Shown here: positions 1 to 64,000 of the stretch, one piece after another
How the letters are laid out: every line of letters begins with the position of its first letter
Numbering within the stretch: the first letter of the stretch is position 1
IMG/VR virus record: IMGVR_UViG_2811995368_000001
Coordinates: 11,894 to 75,893 of that record
Length of the DNA: 64,000 bases
Direction: 5' to 3' (one strand)
Source: a virus
Lineage: Duplodnaviria; Caudoviricetes
The notes under the pieces: generated by a model
Seen by the model: only the letters and a program-made list of their open reading frames with translations
Told to the model about the DNA's origin: nothing
Database searches by the model: none
Program-made: the position numbers and the translations under genes

Positions 1-1459
1 GGGCCGTGGTGGCGGGTTTGGTTGTGGCCTGGGGTGCCGGGTCGGCCAGCGGAATGGCGGGCGTGGCGGCCTGCTGTTCGGCGCGCAGCTTCGCTTCAGC
101 TTCGGCCTTCGCCTTGGCCTCTTCCTCCTGCCGGATACGCGCGCGCTCCGCTTCCAGACGGTCGGCCTCGGCCTTCTTGTGCGCGTCGATTCGCGCCGTT
201 ACCGCCAGCTTGAAGTCGTCGAACGGCTTGGCCGCGAGCTGTTGCAGGTCGGCCAGCAGCGCGCGGTGCTCGGCAGCATTCACGTCCAGCCAGCCCAGCT
301 TCGTGCGGATGTCGGCGGCCTGCTGGTCGGCAGCTATCTTGCCGTTCGCCAGCGCGGTGTCGAGCTTGTCCTGCATACTTTCCAGTGTCTTCAGGCCCTT
401 GATGGCGCCCGCGAAGTCCGGGGTGGCAACGTCCATCCGCACGCCGGCAATCTCGCGCTGAAGGTCGGCGACGTGCGTGACGAAAGCCTTGCGGGCCGTC
501 TCCACTTTCTCCGCGCGCCGGCGCGTCTTCTCGCTTTCCAGCAGCTTCTCGGCCATGAGGCGGTTGTCGCGCGTCAGCTTGTAGAGCATGTCTTTCTGGC
601 GCTTCGCTTCATCGACGCTCTGGATTTGCGCCAGCATCATCGTCTCGGCGGAGTTCAGCGCGTCTTCCGCCTTCTTCAGCGCCTTGATCTGGGCGTCGAG
701 GTCGATGAAGTCCTTGTCGGTCTGCGGTTCGCGGATGAGGCGGTTTTCGAGGAAATGCCGCAAGGCCGCCTCGAATACCTGGAAGTTGCTCTGAACCGCG
801 ATTTCGCCGCTGATCTGCACCGCCACCGCCGGCAGCGCCTGCACGGCATCGGCCACGATGACGGGCTTGGCCTCGGGCAGCACGTAGTCGGCCAGGTCGC
901 GGTCGAACTGCGCCCAGCCCGCCTCGATGCGGACGAACCAGGCGGGATCCGGCAGGACTTCGACATGCACGCAGTTATCGGGCGTGCCGTCGGATACGGT
1001 GAAGATGACGCGCTTGGCGCCCGTCACCAGCATGATTTGCTGGCACTGGGGCATGTGCTCGTCGGGTAGCACGCCGGCGGCGACAGACGCGGCCAGCTCG
1101 GCGGCCCATTGCTTGTGCTCGAAGGCCGTGTCGTAGCCCATCGTCAGGCCGTCGCACGACGCGGAGAGGATGCCGCCGGTGTCCTCGTTGGAGCACGTCA
1201 CCGGGTACAGGTCTTCGCCGATCAGGTCTTCGATGATGGGGCGCGCCATCGCTTCGACTTCGTGGCCGTAGTCGAGGATGTTCACCTGCACCCAGTCGCT
1301 GAATTCCTTGGGCGTGCCGGTGTGTTTCATGCGCAGCAGTTCGGAGCGCGTCGTTTTCTTCGACAAGCCCAGCATCGCCGCCGCCTCGCTGGCGCCGTGG
1401 TGGGTCAGGCGGAAGGCTTGCCACTCGGGGCTGCCTTGCTGAAGGTCATGGATTTTCAT
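1..1459 (-). CDS. YqaJ-like viral recombinase/exonuclease with long coiled-coil C-terminus (3' end runs off window)
   Basis: Absent from ORF track because it has no stop in the window; translated by hand from ATG at 1459: MKIHDLQQGSPEWQAFRLTHHGASEAAAMLG...GHEVE...SASCDG...FEHK...QCQQ; ATGA overlap with upstream gene. Confidence 0.88.
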   Translation of the reverse strand, partial: MKIHDLQQGSPEWQAFRLTHHGASEAAAMLGLSKKTTRSELLRMKHTGTPKEFSDWVQVNILDYGHEVEAMARPIIEDLIGEDLYPVTCSNEDTGGILSASCDGLTMGYDTAFEHKQWAAELAASVAAGVLPDEHMPQCQQIMLVTGAKRVIFTVSDGTPDNCVHVEVLPDPAWFVRIEAGWAQFDRDLADYVLPEAKPVIVADAVQALPAVAVQISGEIAVQSNFQVFEAALRHFLENRLIREPQTDKDFIDLDAQIKALKKAEDALNSAETMMLAQIQSVDEAKRQKDMLYKLTRDNRLMAEKLLESEKTRRRAEKVETARKAFVTHVADLQREIAGVRMDVATPDFAGAIKGLKTLESMQDKLDTALANGKIAADQQAADIRTKLGWLDVNAAEHRALLADLQQLAAKPFDDFKLAVTARIDAHKKAEADRLEAERARIRQEEEAKAKAEAEAKLRAEQQAATPAIPLADPAPQATTKPATTA

Positions 1460-2553
1460 TCTTGAGCACCCCCGGCGCTGGCCCAGCCCGCAATCTCCAT
1501 CTTCATGTCGGGCGTGAGCAGTTCTTTGGTTTCGATCATGGCGATGAGGTCATTCACCGGCTTGCCGGCTTCGACCTGCTTCTTCCAGCCCGCCGACTTC
1601 TTGGCGAAGTTTTCGGCGCTGCACGTCGGCAACGTCTTCCCGCCGCCCGTGCCCGCGCCGCCGGTGTTTCCGGTGCCCGCGCCAGCACTCTTTCCGGCCT
1701 GCTCGGCTTTGTTCTCCATGACGCTCTTCCACGAGGATTCCCCGTCACGGATGGCGCCGTAGATGCCGCGCAGATTGACCAGCTCGGCAGGCGAGCAGGT
1801 GTCCAGCGTGTGGCCCAGGTATTCGGTCAGGTCGGCAGCCTTGACGCCGATTTCGCCGAAGGCATCGGCGATGCGCTTGCGCTCGGTGTCCGGGTCGCGC
1901 GCCGCTTCGTCGAGGCGGATTGCCTTGATGATGGATTCGGCCTCGTCCTGCATGTCGCCGGGGATGATGCGCAGGCCCAAGGTGCGGATGGCCTTGGAGA
2001 TTTGCGCGGCGCGCTTGTTCAGCAGGTCATCGTCGGTGGCGGGCACCGTATAGACGTTGCGGTTGTAGCTGTTCTTGCGCACGCTGATGTAGGTGCCATC
2101 GTCGGCGGGCTTCGAGCGTTCGACGGTCTTGGTCACGCGCACGTCGAGCGGATAGGTCAGGTTGGATTCCAGGTCGGTCACGCTGACGCGGTGGATTTCC
2201 TTGCTCTCGTCCTCGAAGATCATGGTGGTTTCCACCAGGACGTTCGTCATGCAGCGTAGGGCGACTTCGACGAAGCGGATGCCCAGACCTTCCACGCCGT
2301 CGCCGATGGGCTTGCGGTAGTAGGCGCTCTTGTTATGCGCGAAGCTGGGGCGCTTGCATTCCTTCAGCAGGTCTTGGCGAACCTGATCCCAGTTGCGCGG
2401 ACGGCGCAGCGCCATCACGTAGCGGGCTTCGACGACGGCCTTGGCCTGTGCGGCCACGTAGGCGGACGCGGTTTCGGTGGTAGCGAGCGTGACGGCAGAG
2501 CCGCCGAACTCTTGGCGGGCAGCGAGCGCGCCGCCCTGTTGCATGTCGTTCAT
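1456..2553 (-). CDS. Phage recombination-associated protein (putative ssDNA-annealing partner of YqaJ)
   Basis: 365 aa ORF with AGGAG RBS, coupled to the exonuclease gene; function inferred from position only. Confidence 0.55.
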   Translation of the reverse strand: MNDMQQGGALAARQEFGGSAVTLATTETASAYVAAQAKAVVEARYVMALRRPRNWDQVRQDLLKECKRPSFAHNKSAYYRKPIGDGVEGLGIRFVEVALRCMTNVLVETTMIFEDESKEIHRVSVTDLESNLTYPLDVRVTKTVERSKPADDGTYISVRKNSYNRNVYTVPATDDDLLNKRAAQISKAIRTLGLRIIPGDMQDEAESIIKAIRLDEAARDPDTERKRIADAFGEIGVKAADLTEYLGHTLDTCSPAELVNLRGIYGAIRDGESSWKSVMENKAEQAGKSAGAGTGNTGGAGTGGGKTLPTCSAENFAKKSAGWKKQVEAGKPVNDLIAMIETKELLTPDMKMEIAGWASAGGAQE

Positions 2554-2584
2554 GGTTTCTCCTTGATGATGGGATGGGCGGCGG

Positions 2585-2683
2585 TTACAGCGTCACCTTG
2601 GCGAGGCGCCAGGACTTGCGGATGCCGTACCCGCGTTTGAGGTAGTAGTGAAAATCGGCCAGCAGTTTCAGCGTCTTCTTCAT
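2585..2683 (-). CDS. Small hypothetical protein (MKKTLKLLADFHYY...)
   Basis: ATGA overlap with upstream ORF, fits operon packing. Confidence 0.4.
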   Translation of the reverse strand: MKKTLKLLADFHYYLKRGYGIRKSWRLAKVTL

Positions 2684-2877
2684 CGGGCCGGCTCCACGCT
2701 GATTTTGGAAATGCCGAACCGTTCGAGCGCGTCGATGGCGGCGTCGCAGGTGCTGGCGAAGAGCGCGGCGTAGCGGAAGCGTGCGCCGGTGGTCGTCGTC
2801 ACCTTGACCTGGCACTTGATGAGCGGCTTGGGGCGTGCGAAGTCGCCCGCCAAGGCCGCAGCCTGCGGTGTGCTCAT
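2680..2877 (-). CDS. Small hypothetical phage protein
   Basis: ATG at 2877 after AAAGGGA; fits leftward operon. Confidence 0.5.
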   Translation of the reverse strand: MSTPQAAALAGDFARPKPLIKCQVKVTTTTGARFRYAALFASTCDAAIDALERFGISKISVEPAR

Positions 2878-2888
2878 GGCTATCCCTT

Positions 2889-3455
2889 TCAGATGGTTCC
2901 GAACGGATGCAGGCACCGCTTGGCGTCGATGTACGCCTGCTGGGCCTGCAATGGGTCGGAGAAATGGCCCAGGAATTGACGCTCCCGGTTCAGCGTGATG
3001 TGGGCGCGGAATGTGCCTTCGCGCCGGCCTTGGCTGACGCCTATCAGGCCGGTGCTGCTATGCCGCGCTGCGCGGCGGCGGTTCTGCTGGTTCTCGGTAT
3101 TCGAGAGTTCGCGCAGGTTGCCGATGCGGTTGTCGTCGCGCCTGCCGTTGATGTGATCGACCAGCTTTTCCGGCCAGACCCCATACATGTAGAGCCACGC
3201 GAGACGGTGCGCGTTGTAGTCCTTGCCCGCGATGCGAATGCGGACGTAGCCGTTGCGCCGCGTGCCGGCGGGTTTGCCGGCGGGAGCGCGGTTCGACTGG
3301 GGAACACGCCAGGTGAAGACGCCGGTGTAGGGGTCATAGTGCAGAAGGAGCCGGAGCACTTCCGCCGTGATCGCCGGAGTGCCAGTTTCCGCGCCGCGAA
3401 AAAACCGGGCGGCCTGCTCGGCAGGCTCGCCCGGATACATGACACATGCCGACAT
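2889..3455 (-). CDS. HNH homing endonuclease with C-terminal AP2-like DNA-binding domain (start uncertain)
   Basis: AHRLAW...VDHINGRRDDNRIGNLR HNH motif; GVS...FRAHITLN...LGHF...AQQAY AP2-like tail. Confidence 0.85.
   Translation of the reverse strand: MSACVMYPGEPAEQAARFFRGAETGTPAITAEVLRLLLHYDPYTGVFTWRVPQSNRAPAGKPAGTRRNGYVRIRIAGKDYNAHRLAWLYMYGVWPEKLVDHINGRRDDNRIGNLRELSNTENQQNRRRAARHSSTGLIGVSQGRREGTFRAHITLNRERQFLGHFSDPLQAQQAYIDAKRCLHPFGTI
3399..3434 (-). terminator. Hairpin downstream of VR2 (DGR target-recognition hairpin) followed by T6, also shaped like an intrinsic terminator
   Basis: Minus strand CCGGGCG-A-GCCTGC-CGA-GCAGGC-CGCCCGG-TTTTTT. Confidence 0.7.
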
Positions 3456-3461
3456 GACCCA

Positions 3462-4436
3462 TTACACCTTTGCGAGGCGACCGCCGATACTCGCGTTGAC
3501 GTCCGACGCGGGATTATTGACATTGAGGCAGAACAACCCATCGTTCGCCCCGTTCGCCCAATGGCCGCCGTGGTAGGCGACGCCGCCAGACCAGAACCAC
3601 GAGTAGTTGCCGTAGGCCGCGTCCTCTTGCTCGTCGCGGGTCTTCTTCGGCACGAACACCGCGCCCAGGTCGAAGCCCTCGCCGACGTTGCGCAGGCGCT
3701 TGTGGATCCAGCCATGCTCCGGCGCTTCGATGCTGGTGTTGAGCAGGTTGCGGTGGCCGTCCTTGCCCCAGATGAGGAACTCGCGGTTCGCGCTGGTCTG
3801 CAAGCCGTCCAGCATCTGCCAGACGTTACCCCAGAGGCCCGTGATGCCACGGTAGGCGGCCTGCACCACCTCGGCGTCATCGACCTTGCGCACGCCGTTT
3901 CCGTCGGTGTAGCCCTCGCCCAGAATGGACTTGACGTTGGGCGTGCCGCACTCGATCAGGGCCAGCGCCTGGATGGCCGCGAGCTGGTAGATGCTCCACA
4001 ACATCCAGCCATCGCCGCGCGCGGCGGCGCGCGCCTGCATGGTGGGGAAGTCGATGCGCGCCAGCGGCATCAGGCCGGCTTGCGAACCCAGCTTGTCGTC
4101 GCCGTCCGGCGTGCCCTGGTACTTGCCCAGCCAGTATTGCGCGAGGTCGGCGCCGTGGTTGCGGAAGGCCGGATGCAGCGCGTAGCCTTCGGCGGGTTCG
4201 TCGCTCACCCAGAGCGCCTTCTTGCCCAGCAGCGGGCCGTCGCGCACGATGTCGGAGCGGTAGTAGAAGGCCGGCACACGCACCATGCTCTGGCCGTCGA
4301 TGTCCTCGTCGGCGATGCCGGCGAAAGTCGGGTGGTTGCTGAAGAAGCTGGCGTCCGGGTCGATGATGGCGCCGCTGTTGTCGATGCGCGTCCAGGGCGC
4401 GTGCTTCTTGCCGAAGACGATGCCGATTTGGCTCAT
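3462..4436 (-). CDS. DGR target protein 2: stand-alone C-type-lectin-fold (Mtd/FGE-like) domain, paralogue of tail-fibre C-terminus
   Basis: ATG at 4436 with AAAGGA RBS (324 aa); collinear similarity to last ~330 aa of 56485-59049 (HPTF/HPTY, MVRVPAFY/MVKVPAFY, LHPAF, ADLAQYW.GKYQG, IDFPTMQARA, GLW.NVWQM.DGL); ends in VR2 and GGRLAKV. Confidence 0.92.
   Translation of the reverse strand: MSQIGIVFGKKHAPWTRIDNSGAIIDPDASFFSNHPTFAGIADEDIDGQSMVRVPAFYYRSDIVRDGPLLGKKALWVSDEPAEGYALHPAFRNHGADLAQYWLGKYQGTPDGDDKLGSQAGLMPLARIDFPTMQARAAARGDGWMLWSIYQLAAIQALALIECGTPNVKSILGEGYTDGNGVRKVDDAEVVQAAYRGITGLWGNVWQMLDGLQTSANREFLIWGKDGHRNLLNTSIEAPEHGWIHKRLRNVGEGFDLGAVFVPKKTRDEQEDAAYGNYSWFWSGGVAYHGGHWANGANDGLFCLNVNNPASDVNASIGGRLAKV
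3469..3572 (-). repeat. DGR variable repeat VR2
   Basis: 104 bp, 99/104 identical to TR 60420-60523; all 5 mismatches at TR adenines. Confidence 0.95.
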
Positions 4437-4681
4437 GTTGATGTCCTTTGCGTTGATGGGGGTGCTTGATGGGCGGTGATGGGTTCCGGCTTTCACCATG
4501 TCCGGCATGGGCCTGTGCGCGTTCAGGCTCGCGTCCTACTCGCTGCGTCTGGCTGCGCACGACCGCCGGGGCAGTCCCATACCAGCATCCGCTTTCGTTC
4601 CGGTTTCCACGACCTCCGGCTGGTCGAATAGACATGCGCCCGGTTTGATTCCCAGTCCAGCCTGTCAGTGGGGTCGGAAGG

Positions 4682-4757
4682 TGGTAGCGGCGGCTGGAAT
4701 CGAACCAGCGACCTCCGGGTTATGAACCCGGCGAGCTTCCAACTGCTCTACGCCGCA
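4682..4757 (-). tRNA. tRNA-Met(CAT), initiator (fMet)-type
   Basis: 76-nt cloverleaf with encoded CCA; anticodon arm CCGGG-TTCATAA-CCCGG (three G:C pairs), U1:U72 mismatch, A11:U24, GTTCGA T loop. Confidence 0.92.
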
Positions 4758-4763
4758 ATTCGG

Positions 4764-5027
4764 TCAATCGAGGCCGGTTTCGGGCGGCGCGGTGCGCACG
4801 ATGCGCGCCGCTTCCTCGAAGGCTTTGGCGAGCTGCTCCCGGCGCGCCGGCGACTTGGGCAGCCAGAACGTCACGGCGCTGCGGTCATCGTCCTGCGGCG
4901 GGTGGTGCAGCCGTTCGCTGCTGTGCAAGATGAACTGAACGGCGTGATACGTGACGCCGGTGTTGCTCGGCTTCTCCACCCGCAACACCTCATCGGTCAG
5001 CTCTTGGCTGTAGATGTTGATGCGCAT
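4764..5027 (-). CDS. Hypothetical phage protein (MRINIYSQELTDEV...)
   Basis: ATG at 5027 with TAAGGA RBS. Confidence 0.65.
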   Translation of the reverse strand: MRINIYSQELTDEVLRVEKPSNTGVTYHAVQFILHSSERLHHPPQDDDRSAVTFWLPKSPARREQLAKAFEEAARIVRTAPPETGLD

Positions 5028-5031
5028 GTCC

Positions 5032-5319
5032 TTACCCCTGCACGGCGCAGTGGAAGTGCCCGGTGAAGGCGTAGCGGAAGTGCGCCCGTGCGCTGGTGTT
5101 GCCGATAGTGCGCTGGCGGAAGGTGCGGTCGTCATACTGGCCGCCCTTCGCCATCCAGCCGAAGGCGATGCCAAGATGCAGCACGCGATCACGCCAGCCG
5201 CGTCCGCTGCCGCTCCGACGGAAGCCGCCAAGGATCCCCGGCGGGGTGGGGCCATCGACGGCCCAGCCAGTGCCGGCCAGGGCTATGCGACGGAAGAAGC
5301 GTTCGATGCGTTTCATCAT
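5032..5319 (-). CDS. Hypothetical protein
   Basis: ATG at 5319 preceded by GGAG; fits operon. Confidence 0.45.
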   Translation of the reverse strand: MMKRIERFFRRIALAGTGWAVDGPTPPGILGGFRRSGSGRGWRDRVLHLGIAFGWMAKGGQYDDRTFRQRTIGNTSARAHFRYAFTGHFHCAVQG

Positions 5320-5642
5320 GGTGGCGATGCTCCGGTGGTTGATGAGGTTGATGGCGGTCGGGCTACCTGCACCATTTGCAAGCGCGCTTTTCTCGCCCGT
5401 GTGTGCGGGGTCGTCGAGGCTCGTCCGCCGCCTGCCCGTCCTCACGGGTAGGGGATTCGGTCATGCGACCGCCATCAAGGGGCACCCCGGAGACAGGCTC
5501 CAACTGGCCTCGGGTGGGTACTTCGCTCTGGGTTGGTCGTCACTGGATTTGCCCAGGGTGCCTATTGATGGCCCCGGCCTTTCACCGGGCTGCGACTGTT
5601 GGCGTCGTCCCTCCGCCTATCGCGCGGCGGCGCAGGCGTGGA

Positions 5643-5939
5643 TTACGCGGCGGCGGCCTCGGTGCTCTCGGGCGGCTCGGCCACGCGCAGGTAGGGATGC
5701 TTCTCGGTTTCCTTCTTGATGTGCTGGCTGAAGTGCGTACCCAGCGATTCGGCGCTGTCGAAGGTGGCGAAGTCTTCGGGGGTGAAGTTGCCGTAGTGGT
5801 ACAGCGCGCCGTGGCTGCCGTCGGCACGCTTGAAGCGGATGGCGAGGGTGTTGGTTTCGGCGTTGTGGCCGATCTCGGCGATGCGCGAGGATTCGACCGC
5901 CTTCATGGCGATGGGACTGGCGTCAATTTGCGTGGTCAT
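5643..5939 (-). CDS. KTSC domain protein
   Basis: VESSRIAEIGHNAETNTLAIRF...LYHY...AESLGTHF matches KTSC pattern. Confidence 0.85.
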   Translation of the reverse strand: MTTQIDASPIAMKAVESSRIAEIGHNAETNTLAIRFKRADGSHGALYHYGNFTPEDFATFDSAESLGTHFSQHIKKETEKHPYLRVAEPPESTEAAAA

Positions 5940-6376
5940 GGTGGGCCTTTCGGTTGTGGTTGAGGGAAGCATCAGCACCGGCGACTGGGTGCAATCGGCG
6001 GTGGTGATGGCCCTGTTGCCAGGGCATCACTCCGGCCAGACGCTGGGCCTGGCCGGTTGCGGCATTGATGCGACGTAGTGCGCGCGCCGCGCCCCTGCTA
6101 TGCCCGCTGTCACGGGCGTCTCGCCCCGACTTCGCGGGGCCTGGTGCAGGTGGCTTTACTTCTGCCCGTCGTTACCTGCGCCACGGACGGGTGGGCGTTC
6201 GCAGTTCGCAAATGGCGAACAAGCGAACCGAACCTATGGTTTCAACGCAGCCCCACGGGCCACTCCCCCAGGGAGATTCGGGTTTCGCGCACTTTTGCTT
6301 CTGCCGTGCGCGCCACGGGGCAGGAGGTTGTCGCCGCCCGCTTTCGCAGGGGCCTCGCCTCTATTCATCCACCAAG

Positions 6377-6410
6377 TTTTTAAGGAGCGTTGCGCTTGGC
6401 AGTTGCCTGC
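6377..6410 (-). promoter_or_regulatory. nut-like antitermination site (GNRA hairpin + boxA-like)
   Basis: Minus strand GCAG-GCAA-CTGC hairpin then CGCTCCTTAAAAA just downstream of PL. Confidence 0.5.
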
Positions 6411-6424
6411 TGTTGCGCGTGTTG

Positions 6425-6475
6425 TTAGGCGAATCTTAGGCGACGCCTAACGATGTGTCAATAGGCAAAGCCTAA
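6425..6475 (-). promoter_or_regulatory. Leftward early promoter PL with three OL operators
   Basis: TTGACA(6461-6456)-N17-TAAGAT(6438-6433); operators TTAGGCGAATCTTAG 6425, TTAGGCGACGCCTAA 6436, ATAGGCAAAGCCTAA 6461. Confidence 0.85.
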
Positions 6476-6597
6476 GATTTTTGACAAAACAAAACCCGGC
6501 CATGTGGCCGGGCTTGGGGAGGGTGAAAAATGGGAAGGTGCGAGGTGCCAGCTATGTCAGCGGCAAAGGTGGTTGTGTATCGCGGCGCATCGCGTGG

Positions 6598-6819
6598 CTA
6601 CGAACTTCTGTCCATGCGGCGCTTGAGGCCGTCGCGGTAGAGAATCGCGCCGATGTCGGAAAGCGCGGCCATGTCGTCTTCGGTGAGCCGGTCTTTGGCG
6701 AGTTGCATCCAGCTCGCCAGCTTGACGATGGCATCATCAGGTTGGGTAGGCTGGCCCGTGGCGTCTAGCACCTCGGCCCGATTCTCGAAGAGGGCGATCA
6801 GCGGGTGCAGGTTTTCCAT
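6598..6819 (-). CDS. Small hypothetical protein in the repressor operon
   Basis: 73 aa ORF with GAGGT RBS directly after 6824-7255. Confidence 0.6.
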   Translation of the reverse strand: MENLHPLIALFENRAEVLDATGQPTQPDDAIVKLASWMQLAKDRLTEDDMAALSDIGAILYRDGLKRRMDRSS

Positions 6820-6823
6820 GCCA

Positions 6824-7255
6824 CTACCTCATTCCAGCGCCTTGCAGGCCAAGGATAATCACTGGGACATTCGGCTCAAGGGTAGAGTCCCAAACGGTCT
6901 TCAGGTCTTCGGTCTTCAGGCCGGACAGTTCCTTGAGGCGTTCGCGTACCGCTTCGCCCGCATATAAGGGATGTGCGCCGCGCCGCTGTGCCCGTGCATA
7001 GCTGGCTTCGATGAATGTGCCCGCCATCGCGGCCACCCCGCACGCAGCTACCACGTTCTTGTCGGCGCGCTTCGTCTTCGATGCGTCGTCCCAGCACTTC
7101 ATTTCGTCCGCGAACATTTGGTTCACGTTGCCCTCTATGTAGGCTTGAAACATCATGCCTGCGATCTGGGTTATCTGCTGCGGTGACAGGAGTGACCCAT
7201 CGGCCCAAGCCGCAGGCGAAACCAGTAGGACTATGTAGAGAAACAGCTTTTTCAT
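6824..7255 (-). CDS. Secreted/periplasmic protein (lysogenic-conversion or exclusion candidate)
   Basis: Signal peptide MKKLFLYIVLLVSPAAWA; lower GC; directly downstream of repressor. Confidence 0.7.
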   Translation of the reverse strand: MKKLFLYIVLLVSPAAWADGSLLSPQQITQIAGMMFQAYIEGNVNQMFADEMKCWDDASKTKRADKNVVAACGVAAMAGTFIEASYARAQRRGAHPLYAGEAVRERLKELSGLKTEDLKTVWDSTLEPNVPVIILGLQGAGMR

Positions 7256-7298
7256 CCCGATCCTTTCTCACGGAATTGCGTCATTGACCCAGACCAGT

Positions 7299-7757
7299 TT
7301 AAGCCGCGTTCTTGGTCTTTTTTCTCTCGTGTAGCAGCTTGGCGGCACTGGCTTTCCATACGTTCAGTATGCCGTGCGCCGTGGCATCAAGCCAAGGCGG
7401 GACTTTGCCCACCCCAAGAATCGCATCCACGATTGCCCTGGTGGCGTCATCCGCACGCTCGTAGGCATCCCATACTGACGGTTGTTCGCTGGTCGAATCA
7501 GGGGTGGACGCGCTACCGCTGTCCGCCGGCAATTCCTTCAGGCCCCAGTGTTCCGGCCCGACGACATCCGAGAAATAGCGCCACAACTCCGGCAGCTTTT
7601 CCTTCGAGATCGTCCCCCGTTTTTTCCAATCGGCAAGGGACGGCTGCTTCACGCCGAAGTGGCGAGCGACTTCCACTTCGCGGCTGATCGCTCCCGAAGC
7701 CTTTTTTAGTTTTATGGCCTGGGCAATAGCCTGGCCTAGTTCTTTCCCATTAAGCAT
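7299..7757 (-). CDS. CI-like HTH repressor without peptidase domain
   Basis: HTH EVARHFGVKQPSLADWKKRG; divergent from cro across operator array. Confidence 0.8.
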   Translation of the reverse strand: MLNGKELGQAIAQAIKLKKASGAISREVEVARHFGVKQPSLADWKKRGTISKEKLPELWRYFSDVVGPEHWGLKELPADSGSASTPDSTSEQPSVWDAYERADDATRAIVDAILGVGKVPPWLDATAHGILNVWKASAAKLLHERKKTKNAA

Positions 7758-7828
7758 TGCCTAAGAATCCTCTACCGTGCATGTGTTAGGCAATTCCTAT
7801 TGACATGAAATTAGGCGTCGCCTAAGAT
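7750..7828 (+). promoter_or_regulatory. Rightward early promoter PR with three OR operators
   Basis: TTGACA(7800-7805)-N17-TAAGAT(7823-7828); operators TTAAGCATTGCCTAA 7750, TTAGGCAATTCCTAT 7786, TTAGGCGTCGCCTAA 7811. Confidence 0.85.
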
Positions 7829-7836
7829 TCGTCCTT

Positions 7837-8115
7837 ATGGAACCGACCAAACACCAAAAAGCCATCAGGGAAGCGTGCCGAATCGTCGGCGGGCAGGCCG
7901 TTCTGGCCCGGCTTCTCGGGGTTTCTCCGCCCACGGTGAATCAGTGGGTATCCGGGGCACGCCAAGTCCCCGCCGAACGCTGCCCGGCCATCGAGAAGGC
8001 CACGGGCGGTGCCGTGACGTGCGAAGAGCTGCGCCCTGACGTTGATTGGGCCTACCTGCGCGGCTCTGGCGCTGCTGCAAATAACGAGACGACTGGAAGC
8101 GAGGCTGCTGCATGA
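7837..8115 (+). CDS. Cro-like (YdaS family) regulator
   Basis: GGQAVLARLLGVSPPTVNQW...CPAIEKATGGAVTCEELRPD. Confidence 0.88.
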   Translation: MEPTKHQKAIREACRIVGGQAVLARLLGVSPPTVNQWVSGARQVPAERCPAIEKATGGAVTCEELRPDVDWAYLRGSGAAANNETTGSEAAA

Positions 8116-8195
8116 CGGGTTTCCTTTCTTTCGACGAAGCCAGTTTCCACCACCGCCAAGCGCGGGACTAGACGAAAAAAAGGAGACGTTCGCCA

Positions 8196-8654
8196 ATGCG
8201 CCGACCCATCAAACAAGCTCACCGCGCCCTGTTTCTGGCCCTCCAGGCCGACGCCAAGGAATACCCTGGCGGCGTCCGCGCCATCGCCGAAACGATGGGC
8301 ATGAACGGCAACACCCTTGCCAACGGCATCAACCCCGACCACGAGGCCCCGCCGCCGTCCTTCAGCGTCATCCTCGAAATCGTCGTCGTGGCCCAGGCCA
8401 AGCGCGCCATCTTCGCGCTGGCGCACCTCGTCGGGCAGGTTCCGATGGACTTTGAACTGGAAGAGCGCCCGCCTGCCGAGGCCGTGCGCCTGTTCCTGTC
8501 CTTGGTTGCGTCGGCGTCCAGCCTGTTCGGCACCGGATCCGAGGCCGCGAAAGATGGCCGCTTCGACGCCGACGAGCGCCGCCAACTTGAACCGCTGCTG
8601 CTGGGTCTGATGAAGGCCAGCGGCGAGCTTTTGCAGGCCATCCGGGGGAACTGA
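8196..8654 (+). CDS. CII-like phage regulatory protein
   Basis: YPGG..AIAE.MG...TL.N..NP pattern, position after cro. Confidence 0.65.
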   Translation: MRRPIKQAHRALFLALQADAKEYPGGVRAIAETMGMNGNTLANGINPDHEAPPPSFSVILEIVVVAQAKRAIFALAHLVGQVPMDFELEERPPAEAVRLFLSLVASASSLFGTGSEAAKDGRFDADERRQLEPLLLGLMKASGELLQAIRGN

Positions 8655-8656
8655 CC

Positions 8657-9049
8657 ATGATGGCCGCCGAAACCCTGCAACGCCCATCGCACGCCCGCCG
8701 CGCCGCTACTGCCCGCCGTCTGGGCGAGCAGCAGATGCAGCTTTCCTTCGACGCGGCCACGTCTTCCGACCCGAGCTTCGGGGAGCGTGCCTATGCCTTC
8801 ATCGTGGCCTACGTGCGCGAGCAGGCCGCCGCGCTGGGCAGCGTGCCTGGCGAGCAGGTGACGCTCGCCGCGCGTGCCGCCGGCATTCGCCCGAAGGACG
8901 ACCGAGCTTTCGGCTCCATCTACGCCAAAGCCATCCGCAACGGCGACATCCGAGTGGCGGGCACCTGCGCGCGAGTGCGCGGGCACGGCACCGCCGGCGG
9001 ACGCCTCTATGCGCCCGGCAACGGCAAACAGGCGGAGGGCCAGGCTTGA
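8657..9049 (+). CDS. Hypothetical phage protein
   Basis: 130 aa ORF packed in operon. Confidence 0.6.
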   Translation: MMAAETLQRPSHARRAATARRLGEQQMQLSFDAATSSDPSFGERAYAFIVAYVREQAAALGSVPGEQVTLAARAAGIRPKDDRAFGSIYAKAIRNGDIRVAGTCARVRGHGTAGGRLYAPGNGKQAEGQA

Positions 9050-9552
9050 ACGTCCTCTTTGAAACCGGCGAATCCGGCGCGACCGCCACGACGCACGACT
9101 GGCTGACCCCGCCTGAAATCCTAAACGCGCTGGGCGAGTTCGACCTCGATCCCTGCGCGAGCGAGTTCCAGCCGTGGCGCACGGCACGCCAGCAATTCAC
9201 CATCCGCGACGACGGCTTGACCCGTGAATGGGAAGGCCGCGTCTGGTGCAACCCGCCGTATGGCCCGTTCGCGGCGCGCTGGCTGGAACGCTGCGCCGCC
9301 CACGGTAACGCCGTCGCGCTGGTGTTCGCCCGCACTGAAACCGCCGTCTTCCAAGACCATGCCTTTCAGAAGGCCCACGCCATGCTGTTCCTGCGCGGGC
9401 GGCTGTCGTTCAGGCTTCCTGGGGGGGGGCGTGCAGGAAATGCAGGCGCACCGTCCGTCCTGATCGCCTTCGGCAAGGCCAATGCCGACATCCTCGCCGC
9501 CTGCGGGCTGGCTGGCGCATTCGTGCGCCTTGGAGGTCGTGATGCGCATTGA
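9046..9552 (+). CDS. Phage DNA N6-adenine methyltransferase (Dam-like small family)
   Basis: WLTPPEI, FDLDPCA, VWCNPPYG motifs; contains G9 tract at 9421-9429. Confidence 0.85.
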   Translation: MNVLFETGESGATATTHDWLTPPEILNALGEFDLDPCASEFQPWRTARQQFTIRDDGLTREWEGRVWCNPPYGPFAARWLERCAAHGNAVALVFARTETAVFQDHAFQKAHAMLFLRGRLSFRLPGGGRAGNAGAPSVLIAFGKANADILAACGLAGAFVRLGGRDAH

Positions 9553-10801
9553 CCAATGCTACTTCGGCGACTGCCGAGATTCCATGCGCGCGATGATCGC
9601 TGCGGGGGGGGGGCGTAAGGTGCAAACCATCGTCACTTCTCCGCCGTACTGGGGCCTGCGCGACTACGGCAACCCGCTGGGAATCTGGGGCGGGGATCCT
9701 GCCTGCGAGCACGCCTTCGACATGGAGCGCACCGAGCATGAGCACCGCACGGGGCTTGGTCTGGCCGACCTTGGCGAGAAATACGCCGGCGGTGGGCACA
9801 AGCAAGGCAAGATCGGCAGCATCGCGGTGGAGCAAGGCACCTGCCCGAAGTGTGGAGCATGGCGCGGCGCCCTGGGTCACGAACCGACGCCGCAGCTTTT
9901 CGTCGATCACCTGGTTGAGGTGTTCCGCCATGCCCGCGACCTGCTGGCTGATGACGGCACGCTCTGGCTGAATCTGGGCGACAGCTACGCCTCGAAGCCG
10001 AACGGCCCGAAGGCAAGCGCATCTTGCGCGCTGAACTCGCAGGCGCATGGGAAATGGCGCAACGAGCACGGACAGCGCAGCCGTGGCCTTGCTGGCGGAC
10101 TGAAGCACAAAGACCTGGTAGGAATCCCGTGGCGCGTCGCGCTGGCCCTTCAGGACGATGGCTGGTATCTCCGACAGGACATCATCTGGCACAAGCCGAA
10201 TCCGATGCCGGAGAGCGTCGCTGACCGCTGCACGAAGGCCCACGAATACCTGTTCCTGCTGTCCAAGTCGGACAGGTACTACTTCGACAACGAGGCTATC
10301 AAGGAACCGGCGCGCTACACCGGCCTGGCGAATCAGGACGCCAGCGGTTTCAAGAACCCGATGGACTTCAATGGGAAGCACGCCCATTCCGACGTGCGCG
10401 GTGATCGCGGCAGCAAGCGCAATAGTTTCGCGCGCGTCACCAAAGACAGTGCCGGCGAGCACGGCCAGAAGCCGCAATTCCGGCCTGACCGCGAGGATGT
10501 GGACTACGCCGGGCTGCGCAACAAGCGCAGCGTCTGGACGGTTGCCACCGAGGGCTACAGCGGCGCGCACTTCGCCGTGTTCCCGCCGGCGCTCATCGAG
10601 CCGTGCATCTTGGCCGGCAGCAGGCCGGGCGACATCGTGCTTGATCCGTTCCTTGGCTCTGGCACCACGGCGCAGGTTTCGCAGGCCCTTGGCCGGCATT
10701 GGGTGGGCTGCGAACTGAACCAGGAGTATTCGTCACTCCAAGAGGCGCGCACGCGCCAGCGCGGCCTGATGCTGACCGTGGAAGGGGCTTGCGATGCGTG
10801 A
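9542..10801 (+). CDS. DNA amino-methyltransferase (N4-C/N6-A, beta class)
   Basis: TSPPY catalytic motif, IIWHKPN, HFAVFP, VLDPFLGSGTT; contains G10 tract at 9604-9613. Confidence 0.92.
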   Translation: MRIDQCYFGDCRDSMRAMIAAGGGRKVQTIVTSPPYWGLRDYGNPLGIWGGDPACEHAFDMERTEHEHRTGLGLADLGEKYAGGGHKQGKIGSIAVEQGTCPKCGAWRGALGHEPTPQLFVDHLVEVFRHARDLLADDGTLWLNLGDSYASKPNGPKASASCALNSQAHGKWRNEHGQRSRGLAGGLKHKDLVGIPWRVALALQDDGWYLRQDIIWHKPNPMPESVADRCTKAHEYLFLLSKSDRYYFDNEAIKEPARYTGLANQDASGFKNPMDFNGKHAHSDVRGDRGSKRNSFARVTKDSAGEHGQKPQFRPDREDVDYAGLRNKRSVWTVATEGYSGAHFAVFPPALIEPCILAGSRPGDIVLDPFLGSGTTAQVSQALGRHWVGCELNQEYSSLQEARTRQRGLMLTVEGACDA

Positions 10802-11714
10802 TTACTCGAAAGTCGGCCCCCAGTTCTGGATCGGCCCCACCGGCAAGAAGCTGCGCGCAGCAGGCATGGAGGCGCAAATCGTTGCCATGTACCTGCTGAC
10901 CAGCCCGCACGCCAACATGCTGGGCCTGTATTACTGCCCCGTCATGTTCATTGCGCACGAAACCGGGCTTGGGATTGAAGGGGCTAACAAGGGGCTTCAA
11001 AGGGCCATCGAAGCGGATTTTTGCCAGTACGACGAGGCATCCGAAGTGGTCTGGGTGATGGAAATGGCCTCGTACCAAGTAGGGGAGGCCCTGAAGGCAA
11101 ATGACCTGCGTGTTAAGGGGGTGCAGAACGAGTACGCATCCCTGCCAGAAAACCCTTATCTGGCGCGGTTTTACGAGAAATACAGCGAGGCTTTTTGCAT
11201 GTCGTCTTGCCGTGGAAACAGTAGCCCCTATGAAGCCCCTATGAAGACCCTTGCAAGCCAAGAACAGGAACAGGAACAGGAGAAAGAACAGGAACAGGAA
11301 CAGAAAGAAAAAGGCGCTGGCGCGCCTGCCTCTCTCGATTCTCATGGGACTGACGACCAAGGTTCGCTTGCCGACGGCGGCAAGGGTGGCGGCAAGCTGC
11401 CGCGCGAGTTGGGTGTGCGCGAGCTGGTTGCCGAGGGCGTGGAGCGCCAGCACGCCGAGGACTGGCTGAAGGCGCGGCGCGCCAAGAAGCTGCCCCTGAC
11501 CGAAACCGCCCTCGACCTCGTGAAGACCGAGGCCGGAAAGGCTGGGCTGACCCTGCCGCAGGCCATCGCCCGCGCTGCCGGCGAGGGGTGGGCCGGATTC
11601 AAGGCGAGCTGGTTGAGCCAGCCGCCGCGGCACGGCGGGCCGCGCCAGCACGCCCCTGTCCCCACGCAACCACAACAGCCGAAGGAACCACGCGATGTCG
11701 TCACTCGCATCTGA
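10794..11714 (+). CDS. Phage replication initiator (O-like)
   Basis: YLLTSPHANMLGLY N-terminus, QEQEQE linker, precedes DnaC-like loader. Confidence 0.75.
   Translation: MRDYSKVGPQFWIGPTGKKLRAAGMEAQIVAMYLLTSPHANMLGLYYCPVMFIAHETGLGIEGANKGLQRAIEADFCQYDEASEVVWVMEMASYQVGEALKANDLRVKGVQNEYASLPENPYLARFYEKYSEAFCMSSCRGNSSPYEAPMKTLASQEQEQEQEKEQEQEQKEKGAGAPASLDSHGTDDQGSLADGGKGGGKLPRELGVRELVAEGVERQHAEDWLKARRAKKLPLTETALDLVKTEAGKAGLTLPQAIARAAGEGWAGFKASWLSQPPRHGGPRQHAPVPTQPQQPKEPRDVVTRI
11262..11312 (+). repeat. GAACAG-type tandem hexamers (EQ repeat)
   Basis: gaacag x3, gagaaa, gaacag x3 seen directly. Confidence 0.8.
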
Positions 11715-12498
11715 TCTGCTGCCCGCTGGCATGGTGCAGCGCGCCCGCGCGGGTGCTGGTGCTGACGGTGCCGCCGCGCCTGCCGAGCGCTCGACCTTCC
11801 GCCCGGAGTTCGGCACCTGCGAGCAGCACGGCCAGTACCCGCGCAACACGATCGACGAGGATGGCCGCGAACGGTGGTTCCCCGACGCCTGCCCGGCCTG
11901 CGCCAAGCAGGGCGCCGTGCGCCGCCTGATGCAGCGCGCCGAAATCTCGCCCCGCTTCGAGGGCTGCACCTTCGACGGCTACGAGGCCGTCACCGACGAG
12001 CAGGCGCAGGCGCTAGAAATTTGCCGGGGCTATGCCGACACCTTCAACGACGCCATGAAGGCCGGGCGCTGCCTCATCCTGCGCGGCAACCCCGGAACCG
12101 GCAAGAACCACCTGGCCGTCGCCATCACGAAGCAGGTGCTGGCGCAGGGCTACACGGCGTTGCACGCCACCGCCTACGAGATCGTCTGCCGCATCCGCGA
12201 AACATGGGGGCGGCGCGGCGAGCAGACCGAGCAGGACGTGACTCGCACGCTGGGCGCGGTCGATCTGCTGGTCATCGACGAGGTGGGCCGCCAGTACGGC
12301 ACCGAGGGCGAGCAAATCCACCTGTTCCACGTCATCGACCACCGCTACCGGCTGATGAAGCCCACCATCGTCATCAGCAACAAGGAGCCGGACGAGATCC
12401 GCGCCTACTTGGGCGACGCTGCCTACGACCGCCTGCGCGAGGGCGGCGGCGTGCTGGTGAACTTCGACTGGCAATCCCATCGCGGGGGTGCCGCATGA
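11695..12498 (+). CDS. DnaC/IstB-like helicase loader ATPase
   Basis: Walker A GNPGTGKNH, Walker B LLVIDEVG, PTIVISN, DRLRE. Confidence 0.92.
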   Translation: MSSLASDLLPAGMVQRARAGAGADGAAAPAERSTFRPEFGTCEQHGQYPRNTIDEDGRERWFPDACPACAKQGAVRRLMQRAEISPRFEGCTFDGYEAVTDEQAQALEICRGYADTFNDAMKAGRCLILRGNPGTGKNHLAVAITKQVLAQGYTALHATAYEIVCRIRETWGRRGEQTEQDVTRTLGAVDLLVIDEVGRQYGTEGEQIHLFHVIDHRYRLMKPTIVISNKEPDEIRAYLGDAAYDRLREGGGVLVNFDWQSHRGGAA

Positions 12499-12644
12499 TC
12501 GAGACGGTCTTCTTCCTCGTCATGGGCGGGATTCTGGTCATGGCCTGCCTGCTGGGCCTCGTCGTGCGCGCGCTGGCCTGGGCCTTTCGCTGCGACCACG
12601 AAGGACACGCCGGCATCGGCGGAAAGGACAGCGGCGATGCCTAA
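12495..12644 (+). CDS. Small membrane protein
   Basis: ATGA overlap; hydrophobic stretch. Confidence 0.45.
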   Translation: MIETVFFLVMGGILVMACLLGLVVRALAWAFRCDHEGHAGIGGKDSGDA

Positions 12645-12834
12645 GCCTGGCGAGAAGCACCACAAGGCCCGACTGTCCGATGCCAGGGTGCGCGAAATGC
12701 GCGCCATGTACCACGGCTGGCAGGCCGGCAACTGCGCGCACCGCAAGGGTTACGGCGCGCTGGGCCGGATCTTCGGTTGCAGCCCCTGGACGGCGCGCGA
12801 CATCGTGACCTACCGCACGCGGATTGGAGCCTGA
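12637..12834 (+). CDS. Small HTH-like protein
   Basis: GEKHHKARLSD..VREMR...LGRIFGCS pattern. Confidence 0.55.
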   Translation: MPKPGEKHHKARLSDARVREMRAMYHGWQAGNCAHRKGYGALGRIFGCSPWTARDIVTYRTRIGA

Positions 12835-12836
12835 CC

Positions 12837-13310
12837 ATGAGCGACATCGTGCTGGTCAAGACCCTCAACGGCGCGCTGGCGCCGGCGGACGCGGAAGCCT
12901 CTACCTTCATCGAAAAGCTGAAGGCCGGCCAGGGCGTGCGTGCCACCGTGCGCAAGGCGCGGAACGTGAAGTTCCACCGCAAGGCGTTCGCCCTATTCAA
13001 GCTGGCTTTCGAGGTCTGGGAGCCGGTCGCGCCCCTGGAATACAAGGGCCTGCCCGTCGCCAAGGACTTCGAGCGGTTCCGCAAGGACATGACCATCCTC
13101 GCCGGGTTCTACAAGCCGGTTTACAACGTGCGCGGCGAGCTGCGCCTGGAAGCCGAAAGCCTGTCCTTTTCCAGCATGGACGAAGAGCGGTTCGAGCAGG
13201 TGTTCCGCGCTGTGCTCACCGTGGTCTGGGAGCGCGTGCTGAAGGCCGCCGGGTACGCCACGGAGGAAGAGGTGGAGCGCGTCGTGAATGAACTGATGAG
13301 GTTCGAGTAA
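12837..13310 (+). CDS. DUF1367-like phage protein
   Basis: RNVKFHRKAFAL, EAESLSFSSMDEERF motifs. Confidence 0.75.
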   Translation: MSDIVLVKTLNGALAPADAEASTFIEKLKAGQGVRATVRKARNVKFHRKAFALFKLAFEVWEPVAPLEYKGLPVAKDFERFRKDMTILAGFYKPVYNVRGELRLEAESLSFSSMDEERFEQVFRAVLTVVWERVLKAAGYATEEEVERVVNELMRFE

Positions 13311-13612
13311 TGGCCCGCACCGCTACCGCCGCCGAAAAGCGCCACATGGGCCGCGTCGCCGCCCTGGGCTGCATCCTCTGCGACCACTTGGGCCTTGGCG
13401 CGACGCCAGCGCAGGTGCATCACATCCGCGAGGGGCAGGGAGCCAGCCAGCGCGCCAGCAACTTCCTGACCGTCCCGCTGTGCCCGGAGCACCACCAGGG
13501 CAAGAGCGGCCTGCATGGGTTGGGCACCAACGCCTTCGAGCGCACCTACAAGCTGTCCGAGCTGGACTTGCTCGCCATGACCATTGAACGACTGGGGGCC
13601 GGATGCCGGTAA
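13310..13612 (+). CDS. Ref-like HNH nuclease
   Basis: GCILC, QVHHI, PLCPEHH motifs. Confidence 0.75.
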   Translation: MARTATAAEKRHMGRVAALGCILCDHLGLGATPAQVHHIREGQGASQRASNFLTVPLCPEHHQGKSGLHGLGTNAFERTYKLSELDLLAMTIERLGAGCR

Positions 13613-13833
13613 ATGCCGACGACACCGTGAAGTGCATCGACTGCGCCCATTTCCGGCTGAAGGATGCCGGCCAGATGGGGAAGCTGGGCTTCGGCCTCTG
13701 CGCCATGAACCCCAGCACGTCGTCCTTCCAGTCGTCGGTGTATCCCCGCCAGTGCGCCCAGTGGCGCCTGGCCGACGAGCAGACCCTGGGCGCGCGCCGC
13801 GCGTGGATGGAAAAACGCGAGGGGGTTGCCTGA
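13603..13833 (+). CDS. Small Cys-rich hypothetical protein
   Basis: CIDCAHF...C...C; overlaps neighbours in operon fashion. Confidence 0.55.
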   Translation: MPVNADDTVKCIDCAHFRLKDAGQMGKLGFGLCAMNPSTSSFQSSVYPRQCAQWRLADEQTLGARRAWMEKREGVA

Positions 13834-14279
13834 TGGCCGCGAATACCTTGCGCTGGACGGAAGAGCAGTTGGCCGCCCACCAGAAGCGCGTGCCGGCGCT
13901 CGCCAAGCCCGCCCCGGATGCTGCGCCTGCATCGCCTGCGCTCCCGGTTGCCACGGGCACGGTGCGCGAACCCGACATGAACAAGACCGAGGCCGAGTAC
14001 GCCGGGATGCTGGAAGCCCGGAAGAGCAGCGGGGAAATCCTCTGGTGGGCGTATGAGGCCGTCACGCTGAAGCTGGCCGACAACACGCGCTACACCCCGG
14101 ACTTCCTGGTGATGCTGGCCGACGGGACGCTTGAGATTCACGAAACGAAGGGCGGATTCATCCGCGAGGACGGCTGGCTGAAGTTGAAGGTGGCCGCCGG
14201 TATGTTCCCGTTCCGGTTCTTCCTCTGCCAGAAGCAGGCGAAGAAGGCGGGCGGCGGATGGCAAATCAGGAGGGTGTAG
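13833..14279 (+). CDS. PD-(D/E)XK endonuclease (DUF1064-like)
   Basis: MNKTEAEY, RYTPDF, IHETKG. Confidence 0.75.
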   Translation: MAANTLRWTEEQLAAHQKRVPALAKPAPDAAPASPALPVATGTVREPDMNKTEAEYAGMLEARKSSGEILWWAYEAVTLKLADNTRYTPDFLVMLADGTLEIHETKGGFIREDGWLKLKVAAGMFPFRFFLCQKQAKKAGGGWQIRRV

Positions 14280-14281
14280 CG

Positions 14282-14908
14282 ATGGCAGCAGAGAAGAAAA
14301 CCATGTCCATGACGACCCGCCAAGAGCAGGCAGCGGCGGTCAAGACCATCGGCGCCCGGATGCGGCAGGCCCGCGAACTGTGCAACCTGTCCCAGAGCGC
14401 AGCCGCGAAGCGTCTGGGCTACCAGAACCCCTCGAAGCTGTCGAAGGTGGAACTGGCGACCGATACCAACAGCGTGCCGCTCTGGCTCATTGTCCGGGCC
14501 GCGCGCGTGTATGAGGTGTCGGTGGACTTCCTCTTCGGCGCGACCGACGACTGGGAAGTGGGTGCCCGGATGACGCAGGAACGGGAAACGTCCGCTTGGA
14601 TGTTCGATGCCTGGGAGAAGGCCCGGCAGCGCGACATGGAAACCCTGAAGCGCCTGCATGACCGCGTGCAGACCCTGACCGAGGCCGTGGCCGTCATGCT
14701 GGCCGCGTCCGAGGAATCCGCCTTGGCGCTGGCCCGCTTCGCCGAGCTGAATCCCGAGTTCGAGGAAATGCGCGCCGGATCCCGCCTCGTCGGTGCCGTG
14801 GAGCGTGCCAACGACGCCGCCAAGAACGCGAAGACCAAGATGGAGCGGTTTCGGATGGATTGCTCTGTCGCCGCCCCTCACTCGCACCAGTTGAGCCTGG
14901 TGCTCTGA
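14282..14908 (+). CDS. XRE-family HTH regulator (late-regulator position)
   Basis: IGARMRQARELCNLSQSAAAKRLG...LSKVE...VSVDFLFG. Confidence 0.8.
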   Translation: MAAEKKTMSMTTRQEQAAAVKTIGARMRQARELCNLSQSAAAKRLGYQNPSKLSKVELATDTNSVPLWLIVRAARVYEVSVDFLFGATDDWEVGARMTQERETSAWMFDAWEKARQRDMETLKRLHDRVQTLTEAVAVMLAASEESALALARFAELNPEFEEMRAGSRLVGAVERANDAAKNAKTKMERFRMDCSVAAPHSHQLSLVL

Positions 14909-14931
14909 TACCTTGAAGATAGGAATGCAGG

Positions 14932-16137
14932 ATGGCTGCACCCCCGAAACTCTCGCCGCAGAAATGGGCCGCTGTCCGGGTCAAGTGGGAGAACGACCCG
15001 CGCGACGGCTACACCTGGCTGGTGGCCGAAATGTCCCTGCCCGTGTCCGCGCCTGCCGTGCGCAAGCGGGCGTCCGCTGATGGCTGGCTGAAGAAGTCGC
15101 CGCTGCACCTGCCCGGTGAGAAACCGACGCCGGAAACCATCGAAACCAAGGCAAAGACCGGCAAGAGCGCGAAGCAGAAGGCAAAGGTTTCTGGCCGCAT
15201 GGTTTCCAAGGGTGGCGAAACCATCGACAGCGAAACCATCGAAACCTTGCCGATGACGACCGCGCAGGCCGTCGAGCGTGACCCGGATGAGTTCGGGGTG
15301 TTCGCTGACCTGACCGACCAGCAGGAAATCTTCGTGCGGGAATACCTGGTGGATTGGAACGCATCGGCGGCGGCTATCCGGGCCGGGTACAGCCCCAAGG
15401 CCGCCATGCAGCAGGGGTGGAGCCTGCTTCAGAACCCGAAGGTAAGCCACGCCATCGTCACGCTCGCCACGGCGCGCGCGCGGCGCCTGGGCATCGACGG
15501 CGACGAGCTGATGCGCCTGTGGGCCGCCATCGTCACGTTCGACGCGAACGAAATCTCGCAACTCCGCCGGGTGTGCTGCCCCTACTGCTGGGGCGAGGGG
15601 CACGCCCGTCAATACACCCCGTCCGGCTTGGAAGAAGCCAAGAAGAAGCACGACCGGGAGCGCGCACGGCGGAAGAAGGCCGACAGCGCCGACGACATCG
15701 GCGAGTTCCCCGAATACACGGATGCCTGGTACGACAAGCGCAAGGCGCCGCATGAGGACTGCCCGGAGTGCCACGGCCACGGCATCGAGGAAGTGTTCTT
15801 CAACGACACCCGCAACCTGTCGCCGGCGGCGCGGCTGGTGTATTGCGGCGTGAAGGTGGGCAAGGAAGGCATCGAAGTCCTGATGCTCTCCAAGGAGAAG
15901 GCGATGGACAACCTGGCGCGCGCGCTGGGCCTGTTCAAGGAGAAGGATGTCGAGGTCAATATCAACATGGTGTCGGGCGAAGACCTGTACCGCATCTACG
16001 AGGACAAGATGCACCAGGCCCGCACCAGGCAGGCGGCGGTGCTGACCGAGCGCGGCCTGATCGAGGACGCCACGCCGTCGGCGGGCGACGACGAGGGCGG
16101 ACAGTCGCCGCAAGAGCCGGAATCCACGGGCAGCTAG
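14932..16137 (+). CDS. terS: Terminase small subunit with Zn-finger insertion
   Basis: FVREYLVDWNASAAAIRAGYS motif; CCPYCWG...CPECHG; upstream of terL. Confidence 0.88.
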   Translation: MAAPPKLSPQKWAAVRVKWENDPRDGYTWLVAEMSLPVSAPAVRKRASADGWLKKSPLHLPGEKPTPETIETKAKTGKSAKQKAKVSGRMVSKGGETIDSETIETLPMTTAQAVERDPDEFGVFADLTDQQEIFVREYLVDWNASAAAIRAGYSPKAAMQQGWSLLQNPKVSHAIVTLATARARRLGIDGDELMRLWAAIVTFDANEISQLRRVCCPYCWGEGHARQYTPSGLEEAKKKHDRERARRKKADSADDIGEFPEYTDAWYDKRKAPHEDCPECHGHGIEEVFFNDTRNLSPAARLVYCGVKVGKEGIEVLMLSKEKAMDNLARALGLFKEKDVEVNINMVSGEDLYRIYEDKMHQARTRQAAVLTERGLIEDATPSAGDDEGGQSPQEPESTGS

Positions 16138-16144
16138 GCGCATC

Positions 16145-17719
16145 ATGGCGGCCAAGAAGAAGAATCGGAACCTACTGGAAGACCCGCGCTACGCGGACTT
16201 CGTGGAGCGGTATCACGCCGACCCGCTGCGCTTCGCCGTCGAGGTGACGGGCTTTGTCCCCAGTGCCGACCAGGAAAGCCTGTTCGAGGCCATCACGCCG
16301 GAGAGCGCCAAGGTGTCCGTGGTGTCCGGCACCGGCACCGGCAAGACCGCCGCCTTCGCGCGCATCGCGCTCTGGCATCTGCTGTGCTTCCCCGTGGCGG
16401 TCTATGAAGGCAAGGTCGAGGTGGGCAGCAACACCTACATCGGCGCGCCGTTCATCCAGCAGGTGGCCGACGGCATCTGGAAGGAAATGCAGGACACCCG
16501 CATCGCCATTGCGAACGGGCCGCACGCCTGGCTGAACGACTTTTTCACCATCACCAAGACCCGCGTCCATGTGAACGGGTTTGCGGAGCAGTGGTTCATC
16601 ACCCAGATCGCCATGAAGAAGGGTGAGGCTATCGGGGTGGCCGGCAAGCACCGCTATTGGCAGCTCATCATCATCGACGAGGCCGCCGGCGTGCCGGACG
16701 ACCACTTCAACGTCATCGACGGCACGCAGACCCAGGGCGGCAACCGCACACTGATGGCATCGCAGGGGGCGCGCAATGCCGGGCGCTTCTACGATTCGCA
16801 CCACACCCTGAACCGCAAGAACGGCGGAAGCTGGCACGCGCTGCGCTTCAACTCCGAGCTGTCGCCCTTCGTCACCACGCAATGGCTGCGCGAGCGTGCG
16901 AACGAGAGCGGCGGGCGGAATTCCGTCGAATACCAGATCCGGGTGCTGGGCCTGTTCGCCCAGAGTAGCAGCAACGTCCTCTTGACCCGCGCCGACATCG
17001 AGGCCGCCTTCGTGTCGCGCAAGCTGATTGCCGACGACGAACCCTTCGGCCTCGTGGTGCTGTCCGACGTGGCTCTGGGCGAATACCGGGACGATTCCGT
17101 GGCCGTCGTCGCCAAGATCATCGGGGATGCCGACCACGGGCCGGACGCGCGCCGCGTGGAATACATCGAAATCCCCATCGCGGCCAATGACAAGAACGAA
17201 ATCGACCTGGCCGGCGACCTGGTGAATCTCGTCGGCAAGCTGTCGAACGCGACGCTCTACGTCGATGCCGGCGGCGTGGGCGCGACCGTGTGCAAGCTGA
17301 TCGAGCGTTCCGGCGCCACGGTGGTGCGGGTGAATTGGGGCATCCCTTGCTTCAAGAACGAATACAAGAGCCGGTTCTACAACCTGCGAGCGTGCGCGAT
17401 GGTGCGCTTCCGCGACGCCATCCGGCAGGGCCGCGTGGTGCTGCCGCAGGGCATTTCCAAGAAGCTGCGCGAGAAGATCATCGACCAGGGTTCCCGGCTG
17501 CCGTACCACTTCAGCGAGGCCGGCGGCCTGCGCTACGTCATGCAGTCGAAAGAGGACATGCGCCGCGACGGCATCAAGTCCCCCGACTTGATTGACGCCA
17601 TGAGCTTTGCCTTCCTCGAAGGCGCTACCTACATGGTGAGCGACAGCGCGGCGGGCCTGACCAACAGCCTGACCGATGAGGTATCGAAGAAGGCCGCCGA
17701 AATGTTCGCCGACGTGTAG
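16145..17719 (+). CDS. terL: Terminase large subunit (P1 PacB-like)
   Basis: DPR N-terminus, SGTGTGKT Walker A, IIIDEAAGV Walker B, SPDLIDA nuclease motif. Confidence 0.92.
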   Translation: MAAKKKNRNLLEDPRYADFVERYHADPLRFAVEVTGFVPSADQESLFEAITPESAKVSVVSGTGTGKTAAFARIALWHLLCFPVAVYEGKVEVGSNTYIGAPFIQQVADGIWKEMQDTRIAIANGPHAWLNDFFTITKTRVHVNGFAEQWFITQIAMKKGEAIGVAGKHRYWQLIIIDEAAGVPDDHFNVIDGTQTQGGNRTLMASQGARNAGRFYDSHHTLNRKNGGSWHALRFNSELSPFVTTQWLRERANESGGRNSVEYQIRVLGLFAQSSSNVLLTRADIEAAFVSRKLIADDEPFGLVVLSDVALGEYRDDSVAVVAKIIGDADHGPDARRVEYIEIPIAANDKNEIDLAGDLVNLVGKLSNATLYVDAGGVGATVCKLIERSGATVVRVNWGIPCFKNEYKSRFYNLRACAMVRFRDAIRQGRVVLPQGISKKLREKIIDQGSRLPYHFSEAGGLRYVMQSKEDMRRDGIKSPDLIDAMSFAFLEGATYMVSDSAAGLTNSLTDEVSKKAAEMFADV

Positions 17720-17729
17720 GAGAAACCCG

Positions 17730-18560
17730 ATGAAGGACATCATCACCCGCTTTTTCGCTGTCATCGTTACCGGCCTGGCCGTGTCTATGGCCGTCGTCAG
17801 CGCATGGCATCGTGCCGGCGCGGACGTGGATAGGTGGCTTCTGGCCGGACTGTCCGCCGTGATCGTGCTGGCCGTGCATCTGCTGCCCGCGCTGCTGGGC
17901 CGCCTGTCCCGGCTGGTGGTCTGGCCGGTCTGGTGCCTGTGCTTCCTGGCTGCGCTCTGGGGGCACATCTGGTTCTTCGCCAATGCCAGCCACGGTGCCG
18001 CCGAGAGCCGCGCCGCCACGTCGGCCAAGTCCCAGGCCATCCAAGAGCAGCGCGCCGCCATCGAAGCCGAGCTGGCGGCCAACAAGGCCCGCAGCGCCGC
18101 GACCGTGGCCGGCATCCTCGCCCGCACAAAAGACCCGAAGGCCCGCGTCCCGCTGGAAATCGAACTGGAACAGGGGAAGCGGGCAAACGACCTGCGCGCC
18201 CGGCTGGTGGGCTTGACCGACCAGGAAGCCGCCAGTGCCGAAGTGGATCCAGTGGTGGCGCGCGTGACCGCCGTGACTGGCCTGCCCATCGAGGCGCTGA
18301 ATACGTGGTCTGGCGTGGTCATCGCCATGCTGCTTGAGGTGCTTGGCTCCCTGCTATGGGTGGCGGCACTGGCCGGGCAAACGGTGGCGCAGCGGGGCCA
18401 GCCGGACGATTCCGACATGGTGGAACGGCTCTACGCGGCCCTCGAAAACAGCGAAATCAGCCCGACCCAAGAGGATGTTTGCAAGTTCATCGGTGGGTGC
18501 AGCCACGACACCGCCCACCGCCTTTTGCGCGGCCTCGAAGTGCGGATGAAGGCCCGGTAG
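17730..18560 (+). CDS. Membrane protein of unknown function
   Basis: AGGAG RBS; about four hydrophobic segments plus coiled coil. Confidence 0.65.
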   Translation: MKDIITRFFAVIVTGLAVSMAVVSAWHRAGADVDRWLLAGLSAVIVLAVHLLPALLGRLSRLVVWPVWCLCFLAALWGHIWFFANASHGAAESRAATSAKSQAIQEQRAAIEAELAANKARSAATVAGILARTKDPKARVPLEIELEQGKRANDLRARLVGLTDQEAASAEVDPVVARVTAVTGLPIEALNTWSGVVIAMLLEVLGSLLWVAALAGQTVAQRGQPDDSDMVERLYAALENSEISPTQEDVCKFIGGCSHDTAHRLLRGLEVRMKAR

Positions 18561-18572
18561 CGCGCAAGAACG

Positions 18573-18613
18573 GGAAAAAGCGACCCATCCCGCCAGCGTC
18601 CGCAACCTACCAT
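18573..18613 (+). promoter_or_regulatory. Candidate late promoter 1
   Basis: GGAAAA at 18573, TACCAT at 18608; one of six copies with conserved spacing. Confidence 0.65.
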
Positions 18614-18640
18614 CAGGCGAGTGAAGAAAGGGGGAACCCC

Positions 18641-19459
18641 ATGCAAACCAACGTCATCACTTACAACCTGAAGGAACGGGGCCGTCAGTATCGCGGCAAG
18701 GAGCGGCACTTCAACATCCGCGCCATCGTCTCTGCCATCAACGGGCCGGCCTGCCAGGAGCGCGTGCGCAACCGCGACATGCAGGGCTACTACGGGCACT
18801 GGCCGCGCATCAAGTTCGGGCTGAACCCTGCCGAGGGCGGCCTGGACGGCGGCAAGCCGGCCCTCGTCGAACCGGCCCTCGTCACCACGCTGCTGCGCGC
18901 GCACGACGACGGCACCATCGAGCATCAAGCCGAATTTCTGGACACGGATTCCGGCCAAGTGGCCGCGAAGCTGTACGCCAGCCGCACCGGCGGCTTTTCG
19001 TCTGCCATCGACCAGACCCGCCCCGAGTTCTTCGGTTTCGACTATGTGCTTGAACCCAACTACAGCACGAACCGGGGCTACACCCTGGACGACGTGCGCG
19101 ACATGACGCTGGACGACATCGAGGCCGCCATCTACGACGAGCAGTTGCGCGGCATGGCCCACATGCTGGACGCGGCCAACGCGGAGCGCGAGCGCGCCAG
19201 CGACGTGATCGAGCGATTGAGCGCCGAGAACGAGCAGCTTCTTTCCCTGCTGGCCGCCAAGGGCATCGACGCCGGCACCGCGCTGGACGCCGCCGGGATT
19301 GCCCCGCTGGTGCTGGCCGGCGGCATCACCGAGCGCATGACCCGCGACATGGCCGCTTTCCATAGCGCCGGCGCGCTGCCGCGTTTCATCGAGCCGAAGC
19401 CTGACGAACCCGTAGCCGACCCGCTGTATGGCCGCCTGCTGGGCAAATTCACCCGCTGA
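18641..19459 (+). CDS. Head-processing protease (P1 Pro-like)
   Basis: GYYGH, GGFSSA, FFGFDYVLEPNY motifs recalled from P1 Pro family. Confidence 0.72.
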   Translation: MQTNVITYNLKERGRQYRGKERHFNIRAIVSAINGPACQERVRNRDMQGYYGHWPRIKFGLNPAEGGLDGGKPALVEPALVTTLLRAHDDGTIEHQAEFLDTDSGQVAAKLYASRTGGFSSAIDQTRPEFFGFDYVLEPNYSTNRGYTLDDVRDMTLDDIEAAIYDEQLRGMAHMLDAANAERERASDVIERLSAENEQLLSLLAAKGIDAGTALDAAGIAPLVLAGGITERMTRDMAAFHSAGALPRFIEPKPDEPVADPLYGRLLGKFTR

Positions 19460-19471
19460 TAGGGCGCCGCG

Positions 19472-20269
19472 ATGCTCCAACCCCTCAAGGAAGCCTTCGG
19501 GAGGTTCATGGGCCGCTACTACGCGACCCTGGTTCCCACCACGAAGCCGCTACAGGAATACGTGACGCGCGGGGTGGCAAAAAGTATCGCCTGGGCGCCC
19601 GCGCGCATGACCGACGCCGCCGAGGATATGCTGTCCCTCTGGATGCGCAGCGACATCCACGATTCGCCCACGCGCCCGCCTGACATGCCCGCAATTCTGG
19701 TGGCGATGGCGAAGGACTACACCCCGACGCCGCGCGACTACACCCGCCAAGTGGCCGACCGGGAAATGGTCATCATCCCGACCGACCCGAAGGAGCGGAT
19801 GTTCGGCCTGCGGGCCGTGGCTGGCGACATCCGGGCGCAGATCGTCATTTTCGCCACGGACGAACCCACTGCGCACTCGCTGGCTGCGCAATTCGGCCTG
19901 TTCCTCGATGCCACGCCGAACCGCCGATTCACGGCGCGCTACGCCTTCGCCAGCCAGCCGATGGATTGGCCCGTGCAGGTGGAGCTGCCCGACGTGCCGG
20001 CCATGAACATCCCGACCGAGGCCAAGAACCTGACGGTACTCGCCATCGACATCACCCTGCGCGCTGAAATCCCGCTCTTCGATGCACCCAAGGCCGGCGA
20101 GCCGAACGACGGCAAGGGTACGCCGGGCGACATTGCAGATCCCGCAGGCTATCCCGTGGTGCAGGGCATCAGCATCACCAGCCGCGAGGCCGGGCCGGAC
20201 GGCGGCGCAACCGACATCCGCCCATACGGCGTGGCCGTGGAAGACGGCGACGAGGGGGCGGCACCATGA
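19472..20269 (+). CDS. Virion morphogenesis protein (tail completion-like)
   Basis: 265 aa ORF in late operon; function from context. Confidence 0.5.
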   Translation: MLQPLKEAFGRFMGRYYATLVPTTKPLQEYVTRGVAKSIAWAPARMTDAAEDMLSLWMRSDIHDSPTRPPDMPAILVAMAKDYTPTPRDYTRQVADREMVIIPTDPKERMFGLRAVAGDIRAQIVIFATDEPTAHSLAAQFGLFLDATPNRRFTARYAFASQPMDWPVQVELPDVPAMNIPTEAKNLTVLAIDITLRAEIPLFDAPKAGEPNDGKGTPGDIADPAGYPVVQGISITSREAGPDGGATDIRPYGVAVEDGDEGAAP

Positions 20270-20754
20270 TCCAGATTCAGGCGACCTTCACCGGCTACGG
20301 CGGCCAGCCGTGCAGCCTGTTTTCGGCCTACGACCCCGAGGCCCGCGTGCTGGTGGTGAGCGCCGAGGCGCCGTATCGCCCCGAGCGCCGCGAAGGCTGC
20401 ACGGTGCTGACCAACGTGCCGGACATCACCCGCGACAAGCTCTTCACCGACGCCGACCTGCTGCCGGCCATTACCGCCTTCCATTCCCTGAGGAACGGGG
20501 TGGCGGGCGACGGCAAGGCCGCGCGCCTGGTGTTCGGCGACCGGGCGAACCGGGCGAACCCCGGCCCGGCTATAGAGCAGGACGGCATCGAAACCAGCGG
20601 CCCCAAGTACCGCATCAACGCCGGCGTGACGTGTGCCCAGGTGGCGGCGCTGGCGACCTGTCTCTACGCCGTCCGCTCCGACACCGTGGAGCGCACCGTG
20701 CAGATGGCCGAAGCCTTCCGGCACCTCGCCGGCGGCGGCATCTTGACCATTTGA
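20266..20754 (+). CDS. Hypothetical late protein
   Basis: ATGA overlap, 162 aa. Confidence 0.6.
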   Translation: MIQIQATFTGYGGQPCSLFSAYDPEARVLVVSAEAPYRPERREGCTVLTNVPDITRDKLFTDADLLPAITAFHSLRNGVAGDGKAARLVFGDRANRANPGPAIEQDGIETSGPKYRINAGVTCAQVAALATCLYAVRSDTVERTVQMAEAFRHLAGGGILTI

Positions 20755-20763
20755 GGCCCGGCC

Positions 20764-21102
20764 ATGCTCGACCAAGACACCCGCGCCGCCAAATCCTTCT
20801 ACCGCGAAGTGCGCAAGTTCGCGGAAAGCATCAAGCCCTGGGACACCACGGCCATCTTCTACGAGACGAAGCCGGACGAAGCCCTCGACCTGACGCTGGT
20901 TTCCGAGCGCGTCTATGGACGCCGCGACGAATACCTTGCCGTCATGGCTGCCGCCGGCCTCGATAGCCTCGATCAGCCGCTGCCCCAGAAACGCATCGTG
21001 CTCCCGAACGAGGGCCAACTCATCGCCATCAAGCGCCGCGTGGGCTTTGAATCCATCGACGAGTACCGAGAGAACGGTGCGCCGATTTGGGCGGGGGCGT
21101 AG
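20764..21102 (+). CDS. Small tail/baseplate protein (LysM/tail-X-like)
   Basis: DLTLVSERVYG...VMAAAGL...IVLP pattern. Confidence 0.5.
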   Translation: MLDQDTRAAKSFYREVRKFAESIKPWDTTAIFYETKPDEALDLTLVSERVYGRRDEYLAVMAAAGLDSLDQPLPQKRIVLPNEGQLIAIKRRVGFESIDEYRENGAPIWAGA

Positions 21103-21104
21103 CT

Positions 21105-21797
21105 ATGCTGACCATGCCGCAATTGCGGGCTGTGGTGTATCGCGGCACCGTGCTGGACACCATCGACGACGACGGGCGCAAGCACGACGAGCGCGGGAGG
21201 TTCGCGCGCAAGGACGGTAGCGCCGCTTCGCAGATTGGTGGAAAGAAGGAAGCAAAGGCGCACGCTTCCAAGGTACTGCAAGGCGCGCCAGTGGCATCCC
21301 TGCGGATTGGCGATGCGCCGCGCGGATACCCCGCACTTCGAGAGTGGGCATCTAAGTTGTTCAAGGCGGCTGGCGGAAAAGCTATCAGCCCAGAGCTGGG
21401 AGAGGTGGCTCTGGACGACCGCGCTGTCCGAGATTCAATGGCGCACGGCATGAACCCCTACAAGGCAGCGGCATTTGCGGCGGTGAAGGATGTGATTGAA
21501 AAGGGGGTTGTCGTTTTGAAGTCGGCCCACGGGCGCGACATGACCAGCGCGTATGTCAGCGCGCCAGTGAGAATTGATGGGGCTGATGATGTAGTGACTG
21601 TTCTCGTGCGGAAAGACCCGAACAGCCAGCGCATGTACCTACATAGCGTGACCACAAAAGAAAATCTCCTGAAGGCCAGGGATTCCGGGACTGACGCCGA
21701 TTTTGGCGTGGAGCGATCCGGCAAGGTCACTTCAGGAGACGTTGCAAGTGTATTGCACGAACTGCTGAATTTCAAGGGTGGCATCAATGGCGACTAA
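21105..21797 (+). CDS. Polyvalent-protein-associated domain (LPD3-like) protein
   Basis: HDERGRF leader; GEVALD...SMAHG...AFAAVKDVIEKG...APVRIDG...YLHSV; lower GC than flanks. Confidence 0.6.
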   Translation: MLTMPQLRAVVYRGTVLDTIDDDGRKHDERGRFARKDGSAASQIGGKKEAKAHASKVLQGAPVASLRIGDAPRGYPALREWASKLFKAAGGKAISPELGEVALDDRAVRDSMAHGMNPYKAAAFAAVKDVIEKGVVVLKSAHGRDMTSAYVSAPVRIDGADDVVTVLVRKDPNSQRMYLHSVTTKENLLKARDSGTDADFGVERSGKVTSGDVASVLHELLNFKGGINGD

Positions 21798-22854
21798 AAA
21801 GCCTACGGGCCGCTCCGCCGGCGGCTCTAGCCCCAGCGGCTGGCTGCCCAAGCTGCGCGGCTCTGCATCTGACCAGAAGGCGCGCGCTGCCGAGGATGCG
21901 GCCACCCGGCGCGCTGCCGGCGAATCGTCCAAATCTGTCATCCTCACCGCCAAGGACGTGCAGGGTGAATACGACGCCTACCGTGGCCTGATGACGACGA
22001 TGGGCGGGAAGGTTCGCTCGCTAACGCACGACGACCTGGCCGCGTTCCGCCACAACGTCAGGACGATGCAGAACCGCTACAAGGGCGGTATCCGCGCCCG
22101 TCAGGTGCTTGACCTGTCTCTGCCGGACGACCGCGCGCGCGCGAACGAGCAAATCCGAACCGCCGTTCCGGTGGCCGCCCACGGGAGCCGCGTGCGCTTT
22201 ATGACCAACGCCGGGCCAGATTCCGACGTGAGCCACCACCATGTCATCGTCGATTTTCTGTCCTATGCTTCCGCCGCATCCGGCGCGCGCGGGGATGGGA
22301 AGAAGTCGGCGGCATGGATGCGCAAGGAACCGCTGCGCATCGAGTGCGACTGCGGGCGCTGGCGCTACTGGTTCCGCTACATCGCCACCATCGGCAAGTT
22401 CAATGCCGGGCGCGACGAGACGGGCTACCCGAAGGTGCGCAACCCGAACCTGCACGGCGTCGCCTGCAAGCACATCCTGCGCGTCATGGCCGAGGTGGAA
22501 TCCTCGCCATCCATCCAGAACTTCCTCGCCCGGCTGATCGACAAGGCCCGCGCCCAGGACAACAACCGCGTCAGCGTGCAGATGTCCCAGGAAGAGGCGG
22601 ATAAATTGGCCGGTAAGCCCGCGTCTCGGATCCGCGATGTCGAAGCCACCATGCGCCAGCGCCAGCGCGCGCGGGAGCGTTCCGCGCTTGTCCGGGCCGC
22701 CAAGAAGGCTGCGCCGCCTCCCCCGAAGAAGAGGGCGGCAGCCAGCCGCCGCGCTGAACGCGAATCCGCCGAGGTGCTTGGCAAGAGGTTCGGCCTCGAT
22801 CCCAAGCAAGTAATGAAGCTACTGGCCCAGGCCCAACAGAACCAGAAGGGATAG
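21787..22854 (+). CDS. SWIM-type Zn-finger morphogenesis protein (P1-like)
   Basis: CDCGRWRYWFRY...PKVRNPNLHGVACKH. Confidence 0.6.
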   Translation: MATKKPTGRSAGGSSPSGWLPKLRGSASDQKARAAEDAATRRAAGESSKSVILTAKDVQGEYDAYRGLMTTMGGKVRSLTHDDLAAFRHNVRTMQNRYKGGIRARQVLDLSLPDDRARANEQIRTAVPVAAHGSRVRFMTNAGPDSDVSHHHVIVDFLSYASAASGARGDGKKSAAWMRKEPLRIECDCGRWRYWFRYIATIGKFNAGRDETGYPKVRNPNLHGVACKHILRVMAEVESSPSIQNFLARLIDKARAQDNNRVSVQMSQEEADKLAGKPASRIRDVEATMRQRQRARERSALVRAAKKAAPPPPKKRAAASRRAERESAEVLGKRFGLDPKQVMKLLAQAQQNQKG

Positions 22855-22857
22855 AAG

Positions 22858-23403
22858 ATGCTCAACAACGTGCCCGAGGCAATCAACCGCATGGCCCGCA
22901 ATGTCGTGGTCAATCACCCCAACGCATTCAACATCCAGCTTTTCCGCAAGAGCGTCACGCGCTCCGGCGTCGGCGAGGAAACTGTGGATGGCAACCCGAC
23001 GCTGGGCGGCCTGGCCGTGCTCAACACCGGCGACGAAGAGCAGTTCGAGTACGCCTATGTCGGCAACGGCTACGCTTTGCCCGCTGACCCATTCGGGGCG
23101 GCGCCGATGATGGACAGGAAGGACGCGAACACGGGGGGCATTGACGAGTTCCGCTTCCTGATCGAGCCGGAAGGCCCGTCGGGTAGCCCGGAGTGGTTCG
23201 ACGTGCGCACCAACGACGTGATCTATCTGCTGCTGGGCGACGGCCCGGCGCCGGCGCGCATCGCCTTCGAGGTTGTGGGATACGAAACCACGTCCAATAT
23301 CCCGCCCTACACGACGCGCTACGTCACGAACCGGCGTGACGACCTGCACCTGCCAGCCGGGCCGGTGGAAGACCCCGAGGACGGGGCGCCGGATGAACCC
23401 TGA
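22858..23403 (+). CDS. Hypothetical virion protein
   Basis: 181 aa ORF in late operon. Confidence 0.6.
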   Translation: MLNNVPEAINRMARNVVVNHPNAFNIQLFRKSVTRSGVGEETVDGNPTLGGLAVLNTGDEEQFEYAYVGNGYALPADPFGAAPMMDRKDANTGGIDEFRFLIEPEGPSGSPEWFDVRTNDVIYLLLGDGPAPARIAFEVVGYETTSNIPPYTTRYVTNRRDDLHLPAGPVEDPEDGAPDEP

Positions 23404-23563
23404 CCAGTACCACATCATTCCGCTTGACGACCAGCGTGAGCACGAGGCCAGCGTTTCATGCTGGTGTCGCCCGTCGTCGGACGACGACGAACCGAGCGTA
23501 TTTGTGCATCACGCGATGGACGGGCGCGAGCAATTCGAGAGCGGGGAACGGCTCCCGTCGTAG
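23393..23563 (+). CDS. Small His/Cys protein
   Basis: H...H..CWCRP...HH putative metal-binding pattern. Confidence 0.45.
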   Translation: MNPDQYHIIPLDDQREHEASVSCWCRPSSDDDEPSVFVHHAMDGREQFESGERLPS

Positions 23564-23588
23564 CCCCTAAAGGGCGCGGGATAAAACC

Positions 23589-23628
23589 GGAAAAACCGCC
23601 TTTGGCGTGGTTTTGCGGCCCGGAGAAT
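23589..23628 (+). promoter_or_regulatory. Candidate late promoter 2 (capsid operon)
   Basis: GGAAAA at 23589, GAGAAT at 23623. Confidence 0.6.
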
Positions 23629-23691
23629 GACCAGCAGTCGGCTACCAGTCGGCATTCCTGTGTTTGAACTTCTCCGAAAGGACACGAAACC

Positions 23692-25374
23692 ATGACCAAG
23701 CGCATCCAACAGGATTACTTCAAGCGCGAGACTGCCGAAGTATCCAATTTCATCACCTCCCTGAAGGACAATGCCGCCCCCAGCGGCACCTTCGACAGCG
23801 CCGCCGCCGCCGATTTCATGGCGACCGCGACCAACCAAAGCTCGGGCATCAAGATCCCCGAAACCCTGCAAGCCGTCCTCGACGACTGCAAGGACGATGC
23901 CGAGAAGGAGCGCGTCACCCGCGCCATCCTCGACGGCGTGAAAATCTACGAAGAGCAGCACGGCATGAGCGTCCCCGCCGACGTGGCCGAACAAGCTCTG
24001 CACCTGGCCTACGCCACCTCCAGCGAAGCCAAGCGCAAGTACGGCGCCGCGCTGGATTCGGCCTCGTCCATCCATCACGACCAGGGTTCCATCCAGCCGA
24101 ACCGCGCCGTGGTGTCCATCCTGACCACCTTCGCTGAAGCCATCCCGTTCGCGCACTACCTGCCGGCGGACATCGGCTCCAACGAAGCCAAGCTCGCCAT
24201 CGTGAGCCACCAGGCCGGCAACACCTTCGGCGCTTACGCCCAGAACGACCTGCTGGACGGCACGCACTCCGGCGGCGCCTACGTCGGCGCGTCCCGCGTC
24301 CATACCACCACTCCGGCGACCGCTGACGGCACCGTGGGCGGCAAGCTGACCGTCGGTCAAGCCACCAGCGACACCTGCGACCAGGGCGCCACCGGCGTCA
24401 AGCTGCTGCGTGGCCGCTCGCAGGTGTATGTCAATGGCGTGCTCGCCGCCCAGGAGCCGATCAACAGCTCCGGCTCCGGCAACTCGCCGGTCAATGGCAG
24501 CATCACCATCGCGGGCACCACCTACGTGATCGGCGGCACCATCAACACCGACACCGGCGTGTATGCGCTGACCACGACCCCGAAGATGCCCGACACCATC
24601 CCCGTGACGGTGGAAGGCTTCATCGACTTCGAGCGTGACCCGAGCGTGACCCCCTCGATCATCACGTCCGTCAGCACCTTCCCGCTGTATGCGGCTCCGT
24701 GGCGCGTCATTACCCGTCAGAGCATCGACGGCCGCACCCAGATGGCGAACGAACTGAACCTGGATCCGTACAGCGAAAGCATCATCGCCATCCAGAACCA
24801 GTTTGCCAACGAGCGCCACTACAACGTGCTGGCGAAGGCCCGCCGTCTGGCCGCGAACAACCAGTCCACCTACAACTTCGACTGGACGAACCGTTCGACG
24901 CAGCTCAAGCGCAACGACATCTGGCACGACTTCGGCGCGGCTCTCGCCAATGCGTCGCAACAGATGGCCGTCGATACCATGAACCACGGTATCACCCACC
25001 TGTACGTCGGCAAGGACATCGCTTCGCAGTTCCTGACGCTCGCCAACGACATCTTCGAGCCGTCCGGTATCGCCGTCCGTCCGGGCATCTTCCGCGTGGG
25101 CCGTCTCTTCGGCCAGTACGAGGTGTACTACACCCCGAAGGAAGTGGCCGAAACCTCCAACAGCGGCAACATCCTCTGCGTGGGCCGTGCTACCGACGTG
25201 GCGCGCAACCCCATCGTCCTGGGCGATGCCGTTCCCCCGACCGTCAAGCCCCTGCTGGCCGGCGATGACCTGCGCGAAGGCGCCGGCTTCTACGCCCGCA
25301 ACTTCACGGCGGTCAATCCGCACGGCCCGTCTTCGCTGGGCTGCGCGACCATCAACGTGACCAACCTGCGCTAA
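23692..25374 (+). CDS. Major capsid protein (P1 gp23-like)
   Basis: 560 aa, strong RBS and codon bias, precedes sheath as in P1; size fits. Confidence 0.75.
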   Translation: MTKRIQQDYFKRETAEVSNFITSLKDNAAPSGTFDSAAAADFMATATNQSSGIKIPETLQAVLDDCKDDAEKERVTRAILDGVKIYEEQHGMSVPADVAEQALHLAYATSSEAKRKYGAALDSASSIHHDQGSIQPNRAVVSILTTFAEAIPFAHYLPADIGSNEAKLAIVSHQAGNTFGAYAQNDLLDGTHSGGAYVGASRVHTTTPATADGTVGGKLTVGQATSDTCDQGATGVKLLRGRSQVYVNGVLAAQEPINSSGSGNSPVNGSITIAGTTYVIGGTINTDTGVYALTTTPKMPDTIPVTVEGFIDFERDPSVTPSIITSVSTFPLYAAPWRVITRQSIDGRTQMANELNLDPYSESIIAIQNQFANERHYNVLAKARRLAANNQSTYNFDWTNRSTQLKRNDIWHDFGAALANASQQMAVDTMNHGITHLYVGKDIASQFLTLANDIFEPSGIAVRPGIFRVGRLFGQYEVYYTPKEVAETSNSGNILCVGRATDVARNPIVLGDAVPPTVKPLLAGDDLREGAGFYARNFTAVNPHGPSSLGCATINVTNLR

Positions 25375-25401
25375 TCGGCCAGGCCGGAAAGGAGCACCAA
25401 C

Positions 25402-26022
25402 ATGACCAAGATCGTCAAGCTGGGCGCTCCTTCCCTCACGGGGAAGGACGCCAACCAACTCGTGGCCGAGGCTTTCGCCGACGCCAAGTACCCGCTCACC
25501 GTCACGGTGAAGAACCACATGCCCCGCGACGTGGTTTTCCCTGAGGTGCCGGGCCTGTTCCTGAAGCACGTCGCCCATGCCACGGAAAGCGTGAAGACCG
25601 TCAAGGTTGCCTCGCATGACCTGTTCCAGCGCGTGGCGTCGAGCATCGAGCAGATCGCCGAGCTGAACCGCTACAAGCTGGCCGTGACCATTTCCGACGG
25701 CGCCATCCCGACCGAGGCCGAGGGTGACGACGCTGGCGGCGAAGGTTCCGGCACGGGCACGGGCACCGGCGGCGAGGGCGACGAAACCATCGTCAAGAAG
25801 CCGTCCGAAGGTCTGTCCTACGACCAGCTCAAGGACGCGCTGAAGGCCAAGGGCATCGACTTCCAGGCCAACGCCAAGAAGGCCGACCTGGCCGCGCTGC
25901 TGGATGCTGCGCCCGCCGCTGTCGAAAGCGACGAGAAGCCCGCCGGTGACGCTGGCGGCGAAGGTTCCGGCTCTGCCGGTGACGCAAACGGCTCTGCCGA
26001 CGGCCAGGCCGGCGGCGAGTAA
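25402..26022 (+). CDS. Virion-associated protein with HeH/LEM-like domain
   Basis: LSYDQLKDALKAKGIDFQANAKKADLAALL flanked by Gly/acidic linkers. Confidence 0.65.
   Translation: MTKIVKLGAPSLTGKDANQLVAEAFADAKYPLTVTVKNHMPRDVVFPEVPGLFLKHVAHATESVKTVKVASHDLFQRVASSIEQIAELNRYKLAVTISDGAIPTEAEGDDAGGEGSGTGTGTGGEGDETIVKKPSEGLSYDQLKDALKAKGIDFQANAKKADLAALLDAAPAAVESDEKPAGDAGGEGSGSAGDANGSADGQAGGE
25729..25971 (+). repeat. 24-bp perfect direct repeat pair
   Basis: GACGCTGGCGGCGAAGGTTCCGGC at 25729-25752 and 25948-25971. Confidence 0.85.
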
Positions 26023-26037
26023 GAGAAGGGAGAGGCC

Positions 26038-27735
26038 ATGAGTACCGCTTTCGTGCGACAACTCGGTGCGGAATCCGGCGTTCAGCTCAACCCGCTGCGC
26101 GACAACTCCGAGATTCCCGCCGGTGATAACTCCGACCAGGTGTTCGGGATCATGATGCGGGCCACTCGTGGCCGTATCGACAAGCCGTTCGCCGTGGATC
26201 GCGGCAACGTGTTCAAGAAGCTGGGCAGCGGCGAGCAGATGCGCCTGTCCGCGCTCAACGAGGCGTGGGTGCATGTGGTGGAAGCCCTGAATAAGGGTGC
26301 CTACCAGGCCATCATTCAGCGCCTTTCGACGACTTCCGCCGCCATCAAGTGGCTGGTGGTGGCCGTCGAAATGACGCCCGGCGATGCCGAGGCCGTCCCG
26401 CCCGTGCTTCCGGCGCCGACCGGCGATTTCACCTACACGGTGATGACCGAGGATGCGTTCGAGGAACTGGAAACCCCGTTCCTGTTCGCCGTCAAGCACC
26501 TGGAATGCCACAACGACGGCATCCAGATCGAGTTCCGCGCCGAATCGGTGCAGGACGCCGGCCTGGATGTTGCCAATGACAAGCTGACCCTGCGCCTGCG
26601 CGACAAGGACGACAACCTGCTGTACGAGTTCTACGGCTCGCTGAAGGCCGATTCCAAGGACGACTACGGCAACTCGAACTACCTGCCCGACGTGGCCCAG
26701 TCCCAGACCGATGCCGTCGAATTGCAGACTGGCGTCCTGGGTGCTGCTGCCGTCATCGCCGCCGGCTCCGAAGCCTACGGCTACGACACCAACGGACGCC
26801 AGCAATGGGCGAAGTCCGGCGTGCAGGTGTGCTTCTCCGAGGGTGGCACGGCCTACACCACGCAGGACTACATGGGCGCGCGCGAAAAGCTGCAATACAC
26901 GCAGTTCGACTACGCCTATATCTCGTCCGGCGGCACGCAGGCACCGGCCTTGCTGGCGCAGCTCGCGCAACTGGCGTTCGACACGAACCGCCAGCTTCGC
27001 TTCGACATCCCCGGCAGCCTGTCGGTGGAGGCGGCCATCGCGTTCGTCAATCAGCTCAACATGGGTGCCAGCCAGACCGCGCACCTGATGCACGCCTTCT
27101 GGGCGCCGCTGAAGAGCGACGACCCGACGGGCGTGAATCCCAACGGCTACATCGGCGCGGCGACGCTCAACATCGCCTACGCCTGCGGTCGTAACGCCCA
27201 GGTGAATGCCAAGGGCTTCGCGCCGAAGAATTACCCGGTGGCGGGCCGCGAGTGGGCCATCCAGCGCACGAAGATTTCGCAGACCGTCAAGCTGCGCGAC
27301 CAGGACTTGAACGCGCTCGCGCGGGCCAAGATCAACCCGGTGGTGTACGAAACCTACACCGGCGGCGGGCGCTACGTCTTCCGCGATTCGCTGACCTGCG
27401 CGCTGGTCGAATCCAGCCTCAAGAAGCTGATCGCGGTGGCGGATATGTCCACCAGCATCGACGAGGCCGTGACACGCGCCGCGAAGGACAACCTGCAACT
27501 GCCGATGGACATGGCGGTGAAGAAGACCAAGGACTTCCTGCAAACCCTCTTCGAGGGCGCGGAGGCGTCCAAGTGGATCGTGCCTTCCAGCGAGCCGGAA
27601 ATGGGCGGCAAGGCGTTCGTGTATGACGTGCGTCCCAATGAAGTCCGGCCCTACGAGGACATGGACGTGACCTACGCCCTGCGCTACGACGGCACGAACC
27701 GCCGCACCTTCGTGACGCAGACCTTGAGCAAGTAA
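26038..27735 (+). CDS. Tail sheath protein (P1 gp22-like)
   Basis: 565 aa; RGRIDKPFAV N-terminus, LARAKINPV, YVFRDSLT sheath-like C-terminus. Confidence 0.75.
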   Translation: MSTAFVRQLGAESGVQLNPLRDNSEIPAGDNSDQVFGIMMRATRGRIDKPFAVDRGNVFKKLGSGEQMRLSALNEAWVHVVEALNKGAYQAIIQRLSTTSAAIKWLVVAVEMTPGDAEAVPPVLPAPTGDFTYTVMTEDAFEELETPFLFAVKHLECHNDGIQIEFRAESVQDAGLDVANDKLTLRLRDKDDNLLYEFYGSLKADSKDDYGNSNYLPDVAQSQTDAVELQTGVLGAAAVIAAGSEAYGYDTNGRQQWAKSGVQVCFSEGGTAYTTQDYMGAREKLQYTQFDYAYISSGGTQAPALLAQLAQLAFDTNRQLRFDIPGSLSVEAAIAFVNQLNMGASQTAHLMHAFWAPLKSDDPTGVNPNGYIGAATLNIAYACGRNAQVNAKGFAPKNYPVAGREWAIQRTKISQTVKLRDQDLNALARAKINPVVYETYTGGGRYVFRDSLTCALVESSLKKLIAVADMSTSIDEAVTRAAKDNLQLPMDMAVKKTKDFLQTLFEGAEASKWIVPSSEPEMGGKAFVYDVRPNEVRPYEDMDVTYALRYDGTNRRTFVTQTLSK

Positions 27736-27775
27736 CCGCCACCCGCAAACCGTATAGAGGAAAGGAAGCAAAACC

Positions 27776-28465
27776 ATGACGAATCTGACTGAAATGCTGC
27801 GTGGCGCGCTCAAGCGCCCGGATCCCGCAGCCAAGAAGCCGGTGCTTGACGCCGCCGACGACGAACCGAGCCTGTCCGGCGCCGACGACTACACCATCGC
27901 CGACATTTCCGTGTCGGCGGTGGCTGCCGTCCAACAATGGGCGGAAACCGACGACCTGGACGATGGCGAAAGCTACGCCGACCGCCTGATGGCCCTCTTC
28001 GTGGGTATCGCCGACGCCAACAAGGACGGCGACATCACCGAGGACGAGCAAGGCGTGCTGCAAGTGGCGCTCAACACCGCCTGGGACTACCTCGTGAAGT
28101 GCGGCGTGTCCGACGAGGACGCCGGCGCGCTGCTGAACGACTGGGATAGCGACGCTGCCGACCGCGTGCGCGACCTGGTGGCGTCCGTGCTGCCCGATGG
28201 TGAAGACGATGCCGGCTCCGACATCGACGCCTTCGTGTTCTCGGACGACGACCAGGAAGCCGCGCTGGACGCCGCCTATCGCAAGAAGGTGGTCATCCGT
28301 GGCGGCAAGAAGGTGCGCATCAACAAGCGCATTTCCGGCCACGTCCGCCTGTCCGCCAAGCAGAAAGTCGCCATCCGCAAGGCGCGGATGAAGAGCCATT
28401 CCGCCGGGGCGATGATGCGCCGCATGAAGTCCATGCGCATCCGCCAGCGCGCGGGCCTGAAGTAA
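27776..28465 (+). CDS. Acidic head/core protein with EF-hand-like loop and basic tail
   Basis: DANKDGDITEDE; C-terminal SAKQKVAIRKARMKSH...RAGLK. Confidence 0.6.
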   Translation: MTNLTEMLRGALKRPDPAAKKPVLDAADDEPSLSGADDYTIADISVSAVAAVQQWAETDDLDDGESYADRLMALFVGIADANKDGDITEDEQGVLQVALNTAWDYLVKCGVSDEDAGALLNDWDSDAADRVRDLVASVLPDGEDDAGSDIDAFVFSDDDQEAALDAAYRKKVVIRGGKKVRINKRISGHVRLSAKQKVAIRKARMKSHSAGAMMRRMKSMRIRQRAGLK

Positions 28466-28493
28466 GAAGTTCTCCTTGCCATGATGGGGCCTT

Positions 28494-28530
28494 GGGCGCT
28501 GCTGCGAGAGCGGTAGCGCCCTCTTTTCTT
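28494..28530 (+). terminator. Intrinsic terminator
   Basis: GGGCGCTGCTGC-GAGA-GCGGTAGCGCCC followed by TCTTTTCTT. Confidence 0.75.
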
Positions 28531-28532
28531 CT

Positions 28533-29354
28533 ATGCCGAACGTACCTATTCCCGGTTCCGTACCCAGCCTTACCGCTCCGGCCCTTGGGTCTTTGTGGGA
28601 CGGGCTTTCGCCGCACCTGATCGCCAGCTTCTACGAGGTGGCGAAAACTGGCGAGAACTCGTGGGGGCAAATCCCAGATAAGACGGATCCCATCGTCGTT
28701 AGGGGGCCACTCGTCGATTCCAACCTTGAATCTGTTTTGAATTGGCAAAGCCCGTTCGAGCAGGCTGGGCCGGAATCGAAGGCTCCGGCATTGTTTGCCA
28801 TGCTTCAGTCCGGCGCGCTTCAGCCCATCGTCGATTCGCTCAATCCATTCGCCAGCAAGAAGTCGGCATCGGATCCGCAATCACAACAGCAGGCCGAGAC
28901 GTTTCTCAAGCAGTTCGAGGGCCGCACTGGCATCACGAAGCTGAACAGCACGCAGGTGTTCAACGGGATGCCGCCGGTGAAGATCACGGTCACTGTCTTG
29001 TTCCGTGCTTGGCGCGATGCGGCAAACGAGGTCGAGGCCCCGTTCAACAAGCTGATGGAGTGGGCATTGCCCATCGAACTTGCCAAGGACGGTTCATTGT
29101 TGTCGCGTGCCGCCGAAATGGCAAAGGGGACGATGGGTTACGTCGAGGCATTGCTTCCGTCGAAGTCGCCAACGCGGATTGCCATGAAATACAAGGGCAA
29201 CCTCTATTCCCCGCTGGTCATCGAATCCATCGGGATGCCAATGAATTCCCCCGTGGATGCGAACGGAAGATACGTCGAGCTTCTTGTTCCCATGACCCTC
29301 TGCACGCTGACCGCCATTGACCGCTCCGATTGGAAGCAGGTCAGCAAAAAATAA
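28533..29354 (+). CDS. Tail/baseplate morphogenesis protein
   Basis: 273 aa ORF; context only. Confidence 0.55.
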   Translation: MPNVPIPGSVPSLTAPALGSLWDGLSPHLIASFYEVAKTGENSWGQIPDKTDPIVVRGPLVDSNLESVLNWQSPFEQAGPESKAPALFAMLQSGALQPIVDSLNPFASKKSASDPQSQQQAETFLKQFEGRTGITKLNSTQVFNGMPPVKITVTVLFRAWRDAANEVEAPFNKLMEWALPIELAKDGSLLSRAAEMAKGTMGYVEALLPSKSPTRIAMKYKGNLYSPLVIESIGMPMNSPVDANGRYVELLVPMTLCTLTAIDRSDWKQVSKK

Positions 29355-29363
29355 GGAGCCACG

Positions 29364-30137
29364 ATGATTTATTTCCCACCCCTGCGCACGCGCCGCTTGA
29401 CGGTGCAACTGCGCGAACTATCCATCGGCGATTCGCTGACCCTGGCCGCTATGCCGGGCCACATGGAAGAGGCCAGCACCACGGCCTTCCTGCGCTGTGC
29501 GGTCGATGCTGCCAAGGTTGCCGTGGAAGACCCGGCGCGCTGGACGGTGCAGGAGCGCATCCTGGCCGTCTGCCACTACCTTTCCGCCACGACCGAGGAT
29601 GGCCCCGACTTCTCGCTGGGCGAGGGGCACTACTCTGATTACCTGCAAGGCGAGGCCGACATCCAGACTTCGGTGCAGGCCGTCGAGGTGGGCGAGGTCG
29701 GCGGCGACACCTGGCATGTCCGCCACCTGACCGGCGCGATGGCTGAATCCATCGAACGCATGGCCGGCGAGATCGAGGGGCTTTCGGGCCGCCTGCATTG
29801 GCTCTTCGGCGCGATGGCCGCGCAACTGGTGCGCACCGGCGAGGAAGTGCCGGACGCCGCCGCCGGCGAGGGCGCATTCGACGAGTTCTTGCTGTCGCGC
29901 GTGATGGTGCTGAAGGGCTACCCGGAAAGCGACTTCGCCAAGCTGATGACGCTGTACCTCGAAGGGCGCGACAAGCTGCACCACTTCTTCAAGCTGGAAT
30001 TCACCGAGGACGGCATCGTGGCTATGCCGAAAGGAGGGGCGGCGGGCAACCTGCCGCCGGCCCGATTTCCGGTTCATACCTGTCTCTCCCGAATGGCGCG
30101 CGAGCTGGTCGGAAAACCTGATGGGGACGGCATCTAG
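29364..30137 (+). CDS. Tail morphogenesis protein
   Basis: 257 aa ORF, TAAGGAG RBS. Confidence 0.55.
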   Translation: MIYFPPLRTRRLTVQLRELSIGDSLTLAAMPGHMEEASTTAFLRCAVDAAKVAVEDPARWTVQERILAVCHYLSATTEDGPDFSLGEGHYSDYLQGEADIQTSVQAVEVGEVGGDTWHVRHLTGAMAESIERMAGEIEGLSGRLHWLFGAMAAQLVRTGEEVPDAAAGEGAFDEFLLSRVMVLKGYPESDFAKLMTLYLEGRDKLHHFFKLEFTEDGIVAMPKGGAAGNLPPARFPVHTCLSRMARELVGKPDGDGI

Positions 30138-30348
30138 CCTCACCCTATATTCATCCACATCACTTAACGACGCCCTGGCGATGCAGCCCAGCGTCGTCAA
30201 GCGGTTCTTCGAGGGAAGGCCGTTTGAGGATTGGAAAAAGGGAAAGGAAGCAGAGTTGAAAACCCATGCCGCAGCCGTTGATCGCCTGAACACCGTGATT
30301 CGCTCTATCGGCAATCTCGGCAAGGTGCTTGCCCGTCGGAGGATGTAA
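30121..30348 (+). CDS. Small morphogenesis protein
   Basis: 75 aa ORF overlapping upstream gene. Confidence 0.5.
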   Translation: MGTASSLTLYSSTSLNDALAMQPSVVKRFFEGRPFEDWKKGKEAELKTHAAAVDRLNTVIRSIGNLGKVLARRRM

Positions 30349-30350
30349 AG

Positions 30351-30710
30351 ATGCTGGACGGACTTCCACCCGAACAGAAAGTAGGCGGCACGGCTGGCCT
30401 GATGTTGCTTGGCTTCATGATCCTGCGATGGATTGGTCTGCGCGTCAGCAAGGACGCCGTGACCCTCAAGGCCGATGCTTCCGACCGTGACGCCTTTACC
30501 AGGTTGCAGAAGCGCGTCGAAGACCTCGATGAGCGCCTTGCCGAGGTCGAGGCGGCGCGCAATCACATCTTCGGCTTCGTGACGAAGTGCATGGCGTACA
30601 TCAGCCGCTGCGAGTGCGACGGCGTGGAGCCGCCGACGCGCGAAGAGTTGCAGCGCGACTACTACGACCTGATCCAGGGCATGACGGACAAATTCAAGAA
30701 GGGGGGCTGA
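30351..30710 (+). CDS. Lysis-associated membrane protein (holin/antiholin-like)
   Basis: One N-terminal TM plus coiled coil, directly before endolysin. Confidence 0.55.
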   Translation: MLDGLPPEQKVGGTAGLMLLGFMILRWIGLRVSKDAVTLKADASDRDAFTRLQKRVEDLDERLAEVEAARNHIFGFVTKCMAYISRCECDGVEPPTREELQRDYYDLIQGMTDKFKKGG

Positions 30711-30711
30711 T

Positions 30712-31320
30712 ATGGCGACGCCTGAATCCAAGCGGCTGATCCACGCCGACTTCCTGAAGGCGGCCCTGCTGCTTTCCGTTCCTGTGGCAGCGGTCAAGGC
30801 CGTCACCGAGGTTGAAAGCCGTGGCTCCGGCTTCTATGACGACGGGCGCCCCGTCATCCTGTTCGAGCGGCACATCATGTACCGCCGGCTGAAGGATGCC
30901 ATCGGCCCGCAGATGACCGAGAGCTATGCCAAAAGCCACCCCGGCGTCGTCAATGCGACGCCGGGCGGCTACCGTGGCGGCGTCGCCGAGTGCGACCGCC
31001 TGGACGAGGCGGCAAAAATTCATCGAGCCTGCGCGCTTGAGTCCGCGAGCTGGGGCCTGTTCCAGATCATGGGCTTTCACTGGCAACTGCTGGGCTATGG
31101 CTCCGTGCAGGAGTTCATCAACGCCATGTACCGCGACGAGGCTGCGCAACTGGACGCCTTTGTGCGCTTCGTGAAGGCGAATCCGGCCATCTGGTCGGCG
31201 CTGAAGGCCCAGGACTGGGCGAAGTTCGCCAAGAACTACAACGGCCCGAACTACGCCGCCAACAAGTACGACACCAAGATGGCCGCCGCTTTCGAGCGGC
31301 ACGATACGGAACTCGCCTGA
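30712..31320 (+). CDS. Endolysin, N-acetylmuramidase (DUF3380 family)
   Basis: AVTEVESRG, ILFERH, SWGLFQIMGFH, FAKNYNGP. Confidence 0.93.
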   Translation: MATPESKRLIHADFLKAALLLSVPVAAVKAVTEVESRGSGFYDDGRPVILFERHIMYRRLKDAIGPQMTESYAKSHPGVVNATPGGYRGGVAECDRLDEAAKIHRACALESASWGLFQIMGFHWQLLGYGSVQEFINAMYRDEAAQLDAFVRFVKANPAIWSALKAQDWAKFAKNYNGPNYAANKYDTKMAAAFERHDTELA

Positions 31321-31340
31321 TGGCGGAAAGGAACAGCGAC

Positions 31341-31583
31341 ATGGCGCTCAAGGATCTCATCACCGACTACGACGGCGAAACGCTGGAAACCGGACGGGTT
31401 GCCGCCATCGTCGGCATCGTGGCCTTCATCGTCCTGGCCGCCTGGGGCGTGATCGCCCAGGGCAAGGACTTCGACATGCAGGCGTTCGGCATCGGCTTCG
31501 GCTCGCTGGTCGGTGGCCTGGGCGTGTATCTGATGGGCGACAAGAGCAAGCCCAAGGAGCACGCCGGAGGCGAGGCGCAATGA
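31341..31583 (+). CDS. Holin-like two-TM protein
   Basis: Two hydrophobic helices, between endolysin and spanins. Confidence 0.55.
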   Translation: MALKDLITDYDGETLETGRVAAIVGIVAFIVLAAWGVIAQGKDFDMQAFGIGFGSLVGGLGVYLMGDKSKPKEHAGGEAQ

Positions 31584-32005
31584 ACCCGCTCAACCCTTTG
31601 CTGTGGAAGGCGCTGGGCGTCATCGCCATGATCGCCGTGGGAATCGGGCTTGGCTACAAGGCTACGTCCGCTTACTACTCGCCCAAGGTGGCCGCCCTCG
31701 AAACGCAGCTCAAGGCGGCCAATGAGCGCGCCGATTCTTTCGAGCAGTCCTACAACGCCGTCGCCGTCGCCGCGCAGAAGCAGAACGACGAGCTGACCAA
31801 GCTGGTTGCACAGGCGCAGGAGCGCGAGAAGCGGGCGCAGGCCGCCGCCGAGAAGGCCAAGGCCGAATCTGCCGGCTACCAGGCGCAGGCCGCCGCCATC
31901 ATGCAGTCCCAGCCGCCCGCCGGCGCAGACGAATGCACCGCTGCCGCCGCAGCGGGTGCCGCGTTCGACGCGGAGCTGAAAGCCGAGCGAGGAAAGAAAC
32001 CATGA
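31580..32005 (+). CDS. i-spanin (Rz-like)
   Basis: N-terminal TM followed by Ala/Gln coiled coil. Confidence 0.75.
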   Translation: MNPLNPLLWKALGVIAMIAVGIGLGYKATSAYYSPKVAALETQLKAANERADSFEQSYNAVAVAAQKQNDELTKLVAQAQEREKRAQAAAEKAKAESAGYQAQAAAIMQSQPPAGADECTAAAAAGAAFDAELKAERGKKP

Positions 32006-32277
32006 TGCACCGTATCCACTTCATCGCCATGCTGGCCGCCCTGATGGTGCTGGCCGGCTGCGCCACTCCCGCGCAGCGCGCGCCCGACGTGCAGCAGGTG
32101 TTCATCCCCACGCCGGTGCCGTGCAAGCTGTCCGCGCCCACGAAGCCGGCCTTCGCCGTGGATGCGCTGTCTGTCGGCTCTGGCGTCTTCCGGCAGATGT
32201 CGGCCCTGCGCGCCGAGCGCAAGCAGCGCCAGGGCTACGAGGCCGAGCTGGAAGCGGCCATCAAGTCCTGCCAGTAG
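32002..32277 (+). CDS. o-spanin lipoprotein (Rz1-like)
   Basis: Lipobox LAGC, Pro-rich mature part. Confidence 0.8.
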   Translation: MMHRIHFIAMLAALMVLAGCATPAQRAPDVQQVFIPTPVPCKLSAPTKPAFAVDALSVGSGVFRQMSALRAERKQRQGYEAELEAAIKSCQ

Positions 32278-32280
32278 CGC

Positions 32281-32321
32281 GGAAAACTGCGCCGGGTGCA
32301 GGTCATGGTGTGCCATACAGT
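32281..32321 (+). promoter_or_regulatory. Candidate late promoter 3
   Basis: GGAAAA at 32281, TACAGT at 32316. Confidence 0.65.
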
Positions 32322-32360
32322 GAGCAGGTACGTCTCCATCCCCTACGAAAGGACAACGAC

Positions 32361-32861
32361 ATGACCGTTTCTACCTCTGCCCTTTTGAAGGGGCACTACG
32401 ACGCGACCCGCGCCTTGGGCGCCAAGGCTATTTCCAGCGACTTCTCCCTGGAAATCGAGGGCTTCGAGCAAAGCTGGCTGAAGTGCAAGCAGTTCCCGTG
32501 GCCGCAGACCGCGCCCGCCGGCGAAATCGAAGTTCCGATGCCGCTGGGTTCGATGATGTACCAGGCCCAGCAAATCAAGATCGCCCACCAGGGCCAAATC
32601 TCCCTGCTGGAAGACGTGGCCGGCAGTGTCGATCAGATGCTGGTCAATCTCATCGCCAAGGGCGGCTACTTCAACGCCAAGGTGTATGAAGGCACGCCGC
32701 AGCAGTACCTGCGCGTCAAGCGCATCGTCGATTGCTTCATCCAGGTGGATGACCCCGACCGCGACTGGGAGAACCGCTCGCAGGTGCTGATGATTACCGG
32801 CACGGCGTTCTTCCACTACTTCGGCGAAACCACCGCCGGCAACTCGAACGACTACCGCTAA
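32361..32861 (+). CDS. Tail tube-like protein
   Basis: 166 aa, AAAGGA RBS; beta-rich tube-like sequence; context. Confidence 0.6.
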   Translation: MTVSTSALLKGHYDATRALGAKAISSDFSLEIEGFEQSWLKCKQFPWPQTAPAGEIEVPMPLGSMMYQAQQIKIAHQGQISLLEDVAGSVDQMLVNLIAKGGYFNAKVYEGTPQQYLRVKRIVDCFIQVDDPDRDWENRSQVLMITGTAFFHYFGETTAGNSNDYR

Positions 32862-33244
32862 TGGCAATGCTCTCCGCGCTGGCTTCGCAGTTCGCCACGC
32901 AAGAGCGGCCCGCCGGCAATCTGCTGGACGAGGAAACGGTACTTGCGCAAGCGATGGCGGCCACCCGGTTCTATGCCGGGTATGCCGTCATCCGCGCGCG
33001 CGAGGGCGCCGACCCGGTTCCAGCCATCGACGGCGACCTGGAAATCAACGAATCCGAGTGGGCGTTGATTCGCCCCCTGTTCCTGCTGTACGTCGAGCGC
33101 GAGACGGCCTTGCAGCTCGAAGCGTCGCGCGGCATGGGTGTCGATCCCTTCGGGCGCTCTGCCAGCGAGATTGCCGGCGACATCGCCCAGATCGAGGCGG
33201 AAATGCCGCATAGGGCCTTCTTCCAACCCATCCTGACGGTGTAG
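32861..33244 (+). CDS. Virion morphogenesis protein
   Basis: 127 aa ORF, TAATG overlap. Confidence 0.55.
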   Translation: MAMLSALASQFATQERPAGNLLDEETVLAQAMAATRFYAGYAVIRAREGADPVPAIDGDLEINESEWALIRPLFLLYVERETALQLEASRGMGVDPFGRSASEIAGDIAQIEAEMPHRAFFQPILTV

Positions 33245-33246
33245 CC

Positions 33247-34143
33247 GTGATTGTGACCTTCGCCGACGGTAAGCAGCTTCGCGGCGACCTCATCAAGTCC
33301 GCCACGCTACGCTCTGACCTATCCCCCATCCCTCTTACGCTGGAAGCCGAGATCCGGGCCGGCGACGACGGGCTGGACAAGCGCCTTGCCGAGGGCCAGG
33401 TGCTGACCGTTGGCAGCGACGCGCTGCGCATCGTCAAGTCCAAGCGCATCGCCGGGCGCTCCGCCCAAGGGCAGCGTGACATGGAAGCCTACAGCGTGAC
33501 CGCGCTGCTCGATGCGTGTCAGGGCGCCGCCTACGTGCGCAGCCGGGCCATCATCAAGGAGAACGCCTCGCTGGCCGCCATCTACCGGGCCGCCGGAGCG
33601 ACCATCAGGGGCGTGGATGCCGACTTCCCGGTGCCGCGCTTCTGCTGCCCCGTGGGCGACACCCCGACCTTCCACATTGCCCGCCTGCTGCAAGAAGAGG
33701 GCGGCGCGGTGCGCTGGAAGGGCGGCAAGCTGCAATTCGTCCGTCTGGGCGACCTGTTCAAGCAGGCCACGGTGCTGACGCTGCCCGATAACACTTCCGA
33801 GGACGTGGAGAGCGGCTTTCTCGAACGGCATACCGTGCCGTGGTTCTTCTCGCTGGCCGCATCAGGCGAAGCGGTATTCGGCAACCGGGACAAGCCGCGC
33901 GCGGTGCGGTTTTCACCCTTCAAGGATGCCCAGCGCCTGCGCAACATGACGCGCTGCCTCGTGCATCGCAAGACCTCGCGCACGACCCTTCGCGGGAACG
34001 TCGTGGCTGGCGACCTGATCGCCTACGCCGGTGGCGCCAAGCTGGCGGTCATCACGGCAGCCCATGTCTTCGGCAGCGGCACGGACGACGGCGGTGCGCA
34101 GGAAGCCTACACCCGGCTCTGGGTAGGGAGCCTCGAAGAATGA
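33247..34143 (+). CDS. Baseplate hub-like protein
   Basis: 298 aa directly before spike gene. Confidence 0.55.
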   Translation: MIVTFADGKQLRGDLIKSATLRSDLSPIPLTLEAEIRAGDDGLDKRLAEGQVLTVGSDALRIVKSKRIAGRSAQGQRDMEAYSVTALLDACQGAAYVRSRAIIKENASLAAIYRAAGATIRGVDADFPVPRFCCPVGDTPTFHIARLLQEEGGAVRWKGGKLQFVRLGDLFKQATVLTLPDNTSEDVESGFLERHTVPWFFSLAASGEAVFGNRDKPRAVRFSPFKDAQRLRNMTRCLVHRKTSRTTLRGNVVAGDLIAYAGGAKLAVITAAHVFGSGTDDGGAQEAYTRLWVGSLEE

Positions 34144-34766
34144 AGGCCGGCGAATCCTACGGTTTCCTGCCTGGCCGCTATCCGGCCATCGTGCGCGGCT
34201 ACGATGCCGACGCGCGCATGTGCCGAGTGGAGATTCCGGGCCTGACCGACGGCGGCGATGTGCTGCCGCTGGCTGAAATCGAGTATTCCCTGGGCGACAA
34301 GTCGCGCGCCGGCGCGAACACCACTGAAATCGAAATCACGGCGGGCGATCCCGTCTGGGTTGCCTTCATCGGCGGCGATGCTCGCTACCCCATCATCACC
34401 GGCTACCGTAACCCGCAGGCGGGAAATTCGACGGGCTGGCGGCGCTGGCACCATGCCAACATGGAATTGCTCGCCGATGCGCTGATGAACCTGATCGCCC
34501 AGGGCGACGTGCTCATCAAGTCCGGCTCGCATGTCACGGTGCAGGCCCCGCAGGCAACGATTGATTCGCCAGAAACGACCTGTACCGGCAATCTGACTGT
34601 GGCCGGCGGCCTGACGGTGCAAGGCGCCGGCGGCAAGGCATCCACGGTGAATGGTGGCTTTGCCGTCGAGGGCGGTTCCCTGACGCACAACGGCAAGAAC
34701 GTGGGTAGCGACCACAAGCACGGTGGCGTAGCGAAGGGCGGCTCCAACACCGACGACCCGATTTGA
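34140..34766 (+). CDS. Baseplate central spike (gpV-like)
   Basis: OB-fold N-terminus (RVEIPGL, GDPVWVAFIGGD..YPII), beta-helix, terminal HKH metal motif. Confidence 0.85.
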   Translation: MKAGESYGFLPGRYPAIVRGYDADARMCRVEIPGLTDGGDVLPLAEIEYSLGDKSRAGANTTEIEITAGDPVWVAFIGGDARYPIITGYRNPQAGNSTGWRRWHHANMELLADALMNLIAQGDVLIKSGSHVTVQAPQATIDSPETTCTGNLTVAGGLTVQGAGGKASTVNGGFAVEGGSLTHNGKNVGSDHKHGGVAKGGSNTDDPI

Positions 34767-34786
34767 AAGAGAAAGGAAACCAGACC

Positions 34787-35269
34787 ATGAAAAACCTGCT
34801 TTTCAGCTTTGAAGACCTGTCCGCCAAGGACAAGGCGGCCAAGCAGGCCGTCCGCTTCTTCTCGCGCGCCGGCGCGAATGTCGTGCAGCAGGACGTGCCT
34901 GCCACGGTGAAGCGTTCGTCCGGCATCACCTACCGGGAAATGACCCTGACCTTCGCCGATTCTCAGCAGGTGGTGCTGCGCATCAAGCAGTCGGGCGACA
35001 TCTTCCAGGTGCTGGTGAATGGCAAGGCGCTTCCCATCAAGAACCAGGACGACCATGTGAAGGCCATCGCGGAAATCGTGCAGGCGCTGGACGCCGGGCG
35101 CGTCAAGTTCCAGAAGACGCTCGCCGCCGCGAAGGTGCGCCCGCCCGCCGGGATTCGCACCGCCGCGCCGAAGATGGAACAGGTACTGACCCAGAAGCGC
35201 GACGCCCTGAAGGAATCCATTGCGTCCGTGCGCGAGCAGATCGCCAGCCTGGCACCCGCCGCCGCCTGA
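34787..35269 (+). CDS. Hdf-like protein (DarA N-terminal homologue)
   Basis: KRSSGI...FADSQ...GDIFQVLVNGK pattern; upstream of DarA-like gene as in P1. Confidence 0.65.
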   Translation: MKNLLFSFEDLSAKDKAAKQAVRFFSRAGANVVQQDVPATVKRSSGITYREMTLTFADSQQVVLRIKQSGDIFQVLVNGKALPIKNQDDHVKAIAEIVQALDAGRVKFQKTLAAAKVRPPAGIRTAAPKMEQVLTQKRDALKESIASVREQIASLAPAAA

Positions 35270-35273
35270 CACC

Positions 35274-35414
35274 ATGAGCAGCAGTACCGCGCCGCAGCCG
35301 CAGCCAGAATCACCGGCCAAGCGGCTGCGCGCGATGGCCGATGAAATGGCCGACATCTGCATCCTCATCCACCAGATTGCCGCCGACCTTCAGGCGGAAA
35401 ACTCCCCGAATTGA
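35274..35414 (+). CDS. Small hypothetical protein
   Basis: 46 aa ORF filling gap. Confidence 0.3.
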   Translation: MSSSTAPQPQPESPAKRLRAMADEMADICILIHQIAADLQAENSPN

Positions 35415-35435
35415 CAGGCAAGCGGGCCATACCAT
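35396..35435 (+). promoter_or_regulatory. Candidate late promoter 4 (leaderless)
   Basis: GGAAAA at 35396, TACCAT at 35430, ATG at 35442 with no RBS. Confidence 0.68.
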
Positions 35436-35441
35436 GCCTGC

Positions 35442-38400
35442 ATGACCAGTACGCCTCTGCACCTCATCGAGAGCGCGGCCCACGAGGGCGCTTTCGGCCA
35501 GAACCTGACGCCCGAACCGTCGGCGGCCCAGTGCCGCGCTGGCAACTACAAGATGGGGCGGGTGGGCCTGCACGGGCTGAACCTTGTGATCGAGCAGCCG
35601 CGCGGGAGCACGCGCTCCGGCGTGGATGAAGCGACCGGCAAGGCATGGTCTAGCCGCATGGCGGCGCATTACGGGTACATCGGCGGCACGACCGGCGCGG
35701 ACGGCGATGGCGTGGATTGCTTCATCGGCCCCTACCCGGACGCCGAGCGGGCCTACGTCATCAACCAGAACGTCGGCGGGCAGTTCGACGAGCACAAGGT
35801 AATGCTCGCCTTCCCTGACCTGGCATCGGCGCGCAGCGCCTACTTGAACAGCTACGAACGCGGCTGGAACGGGCTGGAAAGCATCGTCCCGGCTTCTCTT
35901 TCTCAACTCAAGTGGTGGCTGACACACGGCGACCTGAAGCGCCCGCTACGGGCCGACACCCTACCCAAGGAAGGACTTGAAACCATGAAGAAAACTCACT
36001 GGAACACCGACGCGCAGCCCTACAACACCACTTTGGCCCAGGTGCTGTACGACATCCGGCGCTCCGACAGTGGCGAGGGCCTTCTTCTGGATGCCGTTAC
36101 CGCCCAGGAAATCATCGACGACGCCGAGGGCGCGCTGGCCTTCGACGCGCTGGTGACGCCCTATGCCAAGCTGGAACGCCGGATGGAACTGCTGCGCGGC
36201 ATCATGGAGCGCACCGGCGACAAGGTGAAGCCCGTCGCCCTGCAAATCACCGACCCGTTCAAGCAGCGCGGCGTCGCCAATGTGGCCGCCATCTTCGAGC
36301 TGTCCGACGGCCAGACCGTGACCATTTTCTTCCACAACCCCGACGTGACGCCGAACAAGATGGCGCCGGCGGACGAGGTTATCTCGTGGAAGTGGTTGCT
36401 GAACAAGAAGGACATCACCATCGTCGTCGCGCCGGAGCGCGGCGCCGACCTGAACATCCGCGAGGTGGCGCGCCGCATCATGCGCCTGGCCGAGAAGAAC
36501 AGCGAGGCGTTCCAGCGCGTGAATGCCACGCGCGCGACGCGGATGCAGAACATCCAGTCCCTGAAGGACGAGATCGCCGGACTGGAAAACGAGCTGGCGA
36601 CCGCCCAGCATGAACTCGAAGTGGCGAAGGTGGCTGCCGAAGGCAAGCCGGAATTCGACCCGACCACGCCCGAAGGCTACGCCAAGGTGCGCGGCGACGA
36701 AGCCCTGCAACTCTACTGGCAAGACCGTCTCGACGCCTTCTTCCAGGGCCGCATTGTTGCCGTCCGCAACTCCCTGCGTGTTCTGGGCTGGGAAGGCCGC
36801 GAGCCGAACGACACCCGCCTCTACAAGGAAGACGCCGAGGTGCAGCCGACCTTTACGCACGTCGGCGCAGGCCGCAACGTCGCCGGCTGGGCCATGAACG
36901 GCATCGACGACGACCTGACCAAAACCCCGGAAGAGTACGCCGCCCAAGTGGATGCGGCGGCGATGGCCGAGGTTGCGCGCCGCGCGCAAGCCGCGAAGGG
37001 TGCGCAGCAGAAGACCGACATCACCTATCGCAACAGCGCCGACGGCCTCTTCACGTCGTTCTTCCCGAATACGCCGGAAGGCGAAAAGGCGTGGAACATC
37101 ATCAATGCCACGCCGGGCGCCGAGGGCGGCAAGGTGCTGGCTGCCCATGCCGAGCCGACCATTGCGCAACTGCGCGAGGCCGGCTACACCGTGGCCGATG
37201 ACACCAGCGCGCCGATGACGCCCGAAGAGGAAGCAGCCCTGCTGAAGGAGCTTGGCGGGGATGCGGCCGCCGCCCAGCCGAAGAAGTCGGCTCCGTGGTG
37301 GGAAGGTTCCGTGGGCGAGAAGTACGCTGCCGTGTATCTGCTGGGAAAATCTCGCGGCAACGACTATCTGACCATGACCGAACAGGGCGGGGCCTACTTG
37401 GCGCACGTCAAGGACGGCAATCTTGGCCGTGAGAAGGTGGGCACTCCCGCCGACATCGTGGAATGGTTGCGTGCCGATGTATTTGTCGGGATGGGCGACG
37501 CCTTCGCCGGAAAGTCGCTGACCGTGGATGATGTGCGCGCAAAACTCAAGCTGGTCAAGGGTGAAGACATCCTGTTCAGCAATGCCGCCAAGCAACCTGC
37601 CGAACAGGAGCTGATCGCCGCCTATTCCCGTTCCTTCAGCGAGGCTGCTGCCGTGCTCAATGCTGCCGTGGCGGCGGTGAACTGGGACGGCATCACCGAT
37701 ACCGCCACCATGCGCGCGGAACTCGATAAGCTGAACGTCGCCTCGCGCACCGGCCAGCACGACATCATCGGCAAGGCTTCCAGTGCCCTCGAAGCCATCG
37801 GCATCAAGACGTGGGACGAGCGCCTTTCCAGCCTGCGCGGCGAGGCCGGATTCATCGCGTGGCGCGACGCGCTGGACGCCTCGCGCGCGGCCTTCGACAA
37901 GATTCAGGCCGTCGCCAAGGAACGCCTGATCGCCAAGGGCACGGCGGAAGTCGCTGCGCTGACCGCCGAAAGCCCGCTCGCCGACGTGGCCGCCGCTATC
38001 TTCCACAAGGCGGGCATCGACACCGGCACCCAGACCCCGCAAATCGTCGCCGCCATCGAGGCCAAGGACGCCGCGCTGGCGTGGAGCATCCTGCGCAACC
38101 TCGACAACAAGGCCAGTGCGGAGATTTTCGAGCGCGCCACCGGCGTCAAGCTGGCGAAGACCCAGCGCGACCGCCGCCCGCAGATCGACGCCTGGGCCGG
38201 TATCACGCCGGAACAGCGCGCGGAACTCGAAGCGCAGCGCACCGAAGCGCAGGCCGCCAAGGAACGCGACGAAAACCTGAAGCGCGCCTGGAACGGGCTG
38301 ACCTCCATCAGCGTGCGCGCCAGCGACGGCAACGTGAGCAACGGCCAGGACTTCCTGAAGTCGCTCTTCGCCAAGGGATTCGACGAAGTGGTGGTGCGCA

Positions 38401-40784
38401 AGCGCGGTGCCGTGCCCACGTACTACATGCGCAACGCCGAAAGCCAAATCACCGGCGTCAAGAGCAAGAACTTTAACGGCTTCTTGAAGGCTGCTCTGAC
38501 CCTTGGCGGCCTGCGCCAGGCACTGGAATCCCTGGGCGTGATCGAGGTGCAGGCCGAGAAGACTGACGCCGAGAAAATCGCCGCCGTCGATGACGCCTAC
38601 CGCTTCACCAGTGCCACCGACGAATTCAAGCTATGGCTGGCTGAATCCGTGCTCAAGGACGACTATTCGCCCTTCCTGACCGCGAAGGGCATGGACGAGG
38701 CCGCCAAGCGCCACGGCGCTGAAATCGAGTGGGGCGAGTTCGCCGGCGCCGCGATGGATTCTGTCCATACCATCGCCGGTGAGCAATTTGACGGCGGCGA
38801 GTTCGACACGCTGCGCGCCATGAAGGAGAACCCCAAGATCGAGGACGGCGACGTGCCGTCCAAGGCGTCCCGCGATTCGCTGGTGGAGCGCGGCTACGTC
38901 GAACGCCGTGACGGCTACAACTGGCTGACGAACAAGGGCCGGGATCTTGTCGCGGCTCTCGACGACGTGGGCCATGCCGTCGCTACCCTGCAACAGGCGC
39001 TGGACGTGGCCCAGACCAATGAACCCATCAACCGTGCCGAGGGCAACACCGAGCAAGCCGACCTCGAAGCCGAGGTGGCGGCCAGTATCAAGGAAGCCAT
39101 CGCCATCCTGACCGAGGGCGACTACGAGCCGGACGAAGCCGAAACCGGCATCACGTTCGACGTGGAAACGGCCCTGGACAGTGCCGCCGCTTTCGAGGCC
39201 GAAACCGAGGCGCGCGGCGTGGCTGCCACCAAGGCCCTGCTCAACGGCTTCAGCGCCTTCTTGGCATCGGATGCGAAGTTCTCCCCGCTGCTGGACAGCG
39301 TGCGCGAGATTGCCACCTTCGACAGCGCGCTCACGCCGCTGCGCTCCATGATGTCCTGCCGCGCCTCGCTTTCCGGCGTGGAAATGACGCAGGATGAAGC
39401 GGAGCGCATGGATGCCTTCGCCAACGATGCTCGCGCCATCAGCGACCGCCTGACCGGGCGCGCCGGCGCGAACCCCGAGAAAAATCCTGCGCTGGATGGT
39501 GTGGATGACGACGGCTACGTGGGCAAGGTCAAGAAGGGCGACCAGGTGCTGGGCCGCATCGACATCGGCGACGACGGCAAGGCGATGGTGTATGTCGGCG
39601 AAGCCGGCGACGAGCGCGTGAAGGGTAGCGAAGGCCGCCCGTTCATGTATTCCGAGGATGACGCCCCGGAAATGGTGGAAGCCCTGTTCGCCGCCGAGGA
39701 ATCGCCCGCTGCGCAATCTGCCGCCTTCGTCGGCCCGGCGAAAGACCGCATGGCCGCGCTCAAGGTGCTGACCGATACCGGCATGAACCGCTGGATGTCG
39801 GAGTCCCAAAACAAGGCCGTCATCGCCGGATTGATGGGCGAGGAATGGCAGTTCTTCGCGGACAAGATGAAGGAGTTGGCCGGCGTCATCGCCACCATGC
39901 CGAAGACCTACGACCAGGACGGCAAGGGGGATGAGGCCGTAGCGCACCTGCACTACTTCCGTGGCGCTGGCGACTGGTACATCACCGAGAAGGACATGGA
40001 AGGTCACGGCACCGAGCAAGCCTTCGGCCTGGCCGACCTGTACGGCGACGGCGGCGAGCTGGGCTACATCAGCATCATCGAACTTGCGGAGGCCGGCGTG
40101 GAACTGGACTTTCACTTCAAGCCCAAGACCATCGGGCAAATCCGTGGCGGCGCGTCCGGCGCCAGCGAAGAGCAACAGCAGGAACCCGGCGGCGGCAACC
40201 CGGATGCGACGCCTGCTGCTGCCGCGCCGGCCAGCGAGGCCGACCAATCCCTGCGCGCCTTCGCTGCCGCCACCAACAGCGAACTCTACGACCCGGACTA
40301 CAGCGGCGGCCAGTGGATGATCGAAGCGGTGGAGACGCAGGAAACCATCGCCGACTTCGTGGCCGCATCCGCCAGCTACCAGGAAGCGACCGCGCCCAAG
40401 TTCGGCCAGATCGCCGGTTTCAAGTTCGTTGCCTTCTCGAAGGTGCAGGCGCGCAAGGGCGACCAGCGCCGCGAGCTGTCCGTTATCGACTTCGGCTTCG
40501 CGCGCTTTGCCCTCAATGCCGACCTGACCAACTTCGACTACCAGGCGTGGGACGGCACCTATCCCGACCAGACGGCAGCGGCAGACCAGAAGACGGTTGA
40601 TCGCGCCCTGTTCCAGTCCGTCATCGACGGCACCGCTCCCGACATCCTCGCGCCCGACCTGGCTGATTCCCTGGAAGCCGCTTTCAATCGCAACCAGGGC
40701 GACCCGGACATGGTGAATCTGTTTGAACTGGCCGTCGGCGCTTACCAGAACGCCATGCTGGCCGCCACCGCGAACCTCTCCTGA
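35442..40784 (+). CDS. Large polyvalent DarA-like head protein (pyrophosphatase-like N-domain + DarA-N + DUF2958-like domain)
   Basis: GNYKMG...HYGYI.GT.GADGDGVD...FDEHKVML; FELSDGQTVTIFFHNPD...WLLNKKDIT; LHYF...DWYITE...AFGLADL...ELGYIS. Confidence 0.75.
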   Translation: MTSTPLHLIESAAHEGAFGQNLTPEPSAAQCRAGNYKMGRVGLHGLNLVIEQPRGSTRSGVDEATGKAWSSRMAAHYGYIGGTTGADGDGVDCFIGPYPDAERAYVINQNVGGQFDEHKVMLAFPDLASARSAYLNSYERGWNGLESIVPASLSQLKWWLTHGDLKRPLRADTLPKEGLETMKKTHWNTDAQPYNTTLAQVLYDIRRSDSGEGLLLDAVTAQEIIDDAEGALAFDALVTPYAKLERRMELLRGIMERTGDKVKPVALQITDPFKQRGVANVAAIFELSDGQTVTIFFHNPDVTPNKMAPADEVISWKWLLNKKDITIVVAPERGADLNIREVARRIMRLAEKNSEAFQRVNATRATRMQNIQSLKDEIAGLENELATAQHELEVAKVAAEGKPEFDPTTPEGYAKVRGDEALQLYWQDRLDAFFQGRIVAVRNSLRVLGWEGREPNDTRLYKEDAEVQPTFTHVGAGRNVAGWAMNGIDDDLTKTPEEYAAQVDAAAMAEVARRAQAAKGAQQKTDITYRNSADGLFTSFFPNTPEGEKAWNIINATPGAEGGKVLAAHAEPTIAQLREAGYTVADDTSAPMTPEEEAALLKELGGDAAAAQPKKSAPWWEGSVGEKYAAVYLLGKSRGNDYLTMTEQGGAYLAHVKDGNLGREKVGTPADIVEWLRADVFVGMGDAFAGKSLTVDDVRAKLKLVKGEDILFSNAAKQPAEQELIAAYSRSFSEAAAVLNAAVAAVNWDGITDTATMRAELDKLNVASRTGQHDIIGKASSALEAIGIKTWDERLSSLRGEAGFIAWRDALDASRAAFDKIQAVAKERLIAKGTAEVAALTAESPLADVAAAIFHKAGIDTGTQTPQIVAAIEAKDAALAWSILRNLDNKASAEIFERATGVKLAKTQRDRRPQIDAWAGITPEQRAELEAQRTEAQAAKERDENLKRAWNGLTSISVRASDGNVSNGQDFLKSLFAKGFDEVVVRKRGAVPTYYMRNAESQITGVKSKNFNGFLKAALTLGGLRQALESLGVIEVQAEKTDAEKIAAVDDAYRFTSATDEFKLWLAESVLKDDYSPFLTAKGMDEAAKRHGAEIEWGEFAGAAMDSVHTIAGEQFDGGEFDTLRAMKENPKIEDGDVPSKASRDSLVERGYVERRDGYNWLTNKGRDLVAALDDVGHAVATLQQALDVAQTNEPINRAEGNTEQADLEAEVAASIKEAIAILTEGDYEPDEAETGITFDVETALDSAAAFEAETEARGVAATKALLNGFSAFLASDAKFSPLLDSVREIATFDSALTPLRSMMSCRASLSGVEMTQDEAERMDAFANDARAISDRLTGRAGANPEKNPALDGVDDDGYVGKVKKGDQVLGRIDIGDDGKAMVYVGEAGDERVKGSEGRPFMYSEDDAPEMVEALFAAEESPAAQSAAFVGPAKDRMAALKVLTDTGMNRWMSESQNKAVIAGLMGEEWQFFADKMKELAGVIATMPKTYDQDGKGDEAVAHLHYFRGAGDWYITEKDMEGHGTEQAFGLADLYGDGGELGYISIIELAEAGVELDFHFKPKTIGQIRGGASGASEEQQQEPGGGNPDATPAAAAPASEADQSLRAFAAATNSELYDPDYSGGQWMIEAVETQETIADFVAASASYQEATAPKFGQIAGFKFVAFSKVQARKGDQRRELSVIDFGFARFALNADLTNFDYQAWDGTYPDQTAAADQKTVDRALFQSVIDGTAPDILAPDLADSLEAAFNRNQGDPDMVNLFELAVGAYQNAMLAATANLS

Positions 40785-40797
40785 AGGGAAGAAAGAC

Positions 40798-43700
40798 ATG
40801 CTGAACCGTATCGCCTTCGATAGCGCCGTGGGAAGCGGCGGCGTGCTGGCACGGCTGAAACTGGTGGGCGAACTGGCCCGCGTCAAGGCGGAACTGAAGG
40901 GGGCAAACGGTGCGCTCGCGCGCCTGAAGCTGTCCGCGCGCGCGAACCAGATCCGCGCCGAGCTGGGGGCAATGCAAACGGCCACGGGGGGCGCCGCCGA
41001 AGGTGAGCAGCCCGCCGCGCCGGATGCCACCGCTGGCGATGATGCTCCGTCCGCACCGCGCAACCAGACGGCCCAGTATTACGAGTTCGACCCGAACCGC
41101 AAGCCCGCCCAGCGCAAGAAGGACAACACCGAGGCGATGGCTCTGCTTCGTCGCATCGACGCTGGCGAGGTGGATTCGGCGCGCCTGACGCCGGAAGAAA
41201 AGCTGGCGCTGGCGAAGTATTCCGGCACGGGCGGCGCGCTCATCGGCGCCGACGGCAAGAAGGGCAGCGCCTACGAGTATTACACCCCCAAGCCCATCGC
41301 CGAGGGCGTCTGGGAGTTGATGGGCGAGCTGGGCTTCTCCGGCGGCAAGGTGCTCGACCCGTGCGCCGGTGTTGGCGTCTTCGGTGCGACCGCACCCCTG
41401 TCCGCCGCCATCGACGCGGTGGAGCTGAACGAAACGTCGGGCCGCATCAACGGCCTGGTCAATGCCGGCCCTGGCTACACCGCAACGGTTTCCCCGTTCG
41501 AGAAGGTGGCCGCCGCAACCCCGGACGAGCAATACGACGCTGTGGTGACGAACGTCCCGTTCGGCGGCGTAGCCGACCGTGGCGGGAATCAACTGCTGGA
41601 CAGCCGCTACCAGAAGGAACCGCTGCAAAATTACTTCATCCTGCGCTCGCTCGAAAAGCTGAAGCCGGGCGGCCTGGCCGTGTTCATCACGCCGCCGCGC
41701 TGCGTCTCCGGCAAGGGCGGAAAGGAAGAAGAGCTGCGCGTGAAGGCCAGCTACGTCGCCGAATTCCTGGGCGCCTACCGGCTCCCCAATTCCGTGTTTG
41801 GAACGGCCAGCGCGGACACCATGACGGACGTGATCGCGTTCCGCAAATACAGCCGCGACACCCTGGACAAAATCGCCGAACTGCGCGAGCAGTCGCCCAA
41901 GGTGCTGATCGAGGCGAACGTGCAATGGCAGCCCTTCATCGACGGGCGCTACTTCGACGGCGAGGGCAAGCGGTTCGTGCTGGGCGAGTTCGTGCCCAAA
42001 GACCCGACCAAGTTCCGCGACGTAGATCGCGTCATCACCAAGGCCCCCATCGGTGAAATCGGGCGGATGCTCAAACGCTTCCCTGATTCCCGTGTGAATT
42101 GGGACATGCTGGGCGCGTCCGAAACCACGCCCATCATCTACCGCGACGGCGACACCATCACCCAGGCCGGGCAGACCCTGCAAATGCAGGATGGCCGCTG
42201 GGTGCCGCTGGCGCGTGGTGAGGACAGCGCAAGCATGGCCGACCTCGTGGGCAAGATGAAAGACCCCTACGCCGCCTTCGAGGCCGGCGCCACCTGGCCG
42301 GATGCTGAAAAGTGCGTCGATTACATGGTGGAAACCTCGCAGTCGCTGGACATTCCGGACTGGCTGCGCGGAGCGATGGCCGAAATTCGCCGCCTGAAGG
42401 CCGCCGACCAGCGCGCCCAGTTCTGGAACGCTGGCATCGTCGGCATGGCCGCCGCGCAGGTGCTGCAAGAGCGCCTTGGCGAGGAAACCGGCGTCAATTT
42501 CCTGGCCGAATATCCTGCCCTGTCCGACGCCATGCAGCGCGTCGCCGGCGTCGCCAAGAAGCGCCCGTCGGCGCTGGGCGGCAAGCTGCGCGACGGCTTG
42601 CTGACCATCGGCAACCACTACCAGAAGAAGACCGGATTTTCGGCGGTCTGGCGCGGCGACGTGCAGCAGCAGGCCCCGAGCGTCGAATCCACGGCGGATT
42701 CCACCTTCGAGGGCTTGCGCTACAAGACGAAATCCATCTGGGCGAGCCTGGAAGACACCAGGGCCATCTACGGCGAAGGATTCGACCCGCACGCGGATCC
42801 CGCGTGGTGCCTGTCGCCCGACGGAAAGAGCGTCACGCGCGCGGACGACTACTACGTGGGCAACTACGCCGAGTTCTTGGCGCGCGTGGATGCCGACATC
42901 GCCGGCGCGGCCAGCGACGACATCCGAGCCAAGCTGCTGCGCCAGAAGATGGACGCCGCCGCCCGCATCGACAAGGTGGATGTGTCGAAGCTGACCTTCA
43001 ACCTGTTCAGCCCGCACGTCTCCCTGGAAGAGAAGGCCGACTTCCTGCGCCGTTTCGTCCATCCGTCTGCCGCTGTCATCTACGACGAGCGCACGGGCGA
43101 GAAGCGCGTGGACATCGACGTGCCCGGAAGCAACCTGACCGACCGCGAAAAGCTGCTGAACCGCATCGGCGACTACCTGAAGAACGGCACGATCACCCTG
43201 GGCGGCGTCAAGCTGGGGATGGACGATGCCAAGGCCCTGCATGAGCTGCGCCGGATGGTGAATACTGCCAACGAGCAGTTCAACGGCTGGGTGCGCGGCA
43301 ACCGCGCCATCGTGGCGCGTCTGGAAGCCATCGCATCCGACCCGGCGAAGCTGCGTTTCCGCCAGGTGGAGGACGAGGCGCCGATGCCGATTCCCGGCAT
43401 GAACCCCGACCTCACCCTGCACGGCTACCAGAACGCCTACGTGCGCAAGACCAGCCGCGAGTTCGGCGGCATCAACGGCTTCGGCGTGGGTCTGGGCAAG
43501 ACCTTCACGGCGCTGGCGGCCACCCAGTACGCCCAGAGCATCGGCGTCAAGTCGAAAACCGCCTTCGTGGTGCCCAACTCCGTGCTGTCCAACTGGCGCA
43601 AGGAGGCCGCGCGCGCCTACGCCAACACCGACGACTGCCTGTTCATCGGCCTGCGCGTCGGAAAGGACGGCAAGGCAACCGTGAGTTCGTCGAATTTCGA

Positions 43701-46700
43701 CACCGACCTGACGGCGGTCATGGAAAACCGCCATAGCAAGATTTTTATGACGCTCGAAGCCTTCGAGCGCATCCGCCTGCGCGACGACACCATCAGCGCC
43801 TACGAGGGCTTCATGCGCCAGGCTGACGCCAGCTTCGCCGAGAGCATGGACAAGAAGGAGGACGAGCGCGCCAAGGGCAAGCAAGCCGGGCTGCTGTCTG
43901 TGCTGTCCGACAAGCGCGGCGGCGCGCCGTACCTGGAAGACATGGGAATCGACAGCCTTGTTTTCGACGAGGCCCACGTCTTCAAGAACTCCGCCCAGAC
44001 GGTGGACTTCAAGGGCGCCAAGTTCCTTTCCCTGTCGCCGGCTTCCCGGCGCGGCATCGACGCCCAGGCCAAGGCTTGGTTCATCCGTGGGAAGTCCGAA
44101 CGTAAGGACGGCGTGCTGATGCTGACGGCCACGCCGATCACGAATAGCCCGCTGGAAATGTACGCGATGCTGTCTCTGGCCGCCGGCCATGAGCGCGTCA
44201 ATGATATGTGCCTGGGCATCCGGGGCGCCGACAACTTCATGGAAATGATGTGCGCCAAGGAGAACCAGGACGACGTGACGATGGACGGTGTGGCGCGCAC
44301 CACGGACGTGTTCGTGGGCCTGAACAACGTGGGCGTGCTGCGCAAGGCCATCGGCGAGGTGGCGACCATCAAGAGCGCCGAGGACGTGGGCGAGCAAATC
44401 GTGGTTCCCGACCGCGAAGAGAAGGCCACGCCGGTGACGCTTCCGCCTGAAATCGTGGATCGCCTGAAGCTCTACAAGGGCGCGTTCCGCTGGGCAATCG
44501 ACCTCATTTCCGAGAAGTCGCCGAACCGTGGCGACCAGGCCGCCTACGACGAGGTGGCGGAGCACTTCGGCGAGGAATTGAACCTCATCGGGCACCCATT
44601 CAACCTCATCAACAAGATGACGCTGCTGATCGCGGATCCCGAACTCGACCAGCGCGCTACCTTCTACAGCTTCATCCCGACCCAGGCCGCCAAGGCCAAG
44701 GACGCCATCGCGCAATTCAACGGCAAGAAGTTCATCGAGGAACGCCCCCGGCCAGGCCCCATGACTGACGAGAAGGCCATCGTCGGGCATCGCACCATCA
44801 AGGACACCGCCGGCGCCGAAACCGAACTGCTGAAAGTGCAGGTGCAGGCCAAGGTCATCGACGGAAACCGCGTGGTGATTGACACCATCGACCCGGACAC
44901 GCAGAGCGCCTTCGAGGCCATTGCCGAAAAGCTTGGCCTTGACCTGGATGTTTCCGTGCCGCCGAAACTGGCCGCGATGCTCGAAAACTTCCAGCACGAG
45001 CAGGCCAGCCCGCGCGGCATTGACGAGAACGGCGCCGCCACGTCCATCGTGAAGCAGATCGTCTTCTGCGACATCCTGCCCCTGCACAACAAAATCAAGC
45101 GGCTGCTGACCCGCCGGGCCGGCATCCCGTCCGGCGCCATCGCCGTTATCACGGGCCGCACGAACAACTCGCCCGACGAGATTCTTGCGGTGCAGGACGG
45201 CTTCAACGCCGCCGGCGAGGACAACAAGTACCAGACCGTGATCGCCAACGAGAAGGCCGAGGTGGGCATCAACCTTCAGAAGGGCACGCAGGCCATCCAT
45301 CACCTGACCATCGGCTGGACGCCTGACAGCCTGGAACAGCGCAACGGGCGCGGCGTGCGCCAGGGCAACCAGACCGCGCGCGTGAGCCTCTACTACTACG
45401 ATGCCGACGGCACCTTCGACACCAGTAAGCGTTCGATGGTGAACAAGAAAGCGGACTGGATCGGCCAGGTCATGGATGTGAATGGCTCCGGCAGCGTGGC
45501 CGTGACCGGCGGCCTGTCCAAGGAGCAAATGGAAGCCCTGATCGACGTGGTGGGCGACGCCGACGCCATGCGCCGGATGCAGGAAACCATCGCGGTCAAG
45601 GAAGCCCAGTCTCGCGCGGCCAACAACCGCGACCGCCAGATGATTAATCTGGACACCATCCGCAAGCAAAACGCCTTCCTGAACGACAACAAGAGCGCGG
45701 ACAGCTTCATCATCCGCAAGGTCATCGGACTGTGGAAGCTGGAACGGCAGGCCGCCAACCTGCGCGACCGCATCAGCAACCCGAAGGCCACGGCTACCGC
45801 CGTCGCCAAGAATGAAAGCCTGCTGGCCGAGCTGACCGCGAGCATGGGCGGCCTGCGCCGGCAGATCGAGGAATCGGCGACCCTGTTCCGCACCGAGTGG
45901 CGCGCCGGCGGCCAGGTGAAGGAGCGGGCCACGCTGGACGCCTTCTTCGCCGCGCTGCGCAACAACCCGAGGAAGCAGAAGGACGACGACATCGAATCCA
46001 TGCTGATGGGGCGCGCCTATCCGGCGTTCGCCATCGAGGCCATCGAGGGCGGCCCCATCACCAATGAATGGCAGGCCGAAGTCGATATGGCGCAGTCCAT
46101 GATCGACGAATCCAAGGCCAACTTCGCGCGCCAGGCTGACGAGGCGGGCGGCTATCCTGCGGGCGTGGCGGACGACATCGCCGCCGGCAACGGCATCATC
46201 TACAACGGCAAGCCGCTGGTGGATGGAACCTTCGTGCGCCTGAAGGGCGGACTGGCCGTGCTGTCCCTGGTCAAGGGTGTTCCGCGCGCCTTTGGCCGGA
46301 TGCTCAACGGCCAGCCGATGGCGGCCAACACCCAGGACGTGCTCGCGGGCGAATGGGTCTATCGCGGCACCGCCGACTACGATTCCTGCATCACCGATGC
46401 CGCCCAGATCGAGGACAAGGTGAATGGCGGCGGCACCATCGAAAACGGCTTCAATGAGGTGGTGCCCGAAGTGGCGCAGCGCCGCAAGACCGAGGCGCTG
46501 GTGGCGTATGCCACGCATTCGTACATGCTGCCGCAGCCGTTTTTCCCCTACGTCATCCCCCCGCGCGATGCCAGCAAGACCCCGGTCATGCAGCGCATCT
46601 TTGACAGCCAAAAGGCCATCATCAGGTCGTTCGATGAGGCTGGAAATTTCGTGGTGCCCAGCGATGCAGCGGTGGAGCGCATCGGCGGCGGAGCCTATGG

Positions 46701-47241
46701 CAACAGCGCCGACAAGCACCGCGCCGCGATGCGCGAGTTCGCCACGGCCAACGGGTTGAAGATGACCATAGCGGACTTCGACAACTTCGATATGTGGGTG
46801 CAGAACGAGATCGAGCACAATGTCTCGCTCGACGCCCTGAAGTCTGCCCTGACCGGAGAGAGCGAGCCGGAAATCATCGAGCAGGCTTCCACGTTCATGC
46901 GCGCCGCCGCGCCGTGGTTCGACTGGCAGGGCAAGGATCCGGCCAGCGACTACCTGCCGTACCAGTTCAAGCGTGCCATCGAGGAAGCTGTGCGCAAGGT
47001 GGTGGCGGGCGGCCAGCCCAAGGGCGACCTGCCGAACGACGTGGTGGGCATCAAGGGGAACACCCGCGCCTGGAAGGAAACTATCAAGCAATGCGCCGGC
47101 GTGGCCGGGAGCGGCAAATTCAAGTGGGATGGAGACGCCCTGACGTGGAACGTGTATCGTTCTACGTGGGAATACCTCATCAAGACCTACCCGAAGGCGC
47201 AGGAGCAATTGGAGCTTGCCCCTGCCACCCGCGAAATTTAA
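40798..47241 (+). CDS. DarB-like antirestriction protein (N6-MTase fold + SNF2-type helicase)
   Basis: YYTP, VLDPCAGVG, TNVPF; helicase motifs VGLGKT, DEAH, TATP, GINLQ, QRNGRGVRQGN; ~2150 aa next to portal as in P1. Confidence 0.85.
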   Translation: MLNRIAFDSAVGSGGVLARLKLVGELARVKAELKGANGALARLKLSARANQIRAELGAMQTATGGAAEGEQPAAPDATAGDDAPSAPRNQTAQYYEFDPNRKPAQRKKDNTEAMALLRRIDAGEVDSARLTPEEKLALAKYSGTGGALIGADGKKGSAYEYYTPKPIAEGVWELMGELGFSGGKVLDPCAGVGVFGATAPLSAAIDAVELNETSGRINGLVNAGPGYTATVSPFEKVAAATPDEQYDAVVTNVPFGGVADRGGNQLLDSRYQKEPLQNYFILRSLEKLKPGGLAVFITPPRCVSGKGGKEEELRVKASYVAEFLGAYRLPNSVFGTASADTMTDVIAFRKYSRDTLDKIAELREQSPKVLIEANVQWQPFIDGRYFDGEGKRFVLGEFVPKDPTKFRDVDRVITKAPIGEIGRMLKRFPDSRVNWDMLGASETTPIIYRDGDTITQAGQTLQMQDGRWVPLARGEDSASMADLVGKMKDPYAAFEAGATWPDAEKCVDYMVETSQSLDIPDWLRGAMAEIRRLKAADQRAQFWNAGIVGMAAAQVLQERLGEETGVNFLAEYPALSDAMQRVAGVAKKRPSALGGKLRDGLLTIGNHYQKKTGFSAVWRGDVQQQAPSVESTADSTFEGLRYKTKSIWASLEDTRAIYGEGFDPHADPAWCLSPDGKSVTRADDYYVGNYAEFLARVDADIAGAASDDIRAKLLRQKMDAAARIDKVDVSKLTFNLFSPHVSLEEKADFLRRFVHPSAAVIYDERTGEKRVDIDVPGSNLTDREKLLNRIGDYLKNGTITLGGVKLGMDDAKALHELRRMVNTANEQFNGWVRGNRAIVARLEAIASDPAKLRFRQVEDEAPMPIPGMNPDLTLHGYQNAYVRKTSREFGGINGFGVGLGKTFTALAATQYAQSIGVKSKTAFVVPNSVLSNWRKEAARAYANTDDCLFIGLRVGKDGKATVSSSNFDTDLTAVMENRHSKIFMTLEAFERIRLRDDTISAYEGFMRQADASFAESMDKKEDERAKGKQAGLLSVLSDKRGGAPYLEDMGIDSLVFDEAHVFKNSAQTVDFKGAKFLSLSPASRRGIDAQAKAWFIRGKSERKDGVLMLTATPITNSPLEMYAMLSLAAGHERVNDMCLGIRGADNFMEMMCAKENQDDVTMDGVARTTDVFVGLNNVGVLRKAIGEVATIKSAEDVGEQIVVPDREEKATPVTLPPEIVDRLKLYKGAFRWAIDLISEKSPNRGDQAAYDEVAEHFGEELNLIGHPFNLINKMTLLIADPELDQRATFYSFIPTQAAKAKDAIAQFNGKKFIEERPRPGPMTDEKAIVGHRTIKDTAGAETELLKVQVQAKVIDGNRVVIDTIDPDTQSAFEAIAEKLGLDLDVSVPPKLAAMLENFQHEQASPRGIDENGAATSIVKQIVFCDILPLHNKIKRLLTRRAGIPSGAIAVITGRTNNSPDEILAVQDGFNAAGEDNKYQTVIANEKAEVGINLQKGTQAIHHLTIGWTPDSLEQRNGRGVRQGNQTARVSLYYYDADGTFDTSKRSMVNKKADWIGQVMDVNGSGSVAVTGGLSKEQMEALIDVVGDADAMRRMQETIAVKEAQSRAANNRDRQMINLDTIRKQNAFLNDNKSADSFIIRKVIGLWKLERQAANLRDRISNPKATATAVAKNESLLAELTASMGGLRRQIEESATLFRTEWRAGGQVKERATLDAFFAALRNNPRKQKDDDIESMLMGRAYPAFAIEAIEGGPITNEWQAEVDMAQSMIDESKANFARQADEAGGYPAGVADDIAAGNGIIYNGKPLVDGTFVRLKGGLAVLSLVKGVPRAFGRMLNGQPMAANTQDVLAGEWVYRGTADYDSCITDAAQIEDKVNGGGTIENGFNEVVPEVAQRRKTEALVAYATHSYMLPQPFFPYVIPPRDASKTPVMQRIFDSQKAIIRSFDEAGNFVVPSDAAVERIGGGAYGNSADKHRAAMREFATANGLKMTIADFDNFDMWVQNEIEHNVSLDALKSALTGESEPEIIEQASTFMRAAAPWFDWQGKDPASDYLPYQFKRAIEEAVRKVVAGGQPKGDLPNDVVGIKGNTRAWKETIKQCAGVAGSGKFKWDGDALTWNVYRSTWEYLIKTYPKAQEQLELAPATREI

Positions 47242-47250
47242 GGACGAATC

Positions 47251-47664
47251 ATGGCCTACACCGAATACAAGTTCGACAAGGACGCCATCAAGGCTCTGGT
47301 GGCAGAACGCGCCGCCGGCCTGCGTGCCAATCGCGGGTTCTCGAATCTGCTGGGCTTCGGCCTGGGCGTGGTGGCGGAGCGGTTGCAGAAAGACCCGCGC
47401 CGCTACCGCGACTATGGCCCGTACTGGTGGGCGCTGAAGGATGCGCTGAAGACGGGCGGGTACGAGCTGGGCGATCAGGGCGACCCACTCATCCAGCGGG
47501 CCTACCAGGGGGAGACTGCCGAGGAAACCCTCATCATGGCCGACGAGTTTCGCACGGCCTACCTGGCGTCGAACATCATCTACACCAACCAGTTCATGCT
47601 CGACGCCGATAACCCGGACTTCTACACTCTGTTCGACAAGGACATGGAGTTTCCGGCGGCGTAG
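47251..47664 (+). CDS. Hypothetical protein following DarB-like gene
   Basis: 137 aa ORF with TAAGGA RBS. Confidence 0.65.
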   Translation: MAYTEYKFDKDAIKALVAERAAGLRANRGFSNLLGFGLGVVAERLQKDPRRYRDYGPYWWALKDALKTGGYELGDQGDPLIQRAYQGETAEETLIMADEFRTAYLASNIIYTNQFMLDADNPDFYTLFDKDMEFPAA

Positions 47665-47721
47665 CGCCGAACCCAGCGGCGGGCGTATTGCCCGCCATTG
47701 CGCGTCCTTTTCCACCGAGGC

Positions 47722-47762
47722 GGAAAAATAGGCGATAGGCCGGCGGCGGGGCATCCTACCCT
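47722..47762 (+). promoter_or_regulatory. Candidate late promoter 5 (leaderless)
   Basis: GGAAAA at 47722, TACCCT at 47757, ATG at 47769 with no RBS. Confidence 0.65.
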
Positions 47763-47768
47763 TGCCGC

Positions 47769-49343
47769 ATGGCCGACATTTCCAATACCCCCGTCCCGCC
47801 CAAGCCCGGCTTCCTGGCCCGCCTTGGTCTGTCCCGCAAGCGGTGGGCGTCTTCGCACATCGCGCCGGCGCAGCAGATCACGGCGTCGGATGCCTTCATG
47901 TACGGGGCCGGAACCACCACCATCGCGTCTCTGCTGGGTTCTGGAAACCGTGGCGCGCGCGCCCGGCAAATCATCTACGAGAAGTGGTCGATGATGGAGG
48001 GCGACCCCATCATTTCGACGGCCCTCATGCTGCTGGTCACTTCGGCCCTGGGTGGGCACGAAACCAACGGCGACCTTGTTTTCGTTGAAAAGAAGTCCGA
48101 GACGAAGAAGGACAAGCGCCTTTCCGCCATCGTCGATGACATCGCCGCCGAGCTGGCGCCGCTCTTCAACAAGACGGCCTTCCAGGCGGCCTACATCGGC
48201 GGCGCGTTCGGGGATTCCTACGCGCGCCTCTATACGAACTCGCGCGGCGTGGTGGACATCCACATGGACGAAACCATCCGCCCGCCGATGGTGCAGCCGT
48301 TCGAGCGTGGCAGCCGCACGGTGGGCTTCGCCGTCTATACCGGGGAGCGAGGCTTCGAGCGGCTTGACGTTTCGCAGATGGCCCGCCTGAAGATGCCGCG
48401 CGTCCAGTGGGTGCCACAGTACGGCGTCGTCGAAAAAGCGGTGCGCCTGGCAATCGCCGAGGACGACATCGACAGCTTGCCCATCATGCCCAGCATGGTC
48501 GGCGGCTCTCTGCTCTACAGCGCCGAAGGGCCTTACGACAATCTCACGGCGTCCCTGCTGGGCTTGGTCGGGCAGCGGTGGATGGATTCGATTGACGAGC
48601 AGATGGTGGCGGTCAATCTGGAATCCATGAACCTCGATCAGCAACAGCGGTTCGTCGAATCGGTCAAGGCTATGCTCATGGCGTCGAAAGCCTACGCCGA
48701 ACAGGCCGTGAAAACTGGCCGCCCGGTGATGGAGAGGATCCGGCACATCATCCCGGTTTTCAATGAGAAACAGCTTTCCACGGTGGGGCCGGCGAATGGC
48801 GGCGCACCTGGCCGCGCCGCGACTATCAGCATCGAGGACGTGATGCTGCACGCCCGGATGCTGGCCGGCGCGCTGGGTGTCGATTTGTCCATGCTGGGTT
48901 TTGCCGACCAGCTTTCCGGCGGTCTGGGCGAGGGCGGCTTCTTCCGCGTGTCCGCGCAGGCAGCCGAGCGCGCGCGCATCATCCGCGTGGCGCTGGCCGA
49001 CTTCTTCAACCACGTCATCGACATCCACACCATGCGCCGCTACGGCGTGGTGTTCGACCCCAAGGAGCGTCCCTGGACGATCAATTTCTTCGGGTCTATT
49101 TCGGCCCTGGAAGCCGAGAAGCAGCGCACGCGCTCCGATTCGATGAACGCGGGGATGCTGCTGGCCCAGTCCATGCAGATGATGAAGGAGCTGGGCGCGA
49201 GCAAGGAGGTGATGACCGAGTTCCTCGTGAAGACTATGATGCTTGATGAAGACCAGGCCAAGCTCTACGCATCCGTCGTGGATGCGAAGCCGCCCGAGGA
49301 CGACGGCGGAATGGGCGGCGGGTTTGGTGGCATGAGGGGCTAA
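47769..49343 (+). CDS. Portal protein (P1 Prt-like)
   Basis: 524 aa; MEGDPIISTAL, FGDSYAR, LAGALGVDLSMLGFADQLSGGLGEGGFFR; adjacency to darB. Confidence 0.7.
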   Translation: MADISNTPVPPKPGFLARLGLSRKRWASSHIAPAQQITASDAFMYGAGTTTIASLLGSGNRGARARQIIYEKWSMMEGDPIISTALMLLVTSALGGHETNGDLVFVEKKSETKKDKRLSAIVDDIAAELAPLFNKTAFQAAYIGGAFGDSYARLYTNSRGVVDIHMDETIRPPMVQPFERGSRTVGFAVYTGERGFERLDVSQMARLKMPRVQWVPQYGVVEKAVRLAIAEDDIDSLPIMPSMVGGSLLYSAEGPYDNLTASLLGLVGQRWMDSIDEQMVAVNLESMNLDQQQRFVESVKAMLMASKAYAEQAVKTGRPVMERIRHIIPVFNEKQLSTVGPANGGAPGRAATISIEDVMLHARMLAGALGVDLSMLGFADQLSGGLGEGGFFRVSAQAAERARIIRVALADFFNHVIDIHTMRRYGVVFDPKERPWTINFFGSISALEAEKQRTRSDSMNAGMLLAQSMQMMKELGASKEVMTEFLVKTMMLDEDQAKLYASVVDAKPPEDDGGMGGGFGGMRG

Positions 49344-49346
49344 CCC

Positions 49347-50252
49347 ATGTCCCTCTACAACAACATCGCCGAGAGCCTTTCCAGCAACGGCCTGTTCGGC
49401 TCCATCAAGTCTGGCTTGAACTCCGTGCTGGGCAGCGCCGCCGGCGCGGCGACCGATGCGCTTGGCGGCGGGAAGCTGGCAAAGACCGTGACCAGCATGG
49501 GCCAGAGCATGGCGTCCAACGCCGCGATGAACCTGGTCAATAAGTACGTTCCGCTTCAGGCCCAGCGCATGATTAACGTGGGCGGCGGCGCGCTGGGTGA
49601 CGTACTGCAAGGCAACTGGGAAGACGCCGGGATGCGCCTGCTGGATTCCGGCCTGCTGAACGACCTGCTACCCGGCATGGGTGGCGTGGCCTCGCAGACG
49701 ATGTATTGGGGTTCTCCCACCCCGCTATTCGGCGGCATCAGCCCGACCGAAGCGCGCAACATCTACGACGACATGCGCAGCCAGAAGCTGGCGAAAAAGA
49801 ACCTCTGGCTGATCGAGGTTTCGAGCCGCCTGAACGGCGATATGTCGCAGCGGTTCAATCTCTTCGCTACCGAGGTCGAATACGAGCCGTTCATCGTCGC
49901 CGGCGAGAAGCGCCGCGTGGGCGGGGCCGTGATCGACGCGGTGCAGGGCGCGGAACACGTTGAACTGCGCCTGACCACCATCGACGACCAGCAAGGCACG
50001 CTCAAGCGGTGGTTTGCGGCACATCACGGCGCGGCGGCGGCGCGTGACGGCACTGTAGGCGTGCCGGACAGCTACGCCATCACCATCAAGGTAGTCCATG
50101 CCTTCATCACCAGGGGCAGCAACCGTGGCGGCTATGAGGATGTCGGCATGTTCCGCCCGGCCAACATGGCCGTGAGCCTGTCCCGCCGTGAGGATGGGCT
50201 GGAAGAGGTGCAAATGTCCTTCTCGCAACTCGACACCTTTATGAGGCCGTAG
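49347..50252 (+). CDS. Tail/baseplate protein
   Basis: 301 aa before tape measure. Confidence 0.55.
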   Translation: MSLYNNIAESLSSNGLFGSIKSGLNSVLGSAAGAATDALGGGKLAKTVTSMGQSMASNAAMNLVNKYVPLQAQRMINVGGGALGDVLQGNWEDAGMRLLDSGLLNDLLPGMGGVASQTMYWGSPTPLFGGISPTEARNIYDDMRSQKLAKKNLWLIEVSSRLNGDMSQRFNLFATEVEYEPFIVAGEKRRVGGAVIDAVQGAEHVELRLTTIDDQQGTLKRWFAAHHGAAAARDGTVGVPDSYAITIKVVHAFITRGSNRGGYEDVGMFRPANMAVSLSRREDGLEEVQMSFSQLDTFMRP

Positions 50253-50253
50253 C

Positions 50254-52968
50254 ATGGCACTCAAGCACGACGCACAAGGATTCCTGACCGGCGACCCCAT
50301 CGACATCGGGCGTGCGCTCAAGGTCTGGGACGACATCCACGAGGACGTGCGCGCGATTCGCCGCGCCCTGACCAGCGGCACGCATGGAACGACTGCGCGC
50401 CCTGGCCGCGCCGACAGGGGCGGAAACGAGGTGGCGCGCCCGATGGCGCCCGCCCCGAGCAGCCCGCGCGCATCCAGCCAGATCCCGGCGCTGCTGCGCA
50501 AAGCCACTACGCCGCAGACGGGCGGAGCCAGCGCAAGCGCCATCCGGCGCGACGCCCAAGCGGTTGAAGTCGCCGGCCAGGCCGTGGCCGCCGTGCGCGC
50601 GGCCAGCCAAGCCACGCAGCGCGCCGTCGCCAAGCCGGTATCCCGCGACGGGCGCGGGCGCTTCGTGCGCGGCGAGGGCCGAGGCCCCGGCGGGGCTGGC
50701 GGCTCTGGCCCTGGCTCCGGTAACGGCCCCAGCGATCCCGACGAAACCGGCGCGCTGCGCGGCGTAGCCGACCGCATTGCAGGCGCCATCAGGGAATCCG
50801 GCAGCGGCATGGAGGAAGCCGACCCGGCCATCAAGGCCATGAACGAGGTGGCGCGCCCGATGGCGCGCGGCTACGAACTGCTGACCGGCGGCAACCGCGA
50901 GAAGCGGCAGGAAGGATGGCTGCGCCGCATCTGGACTTCGCTGACCGGGTTCCGCAAGGACGAAACGACCTTCAACAAGGCGGCCAACAAGAGCCTGAAG
51001 AACATCGAGGAAAAGCCAGACGCCGAGGCGCCCGGTGGTTCCGGCCTGCTGGGCGGGATGTTCGGCGGCCTTGGCCGCGCTCTGACGCGCATCCCGATTG
51101 TGGGCGGCCTGTTGGGCGCCGGCGGCGGCTTGCTCAAGGGCGCTGGCCGCCTTCTTGGTTTCGGCGGCAAGGAAGCCGCCGCAGCCAGCGGTGCCGCGAA
51201 AGAAGCCGGACTGCTGGGCAAGGCTGGCGGGCTGCTGAAGGAAGGCGGCGCGCTCTCCAAGATGGGCGGGCTGCTGAAGCGCGTCCCGATTCTGGGGGCG
51301 CTGCTGGCCGGCGCCGGTGCGGCGGCAGACGTGTATTCGTCCGAATCCGACGATACGCTTTCGCGGCGCGACAAGGACAAGAAGACCGGGGCCGCCGTCG
51401 GCGGGTTCGCTGGCTCGATGGCTGGCATGGCCGCAGGGGCGGCGGGCGGCGCAGCTCTTGGCACGCTCATTTTCCCCGGCATCGGTACGGCAATCGGCGG
51501 CGCAATCGGCGGCGCCGTGGGCATGTTCCTAGGCGACGACGCCGGGAAGATTCTCGGAGACACCGTAGGCGGCTGGGTCAATGACCTGCGCGCCGCCGAC
51601 ATCCCCGGCATCATCGGCAACGCCTGGAACGAGGTCAAGGTGATGGCGCTGGGCACCTTCGACTGGGTGAAGTCTGGCTGGGATTCGGTGGTGGGCACGT
51701 TGCAGAAGGGTTGGGACGCCACTATGTCCGCCTTCTCCGCCGTGGGCGACACCATCAAGAAAGCATGGGGCGGCTTCGTGGATACCGCGAAGGCGGGCTG
51801 GGAATCCGTCTCTGGCGCGTTCGCATCGGCCTACGAAGGGCTGAAATCTCTACCCGGCATTGGCCCGGCCATCAAGGCCGCAGAGGCCGGCGCGCGCAAG
51901 ATCGCCGAGGTGGCTGGCGCGGTGAAGGATGGAGCCGTCGAGCTGGGCGGCAAGGCTGTCGATGCTGTCCAGTCCGGCGCAAGCACCGCATGGAACGCGA
52001 CGAAGAACGCCGCCGGTAGTGCGTGGAGTGGCACCAAGGACTTCGCCGCTAGCATGGTGCCGCAGGGCCTGAAAGACCGCATCGCGGCCCGCCGGGCGAT
52101 GGAAACCGGGGCCGATTACAAGCAGGGCAACATCGCCGGGCTGGATGACGCACATACCCGCGCGCTGGTGGCCTCTACCGCCGCGACGGAAAGCGCCGGC
52201 GGAAAGCTGGACGTGGTGAATTCTGCCGGCTACATGGGACGCTACCAGGCTGGCGCCGGCTGGCTGGCCGACGCGGGCCTCATCAAGGGCGGCAGCGCAG
52301 CGGTGCAGGCGGCCATGAAGGCCGACGGCTTCAGCAACGAATACAAGTGGGGCCAGTCCGGCGGCATGTCAAAGTTCTTGAAGAACGCCGACAACTGGAA
52401 CGGTGGCCTGGACTACGACAAGTACCTGTCCAGCGCCGATGCCCAAGATGCGGCCTTCAAGACCAACTCCGACAAGTCCTATGCCCGCCTGCTGGCGCGC
52501 GGCGTCATCAAGGAGGGCATGAGCCAGGACGAAATCGCCGGGATCCTGAAGGCTCGCCACATCGCCGGCGAGGGCGGCGCAGCGCAGGCCGCCAGGGGCG
52601 TGAGCGGCCCAGCGGATGCGAACGGCACCACGGCCCTGAAATACAAGAACGACCTGGCCGCCGGCAACATCTACGCCAAGGCATTCGCCAGTGCCGACGC
52701 CGCGCCGGTGACACCTGCCGCGCCTTCTCGCCCGTCGATTGCTTCCGTGGCCACGCCTGCCGCGCCGGTGGTGGCGAGCGCCAGCGCGCCGTCTGTGCCG
52801 TCGGCCCCCAGCGTGCCGTCCGTGCCCGAGGCGCCGCCGGTGACAATGCCGATGGCGTCCAACGATTCGAGCAAGCCAATCCAGGTTTCCATGCCGGCGC
52901 CGGACGTGGGGCAGGACGTGCGCGACCGTGGCATTGCCCACGTCGCCACGGGCGGCTTGAGCGCATAG
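50254..52968 (+). CDS. Tape measure protein with C-terminal lysozyme-like domain
   Basis: Gly/Ala-rich hydrophobic segments, W-spaced 11-aa repeats, TESAGG...GYMGRYQ. Confidence 0.8.
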   Translation: MALKHDAQGFLTGDPIDIGRALKVWDDIHEDVRAIRRALTSGTHGTTARPGRADRGGNEVARPMAPAPSSPRASSQIPALLRKATTPQTGGASASAIRRDAQAVEVAGQAVAAVRAASQATQRAVAKPVSRDGRGRFVRGEGRGPGGAGGSGPGSGNGPSDPDETGALRGVADRIAGAIRESGSGMEEADPAIKAMNEVARPMARGYELLTGGNREKRQEGWLRRIWTSLTGFRKDETTFNKAANKSLKNIEEKPDAEAPGGSGLLGGMFGGLGRALTRIPIVGGLLGAGGGLLKGAGRLLGFGGKEAAAASGAAKEAGLLGKAGGLLKEGGALSKMGGLLKRVPILGALLAGAGAAADVYSSESDDTLSRRDKDKKTGAAVGGFAGSMAGMAAGAAGGAALGTLIFPGIGTAIGGAIGGAVGMFLGDDAGKILGDTVGGWVNDLRAADIPGIIGNAWNEVKVMALGTFDWVKSGWDSVVGTLQKGWDATMSAFSAVGDTIKKAWGGFVDTAKAGWESVSGAFASAYEGLKSLPGIGPAIKAAEAGARKIAEVAGAVKDGAVELGGKAVDAVQSGASTAWNATKNAAGSAWSGTKDFAASMVPQGLKDRIAARRAMETGADYKQGNIAGLDDAHTRALVASTAATESAGGKLDVVNSAGYMGRYQAGAGWLADAGLIKGGSAAVQAAMKADGFSNEYKWGQSGGMSKFLKNADNWNGGLDYDKYLSSADAQDAAFKTNSDKSYARLLARGVIKEGMSQDEIAGILKARHIAGEGGAAQAARGVSGPADANGTTALKYKNDLAAGNIYAKAFASADAAPVTPAAPSRPSIASVATPAAPVVASASAPSVPSAPSVPSVPEAPPVTMPMASNDSSKPIQVSMPAPDVGQDVRDRGIAHVATGGLSA

Positions 52969-52981
52969 GAAGGGCTGGCCC

Positions 52982-53022
52982 GGAAAAAGCCGCGATTCCT
53001 GTAGTTGCCTGCACCGCACACT
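52982..53022 (+). promoter_or_regulatory. Candidate late promoter 6 (leaderless)
   Basis: GGAAAA at 52982, CACACT at 53017, ATG at 53029 with no RBS. Confidence 0.62.
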
Positions 53023-53028
53023 TTGGGC

Positions 53029-53319
53029 ATGGCGACGATCACGGGAAAAGACATTCAGGAAATGGTGCGGCACTGGCTGAATACGCCGGTGTGCGGCTAT
53101 TTGGGTTCCGGCTACGGCCAGGACGCCAAAGCACTGCTGCAACTGCCGCAGGCTGACGGCGCGCCCGAAGCGTTCCTCGAAAAGATGCGCCAGGACATCC
53201 CGGCGCTTCAGGCGCTGCCCCCCGGCTCGCTGAACCTATACGCCGTTCGCACGCCGCCGGACAGGGTTGATCTGTTCGTCGATGTGGCCGGAGTGGCTAT
53301 TCAAGTGTCGGGGGCATAG
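53029..53319 (+). CDS. Baseplate wedge gp25/W-like protein
   Basis: HWLNTP..GYLGSGYG; 96 aa before baseplate J-like gene. Confidence 0.6.
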   Translation: MATITGKDIQEMVRHWLNTPVCGYLGSGYGQDAKALLQLPQADGAPEAFLEKMRQDIPALQALPPGSLNLYAVRTPPDRVDLFVDVAGVAIQVSGA

Positions 53320-53322
53320 AGC

Positions 53323-54819
53323 ATGTACACCAAGGCCGACTTTCAGAAAAAAATCGCCGACACCATCGGCAACTACCAGTCCATCGCCCCGCTGTATCAG
53401 GCCGGCGATCCGCGCACCTTGCAGCACCTGGACGCGATGGCAACCATGCTGGCGATGTTCTCCGCCCAGGTGGAAACCGCCCAGGCCGAACCCTACGACA
53501 AGGTGCGAGATTCCACCGTGCTCGCAGATGCCGCCATGCGTGGCATCATCCGCAGCGGCACGCCGGCGCGCGTGCGCGTGCGGGCCATCAACGGCGGTGC
53601 CGAGGCTTTTCAGGTGGAATCGGCGCGCACGCTGCTGGATTCGTCGGGCCTGCTGTACCGCGTCGAAACGCCTGTCTCCGTGCCGGCGGGCGGCGAGGCA
53701 ACCTTCGAGGCAAGCCAGCTTCGCGCGGTCACGACCACGCACACCGTCTCCGGCAGCGAACCGTTCTACGCCGTGCCCGTGCCGGCGGCAGACGATGACG
53801 CCTACCTGTGCTCCATTGCTGTGAGCGACGCCCAGGGCGAGTACGCCTACCGAAACCGCTACGTGAATACCGAAGCGAACGAGCGGGTATTCCACGTCGA
53901 GGCCGACGACCGCCAACAGGTCTATGTCCGCTTCGGCTTCAGCGGCGTGGTGGGCGTACAGCCGGCAGACGGCGCCGAAATCACCCTGACGACCTTCTAC
54001 ACCAACGGCGTGGTGAATCCGGCCTTCGGTAGCCCGTTCTCGTTCGAGTACATCGGCTCCCCGCTGGAAGCTGTCGTCGAACTGAAGATGGACGCGCTCT
54101 TGCAGCCGGGCCAGAACCCCATGCCCATGTCGGTGCTGCGCGACCTTGCGCGCTACCCATCGGTCTATGACGACAACGCGGTTTTTCTTGGCGAGTTCGG
54201 GTTTCTGGTGCGCAAGAAATTCCCCAACCTACAATTCCTCTCGATCTGGAACGAAACCGAGGAAGAGCAGGCGCGCGGCCCGAGCCTGGACAACATCAAT
54301 GCCTTGTTCGTCGCCTGCCTGTCCGAAGAGGGCGGAGAGGCCGTGCTCGAAGAGGCGGATCCCGCCGCGCCGGTGGCGCCGGTGAAAATCGCCGAGGAAG
54401 ACCTGACCGAGACGCAGCGCAGCATCCGCGCCGCAATTCTGGCCGCCGACAACAGCTACCGGGTCTATTTCTTCACGCCGGTGCGCTCGAAGATCGCCAT
54501 GTCCGTGAGCGCGCGCGTGAGCACGTCCTACGTGGCATCCGACGTGCGCCAGAAAATCATTGAGGCCGCGCTGGGCGAGTTCGGCCAGGCCGCCGCCGCG
54601 TCGCGCCGTGGGCGCAATCGCCCGCTCTACAAGCGCGTGTATGAACTGCTGCGCCAGAAGGTGGCGGCGCTGGCGAGCGGCGATTCCGACTTGACCGTGA
54701 ATATCGTGGAACCGCCGTCGCTGGCCGCGCGCCCTGAAATGTGGCGCTACGTGTCCGCCGATAGCCTGGCCGTCAATGTCGAAACGGCCAACATCGTCAC
54801 GCCCACCTGGGGCGGGTGA
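53323..54819 (+). CDS. Baseplate J-like protein (P1 BplA-like)
   Basis: 498 aa; RDSTVLADA, VRFG..GVVG..P; position. Confidence 0.7.
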   Translation: MYTKADFQKKIADTIGNYQSIAPLYQAGDPRTLQHLDAMATMLAMFSAQVETAQAEPYDKVRDSTVLADAAMRGIIRSGTPARVRVRAINGGAEAFQVESARTLLDSSGLLYRVETPVSVPAGGEATFEASQLRAVTTTHTVSGSEPFYAVPVPAADDDAYLCSIAVSDAQGEYAYRNRYVNTEANERVFHVEADDRQQVYVRFGFSGVVGVQPADGAEITLTTFYTNGVVNPAFGSPFSFEYIGSPLEAVVELKMDALLQPGQNPMPMSVLRDLARYPSVYDDNAVFLGEFGFLVRKKFPNLQFLSIWNETEEEQARGPSLDNINALFVACLSEEGGEAVLEEADPAAPVAPVKIAEEDLTETQRSIRAAILAADNSYRVYFFTPVRSKIAMSVSARVSTSYVASDVRQKIIEAALGEFGQAAAASRRGRNRPLYKRVYELLRQKVAALASGDSDLTVNIVEPPSLAARPEMWRYVSADSLAVNVETANIVTPTWGG

Positions 54820-54824
54820 TCGCC

Positions 54825-56087
54825 ATGTCCTTTGACTTCTCGAACGCCCAGCTCCCGCGCCTGCTGCCGCTGGAAGCCAGCTATGCCGAAAACGATGTCG
54901 AAGATGACCTGAAGCGGCTCTTCCTCGACCTCTTCAACGACATGATGGCGCCCGAGGTCTTCGACGTGAATGTGTCGGGCGCGGCGCACCTGGGTTCCTT
55001 CGACCTGGTGCGCAAGGCCGTCAATACCGATGGCCTGGTGCTGCTGCAAGGCGACCGCGAAGAGGCGGCCACCCGCTACCTGTACCGGGCCTGGAAGTCG
55101 GGCGACGTGCAGGGGCGCGGCCTGCACTTCCTGAAGACTTACCTGCAAATGCTCTTCCCGAACCAGTGCGAGATTGAGCAGCTATGGCAGGACAAGGACT
55201 ATCCGTATCCGACCGCGCTCTACACCTCGCAGCCGAGCTTCGCATGGTGGCTGCACCAGGTCGGCGAGCCGGGCCTGAAGCTGGACGGCACCTGGGGGCT
55301 TGGCCGCCGCATCGAGGGCGCAGACGAAAGCCGCAAGGATAGGGTGGTGGATACGAGCGGCATGTTCCTGACCAGCCGCATCATGATCTCGCTGGGCTTC
55401 GATGTGGATACGCAGTCCGTCGCCAAGCTCATCCAGATTATCAAGGACGTGATTCCGGCGCGCCTCGTGCCGGTGTTCCGCTTCTGGCTGAACGAATCCT
55501 TCATCCTGACCATCCTTGCGTCCTACAAGTTCTGGATGCGCAAGGACATGCTGGCGCGCTACCCGTGGTGCGGGCGCGTCATCACCGACGAGCCTTCCGG
55601 GCGCTGGAAGTTGGGCATCGACGGCGAGCTGCCGCGCCTGCCGCAGCCGTTCGGCACATTCAAGCTGGGCCACAAGTACGGCCACAAGTCGAACTGGCAC
55701 CTGCACAACTGCCGCGTGTCTGGCGCGCAGCGCGTGACCATCACCGGCGATGCGCCGGCCTGGCGCCTGGAAACTCTGCCGCTGGAAGAGTTCGAGTACG
55801 TCACGCCACCGCCGCCCACGAAGCTCTACCACCGCGTCCGCCGCCTGAATGGCAGTTGGATGGTGGGCTGTGGCCTGCACGTCGGCGCGTTCCGCCTCGA
55901 TGGCTCGCACCGTCTCCCCAATCGGAAAATGACCGAATACCCGCGCTTCGGTCAATTCAAAATCCGCAACTACCAGCAGCCCGTCCTTCAGCCTGCCGCC
56001 CCCGCCCGCCTGACGCTATCCGGCGCGTGGAAGCTGGGAGGCCCGAGGAACGCGGAATTTGAGTTCTACAAGATCGAAGGAGCGTGA
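54825..56087 (+). CDS. Baseplate/tail I-like protein
   Basis: RGLHFLKTYL, VIPARL, repeated L(D/N/S)G(T/S/A)W motifs. Confidence 0.6.
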   Translation: MSFDFSNAQLPRLLPLEASYAENDVEDDLKRLFLDLFNDMMAPEVFDVNVSGAAHLGSFDLVRKAVNTDGLVLLQGDREEAATRYLYRAWKSGDVQGRGLHFLKTYLQMLFPNQCEIEQLWQDKDYPYPTALYTSQPSFAWWLHQVGEPGLKLDGTWGLGRRIEGADESRKDRVVDTSGMFLTSRIMISLGFDVDTQSVAKLIQIIKDVIPARLVPVFRFWLNESFILTILASYKFWMRKDMLARYPWCGRVITDEPSGRWKLGIDGELPRLPQPFGTFKLGHKYGHKSNWHLHNCRVSGAQRVTITGDAPAWRLETLPLEEFEYVTPPPPTKLYHRVRRLNGSWMVGCGLHVGAFRLDGSHRLPNRKMTEYPRFGQFKIRNYQQPVLQPAAPARLTLSGAWKLGGPRNAEFEFYKIEGA

Positions 56088-56470
56088 CCGTGCCCGAAGC
56101 CGTAGTCGCCGATAGCTACCGCCGCCGCGTCGCCGCCCACATGGCCGGCACCGGGGTACTCAAGCCTATTGCGTTCATCGCATACGGCGACGGCGGACAC
56201 AACCCCGATAACACCCCGAAGCCCGCCGACAGCGGGGCCGCCGGCCTGTACCACGAGGTCAAGCGCAAGCCCGTCACGGCGCTGGTTCAAGAAGACCTCT
56301 ACTCCGCCACCGGAAAGGGCGTCGTCGAATCCGACGACCTGGCCGCCGGTGCTCTCTCCGAGGCTGCCCTGCTCGACACCGACGGCAACCTTGTCTGCTG
56401 GAAAACCTTTGCGCCGAAGTACCTGGAGAACGGGGAAACCTACGGCGTCAATCTGAAGATGCGATTCTGA
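56084..56470 (+). CDS. Tail-fibre attachment protein
   Basis: IAYGDGGH, SEAALLDTDGNLVCWKTFAPK. Confidence 0.65.
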   Translation: MTVPEAVVADSYRRRVAAHMAGTGVLKPIAFIAYGDGGHNPDNTPKPADSGAAGLYHEVKRKPVTALVQEDLYSATGKGVVESDDLAAGALSEAALLDTDGNLVCWKTFAPKYLENGETYGVNLKMRF

Positions 56471-56484
56471 AAGGAGCCTTCCCC

Positions 56485-59049
56485 ATGTCCCTGCCCAACC
56501 CGAATATCACGCCGATTCCGAACAACGAGCCGGACGCCGTTCCCTCGCTGTGGAACACGCGCTACCAGGAAATCGACGAAAACTTCACCGCCCTCGATGA
56601 GCGCCAGGCGAGCGTCGAAGACGAGCTGAACGAAGCCAAGGGCGACGCGCCCAGCTTCGCCGCGAAGATGAACCAAGTGGCGCAGGCCGTGCAAGACCTG
56701 GGCGGCGACATCGGCGATCTGCAAGGCATGACTGCGCCCATGCTGGCGCGCGCCGTGCGTCTGGACTGGGACTACTCGGGCAACAACATCAGTCTGGAAA
56801 TGTGGGTCGGCGAATACACGCTGACCGACACCCAGCCCATCGCCGTGACCTCTGCCGTGGCCGGTGACGATTCCATCGACGTGACCGATTCCAGCTTCTT
56901 CGAGCCGGGCCAGAACTACGTCATCTACAACGCGGCACACGCCGAGCAAGTCCATGTCGATGCCGTGCTGACCAGCACCCGCGTCCGCGTCTCCGCGCCG
57001 CTGGCATTCGCCTACGGCGGCGCCGGCGCGTTCCTGGCTCGCACCTCGTTTGCCGTCGCCAACGGCACGGCCCAAGCCAAGCCCGGCGCAGCCTACTTCA
57101 GCAAGCCTATCAATCTGGGCTTCGACGGCTCCAAGCGCGCCGTGGTCATCCGCCGCACGCCCACCGCATCCGTCGTGAATGTCGATTTTCTGATCGATGG
57201 CAATTGGGTGAGTGCGCCGCTCGCCTGGACGCGCTCCGGCGGCAAGGTGCCGGAAGGCTATATCGACTGCGAATACGAACTTCTGGTCAATGGCGACACC
57301 GCGCTGCGCGTGACCGTCGTCGGCGGCGCCGGTAATACCGAGATCCAGCACATCATCGGCCTGGGCACCGTCACCGGCCTGCGTGGCACGCACACGTCGC
57401 CGCTGAAGCCCGTCATGTCCAACCCCGTCGATGGCGCGACGAACCTGACCGACCGCCCGACGCTGGGCCTGACCGGCTATTCCTCGCCCACCGACACGCC
57501 CGTGGGCGCAGTGCAGTTCCAAGTGTCCGCCACCGCCGACTTCGCCGAGGTCATCATCGACAGCGGCACGCAAGTGGGCGGCCTGTCCTGGCAAGAAATC
57601 GGCCTGCGCCTGCAAGTCAGCAGCAGCTACTTCGCCCGTGGCCGCGCGCGCGACGCCGAGGGCGCATGGTCGCCGTGGTCTGACCCTGTTTCGTTCTCCA
57701 CGGCAGCGTCCTTCGTCTATGTGCAGGCGCCCTCGAACGTCGGCCCGGCCAACAACCTGACCAACGTCGCCGACACGCCCACGCTCTCGTCCAGCAGCTT
57801 CGCCGTCTATGCTGGTTCGGATACCCAGGCGGCGGCCCAGTGGCAAATCCGCGAAGCCAGCGCGTCCTACGACGCCTCCACCCTGGACACCGGCGAAGAT
57901 GCCACGCATCTGACCTCGCTGGCCGTTCCCGCCGGCGTGCTGAAGTCCTCGAACACGCAATATTTCTGGCGCGTCCGCCACAAGGGCACCGCGCATGGCT
58001 GGTCGGAATGGTCGGTGGAAACGAAGTTCACCACCAAGAAGATTTTCGGCACCGTCGTCGGTATCGCCCTGATTTCGACGGGCGCGACTTCCGGTTCCTG
58101 GGCGCGCATCGACGAGGATGGCAACGCGAAGACCACCGACGCAGCCTTCTTCAACGCGCACCCGACCTACTCTGGCATCGTCGATCAGACCATCGACAGT
58201 CAGGCGATGGTCAAGGTGCCGGCCTTCTACATCAAGACCGGCCTTGTGGCGTCCGGTGCCTACGTCGGCAAGAAGGCGATCTGGGTTTCCGACAAGAAGG
58301 AAACTGGCTTCGAGCTGCACCCGGCTTTCAAGAACGCCGGCGCTGACCTGGCCCAGTATTGGGTCGGCAAGTACCAGGGTTCCAATGCTTCGGGCAACAA
58401 GCTGGCGTCCGTCACCGGCGTCGCTCCGCTGGTTTCCATCGACTTCCCGACGATGCAGGCCCGCGCGAACGCGCGCAACACCGGGGGCGTTACGGGCTTC
58501 TCGCTCTGGAACATCTACCAGCTCTCCGCGCTTCAGATGCTGGCCCTCATCGAACTGGGCAACCCGGACGCGCAGACCCTGATCGGCCAAGGCAACTCGA
58601 ACAGCTCCGCCGCTACCAACGTCGATGCGTCGCCCACGTCGCAAGCCTCGTGGCGCGGCATCATCGGCCTCTGGTCGAACGTCTGGCAGATGGTCGATGG
58701 ACTGCAAACCGACGCCAGCCTGAAATACAAAATCTGGGACAAACAGGGAAAAAAGACCTACATCACCACGAACCAGGTGGCGCCGTCGGCTTCGGCCTCC
58801 TACCCGGTCACGATGTCCGTGGATGCCGGCGCGAACTACGACCTGTCGCAAGTGTTCCTGCCCGCCACCATCGACGCTTCGGCCTCGAACGGCACGTATG
58901 CGGACGCCTTCTGGTCGGCTGCGAACTGCGTGGCCTACCACGGCGGCTGTTGGGCGAACGGGGCGAACGGTGGGTTGTTCTGCCTCGGTGTCGATAATCC
59001 CGCGTCGAGCGTCTACACGGGTCTCGGCGGTCGCCTCGCAAAGGTGTAA
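56485..59049 (+). CDS. Tail fibre/receptor-binding protein, DGR target 1 (two FN3-like domains + C-terminal CLec-fold domain)
   Basis: End of tail operon; WSPWS and WSEWS FN3-like modules; C-terminal VR1 ending GGRLAKV. Confidence 0.9.
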   Translation: MSLPNPNITPIPNNEPDAVPSLWNTRYQEIDENFTALDERQASVEDELNEAKGDAPSFAAKMNQVAQAVQDLGGDIGDLQGMTAPMLARAVRLDWDYSGNNISLEMWVGEYTLTDTQPIAVTSAVAGDDSIDVTDSSFFEPGQNYVIYNAAHAEQVHVDAVLTSTRVRVSAPLAFAYGGAGAFLARTSFAVANGTAQAKPGAAYFSKPINLGFDGSKRAVVIRRTPTASVVNVDFLIDGNWVSAPLAWTRSGGKVPEGYIDCEYELLVNGDTALRVTVVGGAGNTEIQHIIGLGTVTGLRGTHTSPLKPVMSNPVDGATNLTDRPTLGLTGYSSPTDTPVGAVQFQVSATADFAEVIIDSGTQVGGLSWQEIGLRLQVSSSYFARGRARDAEGAWSPWSDPVSFSTAASFVYVQAPSNVGPANNLTNVADTPTLSSSSFAVYAGSDTQAAAQWQIREASASYDASTLDTGEDATHLTSLAVPAGVLKSSNTQYFWRVRHKGTAHGWSEWSVETKFTTKKIFGTVVGIALISTGATSGSWARIDEDGNAKTTDAAFFNAHPTYSGIVDQTIDSQAMVKVPAFYIKTGLVASGAYVGKKAIWVSDKKETGFELHPAFKNAGADLAQYWVGKYQGSNASGNKLASVTGVAPLVSIDFPTMQARANARNTGGVTGFSLWNIYQLSALQMLALIELGNPDAQTLIGQGNSNSSAATNVDASPTSQASWRGIIGLWSNVWQMVDGLQTDASLKYKIWDKQGKKTYITTNQVAPSASASYPVTMSVDAGANYDLSQVFLPATIDASASNGTYADAFWSAANCVAYHGGCWANGANGGLFCLGVDNPASSVYTGLGGRLAKV
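58939..59042 (+). repeat. DGR variable repeat VR1
   Basis: 104 bp, 92/104 identical to TR; all 12 mismatches at TR adenines. Confidence 0.96.
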
Positions 59050-59080
59050 TGGGTCATGTGACCTGTGTCATGTAGCAGTT

Positions 59081-59106
59081 GGGCGAGCGCGCCAAGCGCG
59101 CCGCCC
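59081..59106 (+). promoter_or_regulatory. DGR target-recognition hairpin downstream of VR1/IMH
   Basis: GGGCG-A-GCGCGC-CAA-GCGCGC-CGCCC; same architecture as hairpin after VR2. Confidence 0.8.
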
Positions 59107-59126
59107 CATGAAGAAAGGAGCAGTAA

Positions 59127-59708
59127 ATGCAAATTCAAGACGGTAATCTGGTGGTGGAAGTCGAAGGCTCCACCATGACCGTGCCGCTGCCCGAAGTGGC
59201 AACCGCTGCCAAGGTCAAGGCGTATCTCGTCCCCGAGGCGTACCGTCCCGGTCGCCTGTTCGTTTCGGTCACGCTTCCCGGCCAGCCGGAAGAAGTGCCG
59301 GCGTGCGGCCAGGATCTGGTCGAACTGCTGGGCGAGGACACTCTCGAAGCCAGCGACGCGGCCATCCTCAACGCGGCCAAGGCGGCCAAGCTGACCGAAA
59401 TCAACGCCGAGTGCCAGAAAGCGGTGGCCGCGCTGGCGAAGGACTACCCGGACAGCGAAGTGCAATCCTGGCCCCAGCAGGTCAAGGAAGCCACGGCCCT
59501 GTCCGCTGACCCGCAAGCCGACGCGCCGCTGCTGACTGCCATCGCCACGGCGCGCGGCCTCCCGGTCGCCGAGCTGGCCTCGCGCGTTCTCGACAAGATG
59601 AACGCCTATGCGGCGGCGTCCGGCGTGCTGATCGGGCAGCGCCAGGCCGCCGAATACCTCATCACCGCAGCCGAAGACCTGGAAGCCCTGTCCGCCATTT
59701 CCTGGTAA
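59127..59708 (+). CDS. Tail fibre assembly-like protein
   Basis: YPDSEVQSWPQQVKEA...APLLTAIATARG pattern; follows fibre gene. Confidence 0.7.
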   Translation: MQIQDGNLVVEVEGSTMTVPLPEVATAAKVKAYLVPEAYRPGRLFVSVTLPGQPEEVPACGQDLVELLGEDTLEASDAAILNAAKAAKLTEINAECQKAVAALAKDYPDSEVQSWPQQVKEATALSADPQADAPLLTAIATARGLPVAELASRVLDKMNAYAAASGVLIGQRQAAEYLITAAEDLEALSAISW

Positions 59709-59724
59709 GCGGGCGAGGTGCCAG

Positions 59725-60033
59725 GTGAAGCAATACTGCGCACGCCTCGCCCTGCTGCTGGGTTCCATGTTGATGACGCTGGCGGGGAACCTGCTGGCGC
59801 TGGCGTCGGCCATCGCGGGAAGTGACCGCGCTTTCCGTGTCGCCGTCTCCAACGACCAGACCCTGAACGCCGCGCTCGACGGCAGCGAGGATGAAACCAT
59901 CAGCAGCCGCGCCGGAAAGGCCGCCCGCGAGGGCAAGCGGTGGGGGTGCGTCCTGTGCAGGCTGCTCAACGTCTTCGACAACGACCATTGCCAGAAGACC
60001 ATCGAAGAGGACGAAGGAGAGAGGCTGGTTTGA
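59725..60033 (+). CDS. Conserved small phage protein
   Basis: DQTLNAAL.G..DETISSRAG...LC..L...D.DHC. Confidence 0.65.
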   Translation: MKQYCARLALLLGSMLMTLAGNLLALASAIAGSDRAFRVAVSNDQTLNAALDGSEDETISSRAGKAAREGKRWGCVLCRLLNVFDNDHCQKTIEEDEGERLV

Positions 60034-60386
60034 AAAACAACGACGCATACCAAAAGCTCATCACCAAGTTGGAAGAACTCGACGCCTATACGCACACCGT
60101 CCTGCATCAGTTCCCGAAGCTCGAAAGGCATCTGCTCTGCGCTGAAATGCGCGCCGCCATGAACAAGGTATGCCGTCTGGCCGTCGTGGCGTGGAAGCGC
60201 CGCCAGAAGGCTTCGTCGCTTTTCGATTTGGACGTGGAGATCGAGGTGTTCCGGCACTTCATCCGCAAGGCCCACCGCCTCGAATACATCAACACGCATC
60301 GCCTGGAAGTCTGGATGAGACACACCAATGAGATAGGCCGCATGGTCGGCGCGTGGATCAAACACGAAGGAGCCGCCATGTCGTAG
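60030..60386 (+). CDS. avd: DGR accessory variability determinant
   Basis: TTG start after GAAGGAG; 118 aa basic helical protein QFPKLERHLL...LDVEIE...EIGRMVGAW; directly upstream of TR. Confidence 0.9.
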   Translation: MKNNDAYQKLITKLEELDAYTHTVLHQFPKLERHLLCAEMRAAMNKVCRLAVVAWKRRQKASSLFDLDVEIEVFRHFIRKAHRLEYINTHRLEVWMRHTNEIGRMVGAWIKHEGAAMS

Positions 60387-60419
60387 CACCCCCAGTTTTT
60401 TGAAAGGGCAAGGGCTTAT

Positions 60420-60523
60420 AACGGCGGCAATTGGGCGAACGGGGCGAACGATGGGTTGTTCTGCCTCAATGTCAATAATCCCGCGTCGAACGTCAACACG
60501 AATATCGGCGGTCGCCTCGCAAA
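60420..60523 (+). repeat. DGR template repeat (TR)
   Basis: AAC/AAT-rich copy of both VRs between avd and RT; 3' end GCAAACGAC differs from VR GCAAAGGTG (IMH* vs IMH). Confidence 0.96.
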
Positions 60524-60530
60524 CGACTAA

Positions 60531-60684
60531 TGCCAGAAGGCGCGCGGCCCACGGGCCGCCGTCCAGTGCATATCCTTTGGGGCCTTTGTCCAGACCATGT
60601 TGTCGAAGATCAACAGGGCGCTGCGGCCAGTAGCCGGGAAACCGGCGGACGTGGCAGCGCCCGACCACTCCCGAATAGGAAGAC
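60531..60684 (+). ncRNA. Structured TR-RT spacer of DGR RNA
   Basis: GCGGCC-CACG-GGCCGC hairpin; GGGCGCTGC...GCAGCGCCC stem (60616-60662) enclosing GCCGG-GAAA-CCGGC. Confidence 0.6.
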
Positions 60685-61749
60685 ATGCCGCGCACCGTAA
60701 ATGGCCTATGGGAAGAGCTGACCACCTTTGAAAACCTGCACCTCGCCTACATGGGCGCGCGTGACGGGAAGCGGTATCGCAACGAGGTGATGCAGTTCTC
60801 GGTAGAGGCCGAAGAAAACCTCTTCAACATCCAGAATCACATGCTCTGGAAGACTTGGAAACCCGGCCCGCAGCGCGAGTTCGTGGTACGCGAGCCAAAG
60901 CTGCGCCTGATTCAGGCTCCGCCATTCCAGGATCGCGTCGTTCATCATGCGCTGGTGCAGGTCGTAGAGCCGCACTTCGAGCGCCGCTTCATTTCCGACA
61001 GCTACGCCTGCCGCGAAGGCAAAGGCACCCAGCGCGCCGTCATGCGCGTGCAGCACTTCCTGCGCGTGGCGAAGCGGAACTGGGGCGACGGCATCTACGT
61101 GGTGAAGGCGGACATCAGCAAGTATTTCGCCAGCATCCAGCACCACATCCTCATGGACGAGGTGGAGCGCGTCATTTCGGATCCTGACGTGCTCTGGCTG
61201 TGGCGCCAGGTCATCAGCGGCTACGGGCACGAAGCCGGCTTGGGCCTGCCGGTGGGCGCGCTGACAAGCCAGCTCGGCGCGAACATCGTCCTGAACCGCC
61301 TCGATCACATCGTCAAGGACGACATGGGCGTGCGCTTCTACGCTCGATACATGGACGACTTCGTGGCCGTGCTGCCCGACAAGGCCAGCGCCCAGCGCGT
61401 GCTCCGTGAAATGGAGCGCATCGTGAATAGCCTGGGCCTGTCGCTCAACCCGAAGACGGCAATCCACCCGTGGCAGCGCGGCATCGACTTTTGCGGCTAC
61501 CGCATCTGGCCGACGCACATCCTTCCCCGCAAGCGCAACATCAAGCGTGCCCGCGCCGACTTCCGCCGGCTCATGTGCGAACACTTCGTGGGCGAGGTGA
61601 GCCTGGCCGAAGTACGCCAGCGGGTGATGTCGTTCCTCGCCTATGCGAAGCATTGCCAGGCCCAGCGCACCGTCGAAGGCGTGCTTGGCGACTTGGTACT
61701 GGTTCCCGGCCTGCGCGACATCCCCGAACGGCTGGCGCTAGGCGGCTGA
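60685..61749 (+). CDS. DGR reverse transcriptase
   Basis: 354 aa; PKLRLI, FQDRVVHHA, SYACR.GKG, KADISKYF, GLPVGALTSQ, RYMDDF, GIDFCGY; no maturase or nuclease domain. Confidence 0.96.
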   Translation: MPRTVNGLWEELTTFENLHLAYMGARDGKRYRNEVMQFSVEAEENLFNIQNHMLWKTWKPGPQREFVVREPKLRLIQAPPFQDRVVHHALVQVVEPHFERRFISDSYACREGKGTQRAVMRVQHFLRVAKRNWGDGIYVVKADISKYFASIQHHILMDEVERVISDPDVLWLWRQVISGYGHEAGLGLPVGALTSQLGANIVLNRLDHIVKDDMGVRFYARYMDDFVAVLPDKASAQRVLREMERIVNSLGLSLNPKTAIHPWQRGIDFCGYRIWPTHILPRKRNIKRARADFRRLMCEHFVGEVSLAEVRQRVMSFLAYAKHCQAQRTVEGVLGDLVLVPGLRDIPERLALGG

Positions 61750-63030
61750 CAGCAGGCGGATGACGTTGTTGCTCTGTGTGGGCTTGACGAACGCCGGCGC
61801 GGGCGCGCCGGTTTCGCAGGCCACGATGAACTCGCACCATTTTTCAAGGGCCTCGCGGCGCTCTGGCCGTTCCTCGCGCACGTCGTAAATCTCGTCCAGC
61901 TCGCCCAGCTTGTGGTTAAGCGCCACCTCGGATTCCTCCCACGACACGCCCATGTTGCGCAGGTGGCCCTTGGCCGTGGAGCGAGTGTCGTGCGGGGTGA
62001 ATTTGCGGATCTCGATGTCGTGCCGCTCGAAGGCGCGGCGGATTGATGCCCAGAGGGTCGTTTCGCCGACGTGGGTATCGCCGCCCTTGTTCCGCCGCCG
62101 GCGCTCCTGGCGCGCGGGCAGCACGTAGATGGATTCCCCGGACATTTCAAACAAGGCGCGGAACCACTCGATCACCACGGGCGTGAGCGGCACCAGGAAG
62201 CCCCGGCGGGTCTTCACCGATTCGTCTGGCACCCACCACATCCCCAGCTCAAGGAAGACGTGCTCCTTCTTGGCCTTAGCCAGCTCGACGCCGCGCACGC
62301 ACGTTGCAAGCAGGATGCGGAAGGCGTAGGCATTCTCCGTGCCGATGAGTTCGATGTCTGGCAGCAGTTCGCGCAGCTCTTCTTCCATGAGCATGACGCG
62401 CTTGCGGATGGGCGGACGAGGCCCCTTGATGGACTTCAGCTTGACGCCGGTGCAGGGATTGGCGGCGATGATTTTCAGGCCGCAGGCGTGGTCGAACAGC
62501 TTGGATGTAGAGGTGAGGATGCGCTTCGATACCGTCCAGGTGCGCTTGCAGTCGGTGAGCATCGCCACGATGTCGATGGACGTGACGCGCTGCACGGGGC
62601 GCGCGCCGATGTAGGGGATGATGATTTGGTCGTAGTCGCGGTTGCGGTAGTCGATGGTGTCCTGGGCGTACTCGGTGAGCAGCAGACACTTTTCCCTGTA
62701 GTCGGCGATCAGGTCGCGCACGCTCCACGCGGCCTGCACCCGGTTCTTTTCTTCTTGCTTTTCGATAGCCGGGTCGCGGCCCTCGTCGATGGCGACACGG
62801 GCGACGCGGGCCTTCTCGCGTGCGGAGGCCAGGGAAACGTCGGGGTAGTTCCCGATGGTGAGTTCGCGCCGGCGGCCTTTGCCGATGCGGTAGCGGAGAA
62901 TCCATGTCGCCGTGCCGGCGCGGGATAGGGTGAAGGTGAGGCCGTCGCCATCGGAGCGCGCGATGGCTTCGCCTTTCGATACCCAGTTCCTGATCTGGAT
63001 GTCGTTCAGCAGGTGTGTGAGTTTTGCCAA
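61738..63030 (-). CDS. int: Tyrosine integrase with arm DNA-binding domain
   Basis: DGDGL...W.LRYR...GNYPDVSLA.AR N-domain; catalytic R (CVRGVE), HDTR, LNH, Y. Confidence 0.93.
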   Translation of the reverse strand: MAKLTHLLNDIQIRNWVSKGEAIARSDGDGLTFTLSRAGTATWILRYRIGKGRRRELTIGNYPDVSLASAREKARVARVAIDEGRDPAIEKQEEKNRVQAAWSVRDLIADYREKCLLLTEYAQDTIDYRNRDYDQIIIPYIGARPVQRVTSIDIVAMLTDCKRTWTVSKRILTSTSKLFDHACGLKIIAANPCTGVKLKSIKGPRPPIRKRVMLMEEELRELLPDIELIGTENAYAFRILLATCVRGVELAKAKKEHVFLELGMWWVPDESVKTRRGFLVPLTPVVIEWFRALFEMSGESIYVLPARQERRRRNKGGDTHVGETTLWASIRRAFERHDIEIRKFTPHDTRSTAKGHLRNMGVSWEESEVALNHKLGELDEIYDVREERPERREALEKWCEFIVACETGAPAPAFVKPTQSNNVIRLLSAA

Positions 63031-63048
63031 GTAGCCCCTCCCTTCGGG

Positions 63049-63098
63049 GTGGGTAGCTAGTTGGCCGGGAGCTTCTAGCTACCCACCTAGCTACCCAC
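63049..63098. repeat. Integrase arm-type binding sites (12-bp repeat x3)
   Basis: GTGGGTAGCTAG 63049-63060 inverted relative to tandem CTAGCTACCCAC 63075-63086 and 63087-63098. Confidence 0.75.
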
Positions 63099-63262
63099 TT
63101 TATGCGCGATGTAGGGGCGCATCTTGACACGCTACGAAACGATGATTCAAGAGGTTGCGGGGAGAAGTAGGGGAGTTAGGAACGTATTGAGACGTTATGG
63201 AACGCTAATTTAGTTCGCAGGTGGCAAGTTGCATGAGTGTCCTTCGATGTTAGGCGGCAGGT

Positions 63263-64000
63263 TCAGGCTTTGGAAGGCGATTTGTCGTCTGCATTGCCCG
63301 AGGGCAGTTGCGGCACGCTGACGAAGTCGTCGAGCGAAAGGCCTTTTTCCTTGAGCAGGGCTTCGAGCACCGGTTGGAGACGGCCAAGACTTTCCTGGAC
63401 CGCTTCGCGCACCGTGTCGACAACCACTTGCGTACTGCGTTCGATTTCGATATTCACGCGCGTGCCGGCGACTTTGTCTTCGAAGGTCGTCATCCGACGC
63501 GTCTCAGGAATCAGCCATACTTCGAACCAGCCTTCCTGTCGATTGACTTCCGAGACCGTCAGACTCGCGCCATTGATCGCGATATAGCCCTTAGCAAAGA
63601 CATACTTGCGGAACGCTTCGGGAATGGCGATGCGCAACACGCGATTGGTGTCCGACGTGCGCACGCTGAGAATTTCCGTCGAGAAGTCGATGTGTCCCGA
63701 CAGCGGATGACCGCCGATTTCGGCGCCGTCCTTCGCGGCGCGCTCGACATTGACCTGCGCGCCGGTGCCGAAGCTACCGAGCGTGGTGACGTTCAGACTT
63801 TGGAGGATGACGTCGAACGACGCCGCCGTGGGCGAGAGCAGTTGCGTGACCGTCAGGCAAACGCCATCGACCGAGACGCTGGCGCCGAGAGTGAGGTCTT
63901 CGCAGAAGCCTTCGGGAAACGCCAGCTCGAGGGTGCGCATGCCGTCGCGATCTTCGATGGACGACAGCGTGGCCGTGCCTTGAACAATTCCGGTGAACAT
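63263..64000 (-). CDS. ribE: Riboflavin synthase (alpha chain), host gene
   Basis: MFTGIV start, SVSVDGVCLTV, VNVERA, GGH..SGHID, KGYIAINGASLTV, LIPET. Confidence 0.95.
   Translation of the reverse strand: MFTGIVQGTATLSSIEDRDGMRTLELAFPEGFCEDLTLGASVSVDGVCLTVTQLLSPTAASFDVILQSLNVTTLGSFGTGAQVNVERAAKDGAEIGGHPLSGHIDFSTEILSVRTSDTNRVLRIAIPEAFRKYVFAKGYIAINGASLTVSEVNRQEGWFEVWLIPETRRMTTFEDKVAGTRVNIEIERSTQVVVDTVREAVQESLGRLQPVLEALLKEKGLSLDDFVSVPQLPSGNADDKSPSKA

What the first reader, a model, noticed from the sequence alone, without database searches (positions are those of the whole stretch)
3462..4436. One DGR diversifies both the tail fibre and a remote, anchor-less early-operon paralogue
Seen: the last 104 bp of this gene match the TR about 57 kb away on the opposite strand, with 5 mismatches all at TR adenines (AAC>CAC, AAT>CAT, AAC>GAC, ACG>GCG, AAT>AGT). 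Apart from the shared first AAC>CAC, its variants differ from those of VR1, so the two targets were mutagenised independently. The protein is a diverged copy of only the fibre tip domain, with no virion-anchoring N-terminus or signal peptide. It is visibly more charged than the Ser/Thr/Ala-rich fibre copy and lies downstream of repressor-controlled PL among recombination genes, not in a late operon. Known: phage DGRs such as Bordetella BPP-1 diversify receptor-binding proteins, and multi-target DGRs exist. Inference: this is a hypervariable intracellular binder made early in infection (anti-defence, host takeover or decoy), or an exchangeable second fibre tip. I do not recall a described function for such a target.
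Basis: partly seen in the sequence, partly recalled or inferred. Interest (0 to 1): 0.95.

Follow-up and report, generated by a model that had tools for sequence, protein, structure and literature searches.

The report
Phage DGR with second, free target
One mutagenic retroelement in this prophage rewrites both its tail-fibre tip and a small free copy of that tip encoded among the early genes; similar two-target phages are already published, and what the free copy does is still unknown.

Summary
A 104-nt tract at the 3' end of the 324-aa gene (window 3469-3572, minus strand) matches the template repeat (60420-60523). It has 5 mismatches, all at template adenines (P=7e-4). The fibre repeat VR1 has 12 of 12 at adenines, at other sites or with other outcomes.

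The window is a roughly 75-kb prophage with one DGR (avd, TR, RT) next to the integrase.

The small gene is a true, active second target.
- It carries the same 3' end motif and a compensated GC hairpin as VR1.
- In 9 of 11 related proviruses where gene and RT were both in hand, the resident TR differs from VR2 only or mainly at adenines.
- In four clusters of at least 90% identity, the body is nearly invariant while about 11 C-terminal positions are hypervariable.

The protein is a leaderless single-domain lectin-fold protein; its closest solved structure is TaqVP. It is under purifying selection and more charged than fibre tips. It lay among early, recombination or replication genes in 10 of the 11 contexts examined. 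Free copies arose at least twice.

Its function is not shown. My best guess is an off-virion hypervariable binder.

The layout is already published for the gut phages Shimadzu, Lagaffe_CP, Lelie and CP11, and this scan found it before on other DNA. I class it as a new member of a known kind.

The parts
3462..4436 (-). Second DGR target gene: free-standing 324-aa lectin-fold variable protein (P0001)
   Evidence: It is 49% identical to fibre residues 530-854. Foldseek top hit is TaqVP 5vf4 (probability 1.0). About 56 clusters of 319-331 aa cover 99-100% of it.
3469..3572 (-). VR2, the variable repeat of the small gene
   Evidence: 5 of 5 mismatches to the TR at adenines, P=7e-4; the homologous positions are hypervariable inside clusters of at least 90% identity.
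3405..3434 (-). GC-rich hairpin about 27 nt after the VR2 stop codon, followed by a T run (DGR target-recognition hairpin, possibly also a terminator)
   Evidence: z=-3.6; the same element, with compensatory stem changes, is predicted after VR2 or VR1 in 17 of 20 flanks that could be judged.
6433..6461 (-). PL-like promoter (TTGACA-17-TAAGAT) with the operator palindrome TTAGGCGTCGCCTAA between the hexamers; preceded by a terminator-like hairpin at 6492-6515
   Evidence: The PR-like site has identical hexamers and the identical palindrome.
7800..7828 (+). PR-like promoter with the same operator, upstream of the Cro/YdaS-like gene 7837-8115
7299..7757 (-). RacR-like repressor gene
   Evidence: NF049929, E=4e-47, 160 bits, below the curated cutoff of 200.
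56485..59049 (+). Tail fibre gene (854 aa), the first DGR target
   Evidence: It matches phrog_5302 tail protein at residues 544-852 and lies after baseplate genes.
58939..59042 (+). VR1
   Evidence: 12 of 12 mismatches at TR adenines, P=6e-9.
59081..59106 (+). GC-rich hairpin after VR1
   Evidence: The outer stem is the same as after VR2; the inner stem differs by paired changes.
59940..60386 (+). Open frame that holds avd (bAvd domain at residues 42-142, about 60063-60365); true start not fixed
   Evidence: PF22296 bAvd, E=7e-24, 84.8 bits, cutoff 40.
60420..60523 (+). TR, the template repeat (26 adenines in 104 nt, mostly in AAY codons)
60685..61749 (+). DGR reverse transcriptase
   Evidence: PF00078; phrog_1423, E=1e-123; it is the only RT match in the 75,893-bp record.

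Best explanation
A single diversity-generating retroelement (avd, TR, RT next to the integrase) copies its 104-nt template into cDNA with errors at adenines. That cDNA replaces the matching tract in two genes of the same prophage. One is the tip of the 854-aa tail fibre (VR1, adjacent). The other is the tip of a 324-aa free-standing copy of that tip domain (VR2), 57 kb away in the prophage and about 18 kb away in the circular phage.

Both targets are recognised through the same 3' end motif and a GC hairpin. I put this part at about 0.95.

The small protein is a leaderless, probably monomeric, TaqVP-like C-type-lectin-fold binder. It is kept by purifying selection and transcribed with the repressor-controlled leftward early/recombination operon, not with the virion genes. 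Most likely it works off the virion as a soluble hypervariable ligand binder, in the infected or induced cell or released at lysis. Its ligand would be a strain-variable host or rival-phage component. This part is inferred, and I put it at about 0.5.
For: SHOWN
- A-only mismatches for VR2 (5 of 5) and VR1 (12 of 12), at different sites or with different outcomes.
- Only one RT in the record. Avd is present.
- Both VRs share the IMH-type end. Both have a hairpin about 27-31 nt past the stop, with the same outer stem and a compensated inner stem. The hairpin was predicted in 17 of 20 flanks that could be judged.
- The TR differs from VR2 only or mainly at adenines in 9 of 11 records: G000 5/5, G001 13/15, G002 9/9, G005 13/13, G007 9/9, G008 20/24, G009 11/13, G012 12/12, G013 10/10. 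The exceptions are G003 at 9/20 and G004, where no TR was found.
- In four clusters of at least 90% identity (13, 15, 15 and 15 members aligned), body columns hold 1.05-1.20 different residues and the last 40 columns hold 2.65-2.83.
- Body dN/dS is 0.03-0.26 in 4 of 4 close pairs.
- Fold: AF2 pLDDT is 71.8 (residues 1-243 good). The only Foldseek hits at E<=0.001 are the 3 chains of TaqVP. The profile hits 5vf4 at E=2e-11.

INFERRED
- Early expression: a PL-like promoter at 6461-6433 shares hexamers and the operator palindrome with the Cro promoter. The gene runs in the same direction and the scan lists no terminator in between.
- Context: the small gene lies among early, recombination or replication genes in 10 of 11 contexts examined (G000-G005, L069, L054, L068, L082). 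L053 is unclear. None lies in a late module.
- Free copies form two separate clades on a tree built without the VR columns, so there were at least 2 origins.
- Both clades shifted to D+E of 13-15% (fibre tips 7.7%) and S+T+A of 20% (fibre tips 27.6%).
- No lipobox in 0 of 56 members. 54 of 56 lack any 19-residue hydrophobic window above 1.6.
Against: - No expression, localisation or binding data exist for this phage. The promoter, operator and terminator calls are consensus scans only.
- The BPP-1 receptor-binding protein Mtd is itself a separate 381-aa protein on the fibre (passage in PMC6328139; its length and place on the fibre are recalled). Lack of a long N-terminus therefore does not exclude a virion role.
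- Residue use at the variable sites (Tyr, Asn, Ser, Asp, Gly, His) is the same as in fibre tips. This fits a surface ligand as well as an internal one.
- The last 81 residues of the model, which include VR2, have pLDDT below 50.
- G000's VR2 carries few changes (4-5 of 26 adenines), so recent selection on it cannot be judged.
- In the one published experimental case (Shimadzu), VR2 alleles were under weaker selection than VR1 and the gene was judged less essential (10.1101/575076, passages).
- The hydropathy test is crude; no signal-peptide predictor was available.
Confidence: 0.55

Rival explanations
1. The small protein is a virion part: a second, separately encoded receptor-binding protein that docks on the tail or fibre as Mtd does in BPP-1. 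It would give the phage two independently variable adhesins.
For: - It is a paralogue of the fibre tip, and phrog_5302 is labelled 'tail protein'.
- Residue use at the variable sites matches that of fibre tips, with Tyr at 16% against 22%.
- The authors of PMC11792537 and PMC10743442 favour host-binding roles for second targets (passages; Discussion).
Against: - 10 of 11 contexts examined are early, recombination or replication modules, and none is late.
- Late transcription on the plus strand would be antisense to the gene.
- There is no extra docking domain: the alignment starts at fibre residue 530.
- The nearest fold is the monomeric TaqVP. No Mtd chain reached Foldseek E<=0.001.
- Both free clades show a convergent rise in charged residues.
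- In G003 and G004 the fibre tip is of another type, yet the small gene is kept.
Confidence: 0.25
2. The small gene is a functionless passenger. It would be a duplicated fibre tip that keeps being rewritten only because it still carries the IMH and hairpin.
For: - In the Shimadzu viromes VR2 showed little allele dominance (10.1101/575076, passages).
- G003 and G004 carry copies whose template is out of step or missing.
Against: - Body dN/dS is 0.03-0.26 in 4 of 4 pairs.
- About 56 clusters keep a length of 319-331 aa at 53-93% identity.
- Start codon and ribosome-binding site are conserved.
- There were at least two independent origins, with the same shift in composition.
- Tyr at the variable sites is about 16%, against 6% expected from random NNY codons (the expectation is my own arithmetic).
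Confidence: 0.07
3. VR2 is a stored spare. The 180-bp homology around the two VRs would let the phage's own recombinases swap VR2 into the fibre, archiving or shuffling specificities.
For: - 3407-3583 matches 59106-58928 at 85.6%, including about 55 nt past the stop.
- RecE-like and annealing-protein genes lie close by.
Against: - A spare cassette would not need a conserved, translated, selected 280-aa body.
- VR1 and VR2 alleles within a genome share few identical changes: 2 of 3, 5 of 9, 3 of 4 and 4 of 10 co-mutated sites.
- The flank homology is explained by the target-recognition elements.
Confidence: 0.05

Closest known systems
Bordetella phage BPP-1 DGR (mtd-avd-TR-brt)
   Same: An RT plus Avd plus TR act on a C-terminal VR in a lectin-fold receptor-binding module. 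Changes are adenine-specific. There is an IMH-type end and a GC hairpin downstream of the VR (Guo 2011, PMC3240598, abstract and passages). In BPP-1 a transplanted IMH plus hairpin was enough to target another gene.
   Different: Here there are two natural targets, one of them non-adjacent and on the other strand. The hairpin loops are 3 nt (CGA/CAA) in this clade rather than the 4-nt GRNA of BPP-1; the Mu-like clade has GAAA/GATA. The target fold is nearest to TaqVP, not to Mtd.
Roseburia phage Shimadzu (VR1 in a tail gene, VR2 in orf43 of unknown function)
   Same: One phage DGR has a tail target next to the RT and a second target of unknown function elsewhere. Both were shown to vary in virion reads and in mouse viromes (10.1101/575076, passages).
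   Different: It is a Firmicutes siphophage. No sequence match to P0001 was found in the phage collection, where the best hit to any phage is 28% identity. The passages I saw do not describe orf43's operon, its kinship to the tail target or its origin; I could not see the figures.
Paired large and small DGR targets of Faecalibacterium phages Lagaffe_CP, Lelie and CP11
   Same: These are pairs of homologous target proteins in one phage, one large and one small, of unknown function (PMC11792537, passages).
   Different: The Lelie and CP11 targets carry DUF6273. P0001 has no Pfam hit at E<=1. The paper's suggested role is doubled host-range switching. The passages I read do not raise early-operon placement.
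Non-adjacent targets of phage-associated DGRs in the survey of Wu et al. 2018
   Same: The survey states that many phage-associated DGRs have one adjacent and one non-adjacent target within about 50 kb, presumably in the same prophage (PMC5758913, passages).
   Different: It is a survey-level remark with no analysis of what the second targets are. None of five genus names of this family's hosts occurs in the one supplementary file held.
TaqVP (PDB 5vf4), Thermus aquaticus DGR variable protein
   Same: It is the closest solved structure and sequence. It is a single-domain, FGE-type C-type lectin fold with a C-terminal VR, and it is monomeric (PMC6328139, passages).
   Different: TaqVP is a cellular DGR target of unknown function and is not phage-borne. 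Identity is 17-22% and TM is 0.38-0.41, partly because the VR end of my model is poor.
Cytoplasmic lectin-fold 'antigen sensor' targets of cellular DGRs (PMC10907252)
   Same: They are a precedent for DGR-diversified binders that are not surface adhesins. I saw the search listing and the start of the abstract only.
   Different: Those are cellular conflict-system fusions. Here the protein is a bare lectin-fold domain of a phage.

Membership tests
Diversity-generating retroelement (DGR) with this gene as a target | DGR-type reverse transcriptase next to a template repeat | tested here: met
   PF00078 at E=1e-24 and phrog_1423 at E=1e-123. The TR lies 162 nt upstream of the RT. It is the only RT in the record. 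DGR-specific RT motifs were not inspected.
Diversity-generating retroelement (DGR) with this gene as a target | TR/VR pair that differs at template adenines only | tested here: met
   VR2 5 of 5 (P=7e-4) and VR1 12 of 12. 9 of 11 related records show the same for VR2.
Diversity-generating retroelement (DGR) with this gene as a target | Accessory protein Avd | tested here: met
   PF22296 bAvd, 84.8 bits against a cutoff of 40, in the frame 59940-60386.
Diversity-generating retroelement (DGR) with this gene as a target | IMH at the VR end that differs from the TR's IMH*, and a GC-rich hairpin downstream | tested here: met
   Both VRs end AAG GTG TAA where the TR has AAC GAC TAA. The hairpin has compensated stems after both VRs and in relatives. 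Its function in homing was not tested.
Diversity-generating retroelement (DGR) with this gene as a target | VR at the C-terminus of a C-type-lectin-fold protein | tested here: met
   TaqVP is the only significant fold and sequence match. An Atlas neighbour cluster carries FGE-sulfatase in 41% of its members. The VR part of the model itself has low confidence.
Diversity-generating retroelement (DGR) with this gene as a target | Ongoing diversification in natural populations | tested here: met
   There is hypervariability at about 11 discrete positions inside four clusters of at least 90% identity. In 3 of 4 runs laid, a contig bridges VR2 as 'same length, diverged'. No raw-read or RT-minus test was possible.
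Mtd-type virion receptor-binding protein (BPP-1) | [quoted passage not shown] | tested here: inconclusive
   No Mtd chain is among the Foldseek hits at E<=0.001; all 3 are TaqVP. The model is a single chain, and the oligomer test was not available.
Mtd-type virion receptor-binding protein (BPP-1) | Present on the virion and needed for adsorption | not testable with these tools
   This needs virion proteomics and a deletion mutant.
DUF6273-type small second targets (Faecalibacterium phages Lelie, CP11) | Pfam DUF6273 domain with the VR at its C-terminus | tested here: not met
   P0001 has no Pfam family at E<=1.
Lambda-type early (PL) operon gene | Lies downstream of, and in the same direction as, a promoter carrying the same operators as PR, with no terminator between | tested here: met
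   The two sites share hexamers and the palindrome. The scan found no minus-strand terminator between 6433 and 3462. This is a consensus scan only; transcription was not measured.

The most novel reading that the evidence does not exclude
Temperate phages use the DGR not only to retarget their fibres. They also hypermutate a soluble, antibody-like early protein that binds strain-variable intracellular or envelope-precursor targets, such as host defence proteins or components of rival phages. One retroelement would then adapt both entry and post-entry steps to new hosts. The repeated, independent move of a fibre-tip copy into early operons of lambda/P1-like and Mu-like phages would be the signature of this.
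Probability: 0.2. Interest if true: 0.9.

Novelty: new member of a known kind. Interest (0 to 1): 0.6.

Why it matters
Phage DGRs are usually explained as tropism switches for tail fibres. Second targets of unknown function have been reported (Shimadzu, Lagaffe_CP, Lelie, CP11, nd4/nd12), and their authors call them puzzling.

This family adds four points.
- The second target is a bare copy of the fibre's binding domain.
- It is kept under selection in early operons.
- Such free copies arose at least twice.
- Each time, they became more charged than fibre tips.

The family occurs in prophages of culturable Burkholderiales, Rhodocyclales and Pseudomonas hosts, named by sources. The open question of what a phage gains from hypermutating a non-fibre protein could therefore be tested directly with deletion mutants, time-course RNA-seq and virion proteomics.

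Tried and rejected
- Sequencing runs: all 24 listed are assembled contigs. Four were laid (X1, X5, X15, X16).
  - Contigs cannot show rare variants or expression level.
  - 14 listed differences in the VR2 tract of one X1 contig fall on G000's TR adenines in only 5 of 14 cases. Relatives such as G001 have a TR that differs at synonymous sites, so this test is uninformative rather than negative.
  - Contigs from two RNA libraries (X15, X16) cover parts of the gene. DNA carry-over cannot be excluded, so I do not count this as expression.
- Cultured phages: P0001 has no close relative in 50,697 phage records (6 hits, best 28% identity). No virion proteomics can be borrowed.
- Pfam and NCBIfam give nothing for P0001. 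The Atlas search adds only the FGE-sulfatase lead.
- The 102-aa ORF 59725-60033, which I first took for avd, is hydrophobic and Cys-rich and has no Avd match. The true avd is in the next frame.
- A conserved promoter or RNA element just upstream of the small gene: the upstream 300 nt are unrelated among 12 loci apart from the ribosome-binding site. Rfam finds only the tRNA.
- Literature: three full-text searches found no paper on an early-operon free fibre-tip DGR target in Proteobacteria. bioRxiv supplements and figures could not be seen. The position of Shimadzu orf43 in its genome is only in a figure.
- One search was a mistyped reference (stop codon inside) and gave nothing.
Full report
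WHAT THE WINDOW IS

The window is bases 11894-75893 of a 75,893-bp provirus record. Family scans of 58 window ORFs and 20 ORFs from the left flank show one temperate phage. Its parts, from left to right:
- An AlpA-type excisionase at the record's left end.
- A leftward early operon on the minus strand, with C5 methylase, SSB, a RecE-like exonuclease, a phrog_3657 protein and an HNH endonuclease.
- An immunity region.
- CII, methylases, DnaC-like and NinB genes.
- Terminase and P1-like virion genes: sheath, DarA/DarB-like giants, portal and baseplate.
- An 854-aa fibre (56485-59049).
- The DGR cassette.
- An integrase (61738-63030, minus strand), followed by host riboflavin synthase.

In the prophage the small gene and the TR are 57 kb apart. 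Across attP in the circular form they are about 18 kb apart.

THE OBSERVATION

The gene is 3462-4436 on the minus strand, 324 aa. Self-BLAST and alignments define one 104-nt tract in three copies: TR 60420-60523, VR1 58939-59042 and VR2 3572-3469.

VR2 differs from the TR at 5 places, all among the TR's 26 adenines (P=7.2e-4). VR1 differs at 12 places, all adenines (P=5.6e-9).

Both VRs end AAG GTG TAA where the TR has AAC GAC TAA, which is the expected IMH/IMH* difference. The two VRs stay 85.6% alike for about 55 nt past the stop.

Of the adenines changed in both VRs, only 2 of 3 carry the same base. The first AAC>CAC gives a His that is at least 90% conserved in 56 family members, so it is probably the 5' border. 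The two targets were therefore rewritten independently.

THE DGR IS COMPLETE

- RT: PF00078 and phrog_1423. It is the only RT in the record.
- Avd: a bAvd domain (PF22296, 84.8 bits, cutoff 40) in the frame 59940-60386. The 102-aa ORF just before it is hydrophobic and Cys-rich and is not Avd.
- Hairpin: about 27-31 nt after each stop codon lies a GC-rich hairpin with the same outer stem and an inner stem that differs by paired changes.
- Hairpin in relatives: I folded 21 related flanks. One (L028) was too short to judge. In 17 of the other 20 the fold shows the same element, with further compensatory stems. The Mu-like relatives have GAAA/GATA loops.

Guo et al. showed for BPP-1 that such a hairpin plus the IMH is needed for homing. 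They also showed it is sufficient to aim the DGR at another gene, with spacings of 4-34 bp (PMC3240598, abstract and passages).

VR2 IS A LIVE TARGET

A protein search found 104 relatives. About 56 clusters of 319-331 aa cover 99-100% of P0001 at 53-93% identity.

I fetched related proviruses and compared each resident TR with its own VR2. In 9 of the 11 records that held both the small gene and an RT, mismatches lie only or mainly at adenines:
- G000 5/5
- G001 13/15
- G002 9/9
- G005 13/13
- G007 9/9
- G008 20/24
- G009 11/13
- G012 12/12
- G013 10/10

In G001 and G008 the non-A differences sit at the 5' border. In G009 they lie inside the tract.

The two exceptions are G003 and G004. G003 has two tandem RTs, and its second TR differs from VR2 at 20 places, only 9 of them adenines. 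G004 has no TR for VR2 anywhere in the record.

Five further records with the small gene had no RT. They are 21-73% complete, so this says nothing.

Inside four clusters of at least 90% identity (13, 15, 15 and 15 members aligned, of 63, 126, 86 and 66), body columns hold 1.05-1.20 different residues and the last 40 columns hold 2.65-2.83. The variation is concentrated at about 11 discrete positions that correspond to the TR's AAY codons.

Laid contigs add little. In 3 of 4 runs one contig bridges 3487/8-3557/8 as 'same length, diverged'. The differences are not adenine-specific against this window's TR (5 of 14), because relatives carry other TRs.

WHAT THE PROTEIN IS

P0001 residues 6-324 align to fibre residues 530-854 at 49% identity. 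It is therefore the fibre's C-terminal module and nothing more.

The conserved ribosome-binding site and MxxIIG start in 12 loci fix the N-terminus.

The AF2 model has pLDDT 71.8. Residues 1-243 are good and residues 244-324 are below 50. It matches only TaqVP at E<=0.001 (3 chains of 5vf4, probability 1.0, TM 0.38-0.41). The family profile hits 5vf4 at E=2e-11. TaqVP is a monomeric, single-domain FGE-type lectin fold (PMC6328139, passages).

None of 56 members has a lipobox-like motif, and 54 of 56 lack a 19-residue hydrophobic window above 1.6. This is a crude test.

Body dN/dS is 0.03-0.26 in 4 of 4 close pairs. The last 39 codons have dN 0.19-0.24.

At the variable sites Tyr, Asn, Ser, Asp, Gly and His dominate, both in the free copies (106 sequences) and in fibres (41).

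WHERE IT SITS

A terminator-like hairpin (6515-6492) is followed by TTGACA-17-TAAGAT at 6461-6433 on the minus strand. The same hexamers occur at 7800-7828 on the plus strand, before a Cro/YdaS-like gene. Both sites carry the palindrome TTAGGCGTCGCCTAA between the hexamers and a related half-palindrome over the -35.

A RacR-like repressor (160 bits, below the cutoff of 200) lies between the two sites.

The scan lists no minus-strand terminator from 6433 to the small gene. The genes in between are a KTSC-domain gene, a 137-aa ORF and a tRNA-Met.

The small gene lies in the same direction as early, recombination or replication genes in all six of G000-G005. Its neighbours there include HNH, Erf-like, phrog_3657, exonuclease, SSB and dUTPase genes. 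L082 is also in such a context.

A second class of 372-aa free copies lies between gam and the late activator in Mu-like phages. L069 was scanned against PHROGs. L054 and L068 were judged from the same ORF order.

In all, 10 of 11 contexts examined are early. L053 is unclear. None is a late module.

ORIGINS

I built a tree of 71 C-terminal modules, with and without the last 45 columns. The 13 free copies of 322-392 aa form one clade (SH-aLRT 100) nested among fibres. The six 372-aa copies form another clade, sister to 850-aa fibres. Together they need 2 changes, and the starred branches force 3 changes for all rows I labelled 'short'. These are quick searches without bootstraps.

Both free clades have D+E of 13-15% against 7.7% in 43 fibre tips, with ranges that do not overlap. 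Their S+T+A is 20% against 27.6%.

In species-representative genomes, 44 loci were found. Of the 40 I sized, 20 are short and 17 long. Short and fibre copies share a contig in 5 species.

WHAT IT MOST LIKELY DOES

Shown: the single DGR rewrites both genes, and the second gene is a selected, free, leaderless lectin-fold protein.

Inferred: it is made from the early operon and works off the virion as a hypervariable binder.

I put the off-virion reading at about 0.5, a virion accessory adhesin at about 0.25, and passenger or spare-cassette readings at about 0.1 together. The ligand is unknown. The fibre-like residue use at the variable sites fits a host surface or precursor structure as well as an internal protein.

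COMPARISON WITH WHAT IS KNOWN

- Wu et al. 2018 already state that many phage-associated DGRs have one adjacent and one non-adjacent target within the same prophage (PMC5758913, passages).
- Cornuault et al. showed experimentally that Roseburia phage Shimadzu varies both a tail gene and orf43 of unknown function. Selection on VR2 was weaker than on VR1 (10.1101/575076, passages).
- Faecalibacterium phages Lagaffe_CP, Lelie and CP11 have large and small homologous target pairs (PMC11792537, passages).
- Baykov et al. discuss two-target gut phages (PMC10743442, abstract and Discussion).

This scan also reported the same layout before on other DNA. Those notes led me to the Shimadzu and Faecalibacterium papers, which I then read myself.

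I did not find the following in print in three searches:
- This proteobacterial family.
- Its constant early-operon placement.
- Its repeated origin from fibre tips.
- Its shift in composition.

VERDICT

I class the finding as a new member of a known kind, with interest 0.6.

Noticed in passing
window 4685-4757 (-): A phage-borne tRNA-Met (anticodon CAT) sits inside the early operon, 249 nt upstream of the small target gene. The 93%-identical relative L005 has the same arrangement.
   Followed up: partly
G003 (L087, L091) and G004 (L089, L090): Two relatives carry two RT genes in tandem. The first RT's TR serves a fibre tip of another type (11 of 13 and 10 of 11 mismatches at A). In G003 the second TR is out of step with the small gene's VR (9 of 20 at A). 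In G004 the small gene has no template at all. This looks like module swapping or decay.
   Followed up: partly
G005 (L108, L111), record ends 5-991 and 74967-75119: The two ends of this linear viral contig overlap in the fibre's 3' end but carry different VR1 alleles (13 and 15 A-only mismatches to the TR). The assembly seems to have caught two VR1 variants from one sample.
   Followed up: no
L068:1284-3562 (record G012): A Mu-like provirus has three DGR targets: the 850-aa fibre (10 of 11 at A) and two tandem free copies of 372 and 410 aa in the early region (12 of 12 and 15 of 15 at A).
   Followed up: partly
window 2889-3455 (-): An HNH endonuclease ORF starts 6 nt after the small gene's stop. 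As drawn, it contains the DGR hairpin and a T6 run that looks like an intrinsic terminator, so its real start may be further downstream. In G001 its tblastn match comes in two overlapping pieces (residues 1-57 and 50-188), which suggests a frameshift.
   Followed up: no
window 59725-60033 (+): A conserved 102-aa ORF between the fibre-adjacent gene and avd has a hydrophobic N-terminus and conserved Cys and His residues. It is 71-87% identical in 5 relatives and matches no family apart from PHROGs of unknown function. Its role in the cassette is unknown.
   Followed up: partly
window 34763-47664 (+): A P1-like antirestriction block lies inside the virion module: Hdf-like, a 1780-aa DarA_N/InPase protein, a 2172-aa DarB-like methylase-helicase, and Ulx-like.
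   Followed up: no
L007 and L012, about 20-45 nt upstream of the small gene: In these relatives a terminator-like hairpin with a T run lies between SSB and the small gene. In L006, L008 and L014-L016 a second hairpin with a T-rich tail follows the DGR hairpin. The small gene may be set off from its neighbours by terminators that need read-through.
   Followed up: no
window 3350-4800, runs X15 and X16: Contigs from two wastewater metatranscriptome libraries cover parts of the small gene at 95-99% identity. DNA carry-over cannot be excluded, so this is no proof of transcription.
   Followed up: partly

Follow-up and report, generated by a model that had tools for sequence, protein, structure and literature searches.

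A heptamer array and a bulged hairpin follow both variable repeats of a phage DGR and are likely to mark them as recipients

How the cDNA of a DGR finds and enters its target is an unsolved question, and both the function of the IMH and the way in which the variable repeat (VR) is told from the template repeat (TR) are described as open in PMC12875486. The phage locus analyzed here bears on this question as a natural experiment, in which a single phage combines one reverse transcriptase (RT) with two targets of opposite orientation. The window, that is, the whole stretch of 64,000 nucleotides under study, carries a complete DGR consisting of bAvd, TR, and RT, which adjoins VR1 (Table 1). The DGR-type RT, 38% identical to Brt of BPP-1, lies beside the Avd gene, and the TR/VR pair is adenine-biased. 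A DNA search of annotated phages returned five weak matches and no close relative of the cassette. Comparison of the right end with the left 21 kb of the record revealed no convincing repeat that could represent prophage att sites.

Table 1. Positions of the DGR components, target genes, and post-VR elements in the window
Feature	Position	Strand	Basis
Target gene 1, 854 aa, tail protein, VR1 at 3' end	56485..59049	+	ORF list
VR1	58932..59051	+	direct repeat, 86% to TR
IMH-like end of VR1	59025..59051	+	alignment with TR
VR1 heptamer array, GTCATGT GACCTGT GTCATGT	59053..59073	+	three tandem units, TG at unit positions 5-6
VR1 hairpin, 5 bp / bulged A 59086 / 6 bp / loop CAA 59093-59095	59081..59106	+	fold, covariation
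avd (accessory variability determinant)	60033..60386	+	Pfam bAvd 3.1e-24
TR (template repeat), IMH*-like end	60413..60532	+	repeat alignment with VR1
TR-side bulged hairpin, TR-RT spacer	60539..60563	+	fold; stem covaries in 18 relatives
DGR reverse transcriptase	60685..61749	+	Pfam RVT_1 1.3e-24
Target gene 2, 348 aa, carries VR2	3462..4508	-	BLASTP paralogue of target 1 C-terminal 342 aa
VR2	3460..3579	-	86% match to VR1 query in record
VR2 heptamer array, GTCATGT CGGCATGT GTCATGT	3437..3458	-	middle unit 8 nt
VR2 hairpin, 7 bp / bulged A 3427 / 6 bp / loop CGA 3420-3418	3405..3434	-	fold
Run of six T after VR2 hairpin, like intrinsic terminator	3399..3404	-	tail count 6 T in 8

The product of target gene 1 matches phrog_5302, annotated as 'tail protein' (4.6e-33), and Pfam Ig_Rha78A_N (1.7e-07). 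Target gene 2 likewise matches phrog_5302 (3.7e-36), and its protein is 48% identical to the C-terminus of target 1 (BLASTP, E 9e-109). The VR1 core starts at ACGGCGGC, and the alignment confines all mismatches inside the core to adenines of the TR. Counted by eye from the alignments, 10 of 10 differences between the VR1 core and the TR, and 4 of 4 between the VR2 core and the TR, fall at A; differences at other bases are limited to the 5' edge and the IMH. The two-target layout is kept in 10 further genomes, and diversification at TR adenines was seen in both VRs of all 11 two-VR genomes examined. The first-pass annotation had suggested that VR2 is a real target under selection. On the sequence evidence, VR2 is indeed a genuine DGR target, because its core differs from the TR at adenines only, the gene carrying it encodes a paralogue of the VR1 gene product, and the layout recurs in the 10 other genomes. 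The VR2 flank (3300-3481/3487) was also recovered on metagenome contigs from four runs of four studies, with one differing letter each. These contigs stop at the VR edge, except for that of run X2, whose flank piece corresponds to 3349-3487 and which instead skips the diverged 70 nt at this place. The contigs contain 29 variable places, 18 of them at TR adenines, and mix VR1, VR2, and TR of related phages.

Both VRs end in the manner of an IMH. VR1 and TR share the GC-rich run CGGCGGTCGCCTCGC, after which VR1 reads AAAGGTGTAATG and the TR AAACGACTAATG. In the 9 nt past the common run, the VR has GGTGTAATG and the TR CGACTAATG, with three mismatches. Past these 9 nt, VR and TR diverge completely. 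In the two-VR genomes, the per-site marks revealed no A-type VR/TR differences 3' of the GC run. The stop codon of target gene 1 (TAA, 59047-59049) lies within this region. The element under study occupies 59043-59106 on the plus strand at VR1 and 3468-3405 on the minus strand at VR2. At both sites, it comprises, in this order, GGTGTAATG, two copies of GTCATGT, and a bulged, GC-rich hairpin with a CAA or CGA loop. Ahead of the hairpin, it contains GGTGTAATGGGTCATGT, then GACC at VR1 or CGGCA at VR2, then TGTGTCATGTA, and the first-pass annotation, which had given the middle part as 4 or 5 nt, matches the sequence exactly.

The same annotation had described a repeated GTCATGT. Both copies are present, but they belong to an array of three tandem heptamers ending in TG, the middle unit of which had been overlooked. 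When the VR1 array was shifted against itself by seven positions, 13 of the 21 compared positions matched, a value reached by none of 2000 shuffles; for the VR2 array, the corresponding shuffle p value was 0.018. The hairpin reads GGGCG-A-GCGCGC-CAA-GCGCGC-CGCCC at VR1 and (CC)GGGCG-A-GCCTGC-CGA-GCAGGC-CGCCC(GG) at VR2 (3434-3405 on the minus strand). From VR1 to VR2, pair 3 of the inner stem changes from G-C to C-G and pair 4 from C-G to T-A. Both changes are compensated, and thus the claim that structure is kept while the stem sequence changes was borne out. The assertion that the TR lacks the element was correct insofar as neither GTCATGT units nor a CRA hairpin follow the TR (8 bits with a covariance model of the element), but it missed that the TR has a covarying bulged hairpin of its own. 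This hairpin, GGCG-C-GCGGCC-CACG-GGCCGC-CGTC, starts 6 nt past the TR end, is flanked by GCCAGAAG and CCAGTGC, and varies on both sides of its stem pairs among 18 relatives. Two further candidates in the array were rejected. A small palindrome, GGTCA-TG-TGACC, considered as a second helix, was paired in 73.7% of the cells and shifted its register between lineages, and this region was therefore taken as heptamer repeats. Mini-ORFs within the VR1 array (ATG-TGA and ATG-TAG) have no counterpart at VR2; the ATGs there lead into the reading frame of the HNH gene.

Within the 64-kb window, the element occurs at VR1 and VR2 only. Its 17-mer was found twice, with 0.03 occurrences expected, and none of 100 shuffles reached two. 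Folded as single-stranded DNA, the 73- and 74-nt elements yielded -18.7 and -20.0 kcal/mol, respectively (z -4.3 and -5.3), and none of 200 shuffles was as stable. With the covariance model, the two VRs reached 90.3 and 85.6 bits, and no other place in the 64 kb exceeded 11.4 bits. An Rfam search of the regions 58800-60800 and 3200-3700 gave no relevant match at E values up to 1. The DNA identity between the VR1 and VR2 loci rose from 58% over the 150 nt before the VR to 87% in its core, was still 78% in the element (52 of 67 columns), and fell to 43% over the following 60 nt.

Covariation in homologues, which the first-pass annotation had proposed as a check on the hairpin, was observed. The sample consisted of 38 distinct VR 3' flanks, which were chosen only by an IMH-like word ending before the element; three loci (L011-L013) were left out, since a TR was found but the only further repeat resembles another TR-like copy and thus offered no VR flank. 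A motif scan additionally returned L018, an unrelated chance match outside any VR context. The hairpin is present in 37 of the 38 flanks, 20-31 nt past the stop codon, and the one flank with neither array nor hairpin is a 1.6-kb MAG contig (L032). Among the 37 hairpins, the loop is CAA in 16, CGA in 18, CAA with a mismatched closing pair in one, and GATA or GGTA in two; the latter pair (L039 and L040) comes from Ectothiorhodospiraceae and falls within the IMH group of the window. According to the structure brackets, the bulge resides in the 5' arm in 27 cases and in the 3' arm in four, and it is missing in six. The TG dinucleotides of the array, at alignment columns 24, 32, and 39, are kept in 34, 37, and 37 of the 37 relatives, respectively. 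On a MAFFT alignment that had not been fitted to the structure, 91.6% of the cells of the hairpin helix were paired and 8 of 10 counted pairs showed double changes, although these counts overstate the number of independent events because the relatives are phylogenetically related. The covariation score of both counted helices (15 pairs) was 0.235, compared to 0.104 in shuffles, none of 500 of which reached 0.235; with the partners slid, the score was at most 0.122. RNAalifold independently recovered the same hairpin helix. The element types persist across Beta- and Gammaproteobacteria.

The best-characterized recipient signal for comparison is that of BPP-1. As described by Guo 2011 (PMC3240598), it consists of the IMH and a hairpin/cruciform, in which the structure of the stem and not its sequence is required; directionality is set by a 21-bp part of the IMH, and IMH plus hairpin are enough to retarget a heterologous gene. 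In the same account, the 4-nt GRNA loop is critical, as a swap of GAAA to CTTT or the addition of 2 nt abolished activity. According to PMC12875486, editing in E. coli carrying the reconstituted system is impaired when the stem-loop is deleted, and the BPP-1 hairpin is not strictly essential. A survey of 372 DGRs reports a confident inverted repeat in only 34% of them (PMC5758913). The element resembles the BPP-1 signal in that it lies at and just past the VR 3' end, beyond the TR/VR homology, with a GC-rich run common to the TR and, after this run, bases that depart from the TR. Its GC-rich inverted repeat is conserved in structure and not in sequence, begins 29 nt past the end of the homology (published range, 4-34 bp), and differs from the hairpin at the TR. 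Moreover, the 21-bp part of the BPP-1 IMH (TCTGTGACCACCTGATTCTTG) also contains three TG units, which are spaced 8 and 7 nt apart, and the five mismatches of the BPP-1 IMH* remove the middle one. There are differences, too. The loop is a CRA triloop, here and in 35 of the 37 relatives, instead of the GRNA tetraloop, and the stem has 11 bp (VR1) or 13 bp (VR2) and a 1-nt bulge instead of the published 7-10 perfect pairs. The stop codon precedes the VR1 hairpin by 31 nt, whereas the BPP-1 hairpin directly follows the stop. Finally, past the partially matching 9 nt, the TR and VR flanks share nothing, whereas the BPP-1 IMH* matches 16 of 21 positions. By this comparison, we regard the element as what is the clade's version of the BPP-1 recipient signal. 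Since size and sequence of the loop are critical in BPP-1 and the loop here is CRA, functional equivalence is an assumption.

Other systems share single traits. The GRA-triloop hairpins of Nanoarchaeota DGRs likewise have a tightly constrained loop of three nucleotides, the last two being R-A, but start it with G instead of C and lie inside the target gene, in archaeal hosts, whereas the hairpin described here is intergenic (Paul et al. 2015, PMC4372165). The GRNA-hairpin phage DGRs of the Vibrio VP58.5/VHML type, Aeromonas phiARM81mr, Pseudoalteromonas ACA1, and Bacillus BalMu-1 show the same succession of VR end, three to four tandem heptamers ending in (C/T)TG, and GC hairpin; in ACA1, for example, TTGATTA TTGAAAT TTGAACC precede CCCGGGC-GATA-GCCCGGG. 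In contrast to the window, these phages have tetraloops on perfect 7-9 bp stems and the unit consensus WWTCTGW instead of GTCATGT, and their RT identity is 38-47%.

Judged by its position, uniqueness, conservation, covariation, and VR-specificity, and by the adenine-only diversification of both VRs, the 64-nt stretch is likely to be the recipient-specific part of the DGR target site, which would mark the repeat copy to be overwritten. This agrees with the first-pass annotation, which had read the element as a targeting signal: it tracks the VR whatever lies downstream, it is absent from the TR, and it fits the recipient signal of BPP-1. Downstream are a ribosome-binding site and the next gene at VR1, and a T-run and an HNH gene at VR2. 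We infer that the module acts in retrohoming, and that it does so as DNA. The site would then have three parts: the IMH-like VR end, with the GC-rich run common to the TR and a few bases that differ between VR and TR; the three TG-ending tandem heptamers (GTCATGT / GACCTGT / GTCATGT), which do not occur at the TR; and the GC-rich bulged hairpin with its CRA triloop, which could be extruded from the DNA as a hairpin or cruciform. On the model of BPP-1, the adenine-mutagenized cDNA derived from the TR would join the target inside the GC-rich run, while the downstream array and hairpin would raise the efficiency of joining and fix its direction, so that transfer runs from TR to VR and never back. 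The module lies 3' of the replaced segment and would thus never be rewritten by homing, so that selection must preserve it at every single target, as is seen at VR1 and VR2.

A GC hairpin at a gene end is also typical of Rho-independent terminators and of the target sites of group IIC introns, whose homing takes place beside terminator stem-loops, a parallel already drawn by Guo et al. (PMC3240598). The hairpin might thus be a mere intrinsic terminator or 3'-end stabilizer of the target-gene mRNA with no role in retrohoming, an idea that was also weighed by Wu et al., according to whom terminators follow the IMH in a minority of DGRs (PMC5758913). The VR2 hairpin is directly followed by TTTTTT, and at least five T within the eight positions after the stem occur in 5 of the 37 relatives. 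At VR1, however, there is no T-tail, and the SD and ATG of the next gene lie within 21 nt. Across the relatives, 32 of 37 flanks lack the T-rich tail, and 26 of 37 run into the next gene with an SD-like site and a start codon. As most copies have no T-tail, the element is unlikely to be a general terminator. A consensus terminator scan called neither hairpin because the bulge breaks its rule, so the tails were judged by eye and by count. A terminator would need neither the conserved CRA loop nor the bulge nor the adjacent heptamer array, and one module stands in two different downstream contexts. We therefore consider a role solely in termination quite unlikely, although the VR2 copy probably terminates transcription as well.

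It is just as unlikely that heptamers and hairpin form an operator at which a DNA- or RNA-binding protein of phage or host regulates the genes around the tail-fibre module, with no relation to DGR targeting. Such an operator could work, for example, by translational coupling or by repressing the gene downstream. Tandem short repeats beside a hairpin are typical of protein-binding sites, and the ribosome-binding site of the ORF at 59127-59708 comes shortly after the VR1 element. Yet the downstream genes differ, encoding a phrog_2618 protein at VR1 and an HNH endonuclease at VR2; across the 11 two-VR genomes, the element tracks the VRs and not the neighbours, and the array is VR-specific in 73 DGR lineages with unrelated neighbours. 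Still less credible is a passive origin, in which the similarity would be left over from duplication of the VR1 3' end or from gene conversion between VR1 and VR2, with the flank under no selection. In some relatives, both flanks of one phage are nearly identical (e.g., L020/L022 and L017/L030), which fits recent copying. On the other hand, the remainder of the two genes is down to 48% protein identity, the DNA identity falls directly past the hairpin, the differences within the element sit in spacers or are compensated in the stem, and the same element types are found in both Beta- and Gammaproteobacteria.

If the element is the recipient signal, VR1 and VR2 carry versions of it that are distinguished only by compensated changes in the stem, a single loop base, and a single spacer, and the bulge and CRA triloop would be tolerated or preferred in this clade of Beta- and Gammaproteobacterial prophages. 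MyDGR predicts hairpins with the published rule of a 7-10 bp stem and a GRNA tetraloop, a rule that would miss the whole clade. The supplementary tables of Wu 2018 on inverted repeats and non-adjacent targets of 372 DGRs may already include members of it. The VR-specific TG-heptamer array coincides with the experimentally defined 21-bp directionality element of BPP-1 and offers a concrete, mutable motif for tests of target recognition and for the design of a minimal portable DGR target.

Such arrays are widespread. Among 73 representative phage DGRs, heptamer arrays with (C/A/T)TG units follow the VR in 62 and are VR-specific and strand-specific; the 21-bp directionality determinant of BPP-1 is one of them. 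The hairpin is less common and occurs in 43 of the 73 lineages, with 30 GRNA, nine CRA, and four other loops. Our literature searches found no description of post-VR TG-heptamer arrays in DGRs. One conceivable role, to which we assign a low probability, is that a DGR target determinant of wide distribution takes its local form in the tandem heptamers and serves as a programmed start site for Okazaki fragments. Such a determinant would comprise three to six (C/T/A)TG units, arrayed strand-specifically just 3' of the VR on the cDNA-pairing strand, in the form of GTCATGT/GACCTGT here and of WWTCTGW in most phage DGRs. In Gammaproteobacteria, primer synthesis by DnaG primases begins at template d(CTG) (Larson 2010, PMC2978363), and BPP-1 DGR editing is reported to be favoured when the cDNA-pairing strand is the lagging-strand template (PMC12875486); the array could therefore program such starts. 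A fragment primed at the array would extend backwards until it met the annealed cDNA at its 5' end, allowing the cDNA to be sealed into the genome, and the hairpin would hold the template open.

Complementarity between the array and TR-spacer RNA was also considered and dropped, as inspection by eye revealed no covariation: units have changed in L014 and L015 without a matching change in the spacer, and lineages with TTG instead of CTG units (e.g., L063; by eye) retain CCAGAAG and CCAGTGC in the spacer. The spacer is nevertheless CAG-rich, with 147 CAG versus 52 CTG in the 73 post-TR windows.

The 75.9-kb IMG/VR provirus record, whose final 64 kb make up the window, carries a complete diversity-generating retroelement (DGR) at the window's right end. 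The gene with the second variable repeat, VR2, lies in a neighbourhood of phage early genes (RecE-like exonuclease, HNH endonuclease, tRNA-Met), and its product is paralogous to the VR1 protein's C-terminal 342 residues, at an identity of only 48%. Of the tail protein, this second target gene duplicates just the C-terminal receptor-binding part, as a gene standing alone ~55 kb from the cassette on the opposite strand, adjoining tRNA-Met among early/recombination genes. Circularisation of the phage past the integrase would place the VR2 gene only a few kb from the reverse transcriptase (RT) gene; in one related contig, 8.4 kb lie between the two VRs.

Features of the DGR cassette, the second target gene and associated elements
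Feature	Position	Strand	Remarks
Tail protein gene	56485-59049	+	854 aa; VR1 at its end
VR1	58932-59051		
VR1 heptamer array	59053-59073		Three tandem heptamers
Two small ORFs			Between VR1 and avd
avd	60033-60386		Pfam bAvd, 3.1e-24
Template repeat (TR)	60413-60532		
TR-RT spacer	60533-60690		
TR-side hairpin	60539-60563		
Reverse transcriptase gene	60685-61749		RVT_1, 1.3e-24
Integrase gene		opposite	
VR2-bearing gene	3462-4508	-	348 aa; VR2 at its end
HNH endonuclease gene	2889-3455	-	HNH_3, 3.8e-15

At both VRs, the final stretch shared with the TR is …CGGCGGTCGCCTCGCAAA, followed by GGTGTAATG, which holds the stop codon TAA. Then come GGTCATGT, a spacer of 4 or 5 nt (GACC or CGGCA), TGTGTCATGTA, a short linker, and a hairpin that reads GGGCG-A-GCGCGC-CAA-GCGCGC-CGCCC after VR1 and GGGCG-A-GCCTGC-CGA-GCAGGC-CGCCC after VR2. 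Two neighbouring pairs of the inner stem differ (G-C to C-G and C-G to T-A), and pairing is kept in both. A 17-mer of the element occurs twice (0.03 expected), the elements fold much more stably than shuffled sequences (z of -4.3 and -5.3), and a covariance model of the element scored 90.3 and 85.6 bits at the two VRs, the next best value in the window being 11.4. The first-pass annotation had described this element with compensated stem changes after both VRs, and the sequence bore it out to the base. Both copies of the GTCATGT repeat it had reported are present, but they are really part of three tandem heptamers, GTCATGT GACCTGT GTCATGT after VR1; the middle unit of the VR2 array has 8 nt.

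The DNA identity between VR1 and VR2 is 58% in the 150 nt upstream of the VR, 87% in the VR core, which is reset by homing, 78% in the 64-nt element and 43% in the 60 nt directly after the hairpin. Because the element sits 3' of the TR/VR homology, homing leaves it unrewritten, and its preservation therefore needs another cause. Its similarity between the two VRs points to selection rather than leftover similarity.

VR ends of relatives were collected with a pattern ending before the element (CGGCGGYCGYCTCGCAAAGGTGT) from an RT search (13 loci), a motif search (14 loci, one unrelated) and a scan of species-representative genomes (30 loci). This yielded 55 sites with 38 distinct 80-nt flanks, from hosts that include Castellaniella, Bordetella hinzii, Comamonas, Xylophilus, Gulbenkiania, Pseudomonas and Ectothiorhodospira. 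The hairpin was absent from one of the 38 distinct flanks (L032, a 1.6-kb MAG contig), which was omitted from the alignment, and was present in all remaining 37, located 20-31 nt past the stop codon. The loops were CAA (16), CGA (18), CAA with a mismatched closing pair (one) and tetraloops (two; GATA, GGTA). One unpaired stem base, as read from structure brackets, was found in the 5' arm of 27 flanks and in the 3' arm of four, and was lacking in six. In a MAFFT alignment of the 37 flanks, unfitted to any structure, the hairpin helix was 91.6% paired, with changes on both sides in 8 of 10 counted pairs, although such counts overstate the independent events because the flank sequences are related; even so, the inner stems came in seven different sequences. 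The covariation score of the two counted helices jointly (15 pairs) was 0.235, compared with 0.104 ± 0.012 for shuffles, of which 0 of 500 reached 0.235, and no more than 0.122 when the partners were slid. The same hairpin helix was predicted by RNAalifold. Covariation in homologues, the comparison proposed by the first-pass annotation, was thus positive and supports its interpretation of the element as a targeting signal. In locus L037 of Pseudomonas sp. UMAB-08 (1761-1840, minus strand), the top of the post-VR hairpin, GCCCGCCGAGCGGGC, occurs twice in tandem within ~35 nt.

The VR2 hairpin is followed by TTTTTT and, judging from its sequence, probably terminates transcription. The hairpin is unlikely to be a general terminator: a T-rich tail occurs in only 5 of 37 flanks, and 26 of 37, VR1 among this type, lead directly into an SD-like site and a start codon. 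The frame of the HNH endonuclease gene is open backward through the VR2 hairpin to ATGs within the GTCATG units; the gene may start 3' of this terminator-like hairpin.

The VR cores differ from the TR at 10 (VR1) and 4 (VR2) positions, all of them TR adenines. The layout of one VR beside the cassette and a second one ~8-63 kb away (distances by our own arithmetic) recurs in another 10 genomes. Each of the 11 two-VR genomes shows differences from its TR at adenines in both VRs, and most differences at other bases fall at the 5' edge and within the initiation of mutagenic homing (IMH) sequence. These patterns mark VR2 as a working target, as the first-pass annotation had suggested. Metagenome contigs from four runs of four studies contain the VR2 flank including the element with one differing letter each, and stop at the VR edge or skip a diverged 70 nt there. 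Within the VR they vary at 29 places, of which 18 are TR adenines, in a stretch where A accounts for only 21 of 76 bases; since VR1, VR2 and TR sequences from related phages are mixed in these contigs, they serve as supporting evidence only. Non-adjacent targets inside one prophage are an already known class (Wu 2018, PMC5758913).

The 21 bp following the GC-only run of phage BPP-1 read TCTGTGACCACCTGATTCTTG in the VR and TCTGTGCCCATCACCTTCTTG in the TR. The five mismatches between them determine the transfer direction, directionality being set by the IMH (Guo et al., PMC3240598). The array pattern extends over BPP-1's own IMH, and three of the five mismatches between IMH and its TR counterpart, IMH*, remove the middle CTG unit. 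The BPP-1 hairpin requires the stem structure but not the stem sequence, both size and sequence of its loop matter, and IMH plus hairpin are enough to retarget another gene (PMC3240598). In a reconstituted E. coli system, stem-loop deletion impairs editing (PMC12875486). The published MyDGR hairpin rule (7-10 bp, GRNA, 4-34 bp; PMC6602519) would miss the window's element, and constrained triloops are so far known only from Nanoarchaeota DGRs, where they are GRA instead of CRA (PMC4372165). The element thus represents a known DGR cis-element in a new structural form: its triloop is CRA, its 11-13-bp stem contains a bulge, and the array fills a long spacer.

The TG of the array units is kept in 34, 37 and 37 of 37 relatives (units in order), and in some lineages the units change together, e.g. 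GTTTTGT AACTTGT GTTTTGT in locus L014. The pattern also occurs in distant annotated phages whose hairpins bear the canonical tetraloop. Pseudoalteromonas ACA1 has TTGATTA TTGAAAT TTGAACC and then CCCGGGC-GATA-GCCCGGG, the same order of array and hairpin as in the window; Aeromonas phiARM81mr has GCTTTGG GCCTTGA GTTTTGA, and Vibrio phages and Bacillus BalMu-1 show the pattern likewise. For a wider sample, 80 IMG/VR loci obtained by RT alignment (RT identity 37-78%) were pooled with the RT loci collected before and the loci of annotated phages. Of these 94 loci, 89 yielded a VR; removal of near-duplicates left 73 representatives, which were examined over 60 nt at the 3' end of the VR. The mean self-match was maximal at lag 7 (0.36 vs. 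0.263 ± 0.007 shuffled), the best lag being 7 in 39 and 8 in 15 representatives. Chains of at least three TG at 6-8-nt spacing followed the VR in 62 of 73, compared with 4 after the TR, 11 inside the VR and 21.3 ± 3.8 in dinucleotide-preserving shuffles; chains of at least four were found in 53 (5.6 ± 1.9 shuffled). The array is strand-specific, with 222 CTG vs. 18 CAG and the unit consensus (A/G)(A/T)TCTG(A/T). Hairpins with 7 bp or more, one bulge or mismatch permitted, were detected in 43 of 73 (30 GRNA, 9 CRA and 4 other loops), and all nine CRA loops belong to loci with an RT at least 66% identical to that of the window. Counted by eye, ~20 lineages have the array without any hairpin. In many low-GC phage DGRs, 4-6 units of the AATCTGA type follow the VR, the GC hairpin is absent, and the array leads straight into the next gene (L082, L083, L085, L086, L095, L096, L100-L102, L105, L106, L110, L129, L131, L136-L138, L142). 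No description of such repeats turned up in full-text searches of part of the DGR literature, and the text consulted from Guo 2011, Wu 2018, MyDGR, Paul 2015 and the 2026 study makes no mention of them. The heptamer array is a regularity broader than the window's clade and deserves experimental follow-up.

By analogy with the BPP-1 experiments (PMC3240598), the DGR most likely uses the module to mark its recipient. Joining of the cDNA would take place inside the GC-rich run common to TR and VR, and array and hairpin would mark this copy as acceptor and raise efficiency. The array shows d(CTG) on exactly the strand expected as lagging-strand template; in the reconstituted system, targets are favoured when the cDNA-pairing strand is the lagging-strand template (PMC12875486). 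As gammaproteobacterial DnaG primases start at template d(CTG) (PMC2978363), an array immediately 3' of the VR could serve as a programmed priming site. We consider this improbable, however, as the window's clade has CTG in the middle unit only, the other units carrying CATG, the d(CTG) preference of gammaproteobacterial DnaG may not hold for Betaproteobacteria, and BPP-1 editing stayed unaltered when the level or recruitment of DnaG was changed globally (PMC12875486, S9 legend).

The claim that the TR lacks the element holds for the array and the VR-type hairpin, which are missing there, but the TR has its own covarying bulged hairpin. This hairpin, GGCG-C-GCGGCC-CACG-GGCCGC-CGTC, lies six bases past the TAATG of the TR, flanked by GCCAGAAG and CCAGTGC, and shows covariation across 18 distinct relatives. 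With four outer pairs, a bulge and six inner pairs, it resembles the VR hairpin in architecture, yet it is a different element, located in the spacer RNA between TR and RT gene. In BPP-1, this spacer recruits the RT-Avd complex (summarised in PMC12875486). The TR-RT spacer, found also in L004-L017 and other loci, is strongly conserved across 18 distinct relatives in the order GCCAGAAG, covarying bulged hairpin, CCAGYGC, TCCTTTGGGGCC, GTCCWGACCATGYTGTCGAAGAT, ACAGGGCG, and a match to any Rfam family was not found. As RNA, this spacer presumably serves to recruit RT-Avd and to prime cDNA synthesis. In the RT relatives L011 (2014-2111) and L013, no VR with its usual flank is recognisable; a second TR-like repeat, rich in AAC, lies ~1.7 kb upstream of the TR instead. 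Across the 73 DGR loci, in which no covariation between the post-TR CAG and post-VR CTG regions was seen by eye, the RNA region after the TR is CAG-rich (147 CAG vs. 52 CTG), a mirror of the CTG-rich array after the VR.
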